Shown: in pieces, positions 1 to 64,000 of the stretch | Layout: every line of letters starts with the position of its first letter | Numbering within the stretch: the first letter of the stretch is position 1 | Assembly (NCBI GenBank): GCA_027310625.1 | Contig: DAIDAM010000002.1 | Coordinates: 1,123-65,122 of the forward strand | Direction of reading: 5' to 3' | Source: a bacterium | GTDB taxonomy: Bacteria; Patescibacteriota; Minisyncoccia; UBA6257; 2-01-FULL-56-20 | Length of the DNA stretch: 64,000 nt | Made by a program: the position numbers and the translations under genes | Notes under the pieces: model-generated | Told to the model about the DNA's origin: nothing | Seen by the model: the letters and a program-made list of their open reading frames with translations, nothing else | Databases searched by the model: none

Positions 1-1123
1 TCGCGAAGACCCCGAGCGACGGGTCGCTGATTTTTTGCCCAATGAGGTCGCGGAGCGCCGGCGGTTTTCCCGAAGACGAGGAATAAGCCGAAGCGGCCTG
101 AGAGTTTGTAGCCGCGAAGACAACGAAATTCCACGCCGCCGCGGCGTTTCTCGATTGCTTTGAAACCGCCAATCCCCAGTAGTAAGCATAGTTGACGGAG
201 TTGAACGACGTCGTCTGCGGCATGGGAGCGATTCCCATTCTCAAGAACGGACTTTTGTTCTTTATTTTCGCCACGTCCGCGCCGTACCCGAAGACCATTG
301 CCGTTTTTCCCGCGGCGAAGCCGTCAAAATCATTCGGCTGGCTATCGTTCCACGTGTAATAGTTTGACGAGGGATTGGCGAACTGAAGATAGAAATTGAA
401 GGCATTCGCTCCGTTTTCGGAAGCGAACGAAGCGTTATTCCCTGAAAGCATCGTTGTGCCGTTCTGGAAGATGAGATTGTTCAAAACGTCAACGGCGTTA
501 GTGATTGTTTTTTGCGAACCGCCGATGGCGGCGCCCGCTCTTGTTATCTCTCCGTTCGGCGAAATCGCGCGCAGTTTTGCGACCGCGTCTTCAAAGTCGC
601 TCCACGTCGCTGGCGGACCGACGACGCCGCCCTGGTCGAAAAGGTCTTTATTATAAATGAGAGCGAGTGTGTCGAAGTAAAGCGGAAGCGCGAAAATTTG
701 CTCCTGCGCGGTTCCGACTCCCGCCCCGAAATCAGTCTCGACTTCCGCAGGGAATAAATCCTGAACCTGCCCGGCGCTCAGCTGTGAGGGCGAAGCGGGG
801 TAAAGCGCCTTTATCAATTTTCCGAGTTGTCTGTTGTAAATCGGGAAAACGTCGGGACCCTGGCCAGACGCGAGCGCTCCCAAAAGATAATTTTCGTAGT
901 CGGCTGTTTTTATTTCTTTGTAGGAGATTTCAACATTCGGGCGGAGTTGTTTGTAGGCGCCGATCACCGGAGAAAAAACCTCGCCCTTGTCAAAACCCCA
1001 CACCAGAAGCGAAATTTTTTCTTTTCCGCTCGGCTGGCGGTTGAAAAAAACGAGAAGAGCGACGAGAGCGACGACGGCTAAAATCGCGCCTATGATTATT
1101 ATTTGCTTTTGGGAAAAATTCAT
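1..1123 (-). CDS. extracellular solute-binding protein of an ABC transporter (family 1-like). Only the 5' part is in the window; the gene continues past position 1.
   Basis: My own reverse-complement translation from the ATG at 1123 gives MNFSQKQIIIIGAILAVVALVALLVFFNRQPSGKEKISLLVWGFDKGEV..., a signal anchor followed by periplasmic-binding-protein-like sequence. The six-frame ORF track does not list it because it runs off the window edge. Confidence 0.55.
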   Translation of the reverse strand, partial: MNFSQKQIIIIGAILAVVALVALLVFFNRQPSGKEKISLLVWGFDKGEVFSPVIGAYKQLRPNVEISYKEIKTADYENYLLGALASGQGPDVFPIYNRQLGKLIKALYPASPSQLSAGQVQDLFPAEVETDFGAGVGTAQEQIFALPLYFDTLALIYNKDLFDQGGVVGPPATWSDFEDAVAKLRAISPNGEITRAGAAIGGSQKTITNAVDVLNNLIFQNGTTMLSGNNASFASENGANAFNFYLQFANPSSNYYTWNDSQPNDFDGFAAGKTAMVFGYGADVAKIKNKSPFLRMGIAPMPQTTSFNSVNYAYYWGLAVSKQSRNAAAAWNFVVFAATNSQAASAYSSSSGKPPALRDLIGQKISDPSLGVFA

Positions 1124-1191
1124 TTATCAAATCTGAAATCTTAAATCTGAAATCTGAAACCTTTCAAATTTCGTGCTTCAAATTTCGGATT

Positions 1192-3789
1192 TTAAATTAC
1201 AACTATTCCGGCAATTTTGTCTCCCTGTTTGAGGTTCATTATCCTCACTCCCTGCGCCGAGCGCCCCGTTGTCCTCACGTCGGAAATTTTCGTTTTTATC
1301 ACCTGCCCTTTTTCCGAAAGCGCCAGAAGTTCGGTCTCGCCGGAGATTACCCGCAGAGAAACGAGATGGCCGGTTTTTGCGGTAATGTTCGCCGTTTTTA
1401 TTCCCGAGCCGCCGCGGTTCTGAATTTTGTATTCTTTGAGCGGCGTCTGCTTGCCGAAACCGTTCGCCATCACCGCCAAAACCTTTGTCTCTGGTCTCTG
1501 GCCGCTTGTCTCTTTTCTAATTATATCAAACCCTGCGACCTCGTCGTCTTTCTTCAATTTTATCGCGCGCACGCCGGCGGCGGTTCGGGACATCGGGCGC
1601 GCCTGATTTTCCTTGAAGCGTATCGCCTGTCCGTTTTTCGTTCCGAGAATCAGCTGGTCGTTCCCGCTTGAAAGGCGAACCCACTTCAGCGCGTCGCCTT
1701 TCTTTCCGCCAGAGGCGGATCCGCCTTGGGCGGATAGCTTTATGGCGATGATTCCCGTCCGCCTGATGTTTTTGAAATCCTCCAACTTCGTTTTTTTGAT
1801 GACGCCGTTTTTGGTAATCATCATTAAATACGCGGACCGACGCTGACTTAACGCTGACTCTCGCGGACTTTCTCCACTTCCGCGTTGTTCTGCGTTCAGT
1901 CCGCGCTTGTCTGCGTAGGAGACCACGGCGCTGACGTTCTCGTCCGCCGGCAGTTCCAAGAAATTGTGTATCGCGCGTCCTTTGGAAACGCGGCTGGCGG
2001 CGGGGATTTCGTAAACCTTCGTTTGAAAAACTCTTCCTTTGTCGGTGAAGAAAAGAACGTTGTCGTGCGTGTGGGCGGCGAAAAACTGCGAGATGAAATC
2101 TTCTTCGCCGACCTCCGAGCCGATGAGTCCTTTCCCTCCGCGCTTTTGCGTCCTGAATGCGCCCGGCGGCAGACGTTTGATGTAGCCGCTCGCCGAGAGC
2201 GTTATCACCGCTTCCTCTTCGGGAACCAAGTCCTCTTCGCTGAAAGTTTTCACTCCGCCGGCGACGACCGCTGTTTTTCTCCCGCCCTCCCAAATTTTGC
2301 CGCTTGCCCCACTAAATTTGCTTGGCAAATTTTGAGGGGTGAATGAAACTTGGGAGGGTGAACCGCCGTATTTTTCCTTCAGTTCCGCCACTTCCTTTTT
2401 TACGATGCCGACGATTTTCGCCGGGCTTTTCAAAATGATGCCGAGTTCCTTTATGAGTGCGAGTTTTTCCTTCAGTTCGTCCTCGATTTTTTGTCGTTCG
2501 AGAGCGGCGAGCGTCTGCAGTTTCATTTCGAGGATGGCGTTCGCCTGAATTTCGCTCAACTTGAATTGTTTGACGAGGTTTTGGTGCGCGTCGTTTCTGT
2601 CCTTAGATTTTTTTATCGTCGCGATGACTCTGTCTATTGAACCAAGCGCCTTATGAAGTCCTTCAAGAATGTGCGCCCGCTCCTCCGCTTTTTTCAGTTC
2701 AAACTCCGTCCGTTTTCTGACGACTTTTTTTCTGTGTTCGAAATACGCCGAGATGACGTCTTTTAAAGTCATCAGCTGCGGTTGGATGCCGTCCGCGAGC
2801 GCAATCATATTCATATGAAAATATTTTTGAAGGTCGGTGTGCTGATAAAGTTGATTCAGAACTTTCTGCGGATTGGCGTCGGTTTTGAGCTCGATGACGA
2901 TGCGCAGTCCCTCGCGGTCGGATTCGTCGCGGATGTCGCGTATCCCCTCGATTTTTTTGTTCTGCACGAGGTCGGCGATGTGTTTGATGAGTTCCGCTTT
3001 GTTTACCTGATAGGGAATTTCGGTGACGACGATGTCGTATTGCCTGTTTTTTCTTTCCTGAATGTCGGTTTTCGCCCGCGTCAGAATCGGCCCCTTGCCG
3101 GAAACGTACGCTTCGCGAATCGCTTTCTGGTCGAAAATTATTCCGCCAGTCGGAAAGTCGGGACCCTTGATGAATTTCAGAAGGTCGTCGGAGTCGGCGT
3201 CGGGATTGTCGGCGAAGTAAATCACGGCGTCGGCGACTTCCCCGATGTTGTGCGGCGGAATGTTCGTCGCCATGCCGACGGCGATGCCCACCGTGCCGTT
3301 CAAAAGGAGATTGGGGAGTTTCGCCGGCAGAACTTTCGGTTCCTGCCTCGTGGTGTCGTAGTTCGGCTGCCATTCAACCGTTTCCTTTTCAATATCCGCG
3401 AGCATTTCCTCGCTTATTTTGGAAAGTTTCGCCTCCGTGTATCTCATTGCCGCCGGAGCGTCGCCGTCAACGCTGCCGAAATTTCCCTGACCGGTCACAA
3501 GGGGATATCTCAGCGACCATTCCTGAACCATTCTCGCAAGAGTGTCGTAAATGGAAGCGTCGCCGTGCGGATGGTAGCGGGCCATGGTTTCGCCGACCAC
3601 GTTCGCGGACTTTCTCGTTTTGGCGAGATGCGTCAAGCCGCTGTCCCACATCGCCCAGAGAATTCTTCTCTGCACCGGCTTCAGTCCGTCGCGGACGTCG
3701 GGCAGAGCGCGGCTGACGATGACCGACATCGCATAGTCGAGGTACGATTCCTGAAGCTCCGTTGTTATTTCGCGTTTTTGAATGGGCAT
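1192..3789 (-). CDS. gyrA: DNA gyrase subunit A
   Basis: 865 aa. The N-terminus has [26 protein letters not shown] and [10 protein letters not shown], which are catalytic-region hallmarks of GyrA, and the C-terminal pinwheel repeats are present. Confidence 0.95.
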
Positions 3790-3868
3790 AGATTAGACAT
3801 TAGACATCAGTTATCAGACATCAAAAGTTATTCTAATTACTGATTACTGATGACTGATTATTATTAAC
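3790..3868. repeat. ~78-bp ATCAG/CTGAT-motif hairpin-forming intergenic repeat, copy 1
   Basis: Sequence gattagacattagacatcagttatcagacatca...ttactgattactgatgactgatta. The two arms are imperfect reverse complements. It is near-identical to 4166-4238. Confidence 0.6.
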
Positions 3869-4165
3869 TCAGGGCTTAATGATGTAACTCGTCGGCTGAA
3901 GAATGAAATCAACGACGCTTTTTATCGCGCCGCCGATTGTTTTTACCACTATCGCAAGACCGGCTTTGAACGTTTCAAAAAAGGCGAGCCCGTTGCCCCC
4001 TCCAATGTTTTGCTGTTCCGCCGGGCTCACAGGACCGAGAAGGGAGTTGAAATACTTCAGCCACAAAAAAACTACCACCGCTATCGCCACGCCGGAAAAT
4101 ACAAAAAGCCATTTCCTTTTTTCGGCGTCGTCGCTTTCCTGAATTTTTTTCAAAAAATCGTTCAT
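3869..4165 (-). CDS. small membrane protein, hypothetical
   Basis: 98-aa ORF with one hydrophobic helix (FVFSGVAIAVVVFLWL), located between gyrA and the MBL hydrolase gene on the same strand. Confidence 0.45.
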   Translation of the reverse strand: MNDFLKKIQESDDAEKRKWLFVFSGVAIAVVVFLWLKYFNSLLGPVSPAEQQNIGGGNGLAFFETFKAGLAIVVKTIGGAIKSVVDFILQPTSYIIKP

Positions 4166-4238
4166 TTTAGATTAGACATCAGACATCAGTAATCAGACAT
4201 TAGAAGTTTTAACCCTGATTTCTGATGACTGATTACTA
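4166..4238. repeat. ATCAG/CTGAT-motif intergenic repeat, copy 2
   Basis: Sequence gattagacatcagacatcagtaatcagacat...ctgatttctgatgactgattactattaac. It aligns with 3790-3868 along its whole length. Confidence 0.6.
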
Positions 4239-4799
4239 TTAACTGGCTTTCAGTATCACCGCCTTGTTTTTCATATTCTCCAAATCCTTTTTCTTGAAGA
4301 CGAATTTTTCCTGAACATCCGCTTTCTGCCCGAGCGCTTTTGCGAGCGCATCGGGCTTTTTTGAAAAGCTCGGTATCACCGCCGCCGGTTCCATTTTTTT
4401 CACGAGCTTCGCCGCGTCTTCCTCCGACAAAAAATGTTCGCCGACGGGAACGAAAAGCACGTCCTGTTCACTCAATTCTTCGGCGATTTCCGGTTCCAGT
4501 CCGTTTGAAAGATGGCCGAGAAAAACGAAACTTAAACCCTCCCATTTCACGAGATAAACCGACTTTATGAATTTCGCGGTTGATTCTTTCGTCACAGGCC
4601 AGCCGCGCACCTGCATGTCTTTTGCTTCATATTCTCCCGGGAAACCGATTTCGTTTTCAGTGGGCATTTCCGCCTCCGGCGAAGCGATCGTCCTTAAAAC
4701 AACGTCGCCTTTGAGGCGGTTGCTGTTCGGGTCAACAAGAAGCGAAACATCCCCGCTCTGCAATCGGAAACACCCGTCGCCGAAGTAATTGATAACCAT
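4239..4799 (-). CDS. MBL-fold metal-dependent hydrolase (UlaG/UPF0173-like)
   Basis: 186 aa. The N-terminal GDGCFRLQSGDVSLLVDP is a typical metallo-beta-lactamase-fold start. Confidence 0.6.
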   Translation of the reverse strand: MVINYFGDGCFRLQSGDVSLLVDPNSNRLKGDVVLRTIASPEAEMPTENEIGFPGEYEAKDMQVRGWPVTKESTAKFIKSVYLVKWEGLSFVFLGHLSNGLEPEIAEELSEQDVLFVPVGEHFLSEEDAAKLVKKMEPAAVIPSFSKKPDALAKALGQKADVQEKFVFKKKDLENMKNKAVILKAS

Positions 4800-4884
4800 G
4801 ATTTTATGCTGAATTACCGCTCAATTTTACCCCAAAAAACAATTGATTTCAAATGAAAAATCGCGAAAATTTAGTACGCCCTTG

Positions 4885-5685
4885 TTATTTTTTCGCGGTT
4901 AAAAAGAACAATTCCCAGCCAAGTTCATAATGGCTGCCGACTTTCTTAAATCCGAGATACTTTTTGGCAATTGAAAACGATTCCTCTTTAGCGCATCTTG
5001 CGTTGTGTATGGTGTGAATAAAGTTTTTCGCTTCTTTTACAGATGAAAACCTCCATGGGACATAAGCAATTTTCACTTTTACATTCTCAAACCCTGCGTT
5101 TTTAACCGCTTTTACCAATTCTTTTTTCTTGAAGAAATTGTGCGGATGACCAAGAGGGAAGCAATGTTTCGGGTCATCTATAGAATGGAAATATTTTTGT
5201 GAAATTGTGCCGTGTAGCACGTCGCCAATGACTAATCTGCCGCCCTTTTTGAGGTTTCTATAGAAATACTTCAGCGCTTTTTTTCTTCCGTGGTCTCCCG
5301 TGCCCCTTCTGTCAAAGTGGTGGAGCGTAGCAAGAGACGTAACGACGTCAAAGAGATTTTCATATTTTTTTCCGCTGAGAAACGGTTTTTTAGGGGATAG
5401 TAGGATTACTTTTATATTCAAATTTTTTCTTTTACTTTTTTTAATTGCTTCTTTTATGCTGCCCGCGTCCACGTCTGTCGTTATAATTTCGCCGTTTTTC
5501 CCGACCGCCTTAGCCAAGGGAAGCGCAAGATAGCCGTTGCCTGTGCCGACTTCCCAGATTTTCATACATCTTTCCGGGGCAACCAATGAGAAAATCTTTT
5601 TAAATTCGTTTTCTCTTGCGTGCGGTTTTTCGGAATTCGCCTTTCTGTAATTTTTCCACCTAACCTTTATTTCTTTCGTTGTCAT
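4885..5685 (-). CDS. class I SAM-dependent methyltransferase
   Basis: Motif I VGTGNGYLALPLA plus RLVIGDV. The track ORF extends to 5787, but an internal ATG (MTTKEIKV..., at 5685) is the more plausible start. Confidence 0.65.
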   Translation of the reverse strand: MTTKEIKVRWKNYRKANSEKPHARENEFKKIFSLVAPERCMKIWEVGTGNGYLALPLAKAVGKNGEIITTDVDAGSIKEAIKKSKRKNLNIKVILLSPKKPFLSGKKYENLFDVVTSLATLHHFDRRGTGDHGRKKALKYFYRNLKKGGRLVIGDVLHGTISQKYFHSIDDPKHCFPLGHPHNFFKKKELVKAVKNAGFENVKVKIAYVPWRFSSVKEAKNFIHTIHNARCAKEESFSIAKKYLGFKKVGSHYELGWELFFLTAKK

Positions 5686-5768
5686 AACTTTAATCTCTAC
5701 CCTAACTTCCGCAATAAAACAAGCACCCCTCCTTTTTTTATCCGTCGAGGGAGTGTAAAATTTGTGCG

Positions 5769-7034
5769 ATGCCTGCGATAAAAACAATTCCGGAACTCTT
5801 GTCTTTTGTCTGGGATAATCCCCATTCCGATTTCTACAAAAAAAAGTACGAAGCTGCTGGTTTCACAAAGGGAAACGTTCTCAAGCCCGACAATTTCGCG
5901 AAGCTCCCGCCGCTTATTCGCGCCGAGCTTGAATCAACGCCGCCCGATGAGCGACTCTTCGTAAAAAAAGAAGACGTTGAATTCGTCGCCTATACGTCGG
6001 GAACGACAAGCGGAAATCCGCTCGTGATTTATTTTTCGGAGATAGAAAACCACTATTTTGATCCCACGCTCGGGACAGACGCTAGGCGAATTCTTGTAGT
6101 GCATCCTCCTTTGGCGAGGAATTTCGGACACACTTTTGTGAAGCAATGCCGCCAGGCGAAAAACAAGTGCACCCCGATTTTCGCCGACTTCCAGAATCTC
6201 TTAAACAGCGCTGTCATCGCCGCAAAAGTAAAAGCGGACGCAATTTGCACGCTTCCGACCCTGGCTTTCGATTTGGCGAAGCACATTGAGAAATACTACG
6301 ACCCGAAAGCGATAAAGCTCATCATCGTTTCTTCGGAAACCCTTACTGCGGCAAAGCGCGAGATTCTTGCGGAAAAATTCCCGAATGCCAAAATCGCAAA
6401 CGTCTACGGCAACGCGGAAGTCGGCCAGTTTTTTTTCTATCCCTGCAAGAAAATGATGGACGAAAAAAGCGACAAATTTCACGTTCTCAATCCTCCGATT
6501 ATGAAAACGGAGCTGGTGAACGGCGAACTTGTGATAACGTGCGCTAACAATCTTGCGACTCCGCTGATTCGCTATCGTACGGGCGACTATTTTGAGATTG
6601 TGGAAGAGAATTGTTCATGCGGAACCCCCGGACCGGTTCTCGCCATGTCCGGTCGCGACAAAATTGACAGACTTCGGATAGGAGGCGTGGAAATAAAAGT
6701 CGCCGACGTTGAAAAAATCTTTATGCCGATTCTCAATCTTACCGGCGACAAGTACCAACTCCACTTTTACGAAGTAGACAGCGATTCCGGGTTGAAAGTA
6801 AAGACGGTTGTAGAGATTTTGAAGGAAAGCAAGCCGGCGATGTTTTCGGAAAGCGACATCAGTTCTTCAATTTTGAAGCACCTTTTGGATAATTGGGTTC
6901 TCGCTCCCGGAACAACGTTGAGGAACGCTGTGGACAAAGGCAGTTTCACGTTTCCTGAAATAAAATTCGTTGATGAGTTTTCGCTCAAGAGCGGTAAAAT
7001 GAGACGGCTCGTCGGACACTTTGATGAAAAATAA
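5769..7034 (+). CDS. adenylate-forming enzyme of the phenylacetate-CoA ligase (PaaK) / F390 synthetase / CapK-like family
   Basis: 421 aa. It has the AMP-binding P-loop-like YTSGTTSGNPL and a PaaK-like C-terminal part. The substrate cannot be assigned from sequence. Confidence 0.65.
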   Translation: MPAIKTIPELLSFVWDNPHSDFYKKKYEAAGFTKGNVLKPDNFAKLPPLIRAELESTPPDERLFVKKEDVEFVAYTSGTTSGNPLVIYFSEIENHYFDPTLGTDARRILVVHPPLARNFGHTFVKQCRQAKNKCTPIFADFQNLLNSAVIAAKVKADAICTLPTLAFDLAKHIEKYYDPKAIKLIIVSSETLTAAKREILAEKFPNAKIANVYGNAEVGQFFFYPCKKMMDEKSDKFHVLNPPIMKTELVNGELVITCANNLATPLIRYRTGDYFEIVEENCSCGTPGPVLAMSGRDKIDRLRIGGVEIKVADVEKIFMPILNLTGDKYQLHFYEVDSDSGLKVKTVVEILKESKPAMFSESDISSSILKHLLDNWVLAPGTTLRNAVDKGSFTFPEIKFVDEFSLKSGKMRRLVGHFDEK

Positions 7035-8616
7035 TATCAAAGAATTTTTGGAAAAAAGGCCGCTGATTCTTCCTGTTGCGTCGGCGATTCTTTTGGTTGC
7101 CTCGTCTTACCCCTTTGATTTGTGGCCGCTGTCCATTGTTGCGCTCGCGCCATATTTTTACTTCATATATTTTTCCGAAAAAATTTCACTTAAAACGTTA
7201 TTCTTCGGAGGTTTTCTTTTTGGCTTCATTGTCGCGATTTCGCTCTCGTATTTCTCAATATTTCAGTTTCATTGGCTTCCGGAAACATATCTTTTTGTAT
7301 GGGCATTCAGGTTCGCCGGATTGCCGATATCGCTGGTGGCGGGATTGATTTCGGGGATTTTCTTGTCCGTAGTGCCGCGTTTTCTGAGAATCAATTTGGT
7401 TTTTGATATTTTTACAACATCGGTTTTCTACGCACTGGCAGAATATCTTGTAAATCAACTTTTCTTCGGCTACAACCTGGCGCGAATATCGTATCCACTT
7501 CATAACATTCCTTTCGTCGTCGGTATGGCGAGTATCGGCGGCGTGATTCTCTCGTCTTTTATGGTCGCGCTAGTGAATGCTTTCGTCGCCGCGTTTTTTG
7601 TTGTTCGGGGAAATGCGGGGAAATATCCCGGATACGGAAAGAAGCTCGCTTTTTCATTTGCCGTTACTTTTCTTGTATTCGCGGCAATTTATTCCTTGAA
7701 CTACGCGCGACTTAATGGCTTGCAGGCGGAGAAAAAAGAAGCGACTTTTGCGGTTATACAATTCGGCAGCAAGGGCGAGAAATTCGGCGAGTTCAAAAAC
7801 GGAAATTTCGAATTTCCGGAACTTCAAAAATATGTTTTGGAAGCGCAGAAATTAAACCCCGATTTCATAGTTTATCCGTTCAGTTTGACGGGCAACGTTG
7901 TCCCTTTTGAAGAAAGAAACAAATTTTTGGGCGACAGAGGAATAATTATTAAGGGGAGCATGTCGAAAATAGGCGACTGGCTGAAAAACATCGTTTCTTC
8001 AAGCACAGTTTTTGTTTCTTGGAACAACGTTGTCCGCGACGGCATTTATGGGGAGGTTGATTTCTGGCAGGACGGAAAAGTTATTCAGAGTTACAACAAG
8101 CGGAACATATTCCCTTTCATTGACTATACGCCAGAATTTTCAAAAAAAATCGGGCTTTACACGGTGCCGATAAACATGACGCCCGGTCCTCGCGGCCAGG
8201 TTTCCAAAATCGGCGATTTGAGTTTTAATACTTTGATTTGCTCGGAAATAACAAGTCCGGTTTTGGCGCGCGAGGGCGGGGCGAATATACTCATTTCCCC
8301 CGGTTCGGAAGCGGTTTTCCGAGGAAGCACGATGGGTTACGTTGATTTGGTGTCGGCGCAGTTCCGCGCGGCGGAAAACTATGCGCCGGCGGTGAGGGCG
8401 AACCGCTTCGGCCCCTCGGCGCTGATTGATTCGAGCGGGATGATTGTTAAAAAAATGGATTACGACGAAGAAGGAATTTTATTAGGGAAAGTTGGTTACC
8501 AAAAAAATGGTTCTTCAACTTTATATTCAAGATGGGGCGATGCAGCGCCCGTTGCCGCGGGACTTATTTTCCTGGCAATCGCGGCGATGTTGAAGATGCG
8601 GAGAAAAGAAAATTAA
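7021..8616 (+). CDS. apolipoprotein N-acyltransferase-like protein (polytopic N-terminus fused to a carbon-nitrogen hydrolase domain)
   Basis: 531 aa. There are about 6-8 N-terminal transmembrane helices followed by a nitrilase-type domain with the candidate catalytic Cys in LICSEITSP. This is the Lnt architecture. Confidence 0.55.
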   Translation: MMKNNIKEFLEKRPLILPVASAILLVASSYPFDLWPLSIVALAPYFYFIYFSEKISLKTLFFGGFLFGFIVAISLSYFSIFQFHWLPETYLFVWAFRFAGLPISLVAGLISGIFLSVVPRFLRINLVFDIFTTSVFYALAEYLVNQLFFGYNLARISYPLHNIPFVVGMASIGGVILSSFMVALVNAFVAAFFVVRGNAGKYPGYGKKLAFSFAVTFLVFAAIYSLNYARLNGLQAEKKEATFAVIQFGSKGEKFGEFKNGNFEFPELQKYVLEAQKLNPDFIVYPFSLTGNVVPFEERNKFLGDRGIIIKGSMSKIGDWLKNIVSSSTVFVSWNNVVRDGIYGEVDFWQDGKVIQSYNKRNIFPFIDYTPEFSKKIGLYTVPINMTPGPRGQVSKIGDLSFNTLICSEITSPVLAREGGANILISPGSEAVFRGSTMGYVDLVSAQFRAAENYAPAVRANRFGPSALIDSSGMIVKKMDYDEEGILLGKVGYQKNGSSTLYSRWGDAAPVAAGLIFLAIAAMLKMRRKEN

Positions 8617-9266
8617 AACAATCTCGGGAAAATCGCTCCGTGCGGCATTTGGTTGAAATATGTTTCCCCCAGAGTTCCCGTGATTTCATTCTCTTCTTCA
8701 TCTGCTATTTTGTAGAGAACAGGAAGAACTATAAAAAATGCGGATAGAATTCCAAGCCAGTTCATAAACATCAAAGACGGTCCAAGCCAAATCAAAAAGA
8801 AGCCTAGATAAATCGGGTGCCTGATAAATTTGTATGGGCCGGTTCTGACGAGCATTTGGCTCGGAGGAACAACGGGGACGAATTTTCCTTTCCATACTCC
8901 GCCGAGATAATAATTGGAAACTATTGAAAGCAAAACGCCGAAGGTGAAAATTACAAGTCCTACATAAAGAAAGTATGGTTCCAAACTTTTTATTTTGATT
9001 GCTCCGGTTCCCGTCAAAAGGAAAGCGTAAAGCAACAAATGGAGAATTATTATAAGTTTTATAAGTCCCTTTCCGACGACGGGTGTTTCCGTGGCGGTTC
9101 GCATACCGCCCTTTTTTCTTGCACCCATCGCACCGACGAGAAACATGCCTAAAACATAAATCATAACCAAAACTAAGCTCGCGATTTTCGCAAATCTGTC
9201 TTCAAACAAGAATTGGATGCCGAAAATTTGTAATAAAAGCTCGTTCATTTTAGTGACTAGCGACAA
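8613..9266 (-). CDS. isoprenylcysteine carboxyl methyltransferase / phospholipid methyltransferase family membrane protein
   Basis: 217 aa with multiple transmembrane helices and the ICMT/PEMT signature GPYKFIRHPIYLG. Confidence 0.65.
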   Translation of the reverse strand: MSLVTKMNELLLQIFGIQFLFEDRFAKIASLVLVMIYVLGMFLVGAMGARKKGGMRTATETPVVGKGLIKLIIILHLLLYAFLLTGTGAIKIKSLEPYFLYVGLVIFTFGVLLSIVSNYYLGGVWKGKFVPVVPPSQMLVRTGPYKFIRHPIYLGFFLIWLGPSLMFMNWLGILSAFFIVLPVLYKIADEEENEITGTLGETYFNQMPHGAIFPRLF

Positions 9267-9296
9267 AGAAACCAGGGACTGGCTTCTTTTTTAGAT

Positions 9297-9488
9297 TTAG
9301 AGAATGGAATTGCAGCCGGGGAAATTAGGTTCCTCTTGCGCCACGGCGCAGTTCGGGGATTCGGCAACCTTTATCTTCTGGCTGTCCGCAAGCCCCTTTT
9401 TCACGAAATTCGCGGCCTTCTGGAAGAAAAGAGCGGCGACCGCAAACACAACTCCGGCGACGAGAATTATTTTTTTGATTTTTGTCAT
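9297..9488 (-). CDS. small signal-anchored protein, hypothetical
   Basis: 63 aa with N-terminal MTKIKKIILVAGVVFAVAALFF. Confidence 0.3.
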   Translation of the reverse strand: MTKIKKIILVAGVVFAVAALFFQKAANFVKKGLADSQKIKVAESPNCAVAQEEPNFPGCNSIL

Positions 9489-9540
9489 AGTGTTTACTGA
9501 TAATTGATGACCGATAACCGACCTTTGGAAATTAACTTGG

Positions 9541-10398
9541 TTATGGCGCGACTTCTCTTAAATTAATTTTCTTTATAGTGACGGTCGTTTGGTAATCGGC
9601 AGGTCCGCCGCGGCCTGTGCACGAAAGCGTGTACGTTGTTGTCTCTCTCGGCGCGACAGTCCTTGAACCACTTGAGGGATCCACGCTTCCTATTCCCTGA
9701 TCAATTGAACAAGAATCTGCGTTTTGACATCCCCAGGAGACGGATGTTGTCTGCGGCGGGATTATTGACGACGGGTTCGGAGAAAAACTGCAGACTGGAG
9801 GCGGCGGTGGCGGAGGAGGAGCACACCTTGATTCCGGAGGAGACGTAGTAAGTTCGGAGCCGTCTGGTCCAACACAGGAAGTGCAAACTATTCCTCCATC
9901 CTCGTTGTAGGAGTAATTCCACGTGCCCTGATAAGATTCTCCACATGAGTTAATTGGCCCGTAGCAGTTTCCGCCCGCGACGCACTGTGCCTGGGGAACA
10001 TTAGAGGTTTCCCCTGTGTAATCTCCGGAACCGTATGTAAGAAGTCCGGCGGCAGCAGATTCCCCGAATACAAGTGGAGCGCTAAGTGAAGTTTGAAGAG
10101 CATACAAGCCCGCGCCAGCTTCGTTAACTCCAACAAACACAAGAGACCCTTCTGAAAGCACCCCTGTATTTATTAATCCCTGCACTGCAACCACTCCGGT
10201 ACTCTCCGCCCCGCCTAGCGGTACTAATACTTCTGGACCGACTATCACTGCGGCTGCAATGAGGGCTATAGTTAAAAGGTCTGCATCTGCTGAGACGCCG
10301 ACAGGCATTATAAGTAGAGAAATGCTCAGAAACGAAGCAACTATTGTATAGTACATCCTGATCTTGTGGATATCTTTGATTGGTGAGATTGGTGACAT
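9541..10398 (-). CDS. secreted Gly/Ser/Cys-rich protein with a poly-proline tract, hypothetical
   Basis: 285 aa. A signal-peptide-like segment (MYYTIVASFLSISLLIMPVGVSADA), a PPPPPPPP stretch and many Cys residues. Confidence 0.5.
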   Translation of the reverse strand: MSPISPIKDIHKIRMYYTIVASFLSISLLIMPVGVSADADLLTIALIAAAVIVGPEVLVPLGGAESTGVVAVQGLINTGVLSEGSLVFVGVNEAGAGLYALQTSLSAPLVFGESAAAGLLTYGSGDYTGETSNVPQAQCVAGGNCYGPINSCGESYQGTWNYSYNEDGGIVCTSCVGPDGSELTTSPPESRCAPPPPPPPPVCSFSPNPSSIIPPQTTSVSWGCQNADSCSIDQGIGSVDPSSGSRTVAPRETTTYTLSCTGRGGPADYQTTVTIKKINLREVAP

Positions 10399-10472
10399 GT
10401 TTTAATGGTTATGCTAGGATTATACTGCATTAATAGCATTCATCTAGAAGTTTATTAACAACCCACCGTCTA

Positions 10473-11210
10473 TTGCCGATGGACACTAACAAAACAAGAA
10501 TAATACTGGTTTCCGTGCTGGGAGGGATTGCGCTTTCGGGTGCAGCGCTCTTCTTGTTTGTTAATTCTAACCCCCAACTTGCTGAAAATTATATCAAGTC
10601 ATTCAAGGGTTTGCCGCCGGAAGACACTATTGTTGACGTTGGACAAGCGAATGCCGATTTAGGGTTGCGTAAATACGGGTTGGCAATTCCTAGTTCCAAG
10701 GCGTCTTCGGAATACAAAAATGCCTTTGAACTTGCCTTCAATGAACTTGATATTCTTGATTCAACATTCAGGACGTCTCTTTACCCTCTTCTCGTCGGCT
10801 TAAAAGATAAATCGGGAAATTACGACGAATTAAGTTCTTCAATACTTAAAATCAGAGGCATAAACGAAATTGAGAAAAAACGAATTGCGATTCTCGGAAA
10901 TTACCTTGATAACTTCAGTTCGGCGAATCAGAAAACCGCCGACGCCGAGACAAAATCGCTGACCTCCGATTTGATTTCAAAATTTATTACGCTTAATGAC
11001 GCCTTTTCATCGTACTTCAGATTCGTTGATAAGATGGTTTCGGGAAGGATCAATGAGGGTTATGTAGAAGAAGGAAAAGCGGTTGCCGCAAATCTTGCCT
11101 CCGCCAAAAAAGCTTTCTTGGAAGCGAGTAAAAAGTTGACTGAATTCTTTATAGGAGCTTCAAGGGCTGTTTCAACTTCGCCGACAATAGTTAAGCCTCC
11201 AGCCCAATAA
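10473..11210 (+). CDS. membrane-anchored hypothetical protein
   Basis: 245 aa with one N-terminal transmembrane helix and no recognisable motif. Confidence 0.45.
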   Translation: MPMDTNKTRIILVSVLGGIALSGAALFLFVNSNPQLAENYIKSFKGLPPEDTIVDVGQANADLGLRKYGLAIPSSKASSEYKNAFELAFNELDILDSTFRTSLYPLLVGLKDKSGNYDELSSSILKIRGINEIEKKRIAILGNYLDNFSSANQKTADAETKSLTSDLISKFITLNDAFSSYFRFVDKMVSGRINEGYVEEGKAVAANLASAKKAFLEASKKLTEFFIGASRAVSTSPTIVKPPAQ

Positions 11211-11231
11211 TTTGATCTTCGATGGTGAAGT

Positions 11232-11270
11232 AAAAAAAGCCCACGCGTACGGTTGAGCGTGGTGCTAGTT
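11232..11270. terminator. bidirectional rho-independent terminator between convergent genes
   Basis: Stem CCACGC/GCGTGG with a 10-nt loop. A 7-nt A-run on its 5' side gives a U-tract for the minus-strand gene, and a T-rich stretch on its 3' side serves the plus-strand gene. Confidence 0.6.
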
Positions 11271-11294
11271 TGTTCTGCTGTCGGCCGCCGCGAG

Positions 11295-11849
11295 TTAGTT
11301 CGTGCTCGTCTTCTTCGCGTCGCCTGCTCTGATTTTCTCGTTGAACTTCATGGCGACGCCTTTTGCCGCGAGCTCTACCAGCGGTCCGGTGATGCCGTTT
11401 CGCTGGTAGAACACTAGTCCCACGGGAGCAGGAGACTTGATGCCAGCGGGGGGTTGGATTCCCACACCGCCAGCAAGCTCGCCGCTGTCCGGATCGTACA
11501 CGATCGCGAGCCGGACCTCTCTTGCCCCGTTCGTCCCGTCCGGTACTACCTGGAAGCCGGAGTTTTCAAGTTTCTCCTTGAGGACGCCCGCGAAGACCCT
11601 GGCAACCTCGTCGATCGCAGCGTACTCGGGAGCATCTTCTGCCAACGGAGCTTTCGGGTTTTTGCCCGACCTCCTGATGACGGTGATGTACACCGGTCCT
11701 TCCACTGCATAGGGCAATTCCTTCAGGCGTTCGGCAGTGTCGACTTTGACGTCTATCCTTAGATTCATCTGCGGGTTCGGCTGTGCTCCCGCCGGCGCCG
11801 CGATCGCAAGCGCGAACAGCGCCGCGAGAACCGCTTTCAGGACCTTCAT
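11295..11849 (-). CDS. secreted hypothetical protein of atypical, GC-rich composition (probably foreign)
   Basis: 184 aa. Signal peptide MKVLKAVLAALFALAIAAPAGA. GC3-rich codons (roughly 60% GC) in a ~50% GC context. Confidence 0.6.
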   Translation of the reverse strand: MKVLKAVLAALFALAIAAPAGAQPNPQMNLRIDVKVDTAERLKELPYAVEGPVYITVIRRSGKNPKAPLAEDAPEYAAIDEVARVFAGVLKEKLENSGFQVVPDGTNGAREVRLAIVYDPDSGELAGGVGIQPPAGIKSPAPVGLVFYQRNGITGPLVELAAKGVAMKFNEKIRAGDAKKTSTN

Positions 11850-12105
11850 GGCTTACCTTACCTTTCTGCGTTCAAAACGCGTGTGAAATTGACAAGTACT
11901 GCTACGTGCCAATACCCTACCATACTTTCGCCAAAACTTCAAGGTGCAGAAATTCGTTGAAAATGCTTGTTTAGATGCCCAACAATCTCTGCCGGCAGCA
12001 TGAAGGATGGTTTTTATTTTATTTGAAATGCGGAGATGAGAAAAAATTCCTTACCGGTTTCATCGTTATTTTTCAGTATAGCAAAGGCAGGTTTTTTAAA
12101 GAGAT

Positions 12106-12134
12106 TTGCTCTTCTTAAATTTTTCGTTTATAAT
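12106..12134 (+). promoter_or_regulatory. sigma70-like promoter for rpsO (TTGCTC -35, 17-nt spacer, TATAAT -10)
   Basis: TATAAT at 12129-12134 and TTGCTC at 12106-12111. The -10 box ends 6 nt before the rpsO GTG. Confidence 0.35.
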
Positions 12135-12140
12135 CATGCG

Positions 12141-12401
12141 GTGCTTACCAAACGCGTAAAGTCAAAGACAATCAGAGAATCGCAAAGACACGAAAAGGAC
12201 ACTGGTTCAGCGGAAGTGCAGATTTCCGTCCTTTCAAGGCGGATTGAGGAACTCTCTTCGCATCTGAAGAAGAATCCAAAAGACCAGCATTCGCGGCGCG
12301 GGCTTTTGAAAATGGTCAGCAAAAGAAGGAAACTTTTGAATTATTTGAAGGAAAAACAGCCGAATGTGTATGCGAAACTCGCAAGAAAACTGGGGCTGTG
12401 A
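12141..12401 (+). CDS. rpsO: 30S ribosomal protein S15
   Basis: The sequence ...[56 protein letters not shown] matches bacterial S15 throughout. The start is taken as the GTG at 12141, giving 87 aa, because the track's longer ORF has an unrelated N-terminal extension. Confidence 0.9.
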
Positions 12402-12424
12402 CCATCACCGAATAACGAATCCGG

Positions 12425-12826
12425 TTGCGAATGAACGAATTAAAAAGAAAAGATTTAGTTTATCCAAATTTGAGCTATAAAATAATTGGATGTGCGTTTG
12501 ATGTACACAACAGTTTAGGCGATGGACATCATGAAAAGTATTACCAGCGAGCACTGGCAGAATCTTTTCGGCAAAACAATATTAATTTCAAACAACAAGT
12601 TTATTTTCCTTTGCAGTATCGCGGTAAAATAGTCGGGAGAAATTTCTTGGACTTTCTGGTGGAAGACAAAATTGTCGTCGAAATCAAAAAAGGAAACAGA
12701 TATTCCAAAAAGCACGTCAATCAGGTACTCGAATATTTAAAAATGACCAACACCAAGTTAGCCATTTTGATAAACTTTGGTTCCGATGGTGTTTCTTTCA
12801 AAAGAGTCGTAAACTTTAATTCGTAA
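12425..12826 (+). CDS. GxxExxY family protein (PD-(D/E)XK-like nuclease fold)
   Basis: 133 aa. The literal motif GHHEKYY follows CAFDVHNSLG. Size and context are typical of this family. Confidence 0.7.
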   Translation: MRMNELKRKDLVYPNLSYKIIGCAFDVHNSLGDGHHEKYYQRALAESFRQNNINFKQQVYFPLQYRGKIVGRNFLDFLVEDKIVVEIKKGNRYSKKHVNQVLEYLKMTNTKLAILINFGSDGVSFKRVVNFNS

Positions 12827-12863
12827 ATTCGTTCAAAATTCGTTATTCGTTGATGATAATAAC

Positions 12864-13376
12864 ATGAAATCCACCACTGTTCACGAGGACCAGCGCATAG
12901 GCATTTTCATTGACGTTCAGAATCTTTACCATTCCGCGAAAAACCTTTATCGCGGCAGGGTCAACTACAAAGAACTTCTGAAAAACCTCGTCGCCGGGCG
13001 AAAACTCATCCGTGCCGTGGCCTACGTCGTCAAAAGCGAAACCGCCGTCGGCGAAGCGGCGTTCTTCGAAGCGCTTGAAAAAGAGGGGCTGGAACTCCGC
13101 TCGAAGGATTTACAGATTTATCCCGACGGTACGAAAAAAGCCGACTGGGACGTGGGTATGGCGGTGGACGCAATCCGCATGGCGCCCTCGCTCGACTCCG
13201 TGATTCTGGTCACCGGCGACGGCGATTTCGTTCCGCTCGTGGAGTATATCAAGTGGGGAGTGGGCTCAATGGTTGAAGTCGCCGCCTTCAAAAGAAGCGC
13301 GTCGCTCAAGATTCAGGAAGCGGCCGACAGGTTTATAAATATGGAGGAGATACCGAGGATAATATTGCGCAAATAA
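12864..13376 (+). CDS. NYN domain (LabA/DUF88-like, PIN-related) protein
   Basis: 170 aa with IGIFIDVQNLY ... VILVTGDGDFVPLVE, the NYN acidic motifs. Confidence 0.7.
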   Translation: MKSTTVHEDQRIGIFIDVQNLYHSAKNLYRGRVNYKELLKNLVAGRKLIRAVAYVVKSETAVGEAAFFEALEKEGLELRSKDLQIYPDGTKKADWDVGMAVDAIRMAPSLDSVILVTGDGDFVPLVEYIKWGVGSMVEVAAFKRSASLKIQEAADRFINMEEIPRIILRK

Positions 13377-13487
13377 AAATCAGCATTAATCAGCCGCTAT
13401 CCGCATAAATCAGCGTCAAAAGTATTATTTCAGCCCTGAACGCTGATAGATGCTGATTTAGCCGATTGATGCTGATACGATGAATCA
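13377..13487. repeat. ATCAGC/GCTGAT-motif repeat cluster in the pnp 5' region
   Basis: Sequence aaatcagcattaatcagccgctatccgcataaatcagcg...gctgatagatgctgatttagccgattgatgctgatacg. The same motif grammar recurs at 27650-27770 and 40941-41023. Confidence 0.6.
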
Positions 13488-15590
13488 ATGACTAGAAAAC
13501 AATACACAACTGAAGTCGGCGGAAAAACGCTGACCATTGAAATCTCTCCTCTCGCAGAACAGGCAAACGGCGCCGCGCTCGCGAAATACGGCGAAACAGC
13601 GGTTTTGGTGACCGCGGTTATGGAAAAAAGGGAGGGCGATTTTGATTACGTCCCGCTCAAGGTTGACTACGAGGAAAGATTTTACGCCGCCGGAAAAGTT
13701 ATCGGTTCCAGATACATCAGGCGCGAAGGCCGTCCGTCGGAGGAAGCGGTTTTGTCGGCGCGGCTTGTGGACCGCGTCATCCGCCCGCTTTTTGACGAAC
13801 ACATCAGGAACGAAATGCAGGTGGTGGCGACCGTCCTCGCCTACGACGAGGAAAACGACCCCGACTTTGTGGGGCTGATGGCGGCGTCGATCGCGCTCGG
13901 AATCTCGGACATTTCCTGGAACGGGCCGGCCGCGGGCGTGCGCGTCGCGAAAATCGGCGGAAAAATCGTCGTCAACCCGACCTCGTCCGAAACAAAAAAC
14001 CCGGAGTGCGAGATGGAAATGTTCGCCGCCGGACCGAAAGGGAAAATAAATATGATTGAGCTCGGCGGGAAAGAAATTTCCGAAAAGGAAATCGTCTCGG
14101 CTTGCGAGGCGGCGCAGAGAGAAATAGACGAACTCATTCACTTTCAGGAAAAAATAATAAAGGAGAGCGGCAAGAAAAAAGCGGCCCTGAAACTTTTTGA
14201 AGTGGACGCGGAGTTTCGCGCCGAAGCGGAGAAATTTTTGAGAGAAAAAATCGAAAGCGCGATTTACAAGCCGAACAAGCTTGAATACACGGAGGCGATG
14301 GCCAACCTAAAAGCGGAGTACTTCGCCTTTATTTCCGCAAGCGAAAAGTTCGACGGCCGCTCGGCGAATCACGTCTGGGAAGAAGTCATTTGGGAAGTTG
14401 TCCAGAAAAACATTTTGGAAAAAGACAAACGTCCGGACGGCAGAAAACTCGGCGAAATCCGTAAGCTCGACGGCGAAGTGAAACTTTTCGAAAGGACGCA
14501 CGGCTCGGCGCTTTTTATAAGAGGCAACACGCAGACGCTCGCCGTGACGACGCTCGCCGCTCCCGGGGCGGAGCAGTTCATCGAGACGATGGAATTTACG
14601 GGCAAGCGGCGGTTTATGCTTCATTACAACTTTCCGCCTTATTCCGTCGGCGAAATCGGCTCTTTCCGCGGGCCGGGCAGGCGCGAAATCGGGCACGGCG
14701 CACTCGCGGAAAAAGCGCTCCGCTCCTTAATTCCTTCGCAGGAGGAATTTCCTTACACCGTCCGCGTCGTCGCCGAAACTCTTTCATCCAACGGCTCGTC
14801 TTCGATGGCGACGGTTTGCGCCTCCGCGCTTTCCCTGATGGATGCCGGCGTACCTCTCAAAAAACCGGCGGCGGGAATCGCAATGGGGATTGTGGAACGA
14901 CCAGCGACCAGCGACCAGCGACCAGAATATAAAATTTTAACGGACATTCAAGGTCCGGAGGATTTTTACGGCGGAATGGATTTCAAGGTCGCCGGCACGA
15001 GAGACGGCGTGACGGCGGTGCAGTTGGACGTCAAAATCCGCGGGCTCACTTCCGAAATGATTGAAAAAACTTTGGCGCAGGCAAAAGAGGCGCGCCTGCG
15101 GATACTTGATTTTATGAACGGCGTTTTGCCGTCGCCGCGCGAGAAACTTTCCGGCTACGCGCCGACGATAATCCAGCTCCGCATCAATCCCGAAAAAATC
15201 GGCGCCGTCATTGGTTCCGGCGGCAAGGTGATTAACGGACTAATCGAGAAATACAAACTATCGAGCATTGACATTGAAGAGGACGGCCGTGTTTTCATTT
15301 CGGCGGTTGACCGCGAACGCGCGGAAACGGCACTTGGCGAAATAAAAGCGTTGACGCGGGAATACAAAGTCGGCGAAATCGTCGAAGGCAAAGTTGTGAA
15401 ACTTCTGGATTTCGGAGCGATTGTCGATTTAGGCGGCGGCAAGGACGGGATGATCCACGTTTCTGAACTCAAGAATGGTTTCGTTAAAACCGTTAATGAA
15501 GTCGTCAAAGTCGGTGATTTCGTACGCGTGAAAGTGATTCGCGTTGACGCTGACGGGCACATCGGACTTTCGCTGAAGCAAATGGAGTAG
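13488..15590 (+). CDS. pnp: polyribonucleotide nucleotidyltransferase (PNPase)
   Basis: 700 aa with two RNase PH-like domains plus KH and S1 domains. The N-terminus MTRKQYTTEVGGKTLTIEI is typical. Confidence 0.95.
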   Translation: MTRKQYTTEVGGKTLTIEISPLAEQANGAALAKYGETAVLVTAVMEKREGDFDYVPLKVDYEERFYAAGKVIGSRYIRREGRPSEEAVLSARLVDRVIRPLFDEHIRNEMQVVATVLAYDEENDPDFVGLMAASIALGISDISWNGPAAGVRVAKIGGKIVVNPTSSETKNPECEMEMFAAGPKGKINMIELGGKEISEKEIVSACEAAQREIDELIHFQEKIIKESGKKKAALKLFEVDAEFRAEAEKFLREKIESAIYKPNKLEYTEAMANLKAEYFAFISASEKFDGRSANHVWEEVIWEVVQKNILEKDKRPDGRKLGEIRKLDGEVKLFERTHGSALFIRGNTQTLAVTTLAAPGAEQFIETMEFTGKRRFMLHYNFPPYSVGEIGSFRGPGRREIGHGALAEKALRSLIPSQEEFPYTVRVVAETLSSNGSSSMATVCASALSLMDAGVPLKKPAAGIAMGIVERPATSDQRPEYKILTDIQGPEDFYGGMDFKVAGTRDGVTAVQLDVKIRGLTSEMIEKTLAQAKEARLRILDFMNGVLPSPREKLSGYAPTIIQLRINPEKIGAVIGSGGKVINGLIEKYKLSSIDIEEDGRVFISAVDRERAETALGEIKALTREYKVGEIVEGKVVKLLDFGAIVDLGGGKDGMIHVSELKNGFVKTVNEVVKVGDFVRVKVIRVDADGHIGLSLKQME

Positions 15591-15592
15591 CG

Positions 15593-15653
15593 AGCGACCA
15601 GAGACCAGTGACCAGAGACCGGAAACCAGAGACCAGAGACCAGTAACTATATC
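15593..15653. repeat. GACCAG-family simple-sequence repeat cluster downstream of pnp
   Basis: Sequence cgagcgaccagagaccagtgaccagagaccggaaaccagagaccagagaccagtaac. Confidence 0.6.
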
Positions 15654-15672
15654 ACTTCTGTTATAATCAGGA

Positions 15673-16644
15673 GTGATTATGGCACAGGAAACTAATCCCG
15701 AACGCGAGCCGCTGACGAGCGTTTCTCCTCCTCCGTTCGAAATCACCGTCAGGACGATGGCTTCCGACGTCGCTTCCATTGCGGCGAGCGGCGGCGGTCC
15801 GCCGAAACCCCATCCGATTAAAATACTTTCAAGAACAGCACAGGAAGTAGGCGGCGTTGGCGGCTTTATAAAAACCGCCGAAGCACCCCCGAAACCGGAG
15901 AAAAAATCAATCCTTTCTTTTTTCTCAAACCCCGTTTTTCTTTACTCGCTTTCGGGAGTTTTTCTGATTTCTGTTTTTCTCGGCGGGTATTTTTTCCTTT
16001 ACCCGCTTCTCAACCCTTCGCCAGCGGAAAAGGGCGGCGCGGCCAACGCGAACCCGCCGCCCGCGTTAACGGAGCATAAAACGTTTTTCAATAAAGTCCT
16101 TGACGGAACGTTTGCGTCTGAAATCACATCGCCGATTAGTGGCCTTGAAATGAAACGCGACGAAATTAACTCCTTCGTCAGCGCGGTTTCCGGCTCGTTT
16201 TTTGAGATAACGCCCGAAAACGGGGAGAGAAAACCGATTTCCGCGGCTGACTTTTTCACGCTTATAAACGGCAACATAATTAATGCTGAGTTTCTGCAAA
16301 ACAATTTTGAAAGCGATTTCACTTTTTATTTGTACAGAAAAGACGGCGGACTTTTCCCGGGATATATTTTGCGCCTAAATGAAAATAAACTGAAAATTCT
16401 CACTGAGAGTTCCGTGCAGTCGAGGATAGAAAGCGCGTCATCAACCTGGACCAATCTCTTTTTTGATTATCCGGGCGATGCGAATGGGCAGTTCAGGAGC
16501 GAACTTTTGAGCGGACAGCCAATAAGAATTTTGAACTTCACAAACGCCTCAAGCGTCCTTGCCTACGGCTGGTTCGGAAACAACAGATATTTGATTATCA
16601 GCACGTCGCTTGAAGGTTTAAAGCAGGCGATTTCGCGATTCTGA
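15673..16644 (+). CDS. hypothetical membrane protein
   Basis: 323 aa with a Pro-rich N-terminus and one transmembrane helix. Confidence 0.45.
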   Translation: MIMAQETNPEREPLTSVSPPPFEITVRTMASDVASIAASGGGPPKPHPIKILSRTAQEVGGVGGFIKTAEAPPKPEKKSILSFFSNPVFLYSLSGVFLISVFLGGYFFLYPLLNPSPAEKGGAANANPPPALTEHKTFFNKVLDGTFASEITSPISGLEMKRDEINSFVSAVSGSFFEITPENGERKPISAADFFTLINGNIINAEFLQNNFESDFTFYLYRKDGGLFPGYILRLNENKLKILTESSVQSRIESASSTWTNLFFDYPGDANGQFRSELLSGQPIRILNFTNASSVLAYGWFGNNRYLIISTSLEGLKQAISRF

Positions 16645-16736
16645 TTTTCATTCCCGTAGCACGAGGTATTCAACCCTTTGTCAGCACGTTTCTGCTGGCG
16701 CAAAAAACAAACGGCAACAAAGAAAAAACAAGAACA

Positions 16737-16758
16737 CCGCTATGACTAGTCATAGCGG
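16737..16758 (-). terminator. rho-independent terminator of recA (perfect 22-nt palindrome)
   Basis: CCGCTATGACTAGTCATAGCGG. On the minus strand it is followed by a T-rich tract (plus strand 16700-16736 is A-rich). Confidence 0.5.
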
Positions 16759-16848
16759 CTCCCGTTGTTGTATTATTTGGCTGTTCAGTATCCCTTCATT
16801 CCTTCCGGTTTTTTAAAAATTTCCGAGTTTCTAACGTAGTTTCTACTC

Positions 16849-17862
16849 TTACTTCGCCTGTGCCTTAACCTTCGCCTTGATCTCGTTCAAAAGTTTTTTG
16901 TCTTCGGCGAGCTTTTCACAGGATTTTTCGAAGCCGACGCCGAGCTTTTCGCCGCCAAGGGAATACGACGCGCCGGATTTCGTAACGACGCCGTATTTCA
17001 GCGCCGCGTTCAAGACATCGGCTTCGTAGGAAATTCCCTTGCCGTACATCAGGTCGAACTCCGACATTTTGAACGGCGGCGCCACTTTGTTTTTTACGAC
17101 TTTCACGCGCACGCGGCTGCCGACGATGTCTTCGCCTTTTTTCACCTGCGCGATTCTGCGGACGTCGAGGCGGACGGAAGCGGCGAATTTCAAGGCGAGA
17201 CCGCCCGGCGTCGTTTCCGGATTGCCGAACATTATGCCGATTTTCATCCGGATTTGATTGATGAAAATTATCATCGTTTGCGTCCGCGCGGCGAGCGCCG
17301 TCAGTTTGCGGAGCGCCTGCGACATCATTCGCGCCTGCCGGCCGACGTGCTGGTCGCCCATCTCGCCTTCGATTTCGGCCTTCGGCGTTAGCGCGGCGAC
17401 GGAGTCAACGACGACGACGGAAATCGCTTCCGAGCGCACCAAACTTTCAAGAATGTTCAGCGCCTCTTCGCCGTTGTCCGGCTGCGATATCAGAAGATCG
17501 TTTACTTTCACGCCGAGATTGGAGGCGTACTCCGGGTCGAGAGCGTGTTCGGCGTCGATGTAAGCCGCTTTCCCGCCCTGCTTTTGCGCTTGGGCGACGA
17601 CATTCAGGGCGAGCGTCGTTTTGCCGCTGCCTTCCGGTCCGAAAATTTCAATCACTCTTCCGCGCGGCAAGCCGCCCACTCCGAGCGCCATATCAAGTGA
17701 AAAAGAGCCAGTCGGTATCACCGCGACGTCAACGTGCCTCACGTCGCCGAGTTTCATTATCGCGCCTTCGCCGAATTTTTCCTGCAGCGACGACATCAAG
17801 TCGTCAATTTGCGATTTTTTTTCTTGCGGCGAGTTTTCCCGGGCCGCTTCTTTTTTGGTCAT
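16849..17862 (-). CDS. recA: recombinase RecA
   Basis: 337 aa with Walker [10 protein letters not shown] and the canonical RecA core ([24 protein letters not shown]). Confidence 0.95.
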
Positions 17863-17951
17863 AGGTTTAAATAATCAGTGATCAGAATTAAAGGACTTCT
17901 GATGTCTATTGACCGGTGTCTGATACCTCAAATTTATTATACCCCATCCCG

Positions 17952-18611
17952 TTATTGCGATAAAACTTGGCCGCTCGTGCCCGTTGCCGGCTGATACATT
18001 ATTTGGCGCACAATTTTAGCTTCGCGCCCCAGGAATTTTTTTGCTTTCACTTCCACATTATTTATGCCCGCCTGAAGCTCAATGTCTTTTCGCCAGTCCC
18101 CGTTTGCCTGAATTTCAATTTTTTCGCCGTTAACCGTCAGTTCGTCGCTGTTTGAAACCTTGCCGCTTATAGTCGCGCGGTTGTTTACGGTTACAATCAG
18201 CGCCTCGGCGGGATTTTCAACCCTCAAAGCAGGAGTTCCTGAAATTTCGTAGAATCTGAAACCGAGGTAGAGAATGATTGCGAGTGCAACGGCGCCGATT
18301 ATCAGATATTTGTTCGCCGGCTTTCTTGAAAATCTGTTTCTTGTGATTTCGTCTCCTTTGCCGGAGCTTTTTTCGGCGGCAAGTTTTTTCATTTCTTCCC
18401 ACGCTTCTTCCGGATTGAAATCCAAAACTTCGCCGAGCTTCCAAAGATAACCCTTGAGATACGGGGGAGAAGGCAGGCGCGCCGGGTCGCCCGAAAAAAT
18501 GCCTTCAATGTTTTTTGCCGAAATCCCCGTCAGTTCTGATAGCTGTTTTATGCCGACTCCTTTCTCGCGCGCACGCTCGCTCAAAAAGTTTGAAAATTCA
18601 CTATAGTCCAT
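17952..18611 (-). CDS. helix-turn-helix (XRE-like) single-pass membrane protein, RodZ-like
   Basis: 219 aa with an N-terminal HTH (IKQLSELTGISAKNIEGIF), a central transmembrane helix and a C-terminal beta-rich domain. Confidence 0.55.
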   Translation of the reverse strand: MDYSEFSNFLSERAREKGVGIKQLSELTGISAKNIEGIFSGDPARLPSPPYLKGYLWKLGEVLDFNPEEAWEEMKKLAAEKSSGKGDEITRNRFSRKPANKYLIIGAVALAIILYLGFRFYEISGTPALRVENPAEALIVTVNNRATISGKVSNSDELTVNGEKIEIQANGDWRKDIELQAGINNVEVKAKKFLGREAKIVRQIMYQPATGTSGQVLSQ

Positions 18612-18706
18612 AATTTATTTATAAGCAATATCCATCGATATCCACAAGTATCAATAAATATCGAACTTGATATTTTAGATACTCGCTCCGCGATACTCAT
18701 GGATAT

Positions 18707-20851
18707 TTATTGCTCTAGAGAAGTATCTTTGCTGATATATACTTCTCTTGGTTTAGCGCCTTCGCCGGGACCGATGATGCCTTTTTCCTCCATTAAATCA
18801 AGGAGGCGCGCGGCGCGAGCATACCCGACCTTTAGGCGCCTTTGGAGAAGAGAAGCCGACGCTTTTTGCGCCTGTCTCACCACTTCCACCGCCTCATCGT
18901 ACATTTCGTCGCCGTCCTCTTCAAGCGAGTCGTCGAAAAGCGAAACGCCGCCGTTGCCGTTCCCGTTTTCTGCCGCGAATTGTATTTCTTCTTCGGCTAG
19001 AGCGGCATTGTTTTCGCGGATGAAATCTGCGACTTTTTTCGTTTCTTCTTCCGAAATATAGGCGCCCTGGATGCGTTTCGGTTTGGAAAGTTCGGAGGAG
19101 ACAAAAAGGAGGTCGCCCGCGCCGAGAAGTTTTTCTGCGCCGGAGGTGTCAATGATTGTTCTTGAATCAACCTGGCTTGCGACCTGAAGAGCGATTCTCG
19201 ACGTGATGTTTGCTTTGATTAAGCCGGTGATGATTTCCACCGACGGCCTTTGCGTCGAGAGAACGAGATGAATTCCCGTCGCCCGCGCCATCTGCGCAAG
19301 CCGGACAACAAACCCTTCCACTTCGCGTCCGTAGGAGGTCATCAGGTCGGCGAGTTCATCAACGATTATCACTATATAAGGAAGTAATTCATCGCTGTTG
19401 GCTGTTGGCTGTTGGCTGTTGGCTTTGCCATTGTAGCTCTTGATATCGCGGCTGCCGGATTTTTGCAAAAGCTCGTATCTTTTTTCCATTTCCTTTATCG
19501 CCCAGCGGAAAACGGCGAGCGCTTTTTTGTTTTCGACAATCACCGGGCTGACGAGATGCGGAATGCCTTCGTAGATGGAAAGCTCCACGCGCTTGGGGTC
19601 GAGCATAATCAGTTTCAGCGTCGTCGGCGAATTTTTATAAAGCAGCGAAACAATCAGCGACTGAATCATTATTGATTTGCCGCTGCCCGTGGAACCCGCT
19701 ATCAAAAGGTGCGGCATCTTCTCGAGGTCGGCGAAAATCGGTTCGCCGGTAACGTCGCGTCCGAGCGAAAATCCGAGAAGCCCGGAGGAATTGAATTCCG
19801 GATACGCCATCAAACTGCCGAGCCGGACGAGCGCCGCCGCTTTGTTCGGCACTTCGATGCCGACGAGAGATTTCCCGGGAATCGGCGCTTCGATTCTTAT
19901 CGGGTGAGCGGCAAGAGCGAGCGCGAGGTCTTGATTTAGCGCCGTGATCCGCGACAATTTCACCCCTTCGGCGGGCTTGAGCGTGTAGCGCGTTACCTTG
20001 GGACCGATATTTATCTCGCCCATTTCCACGGGGATGCCGAAGCTGTCCAATGTTCTTTTGATGATGTTCGCGTTCGCGCGGAGGTCGCCGGTGGTGGGTT
20101 TTTCTACGGAGGATTTCAAAAGCTCGAGTGGCGGAGGAACATAATTTGCGAAGCTCGGGCGCGGCGTTCTCCTCGCTTTTTTAACCGGCTCCGATTTCGC
20201 CGCTTCCGGCCTCGGCTCGGGAATTTCCTCTTCCTTTTCTTCCTGTTCCTTTTCGGCGGCGGCGATTTTCTTTTCTTCAACGGGCGCAAGGAGCGGCGCC
20301 CCTTCCGGCGCGGATTTCTCCGGCCATTTTATTTTCAGCGGAGCGTTCAGCGTCACGAGTATCGCCGAGACGAAAATTATCGAGTTAATTATTATCGCGG
20401 CGAGATTGCCGAAGGGGATTTTGAGCGAACCGAGAATCACTCCGAGCCAGCCGCCGTTCCCCGAAGTAGCGATATCAATTAGGCCGAGCGCCGAGAGCAT
20501 CATCAGAAAGCCGCCGAGGAGCGTCATGCCGACGAACAATTTTTTCTCCGAAATCAGGAATACGCCCGCGACCGCAAGAAGTATTGTCGGCAGGGCAAAA
20601 TATCCCAATCCCAAAAGCGTTTCAAAAATTCCGAGAAGAAATTCTCCGCCGGGACCAGCTTTATGAAATCCGGCGAGAAAAAAAATTACGGCGAGTCCCA
20701 CGAGCGCAACCGCCCAGATGCTCCGCTTCGTTTCCGGATGGAGACGGTGTTCTTTCGCGCGTTTGCCCCCGCGGTTGCCGCCGCGTTCCGCGACATCGCG
20801 CCCGTTTTTATCACCGTTGTTTCTCGCCATTTCTCTAAAAGTATATTTCAT
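18707..20851 (-). CDS. ftsK: DNA translocase FtsK
   Basis: 714 aa with N-terminal transmembrane helices, a Pro/Glu-rich linker and the FtsK/SpoIIIE ATPase (LIAGSTGSGKSIMIQSLIVSLL). Confidence 0.9.
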   Translation of the reverse strand: MKYTFREMARNNGDKNGRDVAERGGNRGGKRAKEHRLHPETKRSIWAVALVGLAVIFFLAGFHKAGPGGEFLLGIFETLLGLGYFALPTILLAVAGVFLISEKKLFVGMTLLGGFLMMLSALGLIDIATSGNGGWLGVILGSLKIPFGNLAAIIINSIIFVSAILVTLNAPLKIKWPEKSAPEGAPLLAPVEEKKIAAAEKEQEEKEEEIPEPRPEAAKSEPVKKARRTPRPSFANYVPPPLELLKSSVEKPTTGDLRANANIIKRTLDSFGIPVEMGEINIGPKVTRYTLKPAEGVKLSRITALNQDLALALAAHPIRIEAPIPGKSLVGIEVPNKAAALVRLGSLMAYPEFNSSGLLGFSLGRDVTGEPIFADLEKMPHLLIAGSTGSGKSIMIQSLIVSLLYKNSPTTLKLIMLDPKRVELSIYEGIPHLVSPVIVENKKALAVFRWAIKEMEKRYELLQKSGSRDIKSYNGKANSQQPTANSDELLPYIVIIVDELADLMTSYGREVEGFVVRLAQMARATGIHLVLSTQRPSVEIITGLIKANITSRIALQVASQVDSRTIIDTSGAEKLLGAGDLLFVSSELSKPKRIQGAYISEEETKKVADFIRENNAALAEEEIQFAAENGNGNGGVSLFDDSLEEDGDEMYDEAVEVVRQAQKASASLLQRRLKVGYARAARLLDLMEEKGIIGPGEGAKPREVYISKDTSLEQ

Positions 20852-21041
20852 CCCGCACCTTTCACAATACCACTCTGCCTACAAAGGCGATAAATCCAAG
20901 TAAGTTCTCTTTACAGATTCAATGTCATTCCAAAAGGTGCGGGATTCAAAAACATCCATTGTTGAAGCGTTAAGAATGCAAAAGGCGCCGAAGCGACGCC
21001 TTTGCTTCTTTCTCGTTTTTTTCAACTTGCAAAGTCAGCGG

Positions 21042-21281
21042 TGGATCCGGAGGGCGAGGAAAGGCACAAAGGTTTAAAACAAACAACCGCCGAGGTTCAG
21101 GGATTTGTGCTCCGTCTGAGATCATCCCCGCGATGATGAGTACGTCGGTGCGAGGGAAGAGAAAAAACTCCCGAACCATTAATGAGAATTCCCTTTTCAG
21201 GAAACCTCTACCCGCCACGTGGGTAACGAGTTTTTTTCTCGCCTGATGACGAGAGAATGCCTGTCCTGCTCTCCGGATCCA
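21042..21281. repeat. inverted-repeat-bounded structured element, an RT-less paralogue of the element upstream of the reverse transcriptase
   Basis: An 11-nt perfect inverted repeat TGGATCCGGAG (21042-21052) / CTCCGGATCCA (21271-21281). Its 52-nt core at 21184-21235 is 50/52 identical to 22496-22547. Confidence 0.5.
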
Positions 21282-21415
21282 GTCCACCTTGCCCATTAAG
21301 AGGGCTGAGGTGCAAGCTTGACCCGTCTCTGTACAGAAACGAGCTGCTTGCGGGACCTACCTAAATTTTATCATGTAAAGCTGCGCAGTCAAATTTTTTT
21401 GATAAAAAAAGAACG

Positions 21416-22354
21416 TCAGGTCGCACCCGACGTTCCCGATCGTTTCGCAATCGCCTGGCATTCCCTGAACCGGCGGACGAGCTTAAGTTCCGTCGTGTTC
21501 ATGGCTCCAAGACGACGTGCGTCATGGGTGGAATCGCGGAAAACACCCATCATCCCTGCGAGCTTTCGGTACAGGTCAACGTTTCGCTTGAAGACGATGC
21601 GCGCGAGGCCGCGGATTTTTCTTAGGTAGAACCGCGGCAGCATCATGCGTGCCGGAGAATTCACGCCGCGCCACTCGAGGCGGACGCCATTCATCGTAAT
21701 CGGCCCTTTCTTCAGGTCGGCCACCGTTGACTTCCGGTTATTGACCTGAAATCCGGCTTCTTTCATCGCTTCTCTTATAGCCGCGCGCTTCCTCCAGCCA
21801 ATCGGTTGCTTCGCCGAGAACGACAGGTCGTCTAGGTAGCGGGTATAGATAAGATGATGTTTTTCGGAGAGCTCCATCATCTTCCCGTCCATCAGTACCG
21901 CGGCGTAGACGTTGAAAAGGTCGGGGGACGCAGGAGCGCCGATGACCAACCCGCCCTTTTGCGAAAGGCAGTACTTCGCGAGGAACTCCGCAGTTTCTTC
22001 TTCTTCGCCGAAGAGTTCCGGGTTTGCCGCCGAGAGGATTTCGGTAAGTTTCCTGCCGTCAACCGATTGGTAGGCGTTCATGATATCGGTGAGATAGAAA
22101 TACCTGTTCTTCAGATGTTGTCGGACGCTTTCTCTCACCGATTTCCCCGGTTGCGCGCCGAAAGCGTAATCCATTCTTATTTTCAGCTTCCGTAATTCAC
22201 AAATCAGGCGCGCGTGAAGAATACGCATCGGCTCATTCGGGTCGCCTATTGTTCTTATTTTTTTCGTGCCGCCGAGCGGATTCTTATCGACATACCGGAA
22301 AGTTCGGAATTCCGGTTTTCCTTCAATTCCTTCAGTCAACTTGTTAAGGTACAT
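21416..22354 (-). CDS. reverse transcriptase, retron-type
   Basis: RT motifs DIMNAYQSV (motif 1), GGLVIGAPASPDLFNVY (motif 4, GAPxSP) and YTRYLDDLSFS (catalytic YxDD in the retron-style RYxDDLxFS context). The ATG at 22354 is preceded by AAGGAGG. Length is about 312 aa with no maturase or endonuclease domains. Confidence 0.8.
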   Translation of the reverse strand: MYLNKLTEGIEGKPEFRTFRYVDKNPLGGTKKIRTIGDPNEPMRILHARLICELRKLKIRMDYAFGAQPGKSVRESVRQHLKNRYFYLTDIMNAYQSVDGRKLTEILSAANPELFGEEEETAEFLAKYCLSQKGGLVIGAPASPDLFNVYAAVLMDGKMMELSEKHHLIYTRYLDDLSFSAKQPIGWRKRAAIREAMKEAGFQVNNRKSTVADLKKGPITMNGVRLEWRGVNSPARMMLPRFYLRKIRGLARIVFKRNVDLYRKLAGMMGVFRDSTHDARRLGAMNTTELKLVRRFRECQAIAKRSGTSGAT

Positions 22355-22380
22355 CCTAACCTCCTTGTAGAAATCAGCGG

Positions 22381-22598
22381 GAGACCTAGGGACGACTTGA
22401 AGCGTAGAGCCAGACAACAACCGCTGAGGTCTGGGATTCCTGCCTCGGCCCCCGTGGCGGCACGGGTGCAGGGGAGAAAAGCCAAGACCCGTATTGAGAG
22501 TTCCCTTTTCAGGAAACCTCTACCCGCCACGTGGGTGACGAGTTTTTGCTACCCTCATTGGTAGAGCCAAGCGCGCTTCTCGCCGTTCCCTAGGTCTC
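22381..22598 (-). ncRNA. candidate retron msr/msd non-coding RNA: a 12-nt perfect inverted repeat bracketing ~195 nt immediately upstream of the RT
   Basis: GGAGACCTAGGGA at 22380-22392 and TCCCTAGGTCTC at 22587-22598. The RT-proximal copy lies 27 nt upstream of the RT ATG. The internal sequence is GC-rich with several hairpins (CCCGUG-CCGC-CACGGG; CUCUACC...GGGUAGAG). Confidence 0.4.
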
Positions 22599-22772
22599 GG
22601 TCCCGCCTTGCCCTGTAGCCGCAGGGCGGAGGAGCGAGAGATACAACTTCTCGCCGGGACACGTCTATATTTTTTCTGATTCTTCAACAAAAGTCAATTT
22701 AAGCAACAGAAATTGTCGGACAGAAAGTAGTCCAATCGTTCACCCTCATATATTATAATATGAGAACTTCCA

Positions 22773-23546
22773 ATGCTAAAACCCAAAAAATCCTGGAAAG
22801 AAAAGGAGCTCGTCGTTTTTGATTTGGACGGGACGCTGACGGAGAGCAAGTCCGACCTTGAGGCGTGGATGTCGCGGCTTTTATGCAAACTTCTTCAAAA
22901 AAAGAAAGTCGCCGTCATCGGCGGCGGAAGCTACAAACAATTCCAAAAGCAGTTCTTGGCGAAACTGAAATGCCCGCCGCTCCTCAAAAAACATCTTTTT
23001 TTGTTTCCGACCACCTCAACTTCTTTTTATCGTTACAAAAACGGCGGTTGGCGGAATGTTTATACGGAAAATCTCAAACCGCGGCAAAAAAGGAAAATTT
23101 TTCGCGCCTTTGAATATGCTTTCACAAAAATCGGCTACAAACATCCCCAAAAGGTGTACGGAAAAATAATTGAAGACAGGGGAACGCAGATTACTTTTTC
23201 CGCGCTCGGGCAAAAAGCGCCGGTTAAACTCAAGGAGAGGTGGAACAAAGAGAATGACGTCAGGCAAAAGATAATGAGGGAAATGAGAAAAAATTTGCCG
23301 GAGTTTGAAGTGCGAAGCGGCGGGCTCACTTCCGTTGACGTCACTAAAAAAGGAATAGACAAGGCCTACGGCGTGCGGCAAATCAGAAACCATCTGCATA
23401 TACCGGTAAAGAAAATGCTTTTCGTCGGCGACGCGCTTTATCCGGGCGGGAACGACGCCGCCGCGAGAAAAACAGGCATTGAGTGTCTTCAGGTTTCCGG
23501 ACCGAAAGAAGCCGCGAAGTTTGTGTATTTTTTGTTGAAAAACTGA
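22773..23546 (+). CDS. HAD-superfamily hydrolase, phosphomannomutase-like (HAD-IIB)
   Basis: 257 aa with HAD motif I VFDLDGTLT and the C-terminal VGDALYPGGNDAA motif. Confidence 0.6.
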   Translation: MLKPKKSWKEKELVVFDLDGTLTESKSDLEAWMSRLLCKLLQKKKVAVIGGGSYKQFQKQFLAKLKCPPLLKKHLFLFPTTSTSFYRYKNGGWRNVYTENLKPRQKRKIFRAFEYAFTKIGYKHPQKVYGKIIEDRGTQITFSALGQKAPVKLKERWNKENDVRQKIMREMRKNLPEFEVRSGGLTSVDVTKKGIDKAYGVRQIRNHLHIPVKKMLFVGDALYPGGNDAAARKTGIECLQVSGPKEAAKFVYFLLKN

Positions 23547-23622
23547 GAATTGACTGGTGAAAAGTTTTTCCTTACGGTTGAAAGGCAACTTCCCATCAAC
23601 CTATTAACATACCTGAAAGGAG

Positions 23623-23919
23623 GTGATGAAGATGCTGATGTCTACTAGAAAAGACGCGCTGAAGAGAGAAGCTGAAAAAGAGCTGCCGGGGATCGATTCC
23701 CTTTTCACCACTTGCTCACCCTTGTCATTGGAGGAAGCAAAGAAAGTGATCGAAAACGGCGAATCAATTCTCGATCGGCTTGAGGAAGCACTAGCTGAAG
23801 ATCCGAAAGACCACGAGCTTCAAGGCCTAGCTCACAGTTATCGAGAGATGACTAAGAAAGCCAGAGAGGAACTGGATCTACCTAAGCAAGAGGAGATCGG
23901 CAATGAAGAAAACCAGTAG
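23623..23919 (+). CDS. small acidic hypothetical protein
   Basis: 98-aa ORF preceded by a strong AAAGGAGGTG Shine-Dalgarno and followed by a terminator. Confidence 0.45.
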   Translation: MMKMLMSTRKDALKREAEKELPGIDSLFTTCSPLSLEEAKKVIENGESILDRLEEALAEDPKDHELQGLAHSYREMTKKAREELDLPKQEEIGNEENQ

Positions 23920-23925
23920 AAAAAA

Positions 23926-23961
23926 GCGTCCCGATGTCACAGTCGGGACGCTAGCATTTTT
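23926..23961 (+). terminator. rho-independent terminator
   Basis: Stem GCGTCCCGA / TCGGGACGC followed by TAGCATTTTTA. Confidence 0.5.
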
Positions 23962-24088
23962 ACCCCCGCACCAAACGAGGATTGGGGTGCACGCGTCGCC
24001 GAATGGCAACAAATCACAATCCTCAGAATAATGAATTTATTTGTCAAAGAACGAAAAAAAGAAATTGTCCTCGTTTGGTGCGGGGATT
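23956..24088. repeat. 18-nt perfect inverted repeat (CCCCGCACCAAACGAGGA / TCCTCGTTTGGTGCGGGG) bounding a ~100-nt segment. The right arm is part of a promoter-like module repeated at 32254-32310.
   Basis: Direct reading of the sequence. The inner pair GAGGATTG...CAATCCTC is nested inside it. Confidence 0.5.
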
Positions 24089-24124
24089 GACACTCCTTAT
24101 TAATGAGGCGTAGAGTAGAAATGA

Positions 24125-24261
24125 TATGCCCCGTAAGAAACAGCGAGAAAATATAAATATTTTTGAGCTAATGTTACGGGCAACGGCACAAAAGTTGCTT
24201 CAGATAGCTGAAAAGTCGAACCAATGTTCACAAAAAATATTTAATTTCTTACGGGGATGCC
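24125..24261 (+). mobile_element. hairpin-ended element of the CCCCGTAAGAAA / TTTCTTACGGGG family (empty copy)
   Basis: Left end TATGCCCCGTAAGAAA (24125-24140) and right end TTTCTTACGGGGATGCC (24245-24261). Roughly the first 45 nt and last 25 nt match the copy at 32631-32772. The right end supplies the ATG of the downstream gene. Confidence 0.45.
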
Positions 24262-24751
24262 CGAATTTTTCAACAGCTCATTGGGACTTAAAATGACCGT
24301 CCGCCAGGTGGCGGACGAAATTGTCCGCTTTATGAAAGCGGAGCCGAAGCGGAAATATAAAATCATGGTCGGCACGGATTCCGAGCGCCTGATGGACGGA
24401 CGCGCCGATTTTGTGACGGCGGCGGTTGTCCACCGCGTCGGCAACGGCGGACGCTATTTTTGGCGGCGCGCGCAGCTCGGAAAATTTCATACCCTCCGCG
24501 ACCGCATCATCCGCGAGGTCTTGATTTCCATTGACCTCGGCAAGGGAATACTTACCGAATTGAGGAATCTTTCCGATAAATCCGGCGCGATGCCCGAGTG
24601 GGATTTTGAAATTCACGCCGACGTCGGCGAAAACGGCCCCACGAAAGCGATGATTCAGGAAGTCGTCGGCATGATTCGCGCGCACGATTTCGAACCGATT
24701 ACGAAGCCGGCGAGCTACGCGGCGTCCAACGTCGCCGACCGCCACGTGTAG
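24257..24751 (+). CDS. YkuK/DUF458-like protein (RNase H-like fold)
   Basis: 164 aa with YKIMVGTDSE, which resembles the DUF458 core as I remember it. I did not run a search. Confidence 0.45.
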   Translation: MPEFFNSSLGLKMTVRQVADEIVRFMKAEPKRKYKIMVGTDSERLMDGRADFVTAAVVHRVGNGGRYFWRRAQLGKFHTLRDRIIREVLISIDLGKGILTELRNLSDKSGAMPEWDFEIHADVGENGPTKAMIQEVVGMIRAHDFEPITKPASYAASNVADRHV

Positions 24752-24845
24752 GAGTAGTCGCCAATAACGCGAATATTGGCGAAATAATGCGAATAAAATT
24801 CGCGTTATTATAAAACAAAAATCAGCGTTATTCGCGATTACTCCT

Positions 24846-26261
24846 ATGCAGAGAATTTACCTCGATTACGCCGCTTCCACGCCCGTTGCGCCGGAAGTGG
24901 AGCGGGCGATGCGCCCGTACTTTATAAAAGAGTTCGGCAACGCCGGCTCACTCCATTCTTTCGGACAGAAAGCGATGGCGGCGATTGACGAGTCGCGCGA
25001 AACGATTGCAAAAGCCATCGGCGCGGATTTCCGCGAAGTGATATTCACCGCCTCGGCGACCGAGAGCAATAATATTGCTCTCCGCGGAATAACGCAGACC
25101 GCACGCAGAACAACGCGGAATTTTTTCAGCGTGAGTCCGCGTACAGTCCGCGTAAGTCCGCGGCCGAGATTAATAATCTCGGCAATAGAACACGAATCCG
25201 TTCTTGAAACAGCGCGCGACCTAGCCGCCCCCTTTATCAATAAAAATGGGGCGAGCCTCGCCCCTCCAGGGCGGGAGAAAGACGGCGTGGAAGTTGTTTA
25301 TCTGCCGGTTTCCAAAGGCGGCATTGTTGATTTGAAAAAACTCAAGGAGTCACTAAACGAACGGACGATTTTGGTTTCGGTGATGTACGCCAATAACGAG
25401 ATTGGAACCATTCAACCAATCGCGGAAATTTCAGAAATAATCAGAAATTTCCGAGAGACCAGGGACCAGCGACTAGCGACAAAGGGAAAAGACTGGTCTC
25501 CGGTTTCTGGTCTCTATCCTCTCTTCCACACCGACGCCGTCCAGGCATTCCAGTTTCTTGATTGTGATGTGAAAAAACTCGGCGTCGATTTGATGACGCT
25601 TTCGGCGCACAAAATTTACGGACCGAAAGGGATCGGAGCGTTATATGTTCGAAGTTCGGCGTTCGGAGTTCGAAATGAAAAAGACAATCGAACAATTCGA
25701 ACCTCGAACCTCGAACCGATAATTACCGGCGGCGGCCAGGAATTCGGGCTTCGCTCCGGAACGGAAAACGTCCCGCTCATCGTCGGTTTCGCGAAAGCCG
25801 TTTCGCTCGCCGCTAAACTCCGCGAGAAGGAATCAAAAAGAATCGGAGACCTCCGCGATTATTTATGGAGGGAGTTGAAAAAGATTTATCCACCTGCGCA
25901 GGTTAACGGTCAATTTTCATCAACGAATAACGAATCAATTTCGAATAAACGAATTCGTGAATTCGGGACGAATTCGCTATTCGCCGATATTCTTCCGAAT
26001 TTTCTGAATGTTTACTTTCCCGACTACAAGGCGGAGGACCTGCTGACGCGGTTTGATTTGGCGGGCATTGCCGTTTCCGCCGGTTCGGCATGCGCGGCGC
26101 GTTCGACCGAGCCGTCCTATGTCATAAAAACCCTTGTTTTGGGGATGAAACAACCCAGCCGCAGTATTCGTATTACTTTAGGGAGGCCGACGAGCAAAAA
26201 AGACATTGACATAACCCTAAAATTGGCTAGAAAATTATTTGCCACCAATGCCAGGCGGTAG
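24846..26261 (+). CDS. cysteine desulfurase (IscS/NifS family) carrying several repeat-derived in-frame insertions
   Basis: N-terminal YLDYAASTPVAPEV, the PLP-lysine region SAHKIYGPKGIGALYV and the active-site loop SAGSACAARSTEPSYV. It is 471 aa against about 400 aa for typical members. The extra segments map onto repetitive DNA at 25131-25163, 25454-25513, 25646-25718 and 25921-25989. Confidence 0.8.
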   Translation: MQRIYLDYAASTPVAPEVERAMRPYFIKEFGNAGSLHSFGQKAMAAIDESRETIAKAIGADFREVIFTASATESNNIALRGITQTARRTTRNFFSVSPRTVRVSPRPRLIISAIEHESVLETARDLAAPFINKNGASLAPPGREKDGVEVVYLPVSKGGIVDLKKLKESLNERTILVSVMYANNEIGTIQPIAEISEIIRNFRETRDQRLATKGKDWSPVSGLYPLFHTDAVQAFQFLDCDVKKLGVDLMTLSAHKIYGPKGIGALYVRSSAFGVRNEKDNRTIRTSNLEPIITGGGQEFGLRSGTENVPLIVGFAKAVSLAAKLREKESKRIGDLRDYLWRELKKIYPPAQVNGQFSSTNNESISNKRIREFGTNSLFADILPNFLNVYFPDYKAEDLLTRFDLAGIAVSAGSACAARSTEPSYVIKTLVLGMKQPSRSIRITLGRPTSKKDIDITLKLARKLFATNARR

Positions 26262-26387
26262 AAATTCGACTGTTGTGCTAAAGCACAACAATGGGCGAGA
26301 TCTCTATTGCTTGGCTGATGACATTGGCGTACATAACGAGTCGAGGTTATCATTAAGTAAAAATCAAATCGAATTTTCACTGCCTGG

Positions 26388-27647
26388 ATGAATAAAAACT
26401 TGGACAAAAAAATCGTTCTGATTCTCTTGGCGGGAATTTTAATCGGCGCAATTGTTTCACCAGCTCTTCGAACGCCGCTTGCAAGGGCAAACTTTTTGGA
26501 GGACCTTTGGAAAAGCATAATTTCACCCCTGGGCGGAGTAAGTTCAACGGCGCAAAAGGCGACGGGCGGCGTGCAGCCCTACCAGCCGACGATGGATTAC
26601 GAGCGCGCCGTGATTGATGCCGTGAAAAAGACCTCGCCCGCCGTCGTTTCCATCACCATTTCAAAGTATGTACCGATACTCGAGCAGTGTCCCTACAGTC
26701 CGTTCAGCGATTTGCCGCAGGAATTCCAGCAGTTTTTCGGCGACCAGAACCAGTTCTACGCTCCTTGTAACACAGGGAAAAAAGAGCTGCAGGAAGTCGG
26801 CAGCGGAAGCGGGTTCATTATCTCTTCCAACGGACTGATTTTGACGAATAAACACGTTGTTTCCGATAAAAACGCCTCCTATACGGTTTTCACGAATGAC
26901 GGAAAGAAATATGACGCTAAAGTTCTCGCGCGCGACCCCGTCCAGGATTTGGCGGTTGTCAGAATAAACGCCGAGAACATGCCGACGATTGAGCTCGGCG
27001 ATTCCGACCAGCTTGAACTCGGACAAACCGCGATAGCCATCGGCAACGCGCTCGGCGAATTCAGAAATACGGTTTCAGTTGGAGTTATATCCGGGCTCTC
27101 AAGGACTGTTACCGCAGGCGGAGCGAACTTCGGGCAGGAAACCATCCAAGGCGTTATCCAGACCGATGCTGCCATCAATCCGGGAAATTCCGGCGGTCCG
27201 CTTTTGAATCTCCGCGGTCAGGTTATCGGCATTAACACCGCCGTGGCCTCCGGCGCGCAGGGCATCGGCTTTGCGATTCCCATAAACCGCGCCAAGCGCG
27301 ACATCGAGTCGGTGAAAACAAGCGGTGAAATCCAAGTCGCATTCCTCGGCGTCCGCTACATTGCGATTACTCCCGAACTGGCGAAGAAAGAAAAACTTTC
27401 CGTTGAATACGGCGCGCTCGTTCGCGGAAGCTCCGACGGTCCGGCTATTCAGAAAAATTCTCCCGCCGAGAAAGCGGGAATAAAAGCGGAGGACATAATC
27501 CTTGAAGTGGACGGCAAAAAAGTTACGAGCGAAAGTCCTCTCGGCGACATAATTTCGCAGAAGAACGTCGGGCAAACCGTAACAATTAAAATCCTCCGCG
27601 ACGGAAAGGAAATTACCGTTACGGCCACGCTTGAGAAACGTCAATAG
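26388..27647 (+). CDS. HtrA/DegP-family serine protease with a C-terminal PDZ domain
   Basis: Trypsin-fold catalytic motifs TNKHVV, DLAVVRI and GNSGGPLLN, with a PDZ domain at the C-terminus. Confidence 0.85.
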   Translation: MNKNLDKKIVLILLAGILIGAIVSPALRTPLARANFLEDLWKSIISPLGGVSSTAQKATGGVQPYQPTMDYERAVIDAVKKTSPAVVSITISKYVPILEQCPYSPFSDLPQEFQQFFGDQNQFYAPCNTGKKELQEVGSGSGFIISSNGLILTNKHVVSDKNASYTVFTNDGKKYDAKVLARDPVQDLAVVRINAENMPTIELGDSDQLELGQTAIAIGNALGEFRNTVSVGVISGLSRTVTAGGANFGQETIQGVIQTDAAINPGNSGGPLLNLRGQVIGINTAVASGAQGIGFAIPINRAKRDIESVKTSGEIQVAFLGVRYIAITPELAKKEKLSVEYGALVRGSSDGPAIQKNSPAEKAGIKAEDIILEVDGKKVTSESPLGDIISQKNVGQTVTIKILRDGKEITVTATLEKRQ

Positions 27648-27649
27648 AT

Positions 27650-27770
27650 GCCGTAGAATATCGGCATAAATCAGCCCGCATCGGCATTTATCAGCGTTAA
27701 AAGTTCGGCGACATAGTTCCACGCTGATTTATGCTGATTGTTGCGGATAGATGCTGATAAATAAACTAAA
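27650..27770. repeat. ATCAGC/GCTGAT-motif repeat cluster in the clpB 5' region
   Basis: Sequence cggcataaatcagcccgcatcggcatttatcagcg...gctgatttatgctgattgttgcggatagatgctgataaat. Confidence 0.6.
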
Positions 27771-30428
27771 GTGCCTAATTTCCATCGTTTCACAATCAAA
27801 GCGCAGGAAGCGTTGCAGAACGCGCAGGAGATAGCGGCGCAGAGAAGCCACGGCGAGCTTAAAGCGATTCATCTTTTGTACAGTTTGCTTGAAGACCAGC
27901 AGTCGCTCGTTCAGCCGATGCTCCTTCGCGCCGGCGTGAATCTTGAAAAACTTCACCGCGAAATTGACGCGGAAATGAATCGGCTGCCGAAACTCATCAG
28001 CGGCTCCAACGTCGGGCAACTCTATCTTTCGCAGGAGCTGATGCGGATTTTGGACCAGGCGGCGAAAATAGCGTCGCAGCAGAAAGACGAATTCATTTCC
28101 TGCGAGCATCTTTTGCTCGCGATTGTGGACGTTGATTCTCTGGCGCGGGAGATTTTGTCACGTTTCGGAGTGAAAAGAGAGCCGATGATAAGAATCCTCG
28201 CTCAGCTACGCGGCTCCGTCCGCGTGACGGACGAAACGCCGGAGAGCAAGTTTCAGGTTCTTGAAAAATACGCGATAAACATAACGGAAAAAGCGAAGGC
28301 GGGGCAGCTTGACCCGGTGATAGGACGCGAAACGGAGCTCCGACGCGTGATACAGGTTTTGAGCAGAAGAACGAAGAACAATCCGGTTTTGATAGGCGAG
28401 CCGGGCGTCGGCAAGACGGCGATTGTCGAGGGTTTGGCGCAAAAAATCGTCTCCGGCGAAGTCCCGGAAACGCTGAAGGACAAACAGATAATCATGCTTG
28501 ATTTGGGCGCGCTCATCGCCGGAACGAAATTCCGCGGGGAATTCGAAGACCGCCTGAAAGCGTTCGTGAAGGAAATAAAAAACTCTAGCGGCCAGATGAT
28601 ACTTTTCATAGACGAAATTCACACCATCGTCGGCGCGGGGGCGGCTGAAGGCGCGGTGGACGCATCCAATCTTTTGAAGCCGGCGCTTGCAAGAGGCGAG
28701 CTTCACTGCGTCGGGGCGACAACCATCCGCGAGTACCAGCGCTACATCGAAAAAGACCCGGCGCTGGAGAGAAGATTTCAGCCGATAATCGTTGAGGAGC
28801 CGAGTATCGAGGACAGCGTCGCCATTCTCCGCGGGTTGAAAGAGAAATACGAAATCCATCACGGGCTCCGCATCAGCGACGAGGCGCTTGTGGAAGCCGT
28901 TCAGCTTTCGGCGCGCTACATCACTGACAGGTTTTTGCCGGACAAAGCAGTGGATTTGATAGACGAGGCGGCTTCGGCAAGGCGGCTTGAGAGCGAGAGT
29001 TTGCCGTCGGAAATAGACCGCGTGCGCCGGGAAATTACGCGCCTTGAAGTGGAACGCCAGGCGCTTTCAAAAGAAAAAGGGAATAAAAGTTCTGCGAGGA
29101 TAAAAGAAATTGACGCGGAGCTCAAAAAATACAAGGAAGAAAACGATGAACTTTCGTCAAAGTGGCATGCGGAAAAAATAAAATTTGAAACACTTCACCA
29201 ACTGCGGAGGAAGATTGAAAACCTCAAGCACGAAGCGGAAGCGGCCGAGAGAGAAGGAAACCTTGAACGCCTCGCGCAAATAACCTACGGCGAACTTCCG
29301 CAGTCGCAGAAGGATTTTGAAATTTTTGAAAGGAAGAATTTCTCCGTCGGTAAAAAAGTGCGGAAGGGCGCGAAAAAATCCGACGAAGAGAGAATGTTTC
29401 TTAAAGAAGCCGTTGATAAAGAAGACGTGGCGGCAGTCGTTTCGGCGTGGACGGGAGTACCGCTCCACCGCATGCTTGAAACGGAGGCGGAAAAGCTCGT
29501 GAAAATAGAAGACGAATTGCACGGGCGCGTTATCGGACAGGACGAAGCGATTAAAGCCGTTGCGAGGGCTCTCCGCCGTGCGCGCGCGGGACTCGCGGAC
29601 GTTAATCGTCCTCTTGGTTCGTTTATGTTTCTCGGGCCGACGGGCGTCGGAAAAACGGAGCTGGCGCGGGCGCTCGCCGAGTTCATGTTCAACGACGAAA
29701 AAGCGCTCGTGAGAATTGACATGTCGGAGTACATGGAAAGGCACTCGGTCAGCCGGCTCATCGGTTCGCCGCCGGGATACGTCGGTCACGAAGAAGGGGG
29801 ACAGCTTACGGAAACGTTGCGCCATCGCCCTTATAGCCTGATTCTTTTTGACGAAATAGAAAAAGCGCATCCCGAGGTTTTTAATCTCCTTCTTCAGGTG
29901 TTGGACAACGGACGTTTGACGGACAGCAAGGGCAAGACGGTCAATTTCAAAAATTCCATCATCATTATGACCTCCAACGTCGGCAGCCAGTATTTGAGGG
30001 CGATGTCCGGGCTCGGCTTCACGGCTTCGGATTCCCGGGAACTTAAAGACGAAGAGGAAAACTATCGCGACAAGATAAAAAATTCCCTTCGCGAAAGCTT
30101 CAGGCCGGAGTTTTTAAACCGCATAGACGAGATAATAATTTTCAATCCTCTCCGCCCCGATGACATAGAAAAAATAGTTGATTTGCACCTCGCGCAAATT
30201 GAAAAGAAACTCGGCGAAAGGAAGATAAAAATGACGGTTGAGGCGGCGGCAAGGAAATATCTTGCAAAGGAAGGGTTTGACCCGGAATTCGGCGCGCGCC
30301 CGCTTAAGAGATTGGTGCAAAAAATGATTTTGGACACGCTCGCCGATAAAATAATCCGCGGAGAGCTGAAAGACGGCGGGGAAGTGAAAGTGAATTTCAA
30401 ATCGGATTCGCTGGTGTTCACCCCGTAG
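27771..30428 (+). CDS. clpB: ATP-dependent chaperone ClpB
   Basis: 885 aa with an N-domain, two AAA+ modules (GEPGVGKT and GPTGVGKT) and a long middle coiled coil. Confidence 0.95.
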
Positions 30429-30476
30429 TAGAAATGCGACTGTGTCTAAATTAACCTCCGTTGCAGCTTACTCACG

Positions 30477-31187
30477 ATGATGAATTTTGTGCAAAGGGTA
30501 TTATCGCGCGCATTTTCATTGCGGGGTTTACTCCTCAAGTCCGCGGCGCTCGGGTTGATCTGGTTTTTCCTGCCGTTTTGGCTATTTTTTGTCTTTGCTG
30601 TCTATTTTTACTTTGTTCCCCCTTTCCAGCCGTTCAAAATTTTTTTCCCGTTTCTTCTGACGATTGCATTTTCTTTTTTTCTTCAACAAAATCTTTTGTC
30701 GGTGTTTCTCGTCGGAGTTCTTTTTTTCCTTGTGCTCGGAATTAAAAATCTCATTCTGGTCCACCGCTTTCAGAGCCACCAGTTGATGGCGTTTCTTCTT
30801 CTCTTTTTGGGATATTTTTATTTTTTTTCAGTTTTCGGCAATTGGGGGAGACCGATTTCTTCGTTTGCTTTGTTTGCAGTCGGCTTTTCTTTTTTCTTTC
30901 TTTTCTACGAGCTTTCCGCGTACACCAGCGAGAAAAAGAGAGAAAAGAAAATTGCTATTTCAGCCATCGGCGCATTTCTTGTTTTTCAGGCGGCGGCCGC
31001 AATTCTTTTCCTGCCCATGAATCGCTTCTACCAGACGGCCGTTTTGTTTCTTTCGTCGGTCATAATTGCGGATATTTTCCTGGAGTATCTGAATAACGGT
31101 CTTTCCCGGAAGAAAATATTGCAGGATTTCTCGGTTTTTTTCGTTGTGGCCACGCTGCTTCTTGCCGCCGCAAATTGGGAACTTTAA
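30477..31187 (+). CDS. polytopic membrane protein, hypothetical
   Basis: 236 aa with 6-7 predicted transmembrane helices and no motif. Confidence 0.45.
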   Translation: MMNFVQRVLSRAFSLRGLLLKSAALGLIWFFLPFWLFFVFAVYFYFVPPFQPFKIFFPFLLTIAFSFFLQQNLLSVFLVGVLFFLVLGIKNLILVHRFQSHQLMAFLLLFLGYFYFFSVFGNWGRPISSFALFAVGFSFFFLFYELSAYTSEKKREKKIAISAIGAFLVFQAAAAILFLPMNRFYQTAVLFLSSVIIADIFLEYLNNGLSRKKILQDFSVFFVVATLLLAAANWEL

Positions 31188-31193
31188 GAATGA

Positions 31194-31352
31194 AAGCATG
31201 CAGTGCCTCTCGCAACACGCTTCGCTCGTCCTGCGACTCCTTGCTTGCCCCCCGCCCGCGTCGATGCTTCGGCGGGCAGGTCGCCGATTGGTCACCTTAG
31301 GCGACACCATGCCAATCGGTTGCGGAGGTTGCTTCGGACACTGCATGCTTTG
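31194..31352. repeat. GC-rich structured element flanked by the 13-nt inverted repeat AAAGCATGCAGTG / CACTGCATGCTTT, copy 1
   Basis: The internal ~125 nt is about 65% GC with hairpins GCCCGC...GCGGGC and CCGATTGG...CCAATCGG. It shares GCGACACCATGCC, CGCTCGTCC and GCGGAGGTT with 40308-40438. Confidence 0.5.
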
Positions 31353-31407
31353 ATAGATTTATGGGTTTCGGTATAATTCAGCGAATCGAGTTTAGAGTGT
31401 TCAAAAT

Positions 31408-32229
31408 ATGAAGAAGGTAACAAAACTGGTTCTGCCGGTTGCGGGATTCGGAAAAAGGTTGATGCCCCTGACAAAAAAGACCCCCAAGAACCTTTTGAGA
31501 GTCAACGGGAAACCGCTTGTGGAATATGTTTTTGAAGAAGCAGTCGGCTCGGGAATAAAGGACATAATTTTGATAGTGAATCCCAGCCACAGGGACGATT
31601 TCAAATCCTATTTGGAATCCGCGGGGGAGAAATTCCCCTTTTTCCGTTTTCACACAAGGGTTCAGGAGACCCCGGCGGGAAACGGCCATGCGCTTATTTC
31701 CGCAAAAGACATTTTGAAGGAAGAGCCGTTCGCCGTGAGATTCTGCGACGACATCGTCGTTTCCGATTCCCCGATAATTCCCTCAATGCTCAAGATTTTT
31801 GGAAAACACAAATCTTCCGTTGTGCTTCTTGAACGCATTCCTAAAACGCACGTCGGCCGTTTCGGGGTTGTGAGCGCGAAAAATTCCGAGTCAATAAGCG
31901 GCATAAAAGGAAAGATTTACGAAATTGACGGGGTCGTTGAAAAACCGAAGCCGAAATATGCCCCCTCCAATTTAATCGTCGTCGGCGGATACATTCTCAC
32001 GCCGACCGTTCTCCGCAATCTCATTAAGGTATCGGAATCCCTTCCGCATGCGGCAGCCGACGCCATTCCGATAAACGTCGGGCTCCAGATAGAATTGATT
32101 ACGGGGAAAAAGATTTACGGATGGGAGTTTGTCGGAAAACGTCTTGATTGCGGAACTCTGGAAAAATTCCACAAAGCGCAGGAGGCGTTGAGAAAGCTCG
32201 CCAAGCGGGATATGTTGCCTCCACACTAA
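31408..32229 (+). CDS. sugar-1-phosphate nucleotidyltransferase, UTP--glucose-1-phosphate uridylyltransferase-like
   Basis: N-terminal LVLPVAGFGKRLMPLTKKTPKNLL, the G-x-G-x-R nucleotidyltransferase loop. Confidence 0.6.
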   Translation: MKKVTKLVLPVAGFGKRLMPLTKKTPKNLLRVNGKPLVEYVFEEAVGSGIKDIILIVNPSHRDDFKSYLESAGEKFPFFRFHTRVQETPAGNGHALISAKDILKEEPFAVRFCDDIVVSDSPIIPSMLKIFGKHKSSVVLLERIPKTHVGRFGVVSAKNSESISGIKGKIYEIDGVVEKPKPKYAPSNLIVVGGYILTPTVLRNLIKVSESLPHAAADAIPINVGLQIELITGKKIYGWEFVGKRLDCGTLEKFHKAQEALRKLAKRDMLPPH

Positions 32230-32283
32230 ACGGCAAGCGCGCGGAGCACAAAAAATAAATACATTGCCGTTTGGTGTGGGGGT

Positions 32284-32310
32284 TGACACCCCTTTTTTTG
32301 CCGTTAGAAT
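32284..32310 (+). promoter_or_regulatory. promoter-like module: TTGACA, 15-nt spacer, TAGAAT
   Basis: GGGGTTGACACCCC...TAGAAT. The same CGTTTGGTG-GGGG-TTGACAC module precedes the element at 24125 (24087-24116). Confidence 0.35.
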
Positions 32311-32317
32311 TTCCGAT

Positions 32318-32772
32318 TATGCCCCGTAAGAAATAGTTATGTTTTATGTCTATATTTTACAAAGTGAAAAAGACGGCAAACTATATGCAGGGTTCACATC
32401 CGACCTCAGAAAAAGATTACTAAAACATAACTCCGGCAAAGTATTTTCAACGAAGTCGCGCAGGCCACTCAAATTAATTTACTGTGAAGTATGCACCAAT
32501 GAGCAAGATGCAAAACAACGAGAAAAATATTTTAAGGCGGGGGCTGGCAAGAAATTCATCAAAAACAGACTGAGAAATTATTTTCAAGGCCATATTATGA
32601 CATCAACAAAAATATTTTAGTTTCTTACGGGGTATGCCCCGTAAGAAATGGCGAGAAAATGAAAAATATTTTTGAGCAAAGATTAAGGAATATCAAATAT
32701 GAAATCGATAACTGAATATTGTAAGGTCGGGCTGATGTCAACAAAAATATTTTAGTTTCTTACGGGGTATGC
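32318..32772 (+). mobile_element. composite hairpin-element locus: CCCCGTAAGAAA inverted repeats precisely bracketing a GIY-YIG gene, followed by an empty tandem copy
   Basis: Left half TATGCCCCGTAAGAAATAG (32318-32336). Full 12-bp-stem hairpin TTTCTTACGGGG-TATG-CCCCGTAAGAAA (32621-32648) directly after the GIY-YIG stop. Right half TTTCTTACGGGGTATGCC (32755-32772) supplies the ATG of the next gene. Confidence 0.5.
32339..32620 (+). CDS. GIY-YIG nuclease family protein (small YhbQ/URI-domain type)
   Basis: 93 aa with FYVYILQSEKDGKLYAGFTSDLRKRLLKHN, the GIY...YIG motifs with the conserved R and N. Confidence 0.8.
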   Translation: MFYVYILQSEKDGKLYAGFTSDLRKRLLKHNSGKVFSTKSRRPLKLIYCEVCTNEQDAKQREKYFKAGAGKKFIKNRLRNYFQGHIMTSTKIF

Positions 32773-33509
32773 CAAAAACCATTCAGGAGGAATTCCTTTA
32801 TAAGAAGGTTTATGAATTCAGCTACGCCACTTTGAGAATATCCTCATCGGCAAAGAACAGGGAAGTTGCCGAAATTCTCGAAGGCAGGGCATTTTCGCTG
32901 CTCAATTCCGTTTTGACTGCCGATTACAGTAAAACGAGCGACACAGTTAATTCCATAATCAGTATTTCGGGCTTGTTGGTTGACGGCGGATTTCTTCATC
33001 CTGCAAACAAAGAAATACTTCAGAGGGAATCGGAAAGCATCCATCTCGCGATAAAAGCTTTGCCGAAGAAAAAAGAAGTTCTCCAAGATCTTGGTCTCGG
33101 AAAAATATTTTCAAAATCGCCATTGCCGAAACGGCAAATTGTCGATAAACCCGTGAAGCAGGTCCAATCGGCAATGGGCAATGGCGAATCGGAAATTTCC
33201 GATAAAACCGTTGCCGATAAAATTTCCGATGGAATTTCCGATAAAAACTCTTTTAAATACGAATCGGAAAAACGGCAATCGGCAATAATCGGCAAATTGC
33301 GACAAGTTGAGAATTGCCGATTAAATGATCTACAAGCACTTTTCCCGAACATAAGCGACAGGACGCTTCGTTACGATATAGAATCGCTTATCTTAAAAGG
33401 CGTGGTTGAGAGGGTGGGAAGCAGGAGAAACAGCGTTTACCGGCTTAAAAACACTTTCGGAACGGCCATAGAACTGCCGGCTTCTTCCTCGCCGGTCCGG
33501 ACGGCGTAA
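32769..33509 (+). CDS. hypothetical protein with a C-terminal winged-helix DNA-binding-like segment
   Basis: 246 aa. The C-terminus NDLQALFPNISDRTLRYDIESLILKGVVERV resembles a DeoR/wHTH fold, and the N-terminus weakly resembles the four-helix-bundle family. Confidence 0.45.
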   Translation: MPKTIQEEFLYKKVYEFSYATLRISSSAKNREVAEILEGRAFSLLNSVLTADYSKTSDTVNSIISISGLLVDGGFLHPANKEILQRESESIHLAIKALPKKKEVLQDLGLGKIFSKSPLPKRQIVDKPVKQVQSAMGNGESEISDKTVADKISDGISDKNSFKYESEKRQSAIIGKLRQVENCRLNDLQALFPNISDRTLRYDIESLILKGVVERVGSRRNSVYRLKNTFGTAIELPASSSPVRTA

Positions 33510-33709
33510 AAGTAACCATTTTTCGGCTTTCATCGTTGTAATATCAGCAAAAGCGGAAAAGCCAGTTATCCACAACTTGCTTTAGTGCTTTTGTTGTATA
33601 GTATAGGACACGGAAATTGGTTCGGAGTCCCGCTAAGCGGGACAAGTGAGGTCGAACTAATAGCCAATAGCAAATTGCTGTAAGCGATTCGCTGTTTGCT
33701 GTTTATGGC

Positions 33710-33738
33710 CTCGCTCGATAGCGAGTTTTTTCTTTTTT
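33710..33738 (+). terminator. rho-independent terminator, possibly the 3' end of a small RNA
   Basis: Stem CTCGCT / AGCGAG with loop CGAT, followed by TTTTTTCTTTTTTT. Confidence 0.5.
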
Positions 33739-33968
33739 TAGACACCAGACCGTGCGCTTTCGTAACCTTCGCCAGAGAATCCTCACTTTTCTTGCGACGG
33801 TCGAAATGAAGGCGAAGCGGTTTCAGAAAAAATAATTTTCGAAGAAAGGTCGACGTGTCCGCCTAAGGCGGGCTCGATAAACCAAAATTAGAAAACAAAA
33901 ATAGTATTCGGATGTGCGCATTTGTAGTGCGCTATTCGGATACAAAAAGTCGAAAAACAAACTACCAA

Positions 33969-36900
33969 ATGAGTACTAGCAAAAAAATAGTATCAGCTGC
34001 GCTTACCGTCGCCACAGGAGTGTGGATGTCGGGGGCGCTTTTTTCGGTTGCAAATGCTCAATCGGTAACTGACCTACAAGCACAGATAGCAAGCTTGCTC
34101 GCCCAAATACAGCAGCTCCAGGCGCAACTTAGCTCTGCGCAAGGAGGCACTTCCGTCGCAGCCCCGAGCTTTACCCGCAACCTCACTGTGGGAAGCACCG
34201 GCAATGACGTGAAGTCCCTTCAGCAGTGGCTGAACGCCCAGGGCTACAAAATTGCAGCAAGCGGTACCGGTTCTCCGGGAAATGAAACCACTTACTTCGG
34301 TCAGCTTACGAAAGCAGCCGTCGCCAAATGGCAGGCAGCTGTGGGCATTTCGCCAGCCGCGGGCTACTTCGGCCCCGTATCAAGGGCAAAAGTTGCCTCA
34401 ATGGCTGGAGGAACAACTGGCGGAACCACAGGAGGAACGACACAGCTTCCCCCTCCAGTTTCCGGTCTTAATGTTTCTCTTTCGCCAAGCAATCCTGCGC
34501 CGGGTTCGTTGATTTCCGGCTCAGCGAGAAATTCCGTTCTGACGGTTTCGCTTACGGCGGGAACGGCAAGCGGAGTTACAGTCAACACGCTTAAGTTCAC
34601 GAAAGTCGGCGTCATTTCCGACTCCAACATAGCGGGCGCATACCTCGTCCGGAACGGGAATGTCGTCGCCCAGTACCAGTCGCTCTCTAACGGAGTGATT
34701 ACGTTCGCGGGTATGAACTTGAACGTCGCCGCGGGACAGACGGTTGAACTTTGGCTCCAGATCGACGTTGCTAAGGGAGTTAAGGCGGGAAACACCGCTG
34801 CCTTCAAGCTTGCTTCCGCGAGCGATGTGGACTCAATAGACGCTTCCGGAAACTCAGTTAACGAGGGAGGAGCATTTCCGCTTACAGGCAACATGTTCAC
34901 GATGACGGAGGTTTCAACCCCGAGTCTCGCGAGCATTGCTGTCGCTTCGTCTTCAGTCGGAACACAGGTAACCGCGGGCACCCAGAATAACCTTGTGGGA
35001 GCGTTCAAGTTCACCGGTTCCGACAACAAGACCTGGCTTAAGGGAGTCAAATTCACGGTCACCGGTTCGGCGAACAAGTCGGACATCAGGAACGTCAAGC
35101 TTGTTGTCAACGGCACGCAGGCGGGTGCAACACTCGCTTCAGTCGCGAACGACGGCTCGGCTTACTTTGATTTGTCCTCTTCGCCGGCGGCAATCAACAC
35201 CGGCGCGAACAACATCCAGGTTTTCGCCGACATTATGGGCTCGCCTTCGTTTGACTTCAAATTCCAAGTTCTGAACGCCTACGATGTCTATGCTCTTGAC
35301 TCGCAGTACAACGTTCCGGTTACCGCCGGTTCGGCAAGCGACGCGTCGGTAACAATCGACAAAGGCAGTATCACGGTCACTCAGGACACTACCACGCCCA
35401 CTGGCAATATCACCAAGGGGCAGAGCAATGTGACGCTTGCTAAATTCGACATCTATGCCGCGGGCGAGGCGGTCAAGGTGAAGTGGGTTGACTTCCAGCT
35501 CGATTTCGCCGGTCTCACCAACGGCACGTTTGACGACGTCATCAAGAACGTCAGTCTTACAGACGACGCGGGCGGACAGGTGGGTTCAACGCTCACTTCC
35601 ATCAACACAAAGGCCACCTGTGAGGAAGTAGGCACAGTAGCTTCAACTTCTGTGCAAACCTGCTTCGGCAACTCCAGCTCGCCGATCAACTACACTGTGC
35701 CGGCGAACACGACGAGAGTGTTGTCCCTCAAGGGCGACATCCAGTCCAATGCCTTCTTCAGTACTATAACGGCGAGCTTGCGCCGTTCCACGAAGGGCAA
35801 CCTTCAGGGATTGACTTCCAGTCAGACCGCGGACAGCGGTTCGGTGGGGGGCGCGTCCCTGACATTTTCTCAGAGCGCGCTTACGACGGCGGCTAACACC
35901 GCTTTCGGAACGCCGACTTACGCCGCGAACTCCACGAACAAGAAAGTGGGTTCCTACTCGCTTACGGCATCTTCCGCTGAGGGAGTATCGGTTTCCAACC
36001 TGACGGTCAAGACATTCAGCACTTCAACCACCCCATATCCGCTGCAAAACTTGAAAGTTATGATTGGAAGCACACAGTTCGGCAGCACGAAAGCAAGTCT
36101 ATCATCGAATAGCGCTTATGCTTTCTCCGGAACTCCATTCACGGTCCCGGCGGGAAGCACGGTCTACATTGACGTTTACGCCGACCTTCTCTCCAGCGCT
36201 GCAGGAACTCTGACGACGGCGACTCGGCTCGACAGTTGCAGCGGTTCGGGACTTTTGTCCTACAGTGCAGTGACTTGTGATGGACGCGACGGCAGTAGCG
36301 TTAAGATTGCCGGTCAGCCAGGCCTGACGATTTCGGCCGACTCATCCAACCCGGCTTCCAACCAGCTGGTTATGGGTTCGACTGGAAACGCCCTGGCCGC
36401 GTTCCTCTTCACCGAGACCTCGAACGCCGACAGCGTCAAGGTGACCCAGCTTAACATCATTGACTCTGTAACGGCGACGTCGTCGGTTCTCGGCAGCTTC
36501 CAGAACCTCTGCTTATACCAGGGGACAACCAACCTCGGTTGCTCGGGTTCTGCGCAGTCGAACGTTGCTTCGACAAGCTACCTCTACGCCTTCAACTTCT
36601 CGAGTCCGATTGTCGTTCCGCAGGCGGGCTCCGTTGTTCTCACGCTTAAAGGCGATGTAGCGTCGTTCATCTCGAGCGGCGCCACGGACAACGCACCTCA
36701 CGGCTTCAAGTTCGAGATCTCGAACGAGACGAACAACAACACGGTGGCGAAGATGATAACCGCCATCGGTCTCACTTCCAACGCCACGGCGACGATTACG
36801 ACGTCTTCGGCGGTTGGAAACACGATGACGGTTCTTCGCACGAAGCTGACGGTTTCGGGCGCAACGCTTGGGGGCTCGGCGCACGCGAAATCCGCGATTG

Positions 36901-37376
36901 ACGACATCGGCTACATTAACTTTGCAGCCGACTCCGCCGGTTCGCTGAAAGTCGGTTCGGTTACCGTCACCTTCAGCGGCGGCGCTCCGTCCAGCACGCA
37001 GTTCTGGAACACAACGACCACCGGCTACACCGGTCAGTGCTCGACGTGTTACGTGACGCTCTACGACACGGCAACTGGTGTCTCGTATTACCCCGTTGCC
37101 GAAGCTACGACTACGGCAGTGGATGGAAGCTTGACGTACGACTTCAACAACTACGTGGTCAGCACCAACAAGAGCTTCAACCTTCGCTTGAACTCCGGCC
37201 AGTCGGGAGTCCTCCAGAACGCCGGTACCAACACTCTGACGCGAAGCTTGTCGGCGACAATTTCCGCGGCAGGCAACGTGACATGGGTTGACGCGCTTGC
37301 GGGCGGCACCTCGATCGCAACGATTGTGACGAGCACCATCCCGATAAGCATCGCCAACGTCCAGTACACGTACTAA
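33969..37376 (+). CDS. very large secreted cell-surface protein with an N-terminal peptidoglycan-binding (PG_binding_1-like) domain and long Thr/Ser/Gly/Ala-rich beta-repeat region
   Basis: The start is taken at the ATG at 33969 (MSTSKKIVSAALTVATGVWMSGALFSVANAQ, a signal peptide), although the track ORF begins at 33912. LTVGSTGNDVKSLQQWLNAQGY matches the PG-binding fold. Total length about 1135 aa. Confidence 0.75.
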   Translation: MSTSKKIVSAALTVATGVWMSGALFSVANAQSVTDLQAQIASLLAQIQQLQAQLSSAQGGTSVAAPSFTRNLTVGSTGNDVKSLQQWLNAQGYKIAASGTGSPGNETTYFGQLTKAAVAKWQAAVGISPAAGYFGPVSRAKVASMAGGTTGGTTGGTTQLPPPVSGLNVSLSPSNPAPGSLISGSARNSVLTVSLTAGTASGVTVNTLKFTKVGVISDSNIAGAYLVRNGNVVAQYQSLSNGVITFAGMNLNVAAGQTVELWLQIDVAKGVKAGNTAAFKLASASDVDSIDASGNSVNEGGAFPLTGNMFTMTEVSTPSLASIAVASSSVGTQVTAGTQNNLVGAFKFTGSDNKTWLKGVKFTVTGSANKSDIRNVKLVVNGTQAGATLASVANDGSAYFDLSSSPAAINTGANNIQVFADIMGSPSFDFKFQVLNAYDVYALDSQYNVPVTAGSASDASVTIDKGSITVTQDTTTPTGNITKGQSNVTLAKFDIYAAGEAVKVKWVDFQLDFAGLTNGTFDDVIKNVSLTDDAGGQVGSTLTSINTKATCEEVGTVASTSVQTCFGNSSSPINYTVPANTTRVLSLKGDIQSNAFFSTITASLRRSTKGNLQGLTSSQTADSGSVGGASLTFSQSALTTAANTAFGTPTYAANSTNKKVGSYSLTASSAEGVSVSNLTVKTFSTSTTPYPLQNLKVMIGSTQFGSTKASLSSNSAYAFSGTPFTVPAGSTVYIDVYADLLSSAAGTLTTATRLDSCSGSGLLSYSAVTCDGRDGSSVKIAGQPGLTISADSSNPASNQLVMGSTGNALAAFLFTETSNADSVKVTQLNIIDSVTATSSVLGSFQNLCLYQGTTNLGCSGSAQSNVASTSYLYAFNFSSPIVVPQAGSVVLTLKGDVASFISSGATDNAPHGFKFEISNETNNNTVAKMITAIGLTSNATATITTSSAVGNTMTVLRTKLTVSGATLGGSAHAKSAIDDIGYINFAADSAGSLKVGSVTVTFSGGAPSSTQFWNTTTTGYTGQCSTCYVTLYDTATGVSYYPVAEATTTAVDGSLTYDFNNYVVSTNKSFNLRLNSGQSGVLQNAGTNTLTRSLSATISAAGNVTWVDALAGGTSIATIVTSTIPISIANVQYTY

Positions 37377-37431
37377 TCTGAAACGATTGCAGCGATACCG
37401 GTTGGCGCGAGGAACGCCTGAACCGGAAACT

Positions 37432-37461
37432 AAGGGGCCCCGCAAGGGGCCTTTTAGTTTT
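37432..37461 (+). terminator. rho-independent terminator of the surface-protein gene
   Basis: AAGGGGCCCCGCAAGGGGCCTT followed by TTAGTTTT. Confidence 0.6.
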
Positions 37462-37577
37462 GATAAACATTGATAAATTTAGATAAAGATTGAGAAAGAT
37501 TGTGACGCTAATTGATTGACGAGTTGTGGCAAAAAAGATAAAAATGGATAAAAATTGATGACATAGACTTATATGAT

Positions 37578-37940
37578 TTGGAAGTTTACAAATTGAGCAA
37601 AGAAATTTCCAAAGAATGCTGGGAAATTTATAAGAAGCTTGACTGGCAAACGAGGAAAACAATCGGTGACCAGTTTATATCTGCAATTGATTCAATTGGC
37701 GCCAATGTCGCGGAGGGCTTCGGAAGGTTCCATTATTTAGACAGGAATAAATTTAACTACAACGCGCGAGGTTCGCTCTTGGAATCTTTGCATTGGGTTG
37801 ATTTGCTGAAAGACCGTGGTTTTATCAGTAAAGAAATCCATGCAAACTTGAACGGAAATTTAAGGACGCTTATGGTAAAGCTGAATAACTACATAGTTTC
37901 TACGAAGAATAAAAACAAGGAGAAAAGCAAAGTTCTCTAA
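37578..37940 (+). CDS. four-helix-bundle protein of the Avd / 23S rRNA intervening-sequence protein family
   Basis: 120 aa with SIGANVAEGFGRFHYLDRNKFNYNARGSLLES, the family signature. Confidence 0.8.
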   Translation: MEVYKLSKEISKECWEIYKKLDWQTRKTIGDQFISAIDSIGANVAEGFGRFHYLDRNKFNYNARGSLLESLHWVDLLKDRGFISKEIHANLNGNLRTLMVKLNNYIVSTKNKNKEKSKVL

Positions 37941-37994
37941 CAACATTTACTCAACATTTATCTACTTTTATCTATGTTTATCTTTATTTGACTT

Positions 37995-40304
37995 ATGACC
38001 GAAAAATCATTATTCAACGCGATAAAGTTTCTCGTTTTTATAATCGTCGTCGGCGCGCCGCTTTTTTATTTTCCCTGGGGCGTTTATCCCTACACCCTTT
38101 CCAAAACTCTTTTCTTTCAGGCGGCGGTTGAAATTCTCTTTTTCCTTTGGCTCGCGCTTGTCCTCCCAAATTTTGTAAGGCAAAACTCGGGAGGACGAGC
38201 CGTTTCCAATCCGCGTTATCGTCCCAAGCCGACACCACTTTTGGTTTCGCTGGCGGTTTTTCTTTCGGTTTATTTTCTCGTCTCGCTTAACGGCATTGAT
38301 TTCTGGAAAAGTTTTTGGTCAACATACGAGCGCGGCATTGGATTTTTCGCCATGCTTCATTTCGCGGCTCTCGCCCTCGTTCTCTCCTCGCTTTATAAAG
38401 AACTTCCGTGGAGAAAAATTTTTTATTCGTCGCTCGCAACCTCGGTTATTATCGACGCCATTGCTTATGTTCAGATTTACATTCCCAATTTGCTCTTGAT
38501 TGAAAACCCCGGCTCGAGACCGGGCGCGACTTTCGGCAACCCCGGGTTCATGTCCGGATACCTCCTATTCAATATTTTTCTTTCCATTTACCTTCTCTTC
38601 TCGATTTTTCGCGAGTCCAAAGGTGTTGCGCCTCCGTTCGCAAAAATTTTTTTCATTGCTTCCGCGGGCGTGATAGACGTTGCGGCTATGTTTTTGGCTC
38701 AAACAAGAGGAGACATACTCGCTCTTGTTTTGGGCTTATTAACTCTCCTTTTCCTTTTTTGTTTCGTCCCGCCGGAAAATGCCCCCGGTTTTTTGAAGAG
38801 ACGAAGCACCTACTTATCTTTAATAATTGTTATCGTCACTTTCGCGGCAATTTTCTTTTTGACAAAAGACAATCCGTTTTGGGCGAAAGTTCCTGGACTC
38901 TCACGTTTCAGCTCCGTTTCTTTTTCGGGCGAGGGGTCGATTGCGCCGCGGTTCGCCGCCCTTCGCGCGGGATGGCAGGGATTTCTTAAAAAACCGGTTC
39001 TCGGATGGGGGCCGGAGAATTTCATGCCGATATACGACCGTAACTATGACCCGAAAGATTTAACGTCTTCGTACGAAGAAACGAGATTCGATAAGCCGCA
39101 CAATCTTTTCCTCGAATACTTGGACTCCGGCGGGATAATTCTTTTCGCGGCCTTTATTTTCCTTTTCGGAGCGGCGATTTACGAATCAATCAGACAGAAA
39201 GACAAACTTTTTCGCGCGATATTTTTGTCGGCGCTCGTTTCCTACGGCGTCAGCCAGTTTTTCTTATTTGAAACAATCGGAACGACGCTTATGCTCTATC
39301 TCTTTTTCGGCGCCGCTGACGGCGGGTTCAGAGAAAAAGACGAATCCGCATCTTTTTCGGTTGTCAAAGCCGCCGGTCAGGAAAACGCAAACGTGAACAT
39401 TTGGAGCGTGATTTTGTTTTTGGCTCTCGCCGCAATTCCGATTTACAAAATAAATTTTGAATCCCTCCGCGCTTCTTTGAACCAATACTATGCTTTCCAA
39501 TACTTTTTGCAGCAAAAGATTTTTCTCGGTCTCCGTTCCTTTGAAAAATCCGTGAGCATTTGGAGCCCCTACTCCTGGAACTTCAAACGCGATTACGCCA
39601 TCGCCGTCGCCGGACAATATTTCAATTACCCCGGAACGGTTGCCGATGAAGACGTTTTGAAAGCGGTGAAAGCGATGGAGGAAACCCGCGACGAACATCC
39701 GGCGGACGCATTCAATCATTACGCGCTCGTGAACATCTATAATGAAGTTGCCGACATAAATAAGAACGAATACACCGCGAAAGCCGAGAAGGAGGCGGAA
39801 ATTGCTCTGAAGATAAGCCCGAGAAGGCAGGAAGCTCTCTTTCTCCTCGCGAAGACGAAAACCATAAAAGGCGATTATGCCGGCGCGCTTTCAATTCTGA
39901 AAGGCGCGCTGGAAGACAATCCCAAAGTCGCCGATGCGCATTTTTACTACGGAATTGTTGCGTTCGCGACCGGCGACAAAACGACGGGCTACAACGAAGT
40001 TAAAACCGCCATTTCCATGGGGCGGGAGTGGAAAACTTTTTACGAGGCGCGCACCGCCGCGGGCTTTTTTGCCGATTCCGGACATATTGATGAGGCGCTG
40101 GAACTTTATAAAACCGCCTGGGGTATGTCGTATCAGTCCGATTTGGAAACGGAAATCAAACTGGGTGTGATCTATTTCTTCAAAGGCCAGCGCGATGTCG
40201 CTAAAACCTATCTTGAAGACGCGGTTAAAAAATTTGACGTCGCGAAAAGTCCTTCCTACGCCCAACTTGAGCCGATTTTGAAACAGCTCGGGATAAAGTT
40301 CTGA
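37995..40304 (+). CDS. O-antigen ligase/polymerase (Wzy_C)-like polytopic membrane protein with C-terminal TPR repeats
   Basis: 769 aa. About 12 transmembrane helices in the first ~450 aa, then repeated TPR-like helices (e.g. YYGIVAFATGD). Confidence 0.65.
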   Translation: MTEKSLFNAIKFLVFIIVVGAPLFYFPWGVYPYTLSKTLFFQAAVEILFFLWLALVLPNFVRQNSGGRAVSNPRYRPKPTPLLVSLAVFLSVYFLVSLNGIDFWKSFWSTYERGIGFFAMLHFAALALVLSSLYKELPWRKIFYSSLATSVIIDAIAYVQIYIPNLLLIENPGSRPGATFGNPGFMSGYLLFNIFLSIYLLFSIFRESKGVAPPFAKIFFIASAGVIDVAAMFLAQTRGDILALVLGLLTLLFLFCFVPPENAPGFLKRRSTYLSLIIVIVTFAAIFFLTKDNPFWAKVPGLSRFSSVSFSGEGSIAPRFAALRAGWQGFLKKPVLGWGPENFMPIYDRNYDPKDLTSSYEETRFDKPHNLFLEYLDSGGIILFAAFIFLFGAAIYESIRQKDKLFRAIFLSALVSYGVSQFFLFETIGTTLMLYLFFGAADGGFREKDESASFSVVKAAGQENANVNIWSVILFLALAAIPIYKINFESLRASLNQYYAFQYFLQQKIFLGLRSFEKSVSIWSPYSWNFKRDYAIAVAGQYFNYPGTVADEDVLKAVKAMEETRDEHPADAFNHYALVNIYNEVADINKNEYTAKAEKEAEIALKISPRRQEALFLLAKTKTIKGDYAGALSILKGALEDNPKVADAHFYYGIVAFATGDKTTGYNEVKTAISMGREWKTFYEARTAAGFFADSGHIDEALELYKTAWGMSYQSDLETEIKLGVIYFFKGQRDVAKTYLEDAVKKFDVAKSPSYAQLEPILKQLGIKF

Positions 40305-40307
40305 TCG

Positions 40308-40438
40308 TTATGGACTTTGTACGAAAACACGCTATCAATTTCCCCAGCGAGGAAATTGCGCTCTCGCTCGGCCTCGCTCGTCCGCCCGGGGCGGACACCA
40401 TGCCCGCTCGGCCTGCGCGGAGGTTTTCTTAACAAAGT
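40308..40438. repeat. GC-rich inverted-repeat-flanked structured element, copy 2 (inverted repeat GGACTTTGT / ACAAAGTCC)
   Basis: Internal hairpin GTCCGCCCGGGGCGGAC. Shares GGCGGACACCATGCC, CGCTCGTCC and GCGGAGGTT with 31194-31352. Confidence 0.5.
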
Positions 40439-40617
40439 CCGTCACGGACTCTGGGTATTGGTGTTTTGGGGCGAATTTGCTATACTTATTCCGACGAGCG
40501 AGGATGCAAAATGAAAAAGTTTTCATTTTGTCCGAGCGCTGTCGGAGCAAGAGGTTTGAAAAACCTCTTAACCGCAATAGGAAAACAAAAGGTCGGTTAA
40601 TATTCCAACAAATTTAA

Positions 40618-40893
40618 ATGACAAAAGACGGATTGATTGAGGCAGTGATGAAGGCTGCAGGCCTTGAAACGAAGGCGCAGGCTCACCGCCTCGTGGAAGC
40701 GGTGTTTGACACCATCGTAAAGACAATGGGCCGCGGCGAGGATGTGGCAATAACCGGCTTCGGAACTTTCCGGGTGGCGAAAAGAGCCGCTCGTCAGGGA
40801 CGCAACCCCAAAACCGGCGAGACCATTCAAATCGCGGCTTCGGTTAAGCCGAAGTTCCGCGCCGGAAAAGTTTTGAAGGAAGCGGTGAAGTAA
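40618..40893 (+). CDS. hup: DNA-binding protein HU
   Basis: 91 aa with GFGTFRVAKRAARQGRNPKTGETIQI, the HU arm. Confidence 0.9.
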   Translation: MTKDGLIEAVMKAAGLETKAQAHRLVEAVFDTIVKTMGRGEDVAITGFGTFRVAKRAARQGRNPKTGETIQIAASVKPKFRAGKVLKEAVK

Positions 40894-40910
40894 GCAGGTT
40901 TTTAGAAAAC

Positions 40911-40940
40911 AAAAAATCCCCAAAAAGGGATTTTTTGTTT
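40911..40940 (+). terminator. rho-independent terminator of hup
   Basis: AAATCCC-CAAAAA-GGGATTT followed by TTTTGTTT. Confidence 0.65.
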
Positions 40941-41023
40941 CGCCGATTGATGCCGATACGGCTGATTTGTGCTGATTAAAAATACATCGGCATCCATCAG
41001 CTTAAATCCGCATAAATCAGCGG
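40941..41023. repeat. ATCAGC/GCTGAT-motif repeat cluster
   Basis: Sequence gccgattgatgccgatacggctgatttgtgctgatt...catcagcttaaatccgcataaatcagcggc. Confidence 0.6.
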
Positions 41024-41782
41024 CTATTTAGATGCTGACATTATTTTCCCCGTTTCCTCGCCGATGCTGAAAAAGTTTCCGTAGGCGTTCTTCAGATATT
41101 CAAGAGAAGAAATCATCAAATCGTAAGCGTTGTTCGGCCAGATGAGATTTTTGAATATTTCTCCCGCCTGATTGTTTTTCTCCTTTGCAAGTTTGAGGTT
41201 TTTGTCGGCTTCCTGCAGTAATTCCCTTACGCGCTGATTCTCCGATAATTCCAAAACTTTCAGCGACAAATTTATCTGATTGAATCTGTTTTCTGTGGTT
41301 TGAATTATGTCCTGATTTTTTACGAATATCGCAAAGTTATTGCTTAGATCCACAATCGGGTCATAATTTGAGTTGCGCCAACTCTTGAGGTTTGCAGAAA
41401 AAATTTTACTTCCTCCGATTCCCAAATCGCCGATGAGGTTTTTTTGGATTTGATAATAAGCAATTATTTCTCCGAACCTCGAAGCAATTCTATCTCTGGT
41501 TGTTTTTATTTCGCCATCATCGGTTTTTATGGATTTTACTTTTGACTGGAACTTCGACGCTTCGTTTGAAGCGCAGTCCATGACCTTGTATAGATACGAC
41601 TTTCTGAAATCAAGTTCGTTTTTTATGTCCTCCGCCCTGCCGCTTTCGGAAATGCCGCTTACTTCTGAAAATTTTTTCAAGTCGTCCTTAAAATCGCAAA
41701 CGTCCGTTGCGCCGGCGCGGACGATGTACAAGAGAGCCGCCGCCAAAATTGCCGCGGCGCTTATTTTTGACTTTTTTTGCAT
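41024..41782 (-). CDS. secreted hypothetical protein (last gene of the sigma / anti-sigma cluster)
   Basis: 252 aa with an N-terminal signal-like segment. Confidence 0.45.
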   Translation of the reverse strand: MQKKSKISAAAILAAALLYIVRAGATDVCDFKDDLKKFSEVSGISESGRAEDIKNELDFRKSYLYKVMDCASNEASKFQSKVKSIKTDDGEIKTTRDRIASRFGEIIAYYQIQKNLIGDLGIGGSKIFSANLKSWRNSNYDPIVDLSNNFAIFVKNQDIIQTTENRFNQINLSLKVLELSENQRVRELLQEADKNLKLAKEKNNQAGEIFKNLIWPNNAYDLMISSLEYLKNAYGNFFSIGEETGKIMSASK

Positions 41783-41785
41783 CGC

Positions 41786-42244
41786 TTATTTAGAAAGCTC
41801 AAGAAGCGCTGTGTCTATTATTTCATCGGTGGTTGAGGTGTTGGAAAGAGTGTCCGCCTTCTTTACGGGGGCTTTTGTGCCGCGGATAACCATTCTTACC
41901 GTGCTTGTTTTGTTTTCAAGCGAGGAGTAATTGATGTTTGTGAGCTGGATTTGCGCGTCTATCACCTCTGCCTCCGCTCTTAAGCCGGCGACGTCAACCA
42001 CAGCCGTGGTTGCGGGAGAAATGATTGTTTTCAACGCGGAAAAGCTTCCTATTGCAAGCAAAAGAAGAACCGCCGCCAGAGCCATTGACCATCCGGAGCG
42101 GAAAACCCCTGCAGCAATGTCTTTTATTGAAAATGAAAAACTTTGCCTCTGCCTTTGGCTTAAAATAATCGCCTTGGACTTTCTTGAATAGTCGCTGTCC
42201 GGCGCAACATTTTTCAGTTTTTTCAAAATCTCATTTAGTTCCAT
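41786..42244 (-). CDS. putative anti-sigma factor (single-pass membrane protein)
   Basis: 152 aa with a central transmembrane helix (MALAAVLLLLAIGSF). The call is based on its position immediately downstream of an ECF sigma gene and overlapping it. Confidence 0.4.
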   Translation of the reverse strand: MELNEILKKLKNVAPDSDYSRKSKAIILSQRQRQSFSFSIKDIAAGVFRSGWSMALAAVLLLLAIGSFSALKTIISPATTAVVDVAGLRAEAEVIDAQIQLTNINYSSLENKTSTVRMVIRGTKAPVKKADTLSNTSTTDEIIDTALLELSK

Positions 42245-42824
42245 GTTTTTCCTTGACGTGTTTTTTTAGTTCTTTCATCGCGCGGTGCTGCATCAGTTTT
42301 ACCGCTCCCTCGCTTTTGTTTACCGCCGCGGCCGTTTCCTTCACGGATAAATCTTCAATGAATCTCATTATCAGAACCTCCTGATAATCTTCTTTAAGTT
42401 CCCTTATCGCTTCGACGACTTTTTCAAGCCACATTCTTTCTTCCAGGTTCTTTTCAACGCTTTCCGAGCTCGGGTCGGATATGTTCTCTGCGTCCGCGCT
42501 TTCCAGTCCGAGTTCAATCTTTTTCGTGCGGTATCTGTCTATTATTTGATTCTTTGCGATTCTGTACAACCAGCTTGAAAAGGGGAATCCGAGATTTTTG
42601 TAGCTTTTGATGTTCTGCCAGGCGTTCAGGAAAACCTGGTGCGTGAGGTCCTCGGCGTCCTCACGACGGCCCACTTTGATTAGCACGAACCGGTATATTT
42701 TCGGCTGATAATAATCATAAAGGAGGCCGAAAGCCGAGGCCTCACCCCTGACGGCGTTTTCAACGAGTTTTATTTCGCCATCCAACATAGAAAACGATAT
42801 AAAAAGCGGCCGGTTACTGGCCAT
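42231..42824 (-). CDS. RNA polymerase sigma-70 factor, ECF subfamily
   Basis: Region 2 (DLTHQVFLNAWQNIKSYKN...FSSWLYRIAKNQIID) and a region 4 HTH (AAAVNKSEGAVKLMQHRAMKELK). Confidence 0.85.
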   Translation of the reverse strand: MASNRPLFISFSMLDGEIKLVENAVRGEASAFGLLYDYYQPKIYRFVLIKVGRREDAEDLTHQVFLNAWQNIKSYKNLGFPFSSWLYRIAKNQIIDRYRTKKIELGLESADAENISDPSSESVEKNLEERMWLEKVVEAIRELKEDYQEVLIMRFIEDLSVKETAAAVNKSEGAVKLMQHRAMKELKKHVKEKHGTK

Positions 42825-42901
42825 GCAGGATATTATACTAAAACAGAGTTTGAATTAGTCAAAACCTAAGTGCCGTTGCGTAAGATTAGCGACAATTTTT
42901 G

Positions 42902-42972
42902 AGCGGGTGAAGGGAATTGAACCCTCGTCTTATCCATGGCAAGGATATGTATTGCCACTATACTACACCCGC
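42902..42972 (-). tRNA. tRNA-Gly (anticodon GCC)
   Basis: The reverse complement folds as a cloverleaf: acceptor GCGGGUG/CACCCGC, anticodon stem UAUCC/GGAUA with loop UUGCCAU, and a T-arm GAGGG-UUCAAUU-CCCUU. CCA is not encoded. Confidence 0.8.
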
Positions 42973-43017
42973 ATTCGCGAATTTCATTCTACATTCTATA
43001 TTCCAAATTCTCAACTA

Positions 43018-43275
43018 TCAGTAACTCGGCGGGTTTGTCGGAGGTCCGATGAATCCTTCGCCGGGTTTTATTTTCGGCGGACCCTGAAAATTCGTCTGCT
43101 TCTGATTTTTGTTTGTTGAAGTTGAAGCAGCCGAACTGTTATATTGCACGTTATTTTTTTTCAAATCAGGACCCTCTTTTTGATTCTGAGCGATTCCGAG
43201 AATCACATTTGAAATGAAATAAAAAAACGCCACCGTCAGCGCAATAAAAACTGCAAGAAGATAAGTTGTTTTCAT
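43018..43275 (-). CDS. small membrane protein, hypothetical
   Basis: Starts MKTTYLLAVFIALTVAFFYF, 6 nt after the tRNA-Arg 3' end. The track's longer version overlaps the tRNA and is rejected. Confidence 0.4.
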   Translation of the reverse strand: MKTTYLLAVFIALTVAFFYFISNVILGIAQNQKEGPDLKKNNVQYNSSAASTSTNKNQKQTNFQGPPKIKPGEGFIGPPTNPPSY

Positions 43276-43281
43276 TTTTTG

Positions 43282-43354
43282 CGTCCCCGACAGGATTTGA
43301 ACCTGTGGCCTCCAGGTCCGCAACCTGGCGCTCTATCCCCTGAGCTACGAGGAC
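43282..43354 (-). tRNA. tRNA-Arg (anticodon reads GCG in my hand fold)
   Basis: The reverse complement has acceptor GUCCUCG/CGGGGAC, D-arm GCUC-AGGGGAUA-GAGC, anticodon stem CCAGG/CCUGG with loop UUGCGGA, and T-arm ACAGG-UUCAAAU-CCUGU. Confidence 0.7.
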
Positions 43355-43544
43355 AATGTTGTAATTGTAAAGTGAAATTTTAGTGCGGGGCAAGCAATCT
43401 CGCATTCTACCTGCCCCGCACTGAACCTTGCTCTGGTGCGGGGTCCGTTGCCCGCCGAAGGCGGATCCGCCTCTGGCGGAAACTATGAGGGCCTAGAGAA
43501 TTTTTAACCCAAATTTCCATCGGATACAAGGACCTTCTACAACC

Positions 43545-44048
43545 TCAGAACCTTACCAGTTTTTCAAGAGAATCAAAAAAGGATTCTTCAATTTCGGATT
43601 TTTTGACAACCGGAACGAGAACTTTTTCCGCTTCTTCCACAAGATTGGAAGGTATCCTTGTTCTCAGAAGCGGCCGTAAACCGCGGCTGAACTTGAAAGA
43701 TATTTCCGACCATGCGTCGCCGTTCTCCATTACATTGAAAGCTTCAATTCTTGAGTAGGGGTAGAATTTTTTTTCGTCCACAGTGACTCCTTTTTCGTCA
43801 ATCCTGAATTTTACCGTGCGCGGTTTCTTTCCTGCCCAGACAAGAATCAATATTTCAGCGATAACTATGAAAACCGAGAACAAAAAATTTTTTTGCCAAA
43901 TCGAGGCGCTTAAAAGAATTACCGCGACGATGACGCTCAGCCAGTACCAGGAAATGCCTTTCTCGCTGTATTCAAATTCGGGCGCGGACCACTCCACTTC
44001 AACTTTCTTCATTGAAAGAATTTTAACTCCCGGCGACAGCGAGAGCAA
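43545..44048 (-). CDS. hypothetical membrane protein
   Basis: 167 aa with two transmembrane helices followed by a soluble domain. Confidence 0.4.
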   Translation of the reverse strand: MLSLSPGVKILSMKKVEVEWSAPEFEYSEKGISWYWLSVIVAVILLSASIWQKNFLFSVFIVIAEILILVWAGKKPRTVKFRIDEKGVTVDEKKFYPYSRIEAFNVMENGDAWSEISFKFSRGLRPLLRTRIPSNLVEEAEKVLVPVVKKSEIEESFFDSLEKLVRF

Positions 44049-44739
44049 CTATTTTTTTCGCGCCCGCTTTTTTGAGGGATGTTGCCGCTTCGAAAAACGT
44101 CGCCCCCGACGTTGAAACATCGTCAATTAAAACGATTTTTCTGCCCCTGAATTTTTCCGGCGCGGCAACTGCGAAACACCCCGACACGTTTTCAATGCGT
44201 TCTTTCAGGTTTTTCATTTCGCTTTGCTGTTTTGTCTCTTTTGAGCGGATAAAACCATTACTTTCAATTTCAAGCGAAAATTTTTTTGAAAATATTTCCG
44301 CAATGAGAAACGACTGATTGAATCCCCGCTTTCTCATTCGCGCTTTTCCGAGCGGAACCGGGACGACAAGCATGTCGTTTTCGGGCAGATTGAGGTTCTC
44401 CGCGTAAGAGACGAGCAATTCTCCGAGCGGTTTTGCCGCATCTTTTCTGAATCCGAATTTCAATTCGCGGACGAGGCCGTTTATCGCGGGATTTTTATAC
44501 TGCGCCGCGATTCCAAGAATGTACGGAAAATCCTTGTGACATATTTTTGACGATTCCGGAAAGCGGGCGCGGCACTCGCCGCAGAAAAGCGAACCATTGA
44601 GATGTATATTTCCCATGCACCGCCTGCAGATAATTTCCTTTCCCTCCATCGCTTCCTCGCATGAAACGCACAAAGCGGGGAACAAAATGTTCAGAACGGA
44701 GTCCGAAACAAAACTTAATAAATTTTTGATTCCACTCAT
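44023..44739 (-). CDS. comF: ComF-family protein (competence, phosphoribosyltransferase domain with N-terminal Cys-rich zinc ribbon)
   Basis: CVSCEEAMEGKEIICRRCMG...CGECRARF followed by a PRTase motif VLIDDVSTSGATF. Confidence 0.7.
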   Translation of the reverse strand: MSGIKNLLSFVSDSVLNILFPALCVSCEEAMEGKEIICRRCMGNIHLNGSLFCGECRARFPESSKICHKDFPYILGIAAQYKNPAINGLVRELKFGFRKDAAKPLGELLVSYAENLNLPENDMLVVPVPLGKARMRKRGFNQSFLIAEIFSKKFSLEIESNGFIRSKETKQQSEMKNLKERIENVSGCFAVAAPEKFRGRKIVLIDDVSTSGATFFEAATSLKKAGAKKIVALAVAGS

Positions 44740-44797
44740 TTTTGTTCAATCGGCGCAACCGTTTGGCTCGTGGTATAATCACTTTGAATTATAGAAC

Positions 44798-45904
44798 ATG
44801 CCCGGGATATCAAAACTTCTCAATCCCTTCGGAGCGATTAAACAGAGAATAATTCCGGTTTATCTCGGAGTGGACATAGGGACGGCGTCAATAAAAATAA
44901 CGGAAGTGGAGCAGGGCGAGCGCCTGCCGCGGCTTTCGAATTACTGCATTCTTGAAGACAAAAGTTCTCTTCTCAGGGCGAACACCGCCATACAAACCAG
45001 CAGCTTGAAACTTTTTGAGGACGAAGTCGTGGAACTCCTTTCCGGCGCGATTGCCGAAATGAAGCCGAAGACGACGGAAGCCATCGCTTCTCTGCCCGTT
45101 TTTTCCTCCTTCACTGCGATTATAAATTTCCCCGAGATGTCTAAAGACGAACTTGAAAAATCCATTTCCTTCGGAATCAAGCAGTACATACCCATGCCTC
45201 TTTCCGAGGTTGCGATTGACTGGATGAAAGTCGGGGAGTACAAGGACGAAAAGGGTCTTCCTTTCCAGCAGGTGCTTTTGATATCGGTTCCGCAGGAGCA
45301 GATAAGAAAGTATCAGCGGATTTTTGAAGACGCCGGACTGCATTTGAACGCGCTCGAAATAGAAAGTTTGAGTTTGGTGCGTGCCGCCGCCGGAACCGAC
45401 CCGACGCCGTCTTTCATTATTGACATCGGCAGCAGGTCAACCGCGATCGTGATAGCCGAAGGAGGCAATGTCCGCTTCAGCGGCCAGAGCGATTTCGGCG
45501 GTTCTTCGCTCACGCAGGCCCTTTCATCCGGGCTTAATATAAATCCCCTTCGCGCGGAGGAGCTTAAAAAGGAAAAAGGAGTGGATGCAACAGGGCCGAA
45601 TTACGAGTTATCCACAATAATGATTCCTTTTCTTGATGCTATAATTAATGAGGTAAAAAGAGTGGAATTCAATTACAAAAGCCAGAATCCGAGCGCGAAA
45701 AAGATGGAGCGCGCGGTCATTAGCGGCGGCGGCGCGAATTTGCCGGGCATTGAAAGATATTTTGAATCCCGTCTCGGCATCCCTTCCGTAAAGGCCGCGC
45801 CGTTTCTGAAACTCGAATATCCGCCGTCGATTGAACCCCTCGTGAAAGAACTCAATCCGCTTTTGAGCGTTTCGCTCGGACTCGGATTGAGAGAGTTTGT
45901 TTAA
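44798..45904 (+). CDS. pilM: type IV pilus assembly protein PilM (actin-like ATPase)
   Basis: 368 aa with YLGVDIGTASIKITEV, the ASKHA phosphate-1 motif. PilN/O-like genes follow. Confidence 0.8.
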   Translation: MPGISKLLNPFGAIKQRIIPVYLGVDIGTASIKITEVEQGERLPRLSNYCILEDKSSLLRANTAIQTSSLKLFEDEVVELLSGAIAEMKPKTTEAIASLPVFSSFTAIINFPEMSKDELEKSISFGIKQYIPMPLSEVAIDWMKVGEYKDEKGLPFQQVLLISVPQEQIRKYQRIFEDAGLHLNALEIESLSLVRAAAGTDPTPSFIIDIGSRSTAIVIAEGGNVRFSGQSDFGGSSLTQALSSGLNINPLRAEELKKEKGVDATGPNYELSTIMIPFLDAIINEVKRVEFNYKSQNPSAKKMERAVISGGGANLPGIERYFESRLGIPSVKAAPFLKLEYPPSIEPLVKELNPLLSVSLGLGLREFV

Positions 45905-45959
45905 ATTTTGTTTGAAAATTGAACAAAGTGAAAATTTTCATTACAAAATCTTAACCGAG

Positions 45960-46122
45960 CACATAAATTTATGAATATACCAAACAATAGAGAATTAAGT
46001 AATCGCAGCACAAACCAGCCATATTATATTAATCGTTTGATTAAATTTATGTGCTCGGTGCTCAATTTTGAATACCGCTCGGTCTGCGGTATAACTACCT
46101 TGCCCTCGCGGGCAAAATTACC
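45960..46122 (+). promoter_or_regulatory. pilus-gene leader module, copy 1 (interrupted variant)
   Basis: ACCGAGCACATAAATTTATG...AAATTTATGTGCTCGGTGCTCAATTTTG...CGCTCGGTCTGCGGTATAACTACCTTGCCCTCGCGGGCAAAATTACC then ATG. It shares its 3' ~75 nt with copies 2 and 3. Confidence 0.5.
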
Positions 46123-46695
46123 ATGCCTCTTCCTGAACAAATAGCAAATCGGACGGCGCACGGACCGATAGGAACACCGGGATGGTCAGGCCAGCTTCTG
46201 ATGTTCAGCGGCACCGTTTTTTTCATAAGCTTGGCGGTTTATCTCGGGATCGCTTACGGGTACAAACCCTATCTTGAAAGGCAGGTTGCGATTCTTGACG
46301 AGCAGATAAAAAGCTACACCAGGCAAATTACTCCCGACGAACAGGAAAAACTCATTTCCTTTTACTCGCAGGTGGCGAACCTTAACGAAATCCTCAAAAG
46401 CCGGTTTACTCCCTCGCAGATATTCGGCTGGCTTGAAAAAAACACCGGTGCGAACATTTATTACAACGGGTTCGGTTTTCTCCTTGCCGATTATCAAGTC
46501 AATCTTTCCGGCATTTCAAAAACAGTGGACGGTTTTTCAAAACAGATGGTTTTATTCCAGAATAATCCTGCCGTTGAAAGGGCGTCCATCAACAGCTTTT
46601 CGTCGGCGGGAGGAAACCTTTGGCAGTTTAACGTTTCTCTTTTCCTGAATAAAGACGCCTTGAATTCAGGAGTCACGGTTCAACAAGAACAATGA
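46123..46695 (+). CDS. PilN-like type IV pilus biogenesis protein (bitopic)
   Basis: 190 aa with one N-terminal transmembrane helix. The call relies on its position after pilM. Confidence 0.5.
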   Translation: MPLPEQIANRTAHGPIGTPGWSGQLLMFSGTVFFISLAVYLGIAYGYKPYLERQVAILDEQIKSYTRQITPDEQEKLISFYSQVANLNEILKSRFTPSQIFGWLEKNTGANIYYNGFGFLLADYQVNLSGISKTVDGFSKQMVLFQNNPAVERASINSFSSAGGNLWQFNVSLFLNKDALNSGVTVQQEQ

Positions 46696-47273
46696 AGCAG
46701 GCAACAAAAAGATTTTTGAGCTTGATAGTTTCCTTTATTCTTTTCACTTCCGCGCTGGTGGTTTATTTCAATTTCATAGTCCCCGCAAACGAGGAAGGGC
46801 AACAGATAAAATCAAGATACATCAGCAGGCAGAATTTCATCGAGAGCCAAAAGTCCGCAATCTCGCAGGTGCAAAAGCTGGTGCAGTCGTATGAAGGTCA
46901 GGGGCAGGTGCAGGACGTAATTTCCTCAATCGTCCCTCCGTCAATTGATGCCGCTGGGGCGTTTGCGCAGATAAGCGGAATCACAGAGATAAACAAACTT
47001 CTCATACAAGGTATCACCGTAAGCATTCCCGTGGAACAAAGCGTCTCGCCGACGAGCACCGCCGTAAATCCGCTGGTCAAGCCGCTCGGCTCTTTTGATT
47101 TCCAAATAAGAATGGTCGGGACATACGAGAATTTCAAGTCGTTTCTCGGAAATCTTGAAACGAACATAAGAATTTTTGACATAAAGAGGATAGACATCCA
47201 AGCCGCGGCAAAGCCAAATCAGGACGTTTATTCCTTTGACATTACGGCTACAACTTACTATCAGGTAAAATAA
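46692..47273 (+). CDS. PilO-like type IV pilus biogenesis protein
   Basis: 193 aa, bitopic, overlapping the stop of the preceding gene by 4 nt. Confidence 0.45.
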   Translation: MKQATKRFLSLIVSFILFTSALVVYFNFIVPANEEGQQIKSRYISRQNFIESQKSAISQVQKLVQSYEGQGQVQDVISSIVPPSIDAAGAFAQISGITEINKLLIQGITVSIPVEQSVSPTSTAVNPLVKPLGSFDFQIRMVGTYENFKSFLGNLETNIRIFDIKRIDIQAAAKPNQDVYSFDITATTYYQVK

Positions 47274-47285
47274 AAGCTGAAAAAC

Positions 47286-47576
47286 ATGGCTATAGTCTTT
47301 GAAGAAAAGACAAACACAGGCGCAATAACGACCTTCATCGTTTGGGTGATTATTCTTGGGGTAATAGCCGCAAGCGTCTATTACGTCTTTTTCAAAGAAC
47401 CGCAGCTTGTGGAATTCACTTCTTCTGCTTCTTTCAAAAATATCCAGCAGCTTTCAAAAATCACCATCAACTCCGCGGAACTCGTTAATAATCCCCAGTT
47501 CGCGGCCCTTAAGCAGTACATCACCGTTTCGCCGCTGGAAGGCGCGGGAAAGTCAAATCCATTTTTGGGGTTCTGA
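47286..47576 (+). CDS. small bitopic protein of the pilus cluster, hypothetical
   Basis: 96 aa with one transmembrane helix. Confidence 0.35.
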   Translation: MAIVFEEKTNTGAITTFIVWVIILGVIAASVYYVFFKEPQLVEFTSSASFKNIQQLSKITINSAELVNNPQFAALKQYITVSPLEGAGKSNPFLGF

Positions 47577-47730
47577 AGGTCTTTGCCTAAATTTTGGAGC
47601 ATGAAATGCAAACAAAATTTATCGCAAACACCTTTACCGAGCACATAGGTCTATTATGTGCTCGGTGCTCAATTTTGCAGCCGCTCGGGCTGCGTTATAA
47701 AATTAACTTGCCCTCGCGGGCAAAATTGGC
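47577..47730 (+). promoter_or_regulatory. pilus-gene leader module, copy 2 (in front of pilB)
   Basis: About 150 nt near-identical to 50660-50813. Contains the hairpin GAGCACATA-GGTCTAT-TATGTGCTC, a candidate -35/-10 pair (TTGCAG, 17 nt, TAAAAT) and the hairpin TTGCCC-TCGC-GGGCAA abutting the ATG. Confidence 0.5.
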
Positions 47731-49461
47731 ATGACCACAGATCAACTTCTCGGCGAACTTCAGAAGCGGAAACTTCTCACCGAAGAGGTTTCGAACAAAA
47801 TCAGGAGGGAATCGCTTCTTTCGGGGCGCTCCGCGGAAGACATAATTTTTTCTCAGCGGCTTGTTGAAAACGAGCAAGTCGCAAAGCTCAAGAGCGAGGT
47901 TTTAAAAATACCGTATCAAAAGGTGGATGCTTCCAAACTTGACGAAAAACTTTTTGAGTTAATACCCGAGGAAACAGCAAGGACTTACGGAGCAGTTCCC
48001 ATTTCCCAGAGCGACAATCTTTTGGTTGTCGGGATGCTGAGACCCGACGACCCGAAAGCGCAGGAGGCGCTGAAGTTCATCGCTAGGCGCCGCCGTTTGA
48101 ATCTCGGAGTTTACGTGATTTCATATTCCGACTGGCAGGATGTTTTGAGAAGATATTCTCCATATAAAAGCGAAGTGGAAGCTGCTGTGCGCTCGCTTGA
48201 TATTAAGTCGGGCGGCGCCGGCGGCAGGCGACTCGTCGGACTTGAGGAAACGGCTTCAACCAAGCTGGAAGACGCGCCGATTATAAGAATAGTCGCGAAG
48301 ACCTTCAGCGAAGCCGTTCAAAAAGGCGCTTCCGACGTTCACATCGAACCGCTTGAAAATTATTTGAGAGTGAGATTCAGGATAAACGGGCAGCTTGAAG
48401 AAGAAATTGCTTTGCCGGCGGAACTTTCGCAATCAGTAGTTTCGCGCGTGAAGGTTATTTCCAATCTCAAGATAGACGAGGCAAGAGTGCCCCAGGACGG
48501 ACGTTTCCGGACGAGAGTTTTTGACAGAGAAATAGATTTCCGCGTTTCCACGTTTCCGACTCCGCTCGGCGAAAAAGTCGCCATTCGCGTTCTCGACCCC
48601 TCCACCGGGCTAAAAGATTTCGGACAACTCGGCCTTGAAGGGAAAAATCTTTCAACAATAAAAGAAGGACTTTCAAAACCGTTTGGTATGATACTTCTCA
48701 CCGGCCCTACCGGCTCCGGAAAAACAACTACCCTTTACGCGATTCTCCAAACCCTCAACAAAGAAAATATAAACATTCTTAGTTTGGAAGACCCCGTGGA
48801 GTATCTCGTTTCCGGAATAAACCAGTCGCAGGTCAGACCGGAGATAGGATACGATTTTGCTTCCGGATTGAGAGAAATGTTGCGGCAGGACCCGGACATA
48901 ATAATGGTCGGCGAGATAAGGGATAACGAAACAGCGGGGCTTGCGGTCCACGCCGCGCTCACGGGACATATAGTTCTTTCAACCTTGCATACCAATAATG
49001 CCATCGGCGTCATTCCGCGGCTGATTGACATGAAAGTTGAGCCGTTTCTTCTGCCGCCTTCACTCAACCTGATGGTTTCACAGCGCCTCGTCGGCCGCCT
49101 TTGTCAAAATTGCAGGAAGAAAGAGACGGCGCCGCAGGAAATGCAAAGAATAATCAAAAAAGCACTGAACGATTTGCCGTCCGAAATAACGTCCGCCTAC
49201 AAAGAACCGTACGAGATTTACAAAAGCGAGGGGTGTCCCAAATGTCAGGGGAAGGGAATTGTCGGCAGGATAGCGCTTTTCGAGGTTTTCAAAATGACGA
49301 ACGAGCTTCAAAAAATAATAGTTTCCAGCCCCACCGTCCAGCTCATTTCCGAGGAAGCAAAGAGACAGGGAATGATAACACTGCACCAAGACGGCATAAT
49401 AAAAGCGCTCTCCGGTCTTGTAAAAATCGAGGAGGTGATTAAGGAAACGGAAGAATCGTGA
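47731..49461 (+). CDS. pilB: type IV pilus assembly ATPase PilB (GspE family)
   Basis: 576 aa with Walker A LLTGPTGSGKTTTL, a tetracysteine motif CQNC...CPKC and a GspE N-domain. Confidence 0.9.
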   Translation: MTTDQLLGELQKRKLLTEEVSNKIRRESLLSGRSAEDIIFSQRLVENEQVAKLKSEVLKIPYQKVDASKLDEKLFELIPEETARTYGAVPISQSDNLLVVGMLRPDDPKAQEALKFIARRRRLNLGVYVISYSDWQDVLRRYSPYKSEVEAAVRSLDIKSGGAGGRRLVGLEETASTKLEDAPIIRIVAKTFSEAVQKGASDVHIEPLENYLRVRFRINGQLEEEIALPAELSQSVVSRVKVISNLKIDEARVPQDGRFRTRVFDREIDFRVSTFPTPLGEKVAIRVLDPSTGLKDFGQLGLEGKNLSTIKEGLSKPFGMILLTGPTGSGKTTTLYAILQTLNKENINILSLEDPVEYLVSGINQSQVRPEIGYDFASGLREMLRQDPDIIMVGEIRDNETAGLAVHAALTGHIVLSTLHTNNAIGVIPRLIDMKVEPFLLPPSLNLMVSQRLVGRLCQNCRKKETAPQEMQRIIKKALNDLPSEITSAYKEPYEIYKSEGCPKCQGKGIVGRIALFEVFKMTNELQKIIVSSPTVQLISEEAKRQGMITLHQDGIIKALSGLVKIEEVIKETEES

Positions 49462-49489
49462 TAGAATGAAATCAACTAATAACTAATCA

Positions 49490-49581
49490 ATTGCGAATAA
49501 ACGAATTCGCTCCTACGCCGTCGAGAGTCCTCGATGTAATCGGGATAAATTAGAAAAAGATTCGCTATTCGCCGATGATAA
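49490..49581. repeat. CGAAT/ATTCG-family repeat in the pilB-pilT intergenic region
   Basis: Sequence ttgcgaataaacgaattcgc...gattcgctattcgccgat. The same strings occur in-frame inside the cysteine desulfurase gene (25946-25989). Confidence 0.6.
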
Positions 49582-49585
49582 ACGC

Positions 49586-50659
49586 ATGCCCACGCCACAG
49601 GAACAACTGAATGACCTTCTTATAACCACCGCAAAACAGAACGCTTCCGACCTTCATTTGGCCGTTGGACGGCGCCCGACCCTCCGCGTTGACGGAGTTC
49701 TCGTTCCTATTCAAAAAGAACCGCAGCTTACCCGAGAAGCAGTTGAGGGCGTAATTTCCGCGCTCATAACTCCCGAACAAAAAAAAGTTTTTCTTGAAAA
49801 AAAGCAACTGGACTTCGCTTATAGTTTTGAAGACAAGGCGAGATTCCGCGTCAACGTTTATTTCCAGCGCGGCTATATGTCGGCGTCGCTGCGCTTGATA
49901 CCCGCGAGGATAAGAACGGTAGAAGAATTGAATCTCGCGCCGATACTTCACGAGTTCCCGAAGCTTTCGCAGGGCTTCGTTCTCATTGTCGGTCCGGCGG
50001 GACACGGGAAATCGACTACGCTCGCCGCCATGCTTGATGAGGTGAACCACAACCGCACCGACCACATTGTTACAATAGAAGACCCGATTGAATACATTTT
50101 TACGCAGGACAGATGCATAGTTTCGCAGAGGGAAGTCGGGGCCGACGCCTTGAGTTTCCACTCGGCATTGAGAACTGTTTTGCGTCAGGACCCCGACGTT
50201 ATCATGATAGGAGAAATGCGCGACACAATTTCAATCGCAACAGCGATGACCGCGGCGGAAACGGGCCACCTCGTTTTTTCCACACTTCACACCAATTCCG
50301 CTTCGCAGACGATAGACAGAGTCATTGATTCCTTCCCGGCGGAACAGCAGGGACAAATTGTTTCTCAGCTTGCCTCCACGCTTGTCGGCATAATTTCCCA
50401 GCGTCTCATTCCGCGTCTTTCCGGAGGAAGAATTCCGGCGCTTGAGATAATGATAACGAACCCCGCCGTCAGGAACCTCATCCGTGAAAGGAAAATCTAT
50501 CAGATTGACCTTGTGATAGAGACGAGCTTGCAGGAAGGAATGCTGACGATGAACCGTTCTCTTGCAAACCTCGTAAAAACGAAGGAAATTTCGCTTGAAA
50601 ACGCGGAGCTCTATTCCCCGAATCCGGCGGAATTGAGGATACTGCTGGAGAGGATGTAA
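49586..50659 (+). CDS. pilT: twitching motility ATPase PilT
   Basis: 357 aa with Walker A LIVGPAGHGKSTT and the PilT-type AIRNLIRE motif. Confidence 0.9.
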   Translation: MPTPQEQLNDLLITTAKQNASDLHLAVGRRPTLRVDGVLVPIQKEPQLTREAVEGVISALITPEQKKVFLEKKQLDFAYSFEDKARFRVNVYFQRGYMSASLRLIPARIRTVEELNLAPILHEFPKLSQGFVLIVGPAGHGKSTTLAAMLDEVNHNRTDHIVTIEDPIEYIFTQDRCIVSQREVGADALSFHSALRTVLRQDPDVIMIGEMRDTISIATAMTAAETGHLVFSTLHTNSASQTIDRVIDSFPAEQQGQIVSQLASTLVGIISQRLIPRLSGGRIPALEIMITNPAVRNLIRERKIYQIDLVIETSLQEGMLTMNRSLANLVKTKEISLENAELYSPNPAELRILLERM

Positions 50660-50813
50660 ATGTCTTTGCCTAAATTTTGGAGCATGAAATGCGAACAAAA
50701 TTTATCGCAAACACCTTTACCGAGCACATAGGTCTATTATGTGCTCGGTGCTCAATTTTGCAGCCGCTCGGGCTGCGTTATAAAATTAACTTGCCCTCAC
50801 GGGCAAAATTGGC
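50660..50813 (+). promoter_or_regulatory. pilus-gene leader module, copy 3 (in front of pilC)
   Basis: Differs from copy 2 at only about 3 positions. Confidence 0.5.
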
Positions 50814-52028
50814 ATGAAGTTTAAATACCAGGCAAAAACAAGAGAAGGAGAAAACCAGGTTGGATTCGTGGAAGCGCCTTCAAGAGACGTCGCCGCGAGC
50901 ATTCTTTCGAGCCACAATCTCTTCATTCTGACGCTTAATGAGGTGGGCAAAGAAGGGTTCTTTCAAAGGTTTGAAAGTTATTTTTCAAAACGCCTTAAAA
51001 AGAGCGAACTCGTTATCTTCACAAGACAGCTTGCAATGCTTCTTGAAGCAAGGGTGCCTCTCAACACGAGTTTAAAAGCGATTCATGAGCAGTCGCAAAA
51101 TCCCATTTTGAAGGAAGCGGCGCTTGAAATAGCGGAAGATATAGACGCGGGACTTCCCTTTTCGCAGGCGATAGAGCGCCAGCCGGAAATTTTTTCCGGG
51201 TTCTTCTCAAGCATGGTGCGTTCCGCAGAGATCACCGGCAATCTTGAAAACGTGATGAACTTCCTTGCGGACTACCTTGAACGCGAGTATTCGCTTCAAA
51301 AAAGAGTGGAGTCGGCGCTGATTTATCCGGGAATGATTATAGGCCTTTTCATAGTTGTTTCATTCATTCTCGTGGCTTTCGTCATTCCCCAGATCAGTCC
51401 GATATTCAGAGACGCAGGGGTAAATCTTCCTTTTTTCGTAATGATACTTGTCGGCGTAGGTGCTTTTGTGGGCCAGTGGTGGCCCGTTGTCGCTCTCGGA
51501 TTATTTTTCCTTGCTCTTTTTGCTATAGATTACTTTCAAACGCCGGAGGGCAAAGCCCTGAAAGATGAACTTAAAATAAAACTTCCGATGCTGAAAAGCA
51601 TTTATCTCCCCCTTACAATAACGAGAATCGCCAATTCGGCGTCAATGCTTTTGAGAGGCGGCGTCCCGATTGTGCAATCGCTTGAAATAATCGGGGAAAC
51701 CGCGGACAACGTCGTTTACAAAGAAATAATGCACCAGATTGCGGAAGAAGTTCGCCAAGGTCAGCAAATTTCGGCTTCCGCATCAAAATACCCTGAATAT
51801 TTTCCCTCAACCGTCACGCAAATGATAGCGGTAGGCGAAGCCGCTGGTCAGCTTGAGCAGACATTTTCAAGAATATCCGTTTTTTACGGAAGGGAGGCCG
51901 ACTCGGTGATAAATAACATCGTTGAGCTTATCCAGCCGGTGCTTATCATCGGCGTCGGAATACTCGTCGGACTTCTTTTTTCTTCCATTCTTCTTCCGAT
52001 ATACCAGCTCATCGGGACAATACGTTAA
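50814..52028 (+). CDS. pilC: type IV pilus inner-membrane platform protein PilC (GspF family)
   Basis: 404 aa with two GspF repeats and three transmembrane segments. Confidence 0.85.
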   Translation: MKFKYQAKTREGENQVGFVEAPSRDVAASILSSHNLFILTLNEVGKEGFFQRFESYFSKRLKKSELVIFTRQLAMLLEARVPLNTSLKAIHEQSQNPILKEAALEIAEDIDAGLPFSQAIERQPEIFSGFFSSMVRSAEITGNLENVMNFLADYLEREYSLQKRVESALIYPGMIIGLFIVVSFILVAFVIPQISPIFRDAGVNLPFFVMILVGVGAFVGQWWPVVALGLFFLALFAIDYFQTPEGKALKDELKIKLPMLKSIYLPLTITRIANSASMLLRGGVPIVQSLEIIGETADNVVYKEIMHQIAEEVRQGQQISASASKYPEYFPSTVTQMIAVGEAAGQLEQTFSRISVFYGREADSVINNIVELIQPVLIIGVGILVGLLFSSILLPIYQLIGTIR

Positions 52029-52099
52029 ATCCAGCGGAATCGGAGTTATGCACACGTGAGACGCTGACACAAAACGAGGTTTGATATAATATTGGTACA

Positions 52100-52576
52100 A
52101 TGAAACGAGATATGAAAAGAGGATTCACGCTAATTGAGATTTTGATAGTCGTCGCGATAATAGCGATTTTGGCGAGCGTGGTTCTCGTAGGTTTTGGTCC
52201 CGCTCAGCGCCAGGGAAGAGATACGAGGAGGATAGCTGATCTTCGTCAGGTACAAAATGCGCTTGAACTTTACTACGCGAAGTGCGGGTATTATCCGGGG
52301 ACGGCGCAGGCGACTTCTCCCTGCGGTGGCTTCAGCCAGATTAGCAGCTGGGCCTCTCTTATAACGTCCCTTACGGGGAGCAACATCGGCGTCAGCCAAA
52401 TTCCTAACGACCCAAGCAGCGGGAAGAACTATCTCTATGGAACCAACATTGCTGGTTCAAGCTATACTCTTGGTGCTGTTCTTGAAGACGCGAACAACCC
52501 TGCCCTTCAGAGTAGTGCGACAGGGAACGTAAACAATATTAACTGCACCGGAAACACGTACTGCGTACAATTTTAG
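52100..52576 (+). CDS. type IV pilin (major pilin candidate)
   Basis: N-terminus KRGFTLIEILIVVAIIAILASVVLVGF, a class III signal peptide (G-FTLIE). Confidence 0.8.
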   Translation: MKRDMKRGFTLIEILIVVAIIAILASVVLVGFGPAQRQGRDTRRIADLRQVQNALELYYAKCGYYPGTAQATSPCGGFSQISSWASLITSLTGSNIGVSQIPNDPSSGKNYLYGTNIAGSSYTLGAVLEDANNPALQSSATGNVNNINCTGNTYCVQF

Positions 52577-52629
52577 AAACTTTTATAGCATCAGGTAATG
52601 AGTTTTTTCTCTTTTTCCTCGGCGCGGCG

Positions 52630-53463
52630 GTGGGGAGCTTTTTGGGCGTGGTTTCTGACCGCTACAAAGAGGACTTGCCGATTTGGGATAAGAGCGTGAT
52701 CGGCGGTCCGCCCGGCGGCGAGACAAGCCGCTCGCGCTGCGAATACTGCGGCACTAAACTACGCTGGTTTGAACTCATTCCCATTCTCAGCTTTTTTTTG
52801 CAAAAAGGCAGGTGCCTCACCTGCGGGCGTAAGCTCAGTTTCCGCTACCCGCTTATTGAAATAGCGACGGGCTTGGTTTTTGTTTTTGTTCCCGTTGGCC
52901 TCAAAAACATTTACTTAGTCGAACCGATTCCTTACACTTCGTCCTTTATTTGGATACTTGTTTTTTCGTTTATCTTTCTTGCCTCCCTCATAGATTTCAG
53001 ATTGCGGATAATTCCCGACGAAATTGTGGTCGCGTTGACCATATTGGGGATTTTTGCAACGGCCATTCAACCGTTCAGCGCAACTGAAGGATCGTTCCTT
53101 GGGAACTACGGATTGATATTCGGCATTCGCGGGAACGTCTGGCTGAATCATTTTTCGGCCGCCTTAATCGCGGCGATTTTCTTCGCGCTGATTATACTCG
53201 TTACCAAAGGAAAGGGAATGGGCGGAGGGGATGTGAAGCTCGCCGCCGCGATGGGGCTTATTTTCGGCTGGCCGGATATTTTACTCATCGTCATTCTTTC
53301 CTTTGTTATCGGCTCTCTTTTTGGAATCGCCGCAATCGCCCTTAAAAGAGAAAAGTTAAAAAGTTTAGTGCCTTTCGGGCCGTTCCTTTTTGTTTCAAGT
53401 ATTCTTGTTTTTTTCTTTGGTAACGAGATTTTGAGGTTTTATTTCGGACTCTTCGGATTGTAA
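52630..53463 (+). CDS. pilD: prepilin peptidase PilD (A24 family). The true 5' end is probably upstream of the GTG used here.
   Basis: The zinc-binding tetracysteine CEYCGTKLRWFELIPILSFF...CLTCGRKLSFRYPLIEIATG plus C-terminal transmembrane helices. The conserved first transmembrane helix FFLFFLGAAVGSFL is encoded in-frame upstream (52600-52629) without an ATG. Confidence 0.8.
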   Translation: MGSFLGVVSDRYKEDLPIWDKSVIGGPPGGETSRSRCEYCGTKLRWFELIPILSFFLQKGRCLTCGRKLSFRYPLIEIATGLVFVFVPVGLKNIYLVEPIPYTSSFIWILVFSFIFLASLIDFRLRIIPDEIVVALTILGIFATAIQPFSATEGSFLGNYGLIFGIRGNVWLNHFSAALIAAIFFALIILVTKGKGMGGGDVKLAAAMGLIFGWPDILLIVILSFVIGSLFGIAAIALKREKLKSLVPFGPFLFVSSILVFFFGNEILRFYFGLFGL

Positions 53464-53489
53464 GGATGTATAATTAAAACGGACCATCT

Positions 53490-54068
53490 ATGTTTTCCGA
53501 GTTTTTAGGGAAATTTATAAAACAGGCGCGCGGGAGAGGCATGACGCTTTTGGAAGTGCTTATAACAATCGGGATAACGTTGCTTCTTTCCTCCTTTTTG
53601 ATTTCCTACACGAGCTCCAGCCGACAGCAGATAGCGCTTTATTCAGAGGAGGTAAAGCTTGGGCAGACAATTTATCGCGCAAAGTCACTTTCGCTCTCGC
53701 TTTACAGCCAGCCAGGAAGCCAGCCGATATGCGGATACGGCGTTCATTTCGATTATTCTTCAATGACCTACAATCTTTTCAGCTACAACAAGCCCTCCGA
53801 TTCAAGCTGCGGAAGCATAAACTCCATAAGCGCCGGCTCAAAAAATACCGTTTCAACTTTTGGAATCAATAAAAACGTAAAAATCGTTTCTCCTTCGGGC
53901 GGCAGAAAAATTGACGACGTTCTTTTCATTGCGCCGGGTCCGAAGACCATTATCAATTCCAATGGAACGATGATTAGCGACGGCTCGGCTGCGGTCGCCA
54001 TTCAAACCGCTGACGGACTCCTTTTGTTCACGATAACCGTGAATACCAACGGGCTGATAGATTTCTGA
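53490..54068 (+). CDS. minor pilin / pseudopilin
   Basis: RGMTLLEVLITIGITLLLSSFLI, a prepilin N-terminal methylation motif. Confidence 0.65.
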   Translation: MFSEFLGKFIKQARGRGMTLLEVLITIGITLLLSSFLISYTSSSRQQIALYSEEVKLGQTIYRAKSLSLSLYSQPGSQPICGYGVHFDYSSMTYNLFSYNKPSDSSCGSINSISAGSKNTVSTFGINKNVKIVSPSGGRKIDDVLFIAPGPKTIINSNGTMISDGSAAVAIQTADGLLLFTITVNTNGLIDF

Positions 54069-54093
54069 GAAAGGAAGTATAATTACTTCTAAG

Positions 54094-54630
54094 ATGCTTT
54101 CAGGCGACTTAAACCCCGCTAAAAGAATTTTCTTTGAGGCAGGATTTTCAAAAAAGGGGCAGGCGCTTATAGAAGCGGTGGTCGCCGTTTCCGTTCTTTC
54201 CGTGGGAATAATTTCAATACTCGCTCTGCTCAATCGTTCGCTTGCGCTCAACCGCAGTTCCGCCGAAAGATTCGTCGCGACTTATCTTGCCGCCGAGGGA
54301 ATAGAGGTTTTGAAAAACATCGTTGATTCCAACGCAATGAGAAAAATTGCCTGGACGAGCGGCATTCAAAACGGCGACTATGAAGTGGAATACGGAAGCA
54401 ACTCACTAGTTCCCTATCAGGACCGCTTTCTGAACTACGACCCTTCAACGCGTATTTATTCCTACGGGGGCGGCTCCGTGACGCTTTTCAAAAGAATTCT
54501 AAGGATAAATGTAATAGGGCCGGAGGAAATAAAAGTGAATTCCATAGTTTCCTGGACCGCCTCCGGCGGGGCATCATTTAACGTTAACTTGGAAGACCAT
54601 TTTATGAATTGGCAAAATGTAGGTTCGTAA
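54094..54630 (+). CDS. minor pilin (PilV-like)
   Basis: KKGQALIEAVVAVSVLSVGIISILAL prepilin-type N-terminus. Confidence 0.6.
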   Translation: MLSGDLNPAKRIFFEAGFSKKGQALIEAVVAVSVLSVGIISILALLNRSLALNRSSAERFVATYLAAEGIEVLKNIVDSNAMRKIAWTSGIQNGDYEVEYGSNSLVPYQDRFLNYDPSTRIYSYGGGSVTLFKRILRINVIGPEEIKVNSIVSWTASGGASFNVNLEDHFMNWQNVGS

Positions 54631-54643
54631 ATTAACGAAGAAG

Positions 54644-55204
54644 ATGATTCGGAAAATAATAAAAAGTTCGCACGGGCTCGCGCCGCGCATAATGAAATTG
54701 CGTAAGGGATTTACTCTGGTTGAGATTATGGTTTCACTCACGATATTTTCCGTTCTTATAGTTTTGGCGACCAGTTCGTTTGTGAGGGCGCTTAGAACGG
54801 AAAGACAAATCGCCGCCTTTATAGCTGTCAACAGCAACGTCGGCGCTTTTTTGGAGCAAATAGCGAGAGAAATGAGGACAGGAAAGGATTTCTGCATTAA
54901 CGGGAACAACTGCTCCGCAACCAGCATCGCTTTCACAAACGCCGATGGCGAAAAAATTTCCTATTGTTTGGACGACAACTCGATAAAAAGAAGCGCAAAC
55001 TCGAGCTGTTCTTCGGGGCAAAGCATGACGGGCGCAAACGTGCTTGTTGAATACCTTTCCTTCGTCGTTTCCGGCAACCGCGATAACGATAATTTGCCTC
55101 CGCGGATTACAATTCTTGTCGGCGCGACATCAAACAAGCAGTATGCTGTGAGCTATGAGGTTAACCTTCAAACGACCGTAAGCGCGCGGTTGTCCGGAGG
55201 ATAA
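54644..55204 (+). CDS. minor pilin (PilW-like)
   Basis: RKGFTLVEIMVSLTIFSVLIVLATSSF prepilin-type N-terminus. Confidence 0.65.
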   Translation: MIRKIIKSSHGLAPRIMKLRKGFTLVEIMVSLTIFSVLIVLATSSFVRALRTERQIAAFIAVNSNVGAFLEQIAREMRTGKDFCINGNNCSATSIAFTNADGEKISYCLDDNSIKRSANSSCSSGQSMTGANVLVEYLSFVVSGNRDNDNLPPRITILVGATSNKQYAVSYEVNLQTTVSARLSGG

Positions 55205-55212
55205 TTTTCAAA

Positions 55213-55590
55213 ATGATTAAAGGTAAAAATAAAAAAAGAGGACAGGCGATGATTTTAAGCGTTCTAACCCTCGGGACGGTGATGCTCGGTGCCTCCGCCA
55301 TCGCCGGCTTCCTCGCGATTTATCAAATTAGGTCGTCGTGGGACGCGGCTAATTCCGCGAAAGCGATTTTTGCCGCGGACACCGGAATTGAATGGGGACT
55401 TTACAAGTATTCCAAACCAACCTCAACAGCGCCCGCTCCGGTAATGTCCAATGGCGCTTACTATTCGGTTGTATGCTATGATTCGTCGCTCAATTCGATT
55501 GATTGCAGCAGCAGCGCCTCCGTATCTTTAATCAGGTCTTCCGGTCGTTCTTCCAATTCCAACCGCTCGTTTGAGCTGGGCATAAAATGA
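55213..55590 (+). CDS. minor pilin-like protein (PilX-like)
   Basis: 125 aa with an N-terminal hydrophobic helix after RGQAMILSVLTLGTVMLGA. Confidence 0.4.
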   Translation: MIKGKNKKRGQAMILSVLTLGTVMLGASAIAGFLAIYQIRSSWDAANSAKAIFAADTGIEWGLYKYSKPTSTAPAPVMSNGAYYSVVCYDSSLNSIDCSSSASVSLIRSSGRSSNSNRSFELGIK

Positions 55591-57656
55591 AAGGCGAGGA
55601 GAAAAGAAAAATTTCTTTAAGCGCCGCAAAAGAAAGAATAGAACACCTCAAAAAGGCGATAAAAAAATACAGGTACGAAAGATTGGTTTTCAACAAAGAA
55701 ATTATTTCACCGGAAGCGGAAGATGCCCTCAAGAAAGAACTTTTCGATTTGGAGGAGAAATTTCCGGAACTTATGACATCCGATTCGCCGACCCGGCGCG
55801 TCGGCGGAAAGCCGCTCCAGCAATTCAAAAAAGTGCGCCACGAGGAGCGCATGCTCTCGTTCAACGACGCTTTTTCGGGAAAAGACGTCGAGGACTGGCT
55901 TGGAAGGGTTTCGAATTATCTCGGAAGAAAAATCGCCGGCCCGTTTTACGCCGAGCTCAAAATTGACGGCCTCGCGATAGAACTTGTCTACGAAAACGGG
56001 ATTTTTGTTGAAGGTTCAACGCGCGGCGACGGCGAAATCGGCGAAGACGTAACGCAGAATCTCAAAACCATCGAAGCGATACCGCTGTCGCTAGACATCA
56101 GACATCAGACATCAGACATCAGAATCCCCGAACGTTTGGTTGTTCGCGGCGAGATTTTCTTGAACAAAAAAGAATTCGAGGCGATAAACCGCGAGCAGAA
56201 AAAAATGGGATTGAAAACTTACGCCAATCCGCGGAATGTCGCCGCCGGCTCGGTGCGCCAGCTTGACCCGAAAATAACCGCCAGCCGAAAACTCGATTCT
56301 TTTCAGTACGATATAGTCACAAATGTCGGCCAGAAAAAGCACAGCGAGGAGCATGAAATTCTCCACAAACTCGGCTTTCACACCAATCCGAACAATAAAG
56401 TTTGCGAGACGATAAAAGACGTTTTTGAATTCCACGATTACTGGAACAGGCATCGGGAGAAACTTCCTTACGAAATAGACGGCATCGTCATAATAGTTGA
56501 CGACAACAAAACTTACGATTCCGCCGGCGTCATCGGCAAAGCGCCGCGCGCCGCCATCGCTTACAAATTCTCTCCCAAGGAAGCGACGACCGTCGTTGAA
56601 AACATAAAAGTGCAGGTGGGGAGAACCGGGGCGCTGACGCCCGTCGCCGTTATGCGTCCCGTGCAGGTCGGCGGCGTGACGATTACGCACGCCACGCTTC
56701 ACAACGCCGACGAAATAAAACGGCTCGGTCTCAAAATTGGCGACACCGTCATCGTCAGCCGCGCGGGCGACGTCATTCCGCAGATAACAAGAGTTTTGAA
56801 AGAAATGCGGACGGGAAAGGAAAAGGAATTTGAAGTGCCGTCGCATTGCCCAATCGACGGCTCGAAACTTGTTCAGGACGGAGCGATTTTAAGATGCTCG
56901 AGCAAGACCTGCGCCGCGCGCCACAGGGAATCGCTTTATCACTTCGTTTCCCGTCCCGCTTTCGATATCCGCGGGCTCGGGCCGAAAATCATCGACAGAT
57001 TTTTGGATGAAGGTTTGATTTCGGATGCCGCCGACATCTTCGAACTTAAGGAAGGCGACATCGCGGCGCTCGAAAGATTCGGTGAAAAATCGGCGGAAAA
57101 TATCGTCGGCGAAATCGAAAGCAGAAAAAAAATTTCTTTGAGCCGCTTTATTTTTTCGCTCGGAGTTTTGCATGTCGGCGAGGAGACGGCGAATGTGCTT
57201 ACGCAACATATAGCATATAGCGTATCGCATATTGCAAAACCAAATGACATTTATAAAGCATTTCGCGGTTTGTCGCTTGAAAATCTGCAGGAGATTCGCG
57301 ACATCGGGCCGAAAGTGGCGCAAAGCATTCACGATTGGTTCCGCGAACAGAGAAACATAAAACTACTCGAAAAACTCGGGAGAGTTGGAATAGTGATAAA
57401 AAGCGACCAGCGACCAGCGACCAGCGGTAAACTCAAGGGAAAAACTTTCGTGCTCACCGGCGGACTGGAATCGCTAACTCGCGACGAAGCGAAAGAAAAA
57501 ATCCGCGAGCTCGGCGGCGACGTATCGGAATCAGTCAGTAGAATGATATCTTACGTCGTCGCCGGCAGCGAACCGGGGTCGAAATACGAAAAAGCACAAA
57601 AATTAGGCATCAAGATAATTTCGGAGAGAGAATTTCTCAACATTTTGAAGGGTTGA
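55587..57656 (+). CDS. ligA: NAD-dependent DNA ligase
   Basis: 689 aa with the adenylation KxDG motif (ELKIDGLA), Zn-finger cysteines, HhH and BRCT domains. Confidence 0.95.
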   Translation: MKGEEKRKISLSAAKERIEHLKKAIKKYRYERLVFNKEIISPEAEDALKKELFDLEEKFPELMTSDSPTRRVGGKPLQQFKKVRHEERMLSFNDAFSGKDVEDWLGRVSNYLGRKIAGPFYAELKIDGLAIELVYENGIFVEGSTRGDGEIGEDVTQNLKTIEAIPLSLDIRHQTSDIRIPERLVVRGEIFLNKKEFEAINREQKKMGLKTYANPRNVAAGSVRQLDPKITASRKLDSFQYDIVTNVGQKKHSEEHEILHKLGFHTNPNNKVCETIKDVFEFHDYWNRHREKLPYEIDGIVIIVDDNKTYDSAGVIGKAPRAAIAYKFSPKEATTVVENIKVQVGRTGALTPVAVMRPVQVGGVTITHATLHNADEIKRLGLKIGDTVIVSRAGDVIPQITRVLKEMRTGKEKEFEVPSHCPIDGSKLVQDGAILRCSSKTCAARHRESLYHFVSRPAFDIRGLGPKIIDRFLDEGLISDAADIFELKEGDIAALERFGEKSAENIVGEIESRKKISLSRFIFSLGVLHVGEETANVLTQHIAYSVSHIAKPNDIYKAFRGLSLENLQEIRDIGPKVAQSIHDWFREQRNIKLLEKLGRVGIVIKSDQRPATSGKLKGKTFVLTGGLESLTRDEAKEKIRELGGDVSESVSRMISYVVAGSEPGSKYEKAQKLGIKIISEREFLNILKG

Positions 57657-57691
57657 TTTTCTTTTGTTGAAATAATATTATTTGTGGGCAT

Positions 57692-57768
57692 GCGGGCGTA
57701 GCGTAGCCTGGTTTTATCGCGCCTCCTTGTCAAGGAGGAGATCGCCGGTTCAAATCCGGTCGCCCGCG
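57692..57768 (+). tRNA. tRNA-Asp (anticodon GTC)
   Basis: Acceptor GCGGGCG/CGCCCGC, anticodon stem CCUCC/GGAGG with loop UUGUCAA, T-arm GCCGG-UUCAAAU-CCGGU and discriminator G. Confidence 0.85.
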
Positions 57769-57780
57769 CAGAAAGTTTTG

Positions 57781-57811
57781 ACCGCCACTTGTTGGCGGTT
57801 TAAACTTTTTG
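57781..57811 (+). terminator. rho-independent terminator after tRNA-Asp
   Basis: ACCGCCA-CTTGT-TGGCGGT followed by TTAAACTTTTT. Confidence 0.5.
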
Positions 57812-58071
57812 TACGACTGGATTTGAACAGGAAAGAGGTCGGGAGAACGCCCGTCCTCCGCAGTAGCGACTGCTACGGAGGATGGAGAAGTTTTCCCGAG
57901 ACGGAGGCAGCGCAGCGTTGGAACCACTGGGTTCCAGGATGCAACGAGCGAATGCGAGCGAGTAGTGAAATTCTCTGCCTGCCGGTAGGCAGGCGGTCGT
58001 CCGCGCCGGAAAAATAAGATAAAACACGGCCCACCGTTGCGGTGAGCCGCTTTCTGAAATCCGACGATTCC

Positions 58072-59478
58072 TCAAAGATTCCTCAAGTCAACCGGATCTG
58101 GGGATCTGTCGCGGTTTCTGAGTATTTTGACGAAATCATCAAACGTTGTGCAACCAAGCTTTCCCAAGTCGTGTCTTCTTTTTGAGACAAAGACGATAAA
58201 TTCATTCATTGTTGGGCGACTTGGGTCAGGAGGAACTCGCCAGTACCTATCGATTATCCTGAGAGATCTTGTTGTTATTCCCCCGACGTTTTCCAGCGAG
58301 ACGCCGTTGCCGATTGCCCTGCAAAGGAGTTGTTTGCTGAGCAGTGCGCGCCGGCCGTTATCCACCTGTTCACAGAGAAACCAAAGGACCTGGCGAGCCG
58401 CTTTCAGCTCGGCGTCATTCGGGATATCTGCATTTTTTTCTTTTACGGCCTGTTGTATCTGTTCTGCTGGCGGCGTGCTCGGCACCACAGAAAGGTGCGG
58501 CTTCGGTGGCGTTTCCTGCTCGATGATGAGCCGCGGCTTTTCCTTCGGTTGCAGCGCGTCTTTTTGTGGTTGAATAACTGCTGCTCTTTTTGGAATTTGC
58601 TTAGTTTCGGGGAGCGATGCCAAGTTCAATTCAAGCGCCCGCAGACTTTTTCTCAGCTCCTGCAGCTGCGACGCGAAGTTCCATCTTGTCGCCTTCGTGA
58701 AATGCCGCCACCCCTCAACTTGCCTGTCCGTCGGCAGATCGAGGAATGCCCTTATCACGAACGGAACCGCATTGCTACGAAGGCGGAATTGAAGCATTCG
58801 TCTGATCAGGCCTTCGGCGGTTTCAGGCAGCCGCGCGATTATTCTTGCTTCGCTTGAATCGCTTGCTTTAGTGAGCTGCTCGTCCAGTTCTGGGGGATCT
58901 TCGCCCGCGATAAGTTTCTGAGCGAGCTCGATTTGCTTCGCGTAACCCTTGAACTGAGCAAGGTTGTGTGCGGCACCCCTTCTTAGCTTGCCTTCACGAA
59001 TCATTTCTTTCACTACGAACGGCAGCTTGAGGAGCCGTAGCGCGCGATAGATGTCGTTCACGTTCTTGCCCGTGAATCCGGCGAGTTCAGCGACCGACAT
59101 TTTCTCGCGCTCCGTGCACTCTTTGTAAGCTTCCGCCTCATCGATGGGGTTCAAATCTTCTCTGTTATCGTTTTCGATGAGAGAAATGAGATACGAAGGT
59201 ACTTCTCCTTCGGCGACGTGGAAGTCAAATTCCTCCACGCCTATGAACTGGAGGGCGCGGAAACGGCGCTCTCCCGCGATAACGATGTACCGCCCTGCAA
59301 CTTCCGGATGCGGTTTTACGAGTATCGCGTAAATCATGAATCCGAAAGACTGGATGTTCGCCGCGAGCTTCTTCAGCCCCTCTTCAGGAAACACCTTTCT
59401 CGGTTGCCGCGGATCCCGGTCAACCAAATCAAGGCGAATCCTCTCGACGCGGCTCGGCAACAACTTTATCTTGTCCAC
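58072..59478 (-). CDS. ParB/Srx-fold N-terminal domain protein, large (ParB-like nuclease domain plus extended C-terminal region)
   Basis: 468 aa. The N-terminus IRLDLVDRDPRQPRKVF...GFMIYAILVKPHPEVAGRYIVIAGERRFRA matches the ParB-type GERR(F/W)RA box. Confidence 0.65.
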   Translation of the reverse strand: MDKIKLLPSRVERIRLDLVDRDPRQPRKVFPEEGLKKLAANIQSFGFMIYAILVKPHPEVAGRYIVIAGERRFRALQFIGVEEFDFHVAEGEVPSYLISLIENDNREDLNPIDEAEAYKECTEREKMSVAELAGFTGKNVNDIYRALRLLKLPFVVKEMIREGKLRRGAAHNLAQFKGYAKQIELAQKLIAGEDPPELDEQLTKASDSSEARIIARLPETAEGLIRRMLQFRLRSNAVPFVIRAFLDLPTDRQVEGWRHFTKATRWNFASQLQELRKSLRALELNLASLPETKQIPKRAAVIQPQKDALQPKEKPRLIIEQETPPKPHLSVVPSTPPAEQIQQAVKEKNADIPNDAELKAARQVLWFLCEQVDNGRRALLSKQLLCRAIGNGVSLENVGGITTRSLRIIDRYWRVPPDPSRPTMNEFIVFVSKRRHDLGKLGCTTFDDFVKILRNRDRSPDPVDLRNL

Positions 59479-59570
59479 ATCGTTCTCCTTCTCGTCAGAT
59501 CTGGTTAGTCGGATTGTTGCGATTTTTCAACTGTTGCTGATGTTAATATATTATCTATATTTGACCTTCG

Positions 59571-60074
59571 TCAAATTAAAAGAACCGCAGCATAAATAAA
59601 AGCAATCGAAACCGCAACTTCCTGCAGAATTCCCCTCACCGGTTTTTCGTCTAGAAAAACTTTTGAGTGCGCTTTCTCGTGAAACAGTTGAAGGTAGTAA
59701 AGCGGTTTGGAGTTTGGGAAGCGGTGGTAGACAACCTGGAGGGCGTCGGGAAGGGCGCCGGCAAGCGCGCCGAGGAAAACAAGGAGAGAATTACCGGGAA
59801 AAAAGAATTGCGAAACTGCAAGCGAAATCCCCAGCCCGATTCCGAAATCAACCCCCGTTCTTAAAATGTCTTTCAGGAACTCCTCGTTGAATGCGAGTTT
59901 CTCGCCGAACGGCAGGGACTGGTCTTTGATTCTTGAAAGAATTCTGTAATGCCAGTGAGGGAAGGCGTCCAGAAGAAAATGGCTAAGGAACGCAAGCGCA
60001 ATTCCCGCCGCCGGATTTCCGCGGAATATAACCGAAATGGACGCTCCGGCTACGGCGTGAGTGGACAAAATCAT
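59571..60074 (-). CDS. polytopic membrane protein, hypothetical
   Basis: 167 aa with 4-5 transmembrane helices. Confidence 0.4.
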   Translation of the reverse strand: MILSTHAVAGASISVIFRGNPAAGIALAFLSHFLLDAFPHWHYRILSRIKDQSLPFGEKLAFNEEFLKDILRTGVDFGIGLGISLAVSQFFFPGNSLLVFLGALAGALPDALQVVYHRFPNSKPLYYLQLFHEKAHSKVFLDEKPVRGILQEVAVSIAFIYAAVLLI

Positions 60075-60134
60075 TACAGAGTCATTTTAAGCGCTGCAGC
60101 GATGCGCGGCAATTATTTTTGAAACCGTTAGGTT

Positions 60135-61097
60135 GTGGATTACTTCCCTTTTTTCAAGATTGGTTTTGGTATAATTGGGACAATGGCCGCAAACCAACAA
60201 TTGAAAGATTACATCGCCCAGCAGACGAAACTCGGGGTCTCAAAAGACGCAATAAAAAGCGCGCTGATGAGCGCGGGGTGGAACGAGCCCGATATTCTTC
60301 AGGCGCTTTCCGAAACCGAAGCCGTGCCGCCGGAAATCCAGCCGGCAAAGCCATCTCCGATGGTTAAACCCGCCGAAAGTTCGCCGGTTTCGTTTGTCAC
60401 GAGCGACATATTCAAGCCGAAGGGGGACGATGTTTTCCAGCCGAAGGAGCCGATTCGGAGCGCGGTTTCCGAATCGAAGCCGGAAATTGTTTCTATGGAA
60501 GAAAAGGGAAAACGCTCATTGGCGGGGAAGTTGGCGAAAATTCTTGTCGGAGTTGTTTTCCTGACTCTTTTGGGAGGGAATGTTTATTTCTTTTTGCAAA
60601 CAAGAAACGCGGGTTCACAAGTTGATTCTCTCAATGTTACAAATACCGGCCTTGTCGCCGAAAAGGACTCGCTTTCAAGGGACAAAAGCAGTTTGACCGC
60701 CGAGATTGATTCATTGAATAAAACGATAGCGGAACTCAATAACCAACTTTCCATTTTCGCGGCGCAGCCGGCGAATTCTTCGAGTGGAATAGTTTCTTTC
60801 AAAATCAAGGGAACGATAAGTTTGGTGAAGCAGCAATATCTGCTGACGACGTCGCAGAACATAATTTTGACGGTTAAGAATTCAACTAACTCCTCCGTCA
60901 ACGCCGCTCTTAAGCTTTTTGTCGGAAAGGAAGCGGAAATCGCGGGCACGCATCAGGCGGGATCTCCGCAAGTGGATGTGACAACCATAAACGGCCAATC
61001 GCTGCAGGAGATAGTGAATGCCGCCGCTACGTCTACCGCAGCGACGTCAACCTCTGCTACGTCAACTACGCAAACCTCAACGAGCACGACGCCTTAA
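60135..61097 (+). CDS. membrane-anchored coiled-coil protein with Thr/Ser-rich tail, hypothetical
   Basis: 320 aa with a transmembrane helix (LAKILVGVVFLTLLGGNVYFF), heptad-like LxxxIxxL repeats and a C-terminus ATSTAATSTSATSTTQTSTSTTP. Confidence 0.4.
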   Translation: MDYFPFFKIGFGIIGTMAANQQLKDYIAQQTKLGVSKDAIKSALMSAGWNEPDILQALSETEAVPPEIQPAKPSPMVKPAESSPVSFVTSDIFKPKGDDVFQPKEPIRSAVSESKPEIVSMEEKGKRSLAGKLAKILVGVVFLTLLGGNVYFFLQTRNAGSQVDSLNVTNTGLVAEKDSLSRDKSSLTAEIDSLNKTIAELNNQLSIFAAQPANSSSGIVSFKIKGTISLVKQQYLLTTSQNIILTVKNSTNSSVNAALKLFVGKEAEIAGTHQAGSPQVDVTTINGQSLQEIVNAAATSTAATSTSATSTTQTSTSTTP

Positions 61098-61098
61098 T

Positions 61099-62667
61099 TT
61101 AATATAAATCGGGCGCCGTAGCTCTCTCGTAATATTGTCCGAGTCCGAGAATTTCGTGGTCTTTCCATTGCCTGCCGATGAGTTGAAAACCGACCGGCAT
61201 CCCTTCCTTCCCGCCTGCGCCAAGGCTTTGGCGAGCAGGTTTTTCACGAACTGGAAGCGAAAGCGACGGCAAACCGGCGAGGTTCACGGGCACGGTGAAA
61301 ATATCTTCGAGATACATCGCCAGCGGGTCGCTCGTTTTTTCCCCGATTTTGAACGCCGTTCCGGGCGTAGTTGGGGCGAATATTACGTCAACGTCTCTGA
61401 AGGCGTTTTCAAAATCATTTTTTATTATGCTCCGCACTTGCTGCGCTTTTTTGTAGTAGGCGTCGTAATACCCCGACGAGAGAACGAAAGTGCCGAGGAT
61501 AATGCGGCGCTTGGCTTCCGCTCCGAATCCCCGCCCCCTCTGTCGGAAATAAATTTCCTCCAGCGCTGACATACGCGGACTTAACGCTGAATCTCGCTGA
61601 ATTTTTTCCGCGTTATTCCGTGTTCCGCCTGCGTTAGTCCGCGCGTTATGCGCAATGCGCGCATAACGAATGCCGTCAAACCGAGCAAGATTCGAGCTCA
61701 CTTCCGCCGGAACAATGATGTAGTAGCACGAAAGAGTGTATTTCGTGTGCGGCAGAGAAATTTTTTTGAATTTTACTCCCATGCTTTCAATTGTTTTCCT
61801 CGCCGTTTCGACGCATTTTTTAACTTCCTCGCTTACGCCTTCGACGAAATATTCTTCCGGGACGCCGACGACGAGATTTTTTATTTTTTCAAACTCCGGC
61901 TCGAGTATTTTTTTGTCGCTTCCGTTCGGCCCGTCGGCGCTGGTGGCATCGAGCGGGTCGCGTCCGCGGATGGCGTTGAAAATTATCGCGGCGTCCTCCG
62001 CGGTTTTTGCCAGCGGTCCGATTTGGTCCAAGCTTGACGCCATAGCTATCAAGCCGGAACGGGAAACGGCGCCGTAAGTCGGCTTGAATCCGACGACGCC
62101 GCAGAACGCCGCCGGCTCGCGTATCGAACCGCCGGTGTCGGAGCCGAGCGCGCCGAGCGCAAGATTCGCTGCAACTGCCGCCGCCGAACCGCCGGAAGAA
62201 CCGCCCGCAACCCGTTCCAAATCGTGCGGATTCCTCGTTATTTTGAAGGCGGAGTTTTCCGTTGAAGAGCCCATGGCGAATTCGTCCAGATTCGTTTTTC
62301 CGAGGAAGACCGCTTTTTCGGCTTTCAGTTTTTGAATCACGCCGGCGTCGTAGCTCGCGACGTAATTTTTGAGAATTTTCGACGCCGCGGTCGCCGGCTG
62401 GCCTTTTATTAAAATATTGTCTTTTATCGCCAGCGGAACGCCGGCAAGGAGACCGATTTCGTCGCCTTCGGCAAGCGAAACGTCAACGGCCTCCGCCTGG
62501 CGAAGCGCCTCCTCCTCATTCGCGCTCAAATAGGCGCCAATCTTTCCGTCGCGCTCCTTTATTTCGCCGAAGTACGCCTCGGCGATTTCAAGCGCGGAAA
62601 ACTCCTTTTTAAGGAGACCTTCGTGGAATTTTCCGATGGTGAGATTTTGCAAAGGTATATGAGCCAT
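61099..62667 (-). CDS. gatA: aspartyl/glutamyl-tRNA(Asn/Gln) amidotransferase subunit A
   Basis: Amidase signature GGSSGGSAAAVAA...GSDTGGSIREPAAFCGVVGFKPTYG. It is 522 aa and carries a repeat-derived insert. Confidence 0.9.
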   Translation of the reverse strand: MAHIPLQNLTIGKFHEGLLKKEFSALEIAEAYFGEIKERDGKIGAYLSANEEEALRQAEAVDVSLAEGDEIGLLAGVPLAIKDNILIKGQPATAASKILKNYVASYDAGVIQKLKAEKAVFLGKTNLDEFAMGSSTENSAFKITRNPHDLERVAGGSSGGSAAAVAANLALGALGSDTGGSIREPAAFCGVVGFKPTYGAVSRSGLIAMASSLDQIGPLAKTAEDAAIIFNAIRGRDPLDATSADGPNGSDKKILEPEFEKIKNLVVGVPEEYFVEGVSEEVKKCVETARKTIESMGVKFKKISLPHTKYTLSCYYIIVPAEVSSNLARFDGIRYARIAHNARTNAGGTRNNAEKIQRDSALSPRMSALEEIYFRQRGRGFGAEAKRRIILGTFVLSSGYYDAYYKKAQQVRSIIKNDFENAFRDVDVIFAPTTPGTAFKIGEKTSDPLAMYLEDIFTVPVNLAGLPSLSLPVREKPARQSLGAGGKEGMPVGFQLIGRQWKDHEILGLGQYYERATAPDLY

Positions 62668-62782
62668 AAAATTTAAGCGTAACTCAAATATCGCGAATCC
62701 GCGCGAATATAACGAATGAGAAGAGAGAAATTATTCGCCAAATTAGCACACATTTGTAGATTCGAGTTATGGTTCATTTGCA

Positions 62783-63118
62783 TTATTCAAAGACCGGCGG
62801 GACCTTCAAAAATCCGTTCTCCGTTTCCGGAAAAGCGTCGACGCCATCGCCGCGATTGGTGTTAATTCTTTCTTCGTCTTCGCGGAAAGCGTTTTTGAGT
62901 TCCGTTCCGCCGCTCACCGCGCCCGACTTCGCTATCGACGAAGTCGATGGCGGGCGGGTTGGTTCAACACCGGAAGTATCAAGCGATTTCAGCTCCTCAA
63001 AGTAATCAAGAATTTTTTGGAGGTCCTTCAAAAGTTTTTCTTCCTCGCGGGCGTCGAGTTTTATTCTGGAAAGTTCGGCAAGGTATTCAAGAGTTTTTTT
63101 GTCGATGTTCGACTTCAT
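62783..63118 (-). CDS. gatC: aspartyl/glutamyl-tRNA amidotransferase subunit C
   Basis: 111 aa, LAELSRIKLDAREEEKLLKDLQKILDYFEEL, located immediately upstream of gatA on the same strand. Confidence 0.8.
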   Translation of the reverse strand: MKSNIDKKTLEYLAELSRIKLDAREEEKLLKDLQKILDYFEELKSLDTSGVEPTRPPSTSSIAKSGAVSGGTELKNAFREDEERINTNRGDGVDAFPETENGFLKVPPVFE

Positions 63119-63122
63119 GGGA

Positions 63123-64000
63123 TTATTTTAGCCCTTTTACGATTTTTTTAAACTTCTCGCCGCGGTCGGCGTAATCTTCAAACATATCGAAGCTCGTGGC
63201 GCCGGGAGAAAATATAATAGTGACCCGTGACCAGCGACCAGTGACCGGTATATTTTTAGCAAAATCATAAGCCCTGCGTACGGCCTCATTTAAATTTTTG
63301 CACATTATTACCGGTCTCTGGTCTCTAGTCCCTATTTTCTTAATTGCTCTTGCGATTTTGTTTTTATTTTCACCGAACAAAATTATCAGTTTCGTATTCG
63401 AACCCATCAACGCTCGCGCCAGCGGCTTATAGTCCAGATTTTTGTCCTGCCCGCCGGCAATTAAAATAAGTGACCTGTGACCGGCGACGGGCAACAAAGA
63501 TAATTTATTGTCTCTTGTCTCTTGTCTCTTGTTGCTAAACGCCATTATTGCCGCTATCGTCGTTTGCGGATTTGTGGACGCAGAGTCATTATAAAATTCA
63601 ATCGTCGCGGATTTACGCGGATTGTTGGGCGGATTTACGCGGATGTTATTTTTATTCGTGGCATTCGGATGTATTCGCAGATTCGGATTGCGTATTTGAC
63701 GGACGAATTCCAGGCGGTGTTCGTTGCCCCTGAAATTAACCGCAACTTCGCGAATTATTTTGTCCGGCACGCCGAGCGATTTTGCGACTGCCGCGGCCAT
63801 CACGGCGTTTTTAAAATTGTGGAAACCCTTAATCTTCAAGTCGTTCGGCGAAAATAATCTGAAGGTTTTTTCATCAACGCCGATTTTTTTACCTTTTCCG
63901 AAGTCGGCGATTTTTTTGCTTAAGGTGCTATTTTTTCCGCCCGAGGCGGAAAAGAAGAATATTTTATCGCCCGGCTTTTGATAACGCGCGATGTTTGCCT
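63123..64000 (-). CDS. murD: UDP-N-acetylmuramoyl-L-alanine--D-glutamate ligase, C-terminal two thirds (N-terminus lies beyond the window end)
   Basis: GFHNFKNAVMAAA, HRLEFV and EFYNDSASTN are Mur ligase central and C-terminal motifs. The C-terminal SFDMFEDYADRGEKF matches the MurD end. My own translation shows the reading frame stays open through position 64000. Confidence 0.8.
   Translation of the reverse strand, partial: ANIARYQKPGDKIFFFSASGGKNSTLSKKIADFGKGKKIGVDEKTFRLFSPNDLKIKGFHNFKNAVMAAAVAKSLGVPDKIIREVAVNFRGNEHRLEFVRQIRNPNLRIHPNATNKNNIRVNPPNNPRKSATIEFYNDSASTNPQTTIAAIMAFSNKRQETRDNKLSLLPVAGHRSLILIAGGQDKNLDYKPLARALMGSNTKLIILFGENKNKIARAIKKIGTRDQRPVIMCKNLNEAVRRAYDFAKNIPVTGRWSRVTIIFSPGATSFDMFEDYADRGEKFKKIVKGLK

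Follow-up and report, generated by a model that had tools for sequence, protein, structure and literature searches.

We identified tandem arrays of 7-nt units that lie in frame within surface loops of essential enzymes of a Parcubacterium. The repeat is of a known bacterial kind; its setting is new. We consider it rather likely that these arrays are heptanucleotide microsatellites of the bacterial LSSR (STRR-like) type, which are unusually dense in this host. The repeat process is probably one of fast turnover and without adaptive value, filtered by the reading frame and by the tolerance of the loops.

The host is a tiny uncultured bacterium of groundwater type with a small genome, which belongs to Ca. 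Liptonbacteria (Parcubacteria/CPR). The window, that is, the whole 64-kb stretch of its DNA under analysis, was screened for arrays with TRF and an exact scan, and host genes were assigned by NCBIfam. In the exact scan, perfect tandem repeats of at least three copies were found six times for period 7 and not once for periods 4-6 and 8-15. Near-perfect period-7 segments numbered 19 in the window versus 0.3 in Markov shuffles, with 0-3 segments for the other periods, and the density is ~0.3 heptamer arrays per kb. In 1.55 Mb of related loci, 123 segments had period 7 versus 11-20 for each of the other non-triplet periods. Twelve of the 19 window arrays are in frame within protein-coding genes, including those of essential enzymes; in a larger count, 46 of 142 arrays are intergenic, which represents a relative enrichment there. 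We rejected an assembly artefact, because the genes are intact and in frame and comparable arrays were found in many assemblies and samples that are independent of one another.

Table 1. Heptamer arrays, composite elements and selected host genes in the window.
Feature	Position	Strand	Remarks
AAATCTG x5 intergenic array	1127..1163	.	between ORF 667-1044 and gyrA, whose ends converge; part of hairpin
Decayed GACCAGA-type array, gyrA C-terminal domain	1487..1513	-	10-residue peptide
Composite element, whole spacer before gyrA start codon	3790..3868	-	AGACATC-type array, loop, ATTACTG-type inverted array
Second copy of the 3790-type composite	4166..4238	-	fills spacer between ORF 4239-4799 and small ORF 3869-4165
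pnp (polynucleotide phosphorylase), host gene	13488..15590	+	NCBIfam NF008805, 842 bits, full length
CGACCAG x4.0 perfect array in pnp	14898..14925	+	RPATSDQRP; beta-hairpin turn, second RNase PH domain
GACCAGA x7.9 intergenic array	15593..15647	.	starts 3 nt past pnp stop codon; no hairpin potential
ftsK, host gene	18707..20851	-	NCBIfam NF007615, 407 bits over motor domain; PDB 2iut
CAACAGC x4.4 (coding strand; GCTGTTG on +) in ftsK	19394..19424	-	ANSQQPTANS; variable loop before Walker B strand
Inverted pair GACCAG / CTGGTC, cysteine desulfurase gene (24846-26261)	25455..25520	+	insertion of ~21 aa vs PDB 4r5f
Inverted pair GTTCGGA / TCGAACC, cysteine desulfurase gene	25647..25721	+	15-aa insertion
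CAATGGG x3 imperfect array	33164..33185	+	inside ORF 32769-33509
CATTCTA x4 imperfect array	42983..43011	.	tRNA-Arg/tRNA-Gly spacer
ligA (NAD-dependent DNA ligase), host gene	55587..57656	+	NCBIfam NF005932, 780 bits
AGACATC x4.4 perfect array, ligA site 1	56093..56123	+	DIRHQTSDIRI; adenylation-domain loop
CATATAG imperfect array in ligA	57205..57228	+	HIAYSVSHIA
AGCGACC x3.6 perfect array, ligA site 2	57402..57426	+	SDQRPATS; HhH-BRCT linker
Two opposed arrays in murD-like gene, GTGACCA x4 (63220-63249) and GGTCTCT x3 (63313-63334)	63220..63334	-	flank conserved helix
GTGACC-type array and TTGTCTC x3.6 (63508-63532) in murD	63470..63536	-	joint 18-aa insertion

The four arrays of the original prediction, in pnp, ligA (two) and ftsK, are all present, and the three genes are intact and, by NCBIfam, of full length. 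They are predicted to occupy loops or linkers of essential proteins, as had been proposed: the sites in pnp and ligA site 1 are coils with low pLDDT in AF2 models and fall at gaps in solved homologues. In pnp, the 28-nt array encodes VERPATSDQRPEY, and the AF2 model places a coil (471-480) between strands 462-470 and 481-485 with a pLDDT of 63 versus ~90. The solved PNPases 5yjj, 5xex and 9qh3 are each six residues shorter at this loop. The same difference separates E. coli LigA (2owo) from ligA site 1, where a 31-nt array encodes LDIRHQTSDIRIP in an AF2 coil (pLDDT 63), which agrees with the shorter loops predicted for these homologues. Of the intergenic heptamers listed in the prediction, those at 3790-3868, 4166-4238 and 15593-15647 were recovered, but the GTCTCTT repeat at 63495-63520 is really the TTGTCTC array inside the murD-like ORF. 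Further arrays in gyrA, the cysteine desulfurase gene and murD had been missed.

The arrays had also been described as multiples of 21 nt inserted in frame. However, the ligA site 2 and ftsK arrays are 25 and 31 nt long, and none of the four lengths is a multiple of 21 or 3; therefore, it is not the number of copies by itself that preserves the frame. Nor does this genome display insertions in 21-nt multiples: compared with the nearest orthologues, the net change is +15 nt (+5 aa) in pnp, +6 nt (+2 aa) at ligA site 1 and 0 at ligA site 2, where every relative has 12 aa.

Successive copies of one 7-nt unit are translated in each of the three frames in turn, which yields a peptide cycle of seven residues. 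A protein-level 7-residue repeat was rejected, since the DNA period is 7 and not 21 and the units also occur intergenically and in both orientations; the arrays are thus a DNA feature, in line with the DNA-level origin suggested before. Genic arrays persist only in tolerant loops or linkers, on a stop-free strand and where the net gain or loss of nucleotides is a multiple of three. Five of seven intergenic units contain stops, whereas genic units are stop-free on the coding strand, and in the CATATAG array of ligA the third unit is mutated where an in-frame TAG would fall. Non-triplet coding repeats are a classic genetic switch (general knowledge; also in passages of PMC4692102), and gain or loss of units could in principle toggle the genes as phase-variable contingency loci. 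In such loci the repeat typically sits in a promoter or at the 5' end of a coding region, the gene is dispensable (surface, restriction or virulence), and populations hold out-of-frame alleles. Such switching is scarcely credible here, because ligA, ftsK, gyrA, murD and pnp are single-copy and essential or housekeeping genes, the arrays lie mid-gene, away from the 5' end, and all alleles seen in relatives or strains are in frame.

A comparison of lineages shows a preference for steps of three units (21 nt, 7 aa), and at this level the predicted 21-nt quantum is visible. The loop lengths of 112 PNPase homologues peak at 8 aa (n=61) and 15 aa (n=12), with only three loops of 10-12 aa; all 15-aa loops contain a 7-aa periodic peptide, and clusters without arrays have no length variation. 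At least 26 changes between the short and the long state were counted on the PNPase tree. The FtsK loop is 15 aa in the window versus 7-8 aa in more distant Parcubacteria, and its length goes from 7/8 to 15 to 22 aa across lineages. The original prediction took the quantum as a hint of a mechanism that adds three units at once. Nothing requires one, because frame selection alone accounts for the quantum and intergenic arrays have no four-unit preference. By units per array, a rough measure of length, intergenic numbers fall monotonically from three units (30, 12, 2...), whereas coding arrays are longer (43, 32, 19), which is consistent with frame selection rather than mechanism; an intrinsic four-unit preference as a sign of mechanism was therefore rejected. 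G-quadruplexes were likewise rejected as the cause of the four-unit size, as CGACCAG, AGACATC, CAACAGC and TTGTCTC lack G-tracts.

A few tolerant loops have been struck repeatedly across Parcubacteria with different units. Alignment with orthologues, the check recommended by the original prediction, placed the arrays in loops but did not support lineage-specific insertions, since the same loops bear arrays with other units in many Parcubacteria. Relatives differ in their units at one and the same site in PNPase, FtsK and MurD, and the closest relatives of the window genome lack arrays at the corresponding loops. At ligA site 1, relatives already carry a different array, a perfect AAATTCC x4 that is identical in L095 and L098 (LigA 76% and 64% identical to that of the window), and the unit has been replaced in the window genome by one that is also intergenic there. 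At ligA site 2, L102 has AGCGACA/AGCAACA x4.3 at a length equal to that in the window. Copy number also differs between the orthologous pnp leaders of L001 (3 units) and L078 (7.5 units).

Existing arrays degenerate, are overwritten while the length stays constant, and pass between near-identical strains on short recombined patches. LigA and PNPase of the window are singletons at 90% identity, with no relative at or above 90% in the collections searched, exact look-ups of both proteins matched no recorded contig, and a metagenome scan with LigA gave 14 loci, few of them close; strain-level comparisons were therefore drawn from clusters of related species instead of the window genome. L099/L100 and L101 differ at ~3 of 6,600 positions (~99.95% identical) outside a patch of 130-185 nt, which is centred on the loop; one allele of the patch has a perfect GAACCAG x4.6 array, the other a decayed loop of 18 aa. 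Each allele is present in several samples, the L099/L101 population having been seen in at least three, and the difference is a recombined patch, not a clean step in unit number. Similarly, two LigA proteins (P0168 and P0264) are 99.7% identical, yet 20 aa apart at site 1. The extreme homoplasy, and the fact that replacement between strains centres precisely on the loops, would suit selection for quick change of surface loops, for example to escape from phage- or host-encoded inhibitors. We find such adaptive hypervariability very doubtful, because the proteins are cytoplasmic housekeeping enzymes and the repeats also fill intergenic DNA. Moreover, unrelated small palindromic elements are found in the loops that also take heptamer arrays, which suits loop tolerance rather than targeting.

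As the original prediction had observed, the same units turn up at loci, genic as well as intergenic, that are otherwise unrelated. A search of the window with GACCAGnGACCAG gave 18 dimer matches at seven loci, in both orientations, versus 0.11 expected, and AGACATC occupies three loci. GACCAG singletons are at chance (19 versus 14 expected), and abundant GACCAG seeds were therefore rejected as the source of the GACCAGN family. These data bear on a second explanation, in which preformed ~28-nt arrays or 70-80 nt inverted-array composites are copied between loci, through either ectopic gene conversion among older array sites or a dedicated activity. Such copy-and-paste is possible but, in our judgement, unlikely. 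It would account for the spread of GACCAGN, the identical perfect GACCAGC unit in pnp and ligA site 2, the two composites at 3790 and 4166 (75-80 nt, ~80% alike as judged by eye), the intergenic use of the new ligA site 1 unit and the overwriting of ligA site 2 without a change in length. Unit sharing of 11.8% within versus 7.1% between genomes (permutation p ~0.015) is also in its favour. However, the flanks of the GACCAGN arrays, inspected by eye, show no conserved ends, flanks or target-site duplications, phases and lengths vary among the copies, and no candidate enzyme was seen in the window. Terminal inverted repeats or a parent transposase are likewise not evident in the stretches of sequence that were read. 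The arrays in pnp, ligA (two) and ftsK have no inverted partner within 200 nt, and a hairpin/MITE nature was thus rejected for them. In addition, 7% of between-genome unit pairs differ by at most one mismatch versus ~2% for random 7-mers (a rough estimate); given so restricted a repertoire across Parcubacteria, a shared sequence or peptide bias could mimic spread.

For heptanucleotide microsatellites, the reading that we prefer, we propose that slipped-strand or reiterative replication, with a preference for 7-nt units, would give rise to the arrays and make them homogeneous again. The GACCAGN arrays at seven loci may exchange sequence through ectopic recombination or have a sequence bias in common, and the array-encoded peptides would be passengers without a function of their own. 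Several observations speak against slippage. A one-unit seed cannot acquire three further units in a single event of simple slippage, and slips by one unit shift the frame of essential genes. Independent local slippage does not predict GACCAGN at seven unrelated loci with singletons at chance. Furthermore, ligA site 2 gained a perfect array without a change in length, and the polymorphism observed between strains reflects a recombined patch rather than a step in copy number. A bolder hypothesis, to which we give little credence, is that an active process in Patescibacteria from the Liptonbacteria/Parcubacteria group writes or copies ~28-nt heptamer arrays between loci in a manner that could be sequence-biased and possibly templated; examples would be ectopic conversion from one array site to another, or a polymerase or reverse transcriptase dedicated to the task. 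If true, such arrays would be among the smallest propagating elements known, and the process would act generally to reshape the surface loops of essential enzymes by quanta of seven residues, over times as short as those in which strains diverge.

Paired arrays form hairpins. Compared with shuffles, solo arrays have no RNA structure (z -0.1), whereas paired arrays fold far better (z -3.4 to -6.0): the 3790 composite forms a hairpin of -21.6 kcal/mol (z -3.4), its second copy at 4166 folds at -25.4 kcal/mol (z -5.3), the 25647 pair forms a hairpin of 6-bp segments with periodic mismatches (-29.3 kcal/mol, z -4.5), and the opposed murD arrays at 63220 reach z -6.0. The neighbouring murD insertion (63470..63536) is missing from five relatives. 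RNA-level excision of the hairpin inserts is unlikely, because all inserts are stop-free and in frame. An Rfam scan of the window matched three tRNAs only, and the arrays therefore belong to no described RNA. Intergenic copies are often inverted pairs whose hairpins lie directly next to stop and start codons, and these hairpins may influence how stable an mRNA is or how it is translated. On a broader version of this idea, arrays are bound by a reader with a 7-nt period, e.g. an S1- or cold-shock-type single-strand binder, that regulates mRNA stability or translation, genic copies being spill-over or pausing signals. This would fit the strong folding of paired arrays, the position of intergenic arrays, which adjoin stop or start codons or fill entire spacers, the comparable spots near ORF ends of TAACTGA (PMC4679880) and GGGNATC (PMC4692102) repeats, and the identity of AAATTCC x4 in L095 and L098, whose LigA proteins clearly differ in their identity to that of the window. 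We nevertheless regard a functional nucleic-acid motif as quite improbable, since the loops of the closest relatives lack arrays, turnover and decay are rapid, solo arrays are structureless, and units vary so widely among loci and genomes that there is no single recognition sequence.

STRR sequences of cyanobacteria were reportedly described by Mazel in 1990. In heterocystous cyanobacteria, the STRR units are CCCCAGT, TTGGTCA and CAACAGT, of which we take the latter two to resemble GACCAAC and CAACAGC of the window. The window arrays are not STRR in the strict sense, because the host belongs to Ca. Liptonbacteria and the units are at least 1 nt off. They share with LSSR and STRR head-to-tail 7-nt units at ~3 or more copies (TRF and exact scan), few units per array, an abundance above chance and above other unit lengths in window and clade, dispersed loci with few unit families (in the 64 kb of the genome covered) and enrichment at gene ends. 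Heptanucleotide repeats are the most abundant class of long SSR in many prokaryotes and are ascribed to polymerase slippage (Mrazek 2007, as quoted in PMC4679880), and slippage with a 7-nt preference is proposed as the origin in a passage of PMC4679880. An STRR inside the RNase P RNA gene (Vioque 1997, going by the title listed in PMC2858038) is a precedent for arrays in a permissive structural element of a functional gene. In contrast to these cases, our arrays occur in a small CPR genome, lie largely in frame in genes (12 of 19) and strike the same loops clade-wide, at a density that we estimate, from counts in PMC2700814, PMC4679880 and PMC4692102, to be roughly ten times that of classic heptamer cases.

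Heptamer repeats of other bacteria offer further comparisons. Geobacter metallireducens has four-unit heptamer elements within and between genes (GGACCGG; Aklujkar 2009, PMC2700814), similar to our arrays in having about four units, but these form a single G+C-rich unit family read as regulatory RNA, and frame, protein location, orthologous sites and turnover were not analysed in that study. The GGGNATC repeats of Xanthomonas and Nostoc (Rehm 2015, PMC4692102) are heptamers with a preference for about four units near stop or start codons, and the TAACTGA repeats of Beggiatoaceae, Cyanobacteria and Bacteroidetes (MacGregor 2015, PMC4679880) are direct heptamer repeats that also lie beside stop or start codons, mostly a little upstream of start codons; both are reported as under-represented in coding regions. 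A G4 of this kind calls for a G-tract of at least 3 in each of four or more units; unlike GGGNATC, our units have no G-tracts and hence no G4. TAACTGA itself occurs four times in the window versus 3.9 expected, never in tandem, and membership in that family was rejected on this chance frequency; the only related units are UGAUAAC/UGAUGUC in the gyrA leader. Rickettsia palindromic elements (RPE; Ogata 2000) are selfish DNA in frame in protein-coding genes (PMC10969869). Like them, our arrays are small repeats of a reduced genome, in frame in unrelated housekeeping genes at surface positions compatible with the fold (AF2 coil, gaps in solved homologues). The inverted-array composites and a separate CGCGGA-type palindromic family behave alike in this respect, and the hairpin or inverted-repeat feature of RPE is found in the composites at 3790, 4166, 25455, 25647 and 63220. 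However, RPE measure ~100-150 bp with conserved sequence and peptide, whereas the arrays in pnp, ligA and ftsK are pure heptamers of 25-31 nt with no conserved flanks. Among the papers covered by our literature search, none connects heptamer repeats with CPR/Patescibacteria.

Essential coding DNA is normally cleared of non-triplet microsatellites, as any slip by one unit causes a lethal frameshift. In this minimal-genome bacterium, however, heptamer arrays, several of them perfect and of about four units, sit in ligA, ftsK, pnp, gyrA and murD. If confirmed genome-wide, these findings would add CPR to the scattered lineages rich in heptamer repeats and would sharpen the questions of why the unit is 7 nt and of how arrays arise and stay homogeneous when only three-unit steps are viable. 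They would also be a caution for annotation and phylogenetics, in that loop insertions of CPR marker proteins are repeat-derived, homoplastic and recombining, and they would serve as a naturally occurring test of which loops in universal enzymes can accommodate 5-7 additional residues.

The window contains far more period-7 repeats than expected by chance. Six perfect tandem arrays with three or more copies have a period of 7, and no other period in the 4-15 range yielded any. Allowing at most two mismatches in 14 positions, we counted 19 period-7 segments versus 0.3 in Markov shuffles, and 0-3 segments for each other period. Twelve of the 19 are coding, and array density is about 0.3 per kb over the 64 kb of genome. 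The four coding arrays named in the original prediction were all found, within full-length pnp, ligA and ftsK, and the peptides quoted for them are right on translation. A GTCTCTT array described as intergenic is in fact TTGTCTC x3.6 and belongs to a murD-like gene.

Period-7 arrays and other repeats of the window; array copy numbers are consensus values, the source being a MAG
Feature	Position	Location	Remark
CGACCAG x4.0	14898-14925	pnp (13488-15590, +)	host full-length by NCBIfam
AGACATC x4.4	56093-56123	ligA (55587-57656, +), site 1	host full-length by NCBIfam
AGCGACC x3.6	57402-57426	ligA (55587-57656, +), site 2	host full-length by NCBIfam
GCTGTTG x4.4	19394-19424	ftsK (18707-20851, -)	host full-length by NCBIfam
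TTGTCTC x3.6	63508-63532	murD-like gene (-)	
Decayed array	1487-1513	gyrA	
Three arrays		cysteine desulfurase gene (24846-26261)	
At least four arrays		murD	
One array		ORF 32769-33509	
Seven period-7 segments		intergenic	
Composite, two copies	3790-3868; 4166-4238	intergenic	array, loop and inverted array
GTTCGAA/TCGAACC arrays	25647-25721		hairpin
Array pair	63220-63334	murD	hairpin
70-80 nt palindromic insert	1828-1905; 25089-25175; about 61580-61670; 63590-63700	gyrA; cysteine desulfurase; gatA; murD	
Mini-palindrome TCCGCCnnnGGCGGA	1696-1734; 63930-63953	gyrA; murD	also L027 PNPase loop and LigA P0174/P0186
GCTGAT(A/T)nnAT, four direct repeats of ~10 nt	13442-13482; 27723-27758	just 5' of pnp; just 5' of clpB	
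Period-10 (T/A)GATAAA arrays, both orientations	37460-37559; 37957-37983	either side of small ORF 37578-37940	upstream of TPR protein gene at 37995

The heptamer arrays repeat at the level of DNA rather than protein. Seven is not a multiple of 3, so translation passes through all three reading phases along each array and yields peptide cycles such as RPATSDQ, RHQTSDI and QQPTANS. Coding-strand units are stop-free in every phase, and five of the seven intergenic units contain stops. One ligA array, of CATATAG, is imperfect, and its unit is mutated precisely at the in-frame TAG position. The arrays run 25-31 nt, so neither copy number nor length is divisible by three, contrary to the multiples of 21 nt originally proposed, and no feature calls for a mechanism that inserts units by threes.

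The closest PNPase and LigA sequences share 77-81% identity and belong to MAGs with the label Candidatus Liptonbacteria, Paceibacterota or Patescibacteria. The PNPase loop between GIAMG and YKILTDIQG has 13 aa in the window; the five closest genomes and most Parcubacteria have 8 aa, so the window is longer by 15 nt. Other lineages hold different arrays in this loop: GACCAAC x4.9 (L005), GAACAAG (L016), CGACAAG (L080), GACAAGG (L008), GAGGAAA (L042) and CAACAAC (L061). Loop length is bimodal among 112 cluster representatives, with 8 aa in 61, 9 aa in 11, 10-12 aa in only three and 13-16 aa in 22 (mode 15, n=12); all 12 loops of 15 aa have a 7-residue period. A neighbour-joining tree that excluded the loop itself from the alignment requires at least 26 changes between short and long loops.

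At LigA site 1, a loop of the adenylation domain, relatives (64-78% identity) carry an AAATTCC x4 array, which is perfect in L095 and L098 but has decayed in L096 and L097; AGACATC replaces it in the window, at a gain of only 2 aa. Site 2, the HhH-BRCT linker, has 12 aa in all relatives whether or not an array is present, and L102 has AGCGACA/AGCAACA x4.3 at the same position. Therefore, the array of the window overwrote existing sequence without insertion. The FtsK stretch has 15 aa in the window versus 7-8 aa in more distant relatives, 16-17 aa in L001, L002 and L078, 22 aa with an AAGAGAC array in L003 and 33 aa in L039. In MurD, as in other host proteins, sites are common to genomes and units are genome-specific. 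The arrays are not simple insertions specific to this lineage, as originally predicted: the net gain is 5 aa in PNPase, 2 aa at LigA site 1 and none at site 2, and the same loops hold other arrays in other genomes. Two side observations concern ligA. At site 1 of P0149 (L102, 1632-1670), where other genomes hold heptamer arrays, there is an in-frame octamer array, GAAACATC x4.7, with an 8-aa cycle of 24 nt, ETSKHRNIETPK, so unit length is not strictly 7. A LAGLIDADG-type ORF (weak Pfam hits) lies immediately 3' of ligA in one relative only (L097, 12116-12736).

The predicted location in loops of essential proteins is supported for PNPase and LigA by AlphaFold2 coil or low pLDDT and by shorter solved homologues. 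The PNPase array peptide (residues 470-480) is modelled as the turn that joins strands 462-470 and 481-485, with a pLDDT of 63 versus about 90 on either side, and this position is shorter by six residues in three solved PNPases. LigA site 1 (residues 169-182) is predicted as coil with a pLDDT of 63, and the E. coli enzyme (2owo) is shorter by six residues at this site; site 2 (residues 606-614) is predicted as coil joining the HhH and BRCT parts. The FtsK array lies within a variable stretch preceding the Walker B strand, which is longer still in Pseudomonas FtsK.

Related loci totalling 1.55 Mb contain 123 period-7 segments versus 11-20 for other non-triplet periods, with 66 for period 6; 44 of 100 loci have no array. 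Within 90% clusters, two PNPase alleles occur among otherwise near-identical strains. L099/L100 and L101, from different samples, show about 3 differences in 6,600 aligned positions outside a patch of 130-185 nt centred on the PNPase loop (L099, 7900-8080), which carries either perfect GAACCAG x4.6 (15-aa loop) or decayed heptamers (18-aa loop). Both alleles were seen in several independent samples. Synonymous sites beside the loop also differ by many changes, which indicates that a short tract was recombined in from a divergent donor; the mosaic is evidence that short patches recombine in Patescibacteria. Moreover, PNPases P0008 and P0011 are 99% identical outside loops of 18 versus 47 aa, and LigA P0168 and P0264, although 99.7% identical, are 20 aa apart at site 1. 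Array-free PNPase loops showed no length variation in clusters of 14 and 6 full-length members.

Unit types recur. With at most one mismatch, GACCAGnGACCAG has 18 matches in the window versus 0.11 expected, in both orientations at seven loci (gyrA, pnp, the pnp 3' spacer, cysteine desulfurase, ligA and twice in murD); isolated GACCAG hexamers occur at chance (19 versus 14 expected). The AGACATC unit is shared by ligA and the two intergenic composites. Unit pairs within one mismatch make up 11.8% within genomes versus 7.1% between them (permutation p about 0.015), and 12.9% versus 2.9% for window units. Copying of arrays between loci, a less likely rival reading, could account for one unit family at seven loci, and for perfect four-unit arrays that appear and stay perfect where single-unit steps would be lethal. 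Each composite occupies the entire gap between successive minus-strand genes. Both composites, the arrays at 25647-25721 and the murD pair form hairpins (z -3.4 to -6.0) of 6-bp segments with a mismatch at every seventh base. Solo arrays are unfolded (15593-15647, z -0.1), and no inverted partner was found for any of the four coding arrays in pnp, ligA and ftsK.

The window holds other repeats. The cysteine desulfurase has 471 aa versus 382 aa in a solved IscS (4r5f), with five separate insertions, every one a hairpin-capable repeat composite. A second in-frame family is a palindrome of roughly CGCGGACTnAACGCAGAACAACGCGGAA-loop-TCAGCGnGAGTCAGCGTTAAGTCCGCG, whose peptides include IRVNPPNNPRKSA; its QTNADK...PRKSA/PRESA type occurs in the PNPase loop of P0005, P0011, P0041, P0053 and P0074 and at LigA site 1 of P0131. 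This family seems to be the CPR equivalent of Rickettsia palindromic elements. The 15-nt mini-palindrome, in frame in one or two copies (SAxGG, GGSASGG), recurs in loops of various proteins and genomes. The GCTGAT(A/T)nnAT repeats may represent a common operator or a phased set of binding sites; in the pnp leader they stand where the orthologous leaders of L001 (9970-9990) and L078 (1196-1248) have AAATC(G/A/T)T, in 3 versus 7.5 units, an intergenic difference not divisible by three. Strong depletion of the TTCGAA palindrome across the window (20 versus 70 expected) suggests restriction-site avoidance; it is present nevertheless in the GTTCGAA/TCGAACC arrays.

The arrays are heptanucleotide long simple sequence repeats, of which the STRRs of heterocystous cyanobacteria are the classic case; STRRs lie inside an RNase P RNA gene (Vioque 1997, cited in PMC2858038). 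TAACTGA repeats (PMC4679880) were excluded as their identity. GGGNATC repeats are likewise reported to prefer four units, attributed there to G-quadruplexes (PMC4692102), a cause not applicable here. Closest in behaviour are Rickettsia palindromic elements, selfish DNA that sits in frame within the housekeeping genes of a reduced genome (PMC10969869); however, the four coding arrays lack their defining conserved palindromic sequence of 100-150 bp.

Taken together, the original observation is confirmed and its interpretation partly supported. We demonstrated DNA-level arrays, filtered by frame and stop codons and located in loops that are occupied recurrently, together with decay, overwriting and short-patch exchange. 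Slipped-strand or reiterative replication biased towards 7-nt units is the probable source of new arrays and of their renewal; slippage has been proposed for the general heptanucleotide excess in prokaryotes (Mrazek 2007, summarised in PMC4679880). Selection would pass only net length changes divisible by three, so that the natural step would be 21 nt, equal to three units or 7 aa, which may explain why coding arrays exceed intergenic ones in length among related loci, as classed by ORF length alone. Independent events would accumulate in the same loops, since an essential enzyme offers few sites where 5-7 extra residues are tolerated; unrelated small palindromic elements occur in the same tolerant loops. 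In the literature searched, heptamer repeats are not described for CPR/Patescibacteria. Notable features of the arrays are their density, their in-frame spread into essential enzymes, the 7-residue quantum and their turnover at strain level.

What the first reader, a model, noticed from the sequence alone, without database searches (positions are those of the whole stretch)
21042..21281. Second, RT-less copy of the inverted-repeat-bounded element on the other side of the RT gene, inside the ftsK upstream region
Seen: an 11-nt perfect inverted repeat TGGATCCGGAG / CTCCGGATCCA (21042-21052 and 21271-21281) brackets about 218 nt. Inside it, 21184-21235 is 50/52 identical to 22496-22547, which lies inside the candidate msr/msd. 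The only differences are two A/G transitions, and both cores have the same orientation. The two units have different inverted-repeat words (a GGATCC core versus a CCTAGG core) but the same architecture. Inference: this could be a duplicated orphan ncRNA, a MITE-like derivative of the retron RNA, or terminal direct repeats of one larger retroelement spanning 21.0-22.6 kb. Its position 190 nt upstream of the ftsK start could also affect ftsK expression.
Basis: seen in the sequence. Interest (0 to 1): 0.6.

Follow-up and report, generated by a model that had tools for sequence, protein, structure and literature searches.

The report
Second RNA partner gene of a retron-like RT
The element is real: it is a second, separately transcribed copy of a structured non-coding RNA that accompanies a retron-type reverse transcriptase found only in ultra-small (CPR/Patescibacteria) bacteria. 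I could not find this RT–RNA family described anywhere, it has no partner effector gene, and several other genomes also carry two RNA genes per enzyme.

Summary
The 11-nt inverted repeat and the 50/52 shared core are present at the stated coordinates.

Unit A (about 21035-21359, minus strand) is homologous to unit B (22374-22662) along its whole length, including a sigma-70-like promoter. Identity is mosaic: about 50% in most segments, but 96% in a two-hairpin core, 14/15 in a "post" motif and 7/7 in a "tail" motif. Both core differences turn a G·U pair into G-C.

The RT (21416-22354, minus strand) belongs to a Patescibacteria-specific, retron-clade family of about 300-aa proteins, roughly 500 clusters at 50% identity. 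In about 46 of 91 related sources the same RNA lies next to the RT, in 53 of 54 hits on the RT strand, either upstream or downstream.

Four other loci carry two full units per RT. No conserved effector gene, Rfam family or paper was found.

Best reading: unit A is a second functional RNA partner or template of the same RT. The MITE, LTR-like, DGR and ftsK-regulator readings are not supported. What the RT makes from these RNAs is inferred, not shown.

The parts
21365..21392 (-). Unit A promoter-like site: TTGACT, 16-nt spacer, TAAAAT, with TG before the -10
   Evidence: 10/12 match to consensus. Unit B has a homologous TTGACT at the equivalent place.
21282..21359 (-). Unit A 5' leader with two hairpins (includes GGGCAAGG)
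   Evidence: It is 54% identical to the unit B leader.
21258..21281 (-). Unit A P1 5' arm.
   Evidence: (I15).
21236..21257 (-). Unit A variable H1 region. CGAG at 21238-21241 is the 5' strand of helix P2.
21210..21231 (-). Unit A hairpin H2 (ACUCGUUAC CCAC GUGGCGGGU)
   Evidence: Covariation; model hits. The 21225 difference is a U·G pair here and C-G in unit B.
21184..21208 (-). Unit A hairpin H3 (GAGGUUUCCU GAAA AGGGAAUUCUC)
   Evidence: The 21188 difference is a G·U pair here and G-C in unit B.
21097..21182 (-). Unit A H4: long variable hairpin with a pyrimidine-rich 5' side. It is the candidate template (msd-like) arm.
   Evidence: The base helix covaries across units (GGUUC:GAACC, GAUUC:GAAUC, GGUCA:UGACC, GGUCU:AGACC).
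21082..21096 (-). Unit A 'post' motif ACCUCGGCGGUUGUU. Its 5' half pairs with P2 and its 3' half pairs with the tail.
21042..21068 (-). Unit A P1 3' arm.
21035..21041 (-). Unit A 'tail' CCGCUGA, which is complementary to the post motif (pseudoknot)
20972..21010 (-). Hairpin followed by UUUUGCAUUCUU after unit A; a weak terminator candidate
   Evidence: z -1.4. flags the same palindrome on the plus strand.
21416..22354 (-). Retron-type reverse transcriptase gene, 312 aa, with YLDD motif
21409..21437 (-). Intrinsic-terminator hairpin plus U6 at the RT stop codon. It separates the RT transcript from unit A.
   Evidence: -18.3 kcal/mol, z -5.2.
22374..22662 (-). Unit B, the RT-proximal copy. Leader 22599-22662; P1 arms 22574-22598 and 22381-22404; H2 22522-22543; H3 22496-22520; H4 22431-22494; post 22416-22430; tail 22374-22380.
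   Evidence: (I18).
22669..22697 (-). Unit B promoter-like site: TTGACT, 17-nt spacer, AAAAAT

Best explanation
Unit A is a functional second gene for the structured non-coding RNA that works with the retron-type RT encoded between the two units.

Shown:
- Both units lie on the RT strand, each behind its own TTGACT-type promoter, and a strong terminator hairpin sits at the RT stop codon between them.
- Both adopt one conserved fold. A long closing stem P1 (the inverted repeat) leads through helix P2 to a junction. The junction carries two short conserved hairpins (H2, H3) and a long variable hairpin (H4). A 3' tail (CCGCUGA) pairs back to the conserved 'post' motif (ACCUCAGCGG) and forms a pseudoknot.
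- Between the two units the stems have changed sequence but still pair, while H2-H3, post and tail have stayed almost identical.

Inferred:
- H2-H3, post and tail are the parts read by the protein, so one RT can use both RNAs.
- By homology with retron RTs, the RNA is the primer and template for cDNA synthesis, with H4 as the template arm. Two RNAs with different H4 and P1 would then give two different cDNA products from one enzyme.
- The system works without a dedicated effector protein.

The position next to ftsK is incidental.
For: Homology and mosaic conservation:
- The units align along their whole length, promoter included.
- Identity by segment is: core 96%, post 14/15, tail 7/7, all other segments 38-61%.
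- Both core substitutions switch a G·U pair to G-C.

Strand and transcription signals:
- Promoter-like sites precede both units, and a terminator hairpin sits at the RT stop codon.
- 53 of 54 model hits lie on the RT strand.
- Many pairs are G·U, which would be A·C mismatches on the other strand.

Structure:
- H2/H3: 87.6% of cells paired and 17 of 19 pairs with compensatory changes on an independent MAFFT alignment; 0 of 500 shuffles reached this, and slid controls gave 45-56%. On 40 sequences, 92.8% paired and 19 of 19 pairs compensated.
- P1: found at the same place in 33 units with unrelated sequences, and always followed by CGCUG.
- post:tail: 77% paired against 26-47% for slid controls, with compensatory variants in L062, L002a, L004b and L053.
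- P2: 20 of 33 units against 2.7±1.6 in shuffles.

RT:
- The best profile and fold matches are retron RTs: Ec83 7e-29 and Ec86 6e-28, and the top 14 Foldseek hits.
- A retron-like N-V-x-R-H motif has an invariant H80, and G223 in RT7 is invariant (definition from PMC7736814).

Recurrence:
- Two complete units per RT also occur in L051, L001, L002 and L062. L002 and L062 show terminator-promoter pairs between the units.
- In L051 the cores are again more alike (82%) than the rest.

Independent assembly: L106 confirms the order unit B - RT - unit A.
Against: - There are no expression data, and no cDNA or msDNA has been observed.
- No conserved 'opposing G' pair was seen at the inner end of P1.
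- No Rfam family, including any retron RNA family in release 15, matches.
- No conserved effector gene was found, unlike classified retrons.
- The RNA lies downstream of the RT in many relatives, which to my knowledge is atypical for retrons.
- A post:tail pseudoknot is not a retron feature that I know of.
- One relative (L032/L033) lacks H4 and post yet keeps an intact RT.
- In L001, L002 and L062 the two cores are only 61-64% identical, so a shared recognition surface is not always kept at the sequence level.
- The hairpin after unit A is a weak terminator.
Confidence: 0.62

Rival explanations
1. Unit A is a decaying leftover of a tandem duplication of the RNA-RT module. The second RT has been lost and unit A no longer functions.
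For: - Most related loci manage with one unit.
- The hairpin after unit A is a weak terminator.
- An 8-nt CAAGTTGA follows both tails. It could be a remnant of the RT 5' end, or it could be chance.
Against: - After divergence to about 50% identity, every helix still pairs through compensatory change: P1, the H4 base, and P2 (CGAG:CUCG in unit A against UGAGG:CCUCA in unit B).
- The core, post and tail remain 93-100% identical.
- The unit A promoter matches consensus better than the unit B promoter does.
- Two intact units recur in four other loci.
Confidence: 0.13
2. The family's RNA is not a retron-type msr-msd. It is used in another way. One option is that the 3' tail, paired to the post motif, primes cDNA synthesis from the RNA's own 3' end. 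Another is that helix P2 holds the two ends of a template together for repeated or rolling reverse transcription, as in DRT2, or for homopolymer synthesis, as in DRT9. Unit A would still be a second RNA partner, but the product would not be msDNA.
For: - The system is an RT plus RNA only, with no effector, like DRT2 and DRT9 as I recall them.
- The conserved tail lies directly 3' of P1 and pairs with post.
- P2 closes the H2-H3-H4 domain.
- A pyrimidine-rich tract sits at the 5' side of H4.
- The RNA gene can lie on either side of the RT.
- No opposing G pair was found.
Against: - The RT is much closer to retron RTs than to Drt2. The PDB profile gives 1e-28 against 1e-5, and NCBIfam Drt2 scores 25.8 bits against a cutoff of 390.
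- In RT-proximal units the tail runs on into the RT mRNA, so a free 3' end would need processing.
Confidence: 0.2
3. Units A and B are the terminal direct repeats (LTR-like ends) of one mobile retroelement spanning about 21.0-22.7 kb, or unit A is a MITE-like non-autonomous derivative.
For: - Direct repeats flank the RT in this window (D2).
- RT modules sit in varied genomic contexts.
- One relative (L011) shows an insertion footprint, a 143-nt duplication of the miaA 5' end.
Against: - Most loci have a single unit.
- The other two-unit loci have both units on one side of the RT.
- In L011 the duplicated sequence is host miaA, not the RNA unit.
- Only two copies occur in 64 kb, and none lies away from an RT in about 0.5 Mb of related loci, apart from weak noise hits.
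- The units carry promoters and conserved internal helices typical of an RNA gene.
Confidence: 0.03
4. Unit A is a cis-acting leader or regulator of ftsK.
For: - It lies 191 nt upstream of ftsK on the same strand.
- The terminator after it is weak.
Against: - Homologous units elsewhere sit next to unrelated genes, and ftsK is not a conserved neighbour.
- ftsK has its own promoter-like site at 20867-20840.
- The element is defined by its link to the RT.
Confidence: 0.04
5. The two cores are a DGR template/variable repeat pair, suggested by the A-to-G differences.
For: - The only two differences are A/G on the plus strand.
- DGRs dominate CPR RTs (PMC8632793).
Against: - On the RT strand the differences are U/C, not changes at adenines.
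- Both differences fall in base pairs, G·U against G-C.
- No coding target gene contains either copy.
- The RT matches retron models far better than the DGR RT, which ranks only 25th in Foldseek.
Confidence: 0.01

Closest known systems
Retrons (RT plus msr-msd ncRNA, e.g. Ec86/Eco1, Ec83, Ec78)
   Same: - The RT is nearest to retron RTs in sequence profile and in fold.
- It is about 300 aa.
- It has an N-V-x-R-H motif with an invariant H and an invariant G in RT7 (compared with PMC7736814).
- The RNA lies next to the RT on the same strand and is closed by terminal inverted repeats. These enclose short conserved hairpins and one long variable hairpin, which is the msr/msd topology described in PMC7736814.
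   Different: - Scores fall below every retron family cutoff (89 against 235 bits), and the best PADLOC retron model gives only 91 bits.
- There is no conserved effector gene.
- The RNA gene has its own promoter and can lie downstream of the RT or occur twice.
- There are extra conserved elements: helix P2 and a post:tail pseudoknot.
- No Rfam match was found.
- The family appears restricted to Patescibacteria. All source-given names and most genome records say so; four records are titled 'uncultured Gammaproteobacteria'.
- msDNA has not been demonstrated.
DRT2 and DRT9 (UG2 / UG28 defence RTs with an ncRNA)
   Same: A two-component RT plus structured ncRNA module with no separate effector protein. 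As I recall, in DRT2 a helix brings the two ends of an internal RNA domain together.
   Different: - The RT is not of the UG/Abi clade (Drt2 25.8 bits against cutoff 390; 1e-5 in PDB).
- The protein is about 100 aa shorter.
- There is no sequence or Rfam similarity between the RNAs.
Group II intron RT / maturase
   Same: The RT fold is close: GsI-IIC gives TM 0.66. The RT is flanked on both sides by structured RNA in this window.
   Different: - The flanking RNAs are two copies of one unit, not intron domains I-VI, and no group II intron Rfam hit was found.
- The RT has no maturase/X or En domain, and the profile E-value is 1e-8 against 1e-28 for retrons.

Membership tests
Retron | RT belongs to the retron/retron-like RT clade | tested here: met
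   - PADLOC: the 25 hits listed, of 50, are all retron RT models; the best is RT_VI at 91 bits.
- PDB profile: Ec83 7e-29 and Ec86 6e-28, against group II intron RT 1e-8 and Drt2 1e-5.
- Foldseek: the top 14 hits are retron RTs.
- Caveat: the score is below NCBIfam retron cutoffs (89.6 against 235), so the RT sits outside every curated subtype. No phylogeny was run.
Retron | Region X NAXXH motif and region Y VTG triplet in the RT (PMC7736814) | tested here: inconclusive
   In alignment A2 the consensus K-N-V-x-R-H lies just before the motif holding catalytic D90. H80 is invariant and N is nearly invariant; the window protein reads SVRQH. VTG is replaced by (I/M)-N-G with invariant G223. The most conserved residues (H and G) are kept, but the exact motifs are not.
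Retron | Contiguous ncRNA whose terminal inverted repeats (a1/a2) pair and enclose 1-3 short msr hairpins and a long msd hairpin | tested here: met
   P1 closes H1, H2, H3 and the long variable H4 in 33 units, and H2/H3 covary. The assignment of msr and msd is by analogy only.
Retron | ncRNA upstream of the RT and co-transcribed with it | tested here: not met
   Unit B fits this. Unit A lies downstream, behind a terminator and its own promoter. At least 17 related loci have the RNA only downstream of the RT.
Retron | Conserved branching G, its opposing G, and production of 2'-5' branched msDNA | not testable with these tools
   No conserved G pair was seen at the inner end of P1, but the true inner end is ambiguous. 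Biochemistry is needed.
Retron | Associated effector gene (tripartite system, types I-XIII) | tested here: not met
   Neighbour ORFs (≥80 aa) in the held flanks (up to ±3 kb) of about 100 loci were clustered. The best non-RT cluster occurs in only 8 loci and looks like a permease-like multi-pass membrane protein (judged by eye, not scanned); the next occurs in 4 and looks like a small heat-shock (Hsp20-like) protein, also judged by eye. ORFs under 80 aa were not examined.
Retron | Similarity of the RNA to any described retron RNA family | tested here: not met
   No Rfam 15 family matched at E ≤ 1 in the window region or E ≤ 0.1 in 8 related loci. Only RNase P RNA, tmRNA and tRNAs were found.
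UG/Abi defence RTs with ncRNA (DRT2, DRT3, DRT9) | RT belongs to the UG/Abi clade | tested here: not met
   NCBIfam gives Drt2 25.8 bits (cutoff 390) and Drt3a 19.3 bits (cutoff 200). PDB profile gives Drt2 1e-5.
Diversity-generating retroelement | Template and variable repeats differing at adenines, with the variable repeat inside a target gene, plus a DGR-type RT | tested here: not met
   The differences are U/C on the RT strand and lie in base pairs. Neither copy sits in a target ORF. The RT is retron-like.
MITE / dispersed repeat | Many dispersed copies bounded by terminal inverted repeats and target-site duplications, independent of strand and neighbour | tested here: not met
   There are 2 copies in 64 kb. 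All confident copies in about 0.5 Mb of related loci are RT-adjacent and on the RT strand. The whole genome was not available.

The most novel reading that the evidence does not exclude
The window exposes an undescribed, Patescibacteria-wide class of effector-less retron-like systems. A roughly 300-aa RT is served by an independently transcribed, pseudoknotted ncRNA gene (P1, P2, H2-H4, post:tail). That gene can sit on either side of the RT and, in several lineages, exists as two diverged paralogues that keep the same protein-facing core. One enzyme would then be programmed by two RNAs to make two different cDNAs. This 'one RT, two templates' arrangement has not been reported for retrons or DRTs, and it occurs in organisms with tiny genomes and few known defence systems.
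Probability: 0.35. Interest if true: 0.8.

Novelty: new variant of a known kind. Interest (0 to 1): 0.66.

Why it matters
- Retrons and related RT-ncRNA systems are studied both as phage defence and as genome-editing tools. Every well-described type couples one RT to one upstream ncRNA, usually with an effector.
- Here a large RT family (about 500 clusters at 50% identity), apparently confined to CPR bacteria, carries a new covariation-supported RNA architecture and has no effector. It shows natural cases of two RNA genes per RT.
- If both RNAs are used, this is a natural example of re-targeting one RT with alternative templates. It would also give a compact RT-RNA pair to test.
- It raises the question of what an effector-less retron does in a roughly 1-Mb symbiont genome.
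- Even on the cautious reading, the work supplies a new structured-RNA family, with a model and alignments, that current annotation misses.

Tried and rejected
- blastn of the two units against 29 related loci found nothing. The RNA diverges too fast, so nhmmer and covariance models were needed.
- blastn of upstream against downstream flanks in each locus found only the L011 miaA duplication, the shared ends of L012 and three short, weak matches.
- RNAalifold on just the two window units mis-aligned P1 and missed it. P1 was recovered with a dedicated stem search.
- Rfam searches gave no family for the RNA. A U4 snRNA hit at E 0.26 is noise.
- Complementarity between units A and B, or between either unit and the rest of the window, was checked as a possible target or antisense role. 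Only chance-level short matches appeared.
- No conserved neighbouring protein was found.
- No retron-style opposing G pair was seen at the inner end of P1; the result is inconclusive.
- The viral contig scan returned one 28%-identical relative, so the family is not phage-borne.
- Six full-text literature searches found no description of this family or of natural two-ncRNA retrons. UG38 is a CPR RT group named in PMC9226505. I did not test against it; I set it aside on size alone, because the UG/Abi RTs I recall are much longer than about 300 aa, and because the best matches here are retron models.
- The 108-aa ORF 20970-21296 that overlaps unit A has no Pfam hit and has no counterpart in unit B. 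It was rejected as a gene.

Full report

Yes. TGGATCCGGAG (21042-21052) and CTCCGGATCCA (21271-21281) are present (I15 extends the arms to 14 nt at 93%). The core 21184-21235 matches 22496-22547 at 50/52 in direct orientation (D2, 71). The two differences are 21188 A / 22500 G and 21225 A / 22537 G. A 36-nt exact part of the core occurs only twice in the window, against 0 expected by chance.

The inverted repeat alone is not remarkable, because the window holds 54 inverted repeats of at least 11 nt within 300 nt. Its significance comes from its position.

An independent assembly (L106, seen in 3 samples) is 100% identical to 21195-22530. It breaks on both sides inside the shared exact repeat. 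This confirms the order unit B - RT - unit A.

**2. The two units are homologous throughout and lie on the minus strand.**

An alignment of 21000-21420 with 22340-22720 shows homology well beyond the inverted repeats, promoter region included. On the minus strand each unit is preceded by a sigma-70-like site:
- TTGACT, 16-nt spacer, TAAAAT with an upstream TG, at 21392-21365.
- TTGACT, 17-nt spacer, AAAAAT, at 22697-22669.

The RT gene (21416-22354, minus strand, 312 aa, YLDD) ends in a strong hairpin plus U6 at 21437-21409 (-18.3 kcal/mol, z -5.2). Unit A therefore has its own promoter behind the RT terminator. It is followed by a weaker hairpin with a U-rich tail at 20972-21010.

Identity between the units is mosaic:

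| Segment | Identity, unit A vs unit B |
|---|---|
| Promoter | 61% |
| Leader | 54% |
| P1 5' arm | 52% |
| H1 | 48% |
| Core (H2-H3) | 51/53 = 96% |
| H4 | 56% |
| post | 14/15 |
| Spacer | 38% |
| P1 3' arm | 53% |
| Tail | 7/7 |

Both core substitutions change a G·U pair in unit A into G-C in unit B, one in H2 and one in H3. They preserve structure and are not DGR-like adenine mutagenesis.

**3. The RT.**

- Pfam finds RVT_1.
- The PADLOC hits listed are all retron RT models, the best being RT_VI at 91 bits.
- NCBIfam gives retron_St85 89.6 bits against a cutoff of 235, and Drt2 25.8 bits against 390.
- A profile of 25 family members hits retron RTs first in the PDB: Ec83 7e-29, Ec86 6e-28, and Ec78, Ec67 and Eco8. 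Group II intron RT scores 1e-8 and Drt2 1e-5.
- An AlphaFold model (pLDDT 93.4) has retron RTs as its top 14 Foldseek hits (TM 0.61-0.73), followed closely by GsI-IIC.
- The alignment shows a K-N-V-x-R-H motif with invariant H80 just before the catalytic-Asp motif, and an invariant G223 where retrons have VTG. These correspond to regions X and Y that define retron RTs in PMC7736814.
- Homologues are all about 300 aa. The names that sources give them are all Parcubacteria, Patescibacteria or plain 'bacterium' MAGs, with the nearest at 55% identity. Most genome records carry Patescibacteria-group titles as well, although four are titled 'uncultured Gammaproteobacteria'.
- An exhaustive profile search finds 501 clusters (50% identity) at E ≤ 1e-30.
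- Only one weak relative (28% identity) occurs in viral contigs.

**4. The RNA is a conserved structured RNA family linked to this RT.**

I fetched 29 genome loci and 69 metagenome loci around RT relatives, plus neighbourhoods of the closest homologues. nhmmer and then covariance models R1 and R2 of the H2-H3 core found the element next to the RT in about 46 of 91 sources. Of 54 hits, 53 are on the RT strand.

Covariation is strong. On an independent MAFFT alignment of 15 sequences, 87.6% of cells pair and 17 of 19 pairs show compensatory changes. None of 500 shuffles reached this, and slid controls gave 45-56%. On 40 model-aligned sequences, 92.8% of cells pair and 19 of 19 pairs are compensated. 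The frequent G·U pairs fix the strand.

A stem search then showed a long closing helix P1 in 33 units. It is 10-19 bp in its outer part, differs in sequence in every unit, spans about 150-380 nt (about 170-310 in most units), and has a purine-rich 5' arm.

Directly 3' of P1 comes a conserved tail (C)CGCUG(A). About 16-56 nt (mostly 16-40) 5' of the P1 3' arm lies a conserved 'post' motif (R)ACCUCAGCGG.

- **post:tail pseudoknot.** Post and tail are complementary and covary: CAACG:CGUUG in L062a/b, UUAGCG:CGCUAA in L002a, CUCAGCU:AGCUGAG in L004b and CAGCA:UGCUG in L053. Pairing is 77% against 26-47% for slid controls. The order P1a, post, P1b, tail makes this a pseudoknot or an alternative hairpin.
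- **Helix P2.** The 5' half of post pairs with a YUGAGG motif 5-11 nt upstream of H2. This occurs in 20 of 33 units against 2.7±1.6 in shuffles. Variants include GAAG:CUUC, GAGA:UCUC, and CGAG:CUCG in unit A.
- **Junction.** P2 closes a junction bearing H2, H3 and H4. The base of H4 covaries too.
- **Overlap.** P2 and the pseudoknot both use the UCAG of post. They either stack or alternate, and I cannot tell which.

No Rfam family matches.

**5. Position and copy number across the family.**

The unit lies upstream of the RT in many loci (for example L030, L032, L034, L037, L041, L048, L018, L038). It lies downstream in at least 17 others (for example L010, L063, L072, L066, L009, L069, L073, L012, L059, L064).

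Two complete units, each with its own P1, post and tail, occur in L051, L001 and L002 (tandem, upstream) and in L062 (tandem, downstream). In L002 and L062 the units are separated by a terminator and a promoter-like site.

In L051 the two cores are 82% identical while the rest is 47-60%, which is the same mosaic as in the window. In L001, L002 and L062 the cores are 61-64% identical but still fold.

The window is the only case found where the two units flank the RT.

**6. Context.**

No protein family is a conserved neighbour. The best non-RT cluster is in 8 of about 100 loci and, by eye, is a permease-like membrane protein. ftsK and the HAD/PMM gene are therefore incidental neighbours.

Several modules sit beside stable RNA genes: RNase P RNA in L030, L032 and L036; tmRNA in L041; a tRNA in L063.

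**7. Interpretation.**

Shown:
- Unit A is a paralogous, structurally intact, promoter-bearing copy of an RT-linked structured RNA, on the RT strand.
- The family and its architecture are conserved and covary.
- Two-unit loci recur.

Inferred:
- The near-identical core, post and tail are the surfaces read by the one RT, so both RNAs are its partners.
- By homology with retron RTs and by topology (a closing stem, short hairpins and a long variable hairpin), the RNA is a primer-template and H4 is the template arm. Two units would then give two cDNAs.

The alternatives on the chemistry are tail-primed synthesis or DRT2/DRT9-like synthesis. They remain open because the system lacks an effector, has a pseudoknot, and places its RNA gene flexibly.

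The MITE, LTR-like, DGR and ftsK-leader readings are rejected for the reasons given under the rival explanations.

**8. Novelty.**

I found no paper describing retrons or retron-like RT-ncRNA systems in Patescibacteria, or natural retrons with two ncRNA genes. Reviews state that DGRs dominate CPR RTs (PMC8632793).

I file this as a new variant of a known kind: retron-like in its RT and in RNA topology, but failing the retron tests for an effector and for RNA placement, and with extra RNA elements.

Noticed in passing
L011:2268-2408 and L011:3954-4096: A 143-nt direct repeat (86% identical) is a duplicated 5' end of the downstream gene. From its sequence (MQKLIVILGPTASGKSDIAVALAKKFEG...) I take this gene to be miaA. 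The repeat flanks a segment holding a gene fragment, a promoter, the ncRNA unit and the RT. It looks like an insertion or recombination footprint of the module.
   Followed up: partly
L030:2172-2564; L041:4403-4756; L063:218-291: RT-RNA modules often sit right beside stable RNA genes: RNase P RNA in L030, L032 and L036; tmRNA in L041; a tRNA in L063. This may be an insertion preference or shared RNA-gene neighbourhoods.
   Followed up: no
L032:2850-2990 (same in L033): This relative's ncRNA keeps P1, P2 5' strand, H2, H3 and the tail but lacks H4 and the post motif, while its RT is intact. It is either a deletion variant or evidence that H4 and post are dispensable.
   Followed up: partly
window 20850-20862 and 20933-20945: A perfect 13-nt inverted repeat (ATCCCGCACCTTT / AAAGGTGCGGGAT) spans the ftsK promoter-like site and first ATG. 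It may be a regulatory hairpin or operator for ftsK, and it is unrelated to the RNA unit.
   Followed up: no
window 47569-47734 and 50652-50817 (also 45954-46125): A 166-nt direct repeat (96% identical) carries a hairpin ACCGAGCACATA...TATGTGCTCGGT and a motif CTTGCCCTCGCGGGCAAAATT, with a third partial copy near 46090. Its nature is unknown.
   Followed up: no
window 24125-24262, 32318-32357, 32598-32773: There are repeated direct and inverted copies of TTTCTTACGGGG(T)ATGCC with A/T-rich flanks. This is a small dispersed intergenic repeat family.
   Followed up: no
window 13371-13415, 27652-27696, 40978-41022; and 3794-3826, 4173-4205, 56092-56124: Two further short repeat families are present: ATCGGCATAAATCAGC-type and TAGACATCAGACATCAG-type.
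   Followed up: no
window about 21023-21030, and inside RT codons 5-7 near 22335-22342: The octamer CAAGTTGA follows the tail of unit A and also lies at the start of the RT ORF after unit B. It could be a remnant of a duplicated RT 5' end, or it could be chance.
   Followed up: no
L012:1-34 and L012:1582-1615: The two ends of this 1.6-kb contig share 34 identical bases. The cause may be a circular assembly or a repeat-induced artefact around an RT plus ncRNA module.
   Followed up: no
window 21209-21225 and 22521-22537 (plus strand): Read on the plus strand, the H2 palindrome followed by the T-run looks like an intrinsic terminator. It could stop antisense transcription into the units, though it is probably just a by-product of the A-rich linker before H2.
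   Followed up: no

Follow-up and report, generated by a model that had tools for sequence, protein, structure and literature searches.

Characterised retrons are made up of three components, a reverse transcriptase (RT), a non-coding RNA (ncRNA) and an effector, and their orphan cases have been treated as losses. Such orphans, without an associated protein, are known within the characterised types, and the RTs of retrons are recognised by the signatures NAXXH in region X and VTG in region Y, of which the H and the G are the most conserved residues (PMC7736814). The type VI retrons, exemplified by the hybrid RNA of Retron-Vpa2, are non-canonical, the RNA structure and the RT-DNA being regulatory (bioRxiv 10.1101/2025.10.22.683967). 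Two other systems consist of an RT and an ncRNA only: DRT2 (PMC12039810), in which a UG2 RT is accompanied by a pseudoknotted ncRNA, and DRT9 (PMC12483538), in which a UG28 RT is accompanied by an ncRNA with a conserved poly-U template. Finally, UG38 is a UG/Abi class 2 group from Parcubacteria and other CPR bacteria (PMC9226505).

The locus described here lies in a 64-kb stretch of DNA, the whole of which was analysed and is called the window. We propose, with a probability of about 0.6, that it is an effector-less retron-type RT-ncRNA system belonging to a large, previously uncharacterised family, which probably copies its long hairpin into a small DNA. As deduced from their sequences, the members are two-part units, in which an RT of ~300 aa is combined with one to three ncRNA copies of ~150-450 nt on the same strand. 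In the literature on retrons and RT-ncRNA systems of Patescibacteria/CPR, no description of this RT-ncRNA family was found. The locus resembles the type VI retrons in that RT_VI is marginally the best PADLOC RT model for its RT; type VI retrons, however, encode an HTH protein, and their hybrid RNA codes for a small toxic peptide, whereas neither an HTH gene nor a conserved small ORF was found here. Like UG38, it has an RT of a CPR host without an associated domain or gene, but UG38 is defined inside UG/Abi, whereas the window RT matches retrons far better.

Results

The RT gene and its affinity

The RT gene and its translation signal are as follows.

21416..22354, minus strand: reverse transcriptase gene, 312 aa, with a YLDD active site, assigned to the retron lineage by sequence profile and predicted fold
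22360..22366, minus strand: RT ribosome-binding site AAGGAGG, 7 nt past the ncRNA tail

The first-pass annotation of this DNA had recognised a 312-aa RT on the minus strand, and the gene is as it was described, with its ATG at 22354, its stop codon ending at 21416, AAGGAGG at 22366-22360 and the motifs DIMNAYQSV, GGLVIGAPASPDLFNVY and YTRYLDDLSFS all present. A longer ORF of 334 aa would start at a TTG; the ATG start agrees with the N-termini of the aligned homologues, across which the catalytic motifs are invariant. The protein is a single domain (Pfam RVT_1), and Pfam revealed neither an integrase nor an endonuclease domain in it.

Judged by sequence profile and predicted fold, this RT belongs to the retron lineage. 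When the family profile was compared with the PDB, the closest matches were Ec83 (7e-29) and Ec86 (6e-28), the closest twelve solved retron RTs ranging from 7e-29 to 2.5e-19, and weaker matches were the retron RT of Eco8 (5e-10), group II RTs (1e-8 and below), Drt2 (1e-5) and a DGR RT (3e-5). The best PADLOC and NCBIfam matches of the window RT are retron RTs throughout, every PADLOC retron RT model is matched by 25 of the 25 family members tested, and the AlphaFold model (pLDDT 93) has retron RTs as its top Foldseek matches. The family consensus is N-V-x-R-H in region X, with an invariant H, and (I/V)(N/T)G in region Y, with an invariant G; the window RT carries the variants S-V-R-Q-H for NAXXH and M-N-G for VTG, the latter aligned to the VTG of Ec83/Ec86. 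Profile scores, Foldseek and PADLOC all favour retron RTs and place the protein outside the group II, DGR and G2L clades, among which it might have fallen according to the first reading. A group II intron was rejected, no Rfam intron match being found even at E <= 10 and TIGR04416 scoring 23.9 bits against a cutoff of 300, and so was a UG2-type RT (DRT2), with 25.9 bits against a cutoff of 390 for the NCBIfam Drt2 model and 1e-5 for Drt2 in the PDB. Within the retron lineage, none of the 13 curated types fits and none is preferred by the RT in PADLOC or NCBIfam: the PADLOC type models score nearly equally (60-91 bits), and the NCBIfam retron cutoffs are not reached (retron_St85_RT 89 bits for a cutoff of 235, Ec67 58 bits for a cutoff of 450).

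An ncRNA copy upstream of the RT

At the 5' side of the RT gene, a perfect 12-nt inverted repeat had been reported around a GC-rich stretch. Both were recovered: the arms GAGACCTAGGGA and TCCCTAGGTCTC (22598-22587 and 22392-22381) are 194 nt apart, the proximal one ending 26 nt before the ATG, and the interior has 59.6% GC versus 48.7% in the window. By itself such a repeat is only marginally beyond chance, ~0.2 being expected in 2.7 kb according to our estimate; it is solid because of the comparative data on related ncRNA copies, from which the repeat is deduced to be the outer stem of a conserved structured ncRNA that is absent from Rfam. In the window, only tRNAs exceeded the Rfam gathering score, and nothing meaningful appeared at E <= 10 across 20850-22780. 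The elements of this upstream copy are predicted as follows.

22669..22697, minus strand: promoter-like site TTGACT-17-AAAAAT, 5' of the upstream ncRNA copy
22374..22627, minus strand: upstream ncRNA copy, from the 5' hairpin P0 (22627-22610) through the tail Z
22587..22598, minus strand: outer stem 5' arm a1, GAGACCTAGGGA
22553..22561, minus strand: element X, CCAATGAGG, partner of CCUCA in Y and G-rich candidate branch site
22522..22544, minus strand: hairpin HP1, 9-bp stem and 4-nt loop CCAC
22496..22520, minus strand: hairpin HP2, loop UGAAAA
22428..22490, minus strand: variable long hairpin (msd-like), base GGGTCTTGG/CCCAGACC
22481-22469, minus strand: conserved polypyrimidine tract CTTTTCTCCCCTG, inside the long hairpin
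22421..22427, minus strand: element Y, UCAGCGG, with X or Z as alternative partners
22381..22392, minus strand: outer stem 3' arm a2, TCCCTAGGTCTC
22374..22380, minus strand: conserved tail Z, CCGCTGA

A terminator-like site is absent before the RT ATG, and readthrough into the RT gene is predicted.

A second ncRNA copy downstream of the RT

Overlooked in the first-pass annotation, the whole non-coding element occurs a second time, in diverged form, 3' of the RT in the region ~21358-20978, together with its own putative signals.

21409..21437, minus strand: terminator-like hairpin, 13 bp and a T run, across the RT stop codon
21365..21392, minus strand: promoter-like site TTGACT-16-TAAAAT, TG-extended, for the downstream ncRNA copy
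21035..21305, minus strand: downstream ncRNA copy, with P0 at 21305-21291, a1 at 21281-21268 and the X region at 21250-21238
21232-21210, 21208-21184 and 21177-21094, minus strand: HP1, HP2 and the long hairpin
21169-21151, minus strand: polypyrimidine tract, inside the long hairpin
21093-21087, 21055-21042 and 21041-21035, minus strand: Y (TCGGCGG), a2 and Z (CCGCTGA)
20978..21005, minus strand: terminator-like hairpin 3' of the downstream ncRNA copy

The two copies are 80% identical over a core of 90 nt and unalignable elsewhere, and each has its own compensated stems; HP1 and HP2 are nearly the same in both, the remainder having diverged. Scanning of the 64-kb window with the covariance model returned only these two copies. 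A circular product was considered as the source of a Logan contig of 1.3 kb with the two repeats at its ends and was rejected, the shared stretch of >31 nt breaking the assembly graph.

A conserved fold with two alternative pairings

About 100 related loci were examined, all of them from CPR/Patescibacteria wherever the title gave a label. The detection of the ncRNA in these loci needed a profile nhmmer search, then the covariance models R1 and R2 combined with an analysis of the tail; a single-sequence nhmmer search with the window ncRNA gave no match in the first 29 loci, and a rigid search for the hairpin-loop pattern recovered the closest relatives only. In this way 53 distinct loci proved to have the ncRNA core adjacent to the RT and on its strand (R1, plus R2 and the tail analysis), and the repeat-bounded RNA expected by the first reading in RT homologues of related genomes is present there. 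The core model gave no match at the loci of those RT homologues that have diverged most (<=38% identity).

In the predicted fold, the closing stem is long and interrupted: a1:a2 makes up its outer part, and X (CUGAGG) pairs with Y (CCUCAG) in its inner part. Within it lie the small conserved hairpins HP1 and HP2 and one long hairpin, variable in length and sequence, and the resulting topology, as read from the sequences, is that of a retron msr-msd RNA. Because MAFFT misaligned the sequence-free stems of the full-length copies, the modules were anchored by position-weight motifs that had been selected without regard to their partners, and the pairs were counted on the ungapped module alignment. 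Such an alignment is constructed and a1 is chosen by pairing, and a control with decoy anchors was added for this reason. The MFE folds of single copies did not reproduce the conserved HP1 and were excluded from the evidence.

In 49 related copies, the outer helix consists of 10-19 bp of unrelated sequences and stops precisely where the conserved tail starts. The helix has a median score of 30 versus 24.6 for the 99th percentile of the decoy anchors, and it is 98.8% paired, with double-sided changes at 10/10 pairs. HP1 is 95% paired with double-sided changes at 9/9 pairs, a score attained by none of 500 shuffles. The element Y (UCAGCGG), which follows the long hairpin, can pair either with the 5' element X (CUGAGG) or with the 3' tail Z (CCGCUGA). 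The core pairs of Y:Z are 88-100% paired, with double-sided changes at seven of eight pairs (0/500 shuffles), and the own partners outscore swapped partners in 2000 of 2000 permutations; X:Y is 77.5% paired and its compensation is modest. A conserved fold between the inverted repeats, on which the first-pass interpretation depended, has strong compensatory support for the outer stem, HP1, HP2 and the extra pairing. Since Z competes with X for Y, the RNA would have two mutually exclusive states. The Y:Z duplex is more stable than X:Y in 37 of the 49 copies, so the ground state may be other than the nested, retron-like one.

Across the copies, the long hairpin, which is self-complementary, measures between 32 and 265 nt. 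A U-rich polypyrimidine tract is conserved in nearly every copy and shows no preference for the paired or the unpaired state in the predicted folds. The base that directly follows the outer a1 arm is A in 20 copies, U in 15, G in 9 and C in 5, no G being conserved at this place. The element X (CUGAGG) ends in conserved Gs which are kept as a G-rich motif, the candidate branch G itself not being invariant.

Distribution of the family and absence of an effector gene

With respect to the RT, the ncRNA can be upstream, downstream, on both sides or present as 2-3 tandem copies; it is only downstream in at least 17 loci, and three loci have it on both sides. The position at the 5' side of the RT given in the earlier reading holds for the upstream window copy, but not for the family. 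In the window and in two other loci (L004 and L068), the RT has direct repeats on both sides; most loci have a single copy or tandem copies on one side. Terminator-like hairpins follow many of the ncRNA copies. In one lineage (L032/L033), the RT is intact and the ncRNA is devoid of the long hairpin and of Y. At E <= 1e-30, the family comprises 501 clusters at 50% identity. A phage origin received no support, 2.9 million viral contigs yielding a single distant match of 28% identity.

The neighbours of the window RT were confirmed by Pfam as FtsK (18707-20851) and a HAD/PMM-type hydrolase (22773-23546, opposite strand). The lack of an effector gene already remarked upon near this RT extends to 86 distinct loci, surveyed over +/-3-6 kb around each RT: the largest family of neighbours occurs in only 7 of them, and no conserved small ORF was found at the RT loci. 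The genomic context differs in nearly every locus. The peptides translated from the ncRNA region are conserved only among near-identical loci, whereas the base pairs covary.

Discussion

The family shares with the retrons of types I-XIII (Mestre et al. 2020; Ec86/Eco1, Ec83, Ec78) the sequence and the predicted fold of an RT of ~300 aa, the regions X and Y in variant form, and an adjacent ncRNA on the same strand, which has inverted repeats at its ends and contains small hairpins besides a single long, variable one. It differs from them by the absence of an effector gene in 86 loci and of a preferred curated type, by ncRNAs that may follow the RT, flank it or number 2-3 and that often have a terminator of their own, by the additional conserved Y:Z pairing that rivals the inner stem, by the conserved polypyrimidine tract, by the lack of a conserved G immediately after the outer repeat, and by loci that are CPR/Patescibacteria wherever they are taxonomically labelled. 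The cautious choice left earlier between an uncharacterised retron type and a related RT class with a similar RNA still holds good: the RT is retron-like, whereas the position and the copy number of the ncRNA, the extra pairing and the missing G depart from msr-msd.

The model that we propose combines these elements, and all that it states on the reverse transcription of the ncRNA is what we infer. HP1 and HP2, nearly unchanged between the otherwise diverged window copies, would be the recognition elements of the RT, which would reverse-transcribe the long hairpin, starting beside Y. The priming would most likely be of the retron type, with a G of the G-rich X supplying the 2'-OH. A small hairpin DNA would result, and the far end of its template would be marked by the conserved polypyrimidine tract. 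The two RNA states may gate initiation. In the window, the RT would serve two RNAs with different long hairpins, the upstream one co-transcribed with it and the downstream one expressed from its own promoter. As no effector gene is present, the function must be delivered by the RT-DNA/RNA complex itself or by a host factor in trans; the patchy distribution and the changing genomic context make an anti-phage or another accessory role the most plausible function. For defence, the support is limited to analogy and to the patchy, context-free distribution.

The family appears to be without any effector, is large (hundreds of 50%-identity clusters) and can associate several RNA genes with one RT. 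Should the family be functional, RT-DNA of the retron type may need no dedicated protein effector for its action or, alternatively, CPR bacteria may use reverse transcription beyond the known defence of toxin-antitoxin style. The ncRNA is a well-defined new structured family, and its covariation-backed alternative pairing makes the hypothesis of a conformational switch directly testable. The compact 300-aa RTs and their short, modular, trans-acting template RNAs may also interest the developers of retron-based DNA-writing tools.

Could the RNA and the RT be sufficient on their own? A self-sufficient system of the genome-reduced CPR bacteria, in which a bistable Y gates a priming that perhaps occurs from the 3' region of the RNA instead of a branched G and in which the DNA product is the effector or has a non-defence role, is conceivable but doubtful. 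The product would be a hairpin DNA, concatemers of X/Z repeats or a purine-rich DNA made on the U-rich tract; the system would be a convergent counterpart of DRT2/DRT9 in the retron lineage, and several RNA genes would give several products. The transfer of the DRT2/DRT9 logic to a retron-lineage RT, with the nucleic-acid product as the effector, is rather unlikely. It would have Z, processed at its 3' side, prime on Y with a 3'-5' linkage, and the X/Z direct repeats (CCRCUGA) would lead to template jumping and concatemers, or the U-rich tract to a reiterative purine-rich DNA. The restriction to an RT and an ncRNA, as in DRT2 (PMC12039810) and DRT9 (PMC12483538), speaks for this logic, and so do the direct repeats X and Z on either side of a template-like region, which DRT2 also has, and the U-rich tract conserved in nearly every copy, which recalls the universally conserved one of the DRT9 ncRNA. 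Moreover, among the long-range pairings only the outer stem has better support than Y:Z, which exceeds X:Y in stability in most copies. Y:Z prolongs a1:a2 coaxially in the manner of a pseudoknot, comparable to the pseudoknot-type long-range pairing near the RNA 3' region of DRT2, and the ncRNA is usually predicted to be an independent transcription unit. However, the RT is outside the UG/Abi lineage of DRT2 (25.9 bits for NCBIfam Drt2, cutoff 390) and differs from that of DRT9 in lineage and size, with no evident C-terminal tyrosine tail. Z is not a primary 3' end, as a terminator hairpin or the RT gene comes next, and processing would therefore be required for priming by Z. The template-like region is a variable, self-complementary hairpin of 32 to 265 nt, like msd, and the tract is mixed C/U and inside this hairpin domain. 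A never-ending (Neo-like) ORF, the stop-free concatemer ORF of DRT2, was rejected: 8 of the 49 X-to-Z units are stop-free when circularised, without consistency of strand or frame and without a bias towards lengths that are multiples of 3.

The remaining explanations have lower probabilities than the effector-less retron-type system that we favour. An ordinary orphan retron, having lost its effector or keeping it elsewhere in the genome, and either acting with a partner in trans or decaying, is improbable. Orphan members within the characterised types (PMC7736814), the truncated ncRNA of L032/L033 and the span of the neighbourhoods (+/-3-6 kb around each RT) are in its favour, but the partner is missing family-wide (86 loci; hundreds of 50%-identity clusters) and not in scattered members, the catalytic motifs of the RT are invariant, the RNA is under strong structural selection and the RT prefers no effector-defined retron type. 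A mobile retroelement, in which the flanking RNA-gene copies would act like long terminal repeats around the RT, is suggested by the direct repeats in the window, L004 and L068 and by a genomic context that is different in nearly every locus; this reading is very improbable, as most loci have a single copy or one-sided tandem copies, the window copies (80% identical in the core, unalignable elsewhere) have each their own compensated stems, the RT has no integrase or endonuclease domain and the 64-kb window holds no further copies. There is practically no chance that the repeats are the template and the variable repeat of a DGR or encode a small protein, even though ~80% of the RTs of CPR bacteria are DGR RTs (PMC8632793), both repeats have the 90-nt core in common, and spurious ORFs of 64 and 108 aa overlap the ncRNA copies. 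The DGR RT match is 3e-5 against 7e-29 for retron RTs, neither ncRNA copy is within a conserved protein gene, and the translated peptides are conserved only among near-identical loci while the base pairs covary. The 18 mismatches between the two copies are of all kinds, with an A in the upstream copy at two of them and in the downstream copy at three, and this mismatch spectrum, together with the covariation, refutes both the DGR and the small-protein readings.

A reverse transcriptase of the retron lineage

The RT open reading frame has every property ascribed to it by the first-pass annotation, namely the quoted motifs, the ATG at 22354, the preceding AAGGAGG and a length of 312 aa; an alternative TTG start would give 334 aa, and the alignment of the homologues starts at the ATG. 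Pfam detects the RT domain alone in this protein and agrees with the annotated neighbours, FtsK and a HAD/phosphomannomutase-type hydrolase.

Features of the RT locus in the window (upstream and downstream copies: ncRNA copies 5' and 3' of the RT)
22697-22669, minus: promoter-like site, upstream copy
22598-22587 and 22392-22381: perfect 12-nt inverted repeat, upstream copy (GAGACCTAGGGA/TCCCTAGGTCTC)
22481-22469: polypyrimidine tract, upstream copy
22366-22360: AAGGAGG
22354-21416, minus: RT, ATG to stop
21437-21409: strong terminator-like hairpin containing the RT ORF end
21392-21365, minus: TG-extended promoter-like site, downstream copy
21281-21268 and 21055-21042: inverted repeat, downstream copy (TGGATCCGGAGAGC / GCCCTCCGGATCCA)
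21169-21151: polypyrimidine tract, downstream copy
21005-20978, minus: terminator-like hairpin, downstream copy

The strong PADLOC and NCBIfam matches of the RT are retron RTs throughout, and none of the matches in these two collections reaches its curated family threshold, in contrast to the characterised retrons (retron_St85_RT, 89 bits versus a cutoff of 235; Drt2, 26 bits; group II maturase, 24 bits). The first search gave 67 relatives with 34-55% identity, the named ones being Parcubacteria/Patescibacteria MAGs. A family profile built from 25 of them and compared with solved structures matched best Ec83 (7e-29) and Ec86 (6e-28), followed by Ec78, Eco7, Ec67 and Kva2, versus 1e-8 for group II RTs, 1e-5 for Drt2 and 3e-5 for a DGR RT; the alignments to retron RTs extend through the thumb, where the (I/V)(N/T)G of the family aligns with the retron VTG triplet. 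The family has N-V-x-R-H between RT2 and RT3, with an invariant H, and an invariant G in RT region Y, both retron hallmarks by the definition of PMC7736814; the window RT carries the variants S-V-R-Q-H and M-N-G. The structures nearest to its AlphaFold model (pLDDT 93) are the retron RTs Eco2, Eco7, Ec86, Eco8, Ec78 and Ec83. Profile scores, hallmark residues and predicted fold show the RT to be of retron type, as had been proposed. Since the 25 members all match every retron-type model about equally, we place the family, on its sequence, in the retron lineage outside all 13 curated types. Judged by profile scores, identity with UG38, a CPR group of the UG/Abi lineage, is unlikely. The family is large: among 1.8 billion cluster representatives, 501 proteins match at E <= 1e-30, >150 of them full-length at ~300 aa; it is essentially missing from the 2.9 million viral contigs searched.

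Two copies of a non-coding RNA in the window

The inverted repeat of the upstream copy brackets 194 nt with 59.6% GC (48.7% in the window) and a fold energy 4.7 sd below shuffles, in accordance with the GC-rich stretch of ~195 nt annotated 5' of the RT. That annotation missed a second copy: the whole element recurs in the interval that separates the RT stop codon from ftsK, with a different inverted repeat and a 90-nt core that has 80% identity to its upstream counterpart and contains one run of 36 identical nt. The upstream copy leads straight into the RT ribosome-binding site.

Two mechanical ORFs (64 aa, 22336-22530; 108 aa, 20970-21296; both minus) overlap the copies and have VAGRGFLKRE(L/F)S in common, each being a translation of the conserved core of the RNA; their peptides are not conserved across the family, and automatic annotation may label them hypothetical proteins. 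The Logan contig SRR5161795_31633 (locus L106; 1336 nt, window 22530-21195) comprises exactly the RT, and both its ends lie inside the stretch common to the two copies; a circular molecule was rejected, as an assembly-graph break at a repeat >31 nt explains these ends.

Architecture and covariation of the ncRNA

Related RT loci were fetched from species-representative genomes (29) and metagenomes (69, without taxonomy labels), and a few others through look-up of the exact protein. Named in the titles of the genome records are Parcubacteria, Kerfeldbacteria, Zambryskibacteria, Campbellbacteria, Andersenbacteria, Harrisonbacteria, Paceibacterota and "Saccharibacteria", with an "uncultured Gammaproteobacteria" label on three records. 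The closest relatives have the same element with other stem sequences. The core, with its two hairpins, was made into a covariance model of 89 positions, which found matches adjoining the RT, on its strand, the three off that strand all being weak (E >= 0.006), and only the two copies in the entire 64-kb window. Together with a second-round model and tail analysis (two loci), it gave 53 distinct ncRNA-bearing loci. Rfam gave no match to the ncRNA, even at E <= 10.

Parts of the ncRNA, 5' to 3'
1: 5' hairpin, optional
2: a1, outer stem arm
3: linker, often paired with the 3' linker
4: element X, consensus CC(A/G)NUGAGG
5: A-rich spacer
6: HP1, small hairpin with 9-bp stem and 4-nt loop
7: HP2, small hairpin
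8: long hairpin domain, 32-265 nt, base semi-conserved (GGUUCGGG/CCCGAACC)
9: element Y (CCUCAGCGG)
10: linker, 10-55 nt
11: arm a2
12: conserved tail Z (CCGCUGA), directly after a2

In every copy the 5' side of the long hairpin starts with a polypyrimidine tract (consensus CUUUUUCUYUU), just inside the 5' base of the hairpin and without preference for the paired or unpaired state in predicted folds. HP1 and HP2 are the parts that stay nearly identical between the window copies, which share one RT. A natural deletion variant, seen in two assemblies (L032 4846-4992, identical in L033), has lost Y, the linker and all of the long hairpin except its 5' base, and retains X, HP1, HP2, a2 and Z; its RT (P0005) has all catalytic motifs intact.

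HP1 shows double-sided changes at 9/9 pairs with 95% of cells paired, a score reached by 0/500 shuffles, versus 41-55% pairing in slid registers. The a1:a2 stem, not conserved in sequence, has 10-19 bp in 49 copies, with 98.8% of cells paired and 10/10 pairs covarying; a1 was located by its pairing, and a decoy-anchor control was therefore added (median score of Z-anchored helices 30, decoy 99th percentile 24.6). Y and Z pair over 7 positions (core 88-100% paired), with double-sided changes at 7/8 pairs and independent compensatory variants including UUAGCG/CGCUAA, UCAGCGA/UCGCUGA, UCAACGA/UCGUUGA, CAGCA/UGCUG, UUAGCU/AGCUAA, CUUCAGU/ACUGAAG and CCCCAAUA/UAUUGGGG; own partners exceeded swapped ones in 2000/2000 permutations. 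X is also complementary to Y (77.5% paired), with some compensation (CUGAGA/UCUCAG, UUGAAG/CUUCAG) that is statistically weaker than for Y:Z. The X:Y pairing is nested and lengthens the outer stem in the direction of the three-way junction, whereas Y:Z crosses a1:a2 and would therefore stack on the outer end of the stem as a pseudoknot-like helix. Both occupy the same Y bases and are thus mutually exclusive, X and Z being direct repeats in competition for Y; of the two duplexes, Y:Z has the higher stability in 37/49 copies.

Placement of the ncRNA and transcription units

Placement of the ncRNA in 53 loci (counts are lower bounds because contigs are truncated)
Single, upstream: 27/53
Two or three tandem, upstream: 6/53 (L001, L002, L005 with three, L007, L011, L051)
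Single, downstream: 16/53
Double, downstream: 1/53 (L062)
Both sides: 3/53 (window, L004, L068)

An RT can be accompanied by up to three copies, all upstream in L005 (4851-4939, 5260-5345, 5606-5694) or two upstream and one downstream in L068 (1726-1816, 2798-2884, 4362-4460). In 25/28 copies without a following RT, a terminator-like hairpin begins 3-68 nt past Z; such a site exists in 10/21 upstream copies <=150 nt from the RT start, and in about 12 copies the RT starts 14-34 nt past Z with no terminator between. On this pattern the ncRNA is usually a discrete small-RNA gene, which would be able to act in trans, unlike the ncRNA of characterised retrons, which is fixed upstream and co-transcribed.

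Proposed model and alternatives

The topology of the ncRNA is that of a retron msr-msd: its long closing stem encloses one long variable hairpin and two small ones. We infer that the system would work as a retron does: the RT would bind HP1/HP2 and copy the long hairpin, beginning beside Y and priming from the 2'-OH of one of the conserved Gs in X, at the closing stem's inner end. Synthesis would halt near the polypyrimidine tract, thereby producing a small hairpin DNA, a distinct one per RNA gene, and the competition of Z and X for Y would act as an on/off switch. The weak points of this model are that no conserved G follows the outer stem and that X:Y is less supported than Y:Z.

The polypyrimidine tract resembles a U tract that is conserved in DRT9 ncRNAs. 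In the main rival model, a DRT2/DRT9-like mechanism, synthesis would be primed on Y by the 3' region, or it would be reiterative, supported by the U-rich tract or by the X/Z repeats. We consider this rather improbable, since the RT lineage is retron, terminators follow Z and the template is a hairpin of variable length. Gene synthesis of the DRT2 type was rejected, circularised X-to-Z units being stop-free in 8/49 with no consistent frame; their lengths show no multiple-of-three bias. A DGR was rejected because the window copies, neither of which lies in a gene, differ by 18 mismatches of all types, and a group II intron was discarded, there being neither ribozyme nor maturase signal. An LTR-like mobile element was rejected because most loci have one copy and there is no integrase; furthermore, the window copies are old and each separately compensated. 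A small protein was dismissed, as the region shows covarying base pairs and the peptides lack conservation.

A literature search found no description of this RT-ncRNA family. Its significance, as judged from sequence, would lie in the size of the family, in a structured RNA that is new and has a putative bistable element, and in an effector-less architecture.

Genomic neighbourhood

Characterised retrons have an effector, whereas this family has none among the neighbouring ORFs. Clustering of all ORFs of >=80 aa located up to 4 kb from the RT in 86 distinct loci gave no recurrent partner protein, in line with the lack of a toxin-like ORF stated in the first-pass annotation; the largest neighbour family has 7 loci and all others <=3. 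This largest family is a multi-pass, permease-like membrane protein, located directly upstream of the RT in L004, L008, L043, L050 and L053, where it ends 90-390 nt before it, and ~2 kb upstream in L022 and L090; we judge it to reflect a syntenic subclade and not a partner. Clustering of small ORFs (25-110 aa) gave only translations of the RNA core, among near-identical loci. The patchy distribution and ever-changing genomic context suggest, by analogy, a putative accessory, defence-like role.

Directly upstream of the ncRNA, L030, L032 and L036 carry a gene for bacterial RNase P RNA (GAGGAAAGTCCG ... ACAGAATTCGGCTTAT; about 2370-2800 in L030 and 4450-4800 in L032), which is preceded by an RNase H gene. 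RNase H matures retron msDNA; the synteny here is probably coincidental. In L034, GTCATCGTCATT-like units form a short tandem array downstream of the RT (about 6010-6100), between it and tsaD. In the window, the ftsK leader contains a perfect 13-nt inverted repeat (ATCCCGCACCTTT / AAAGGTGCGGGAT, 20850-20862 and 20933-20945), whose downstream arm in the mRNA overlaps the ribosome-binding/start region (aaaggtgcgggATG, ATG at 20851), and which may form a translational control hairpin.
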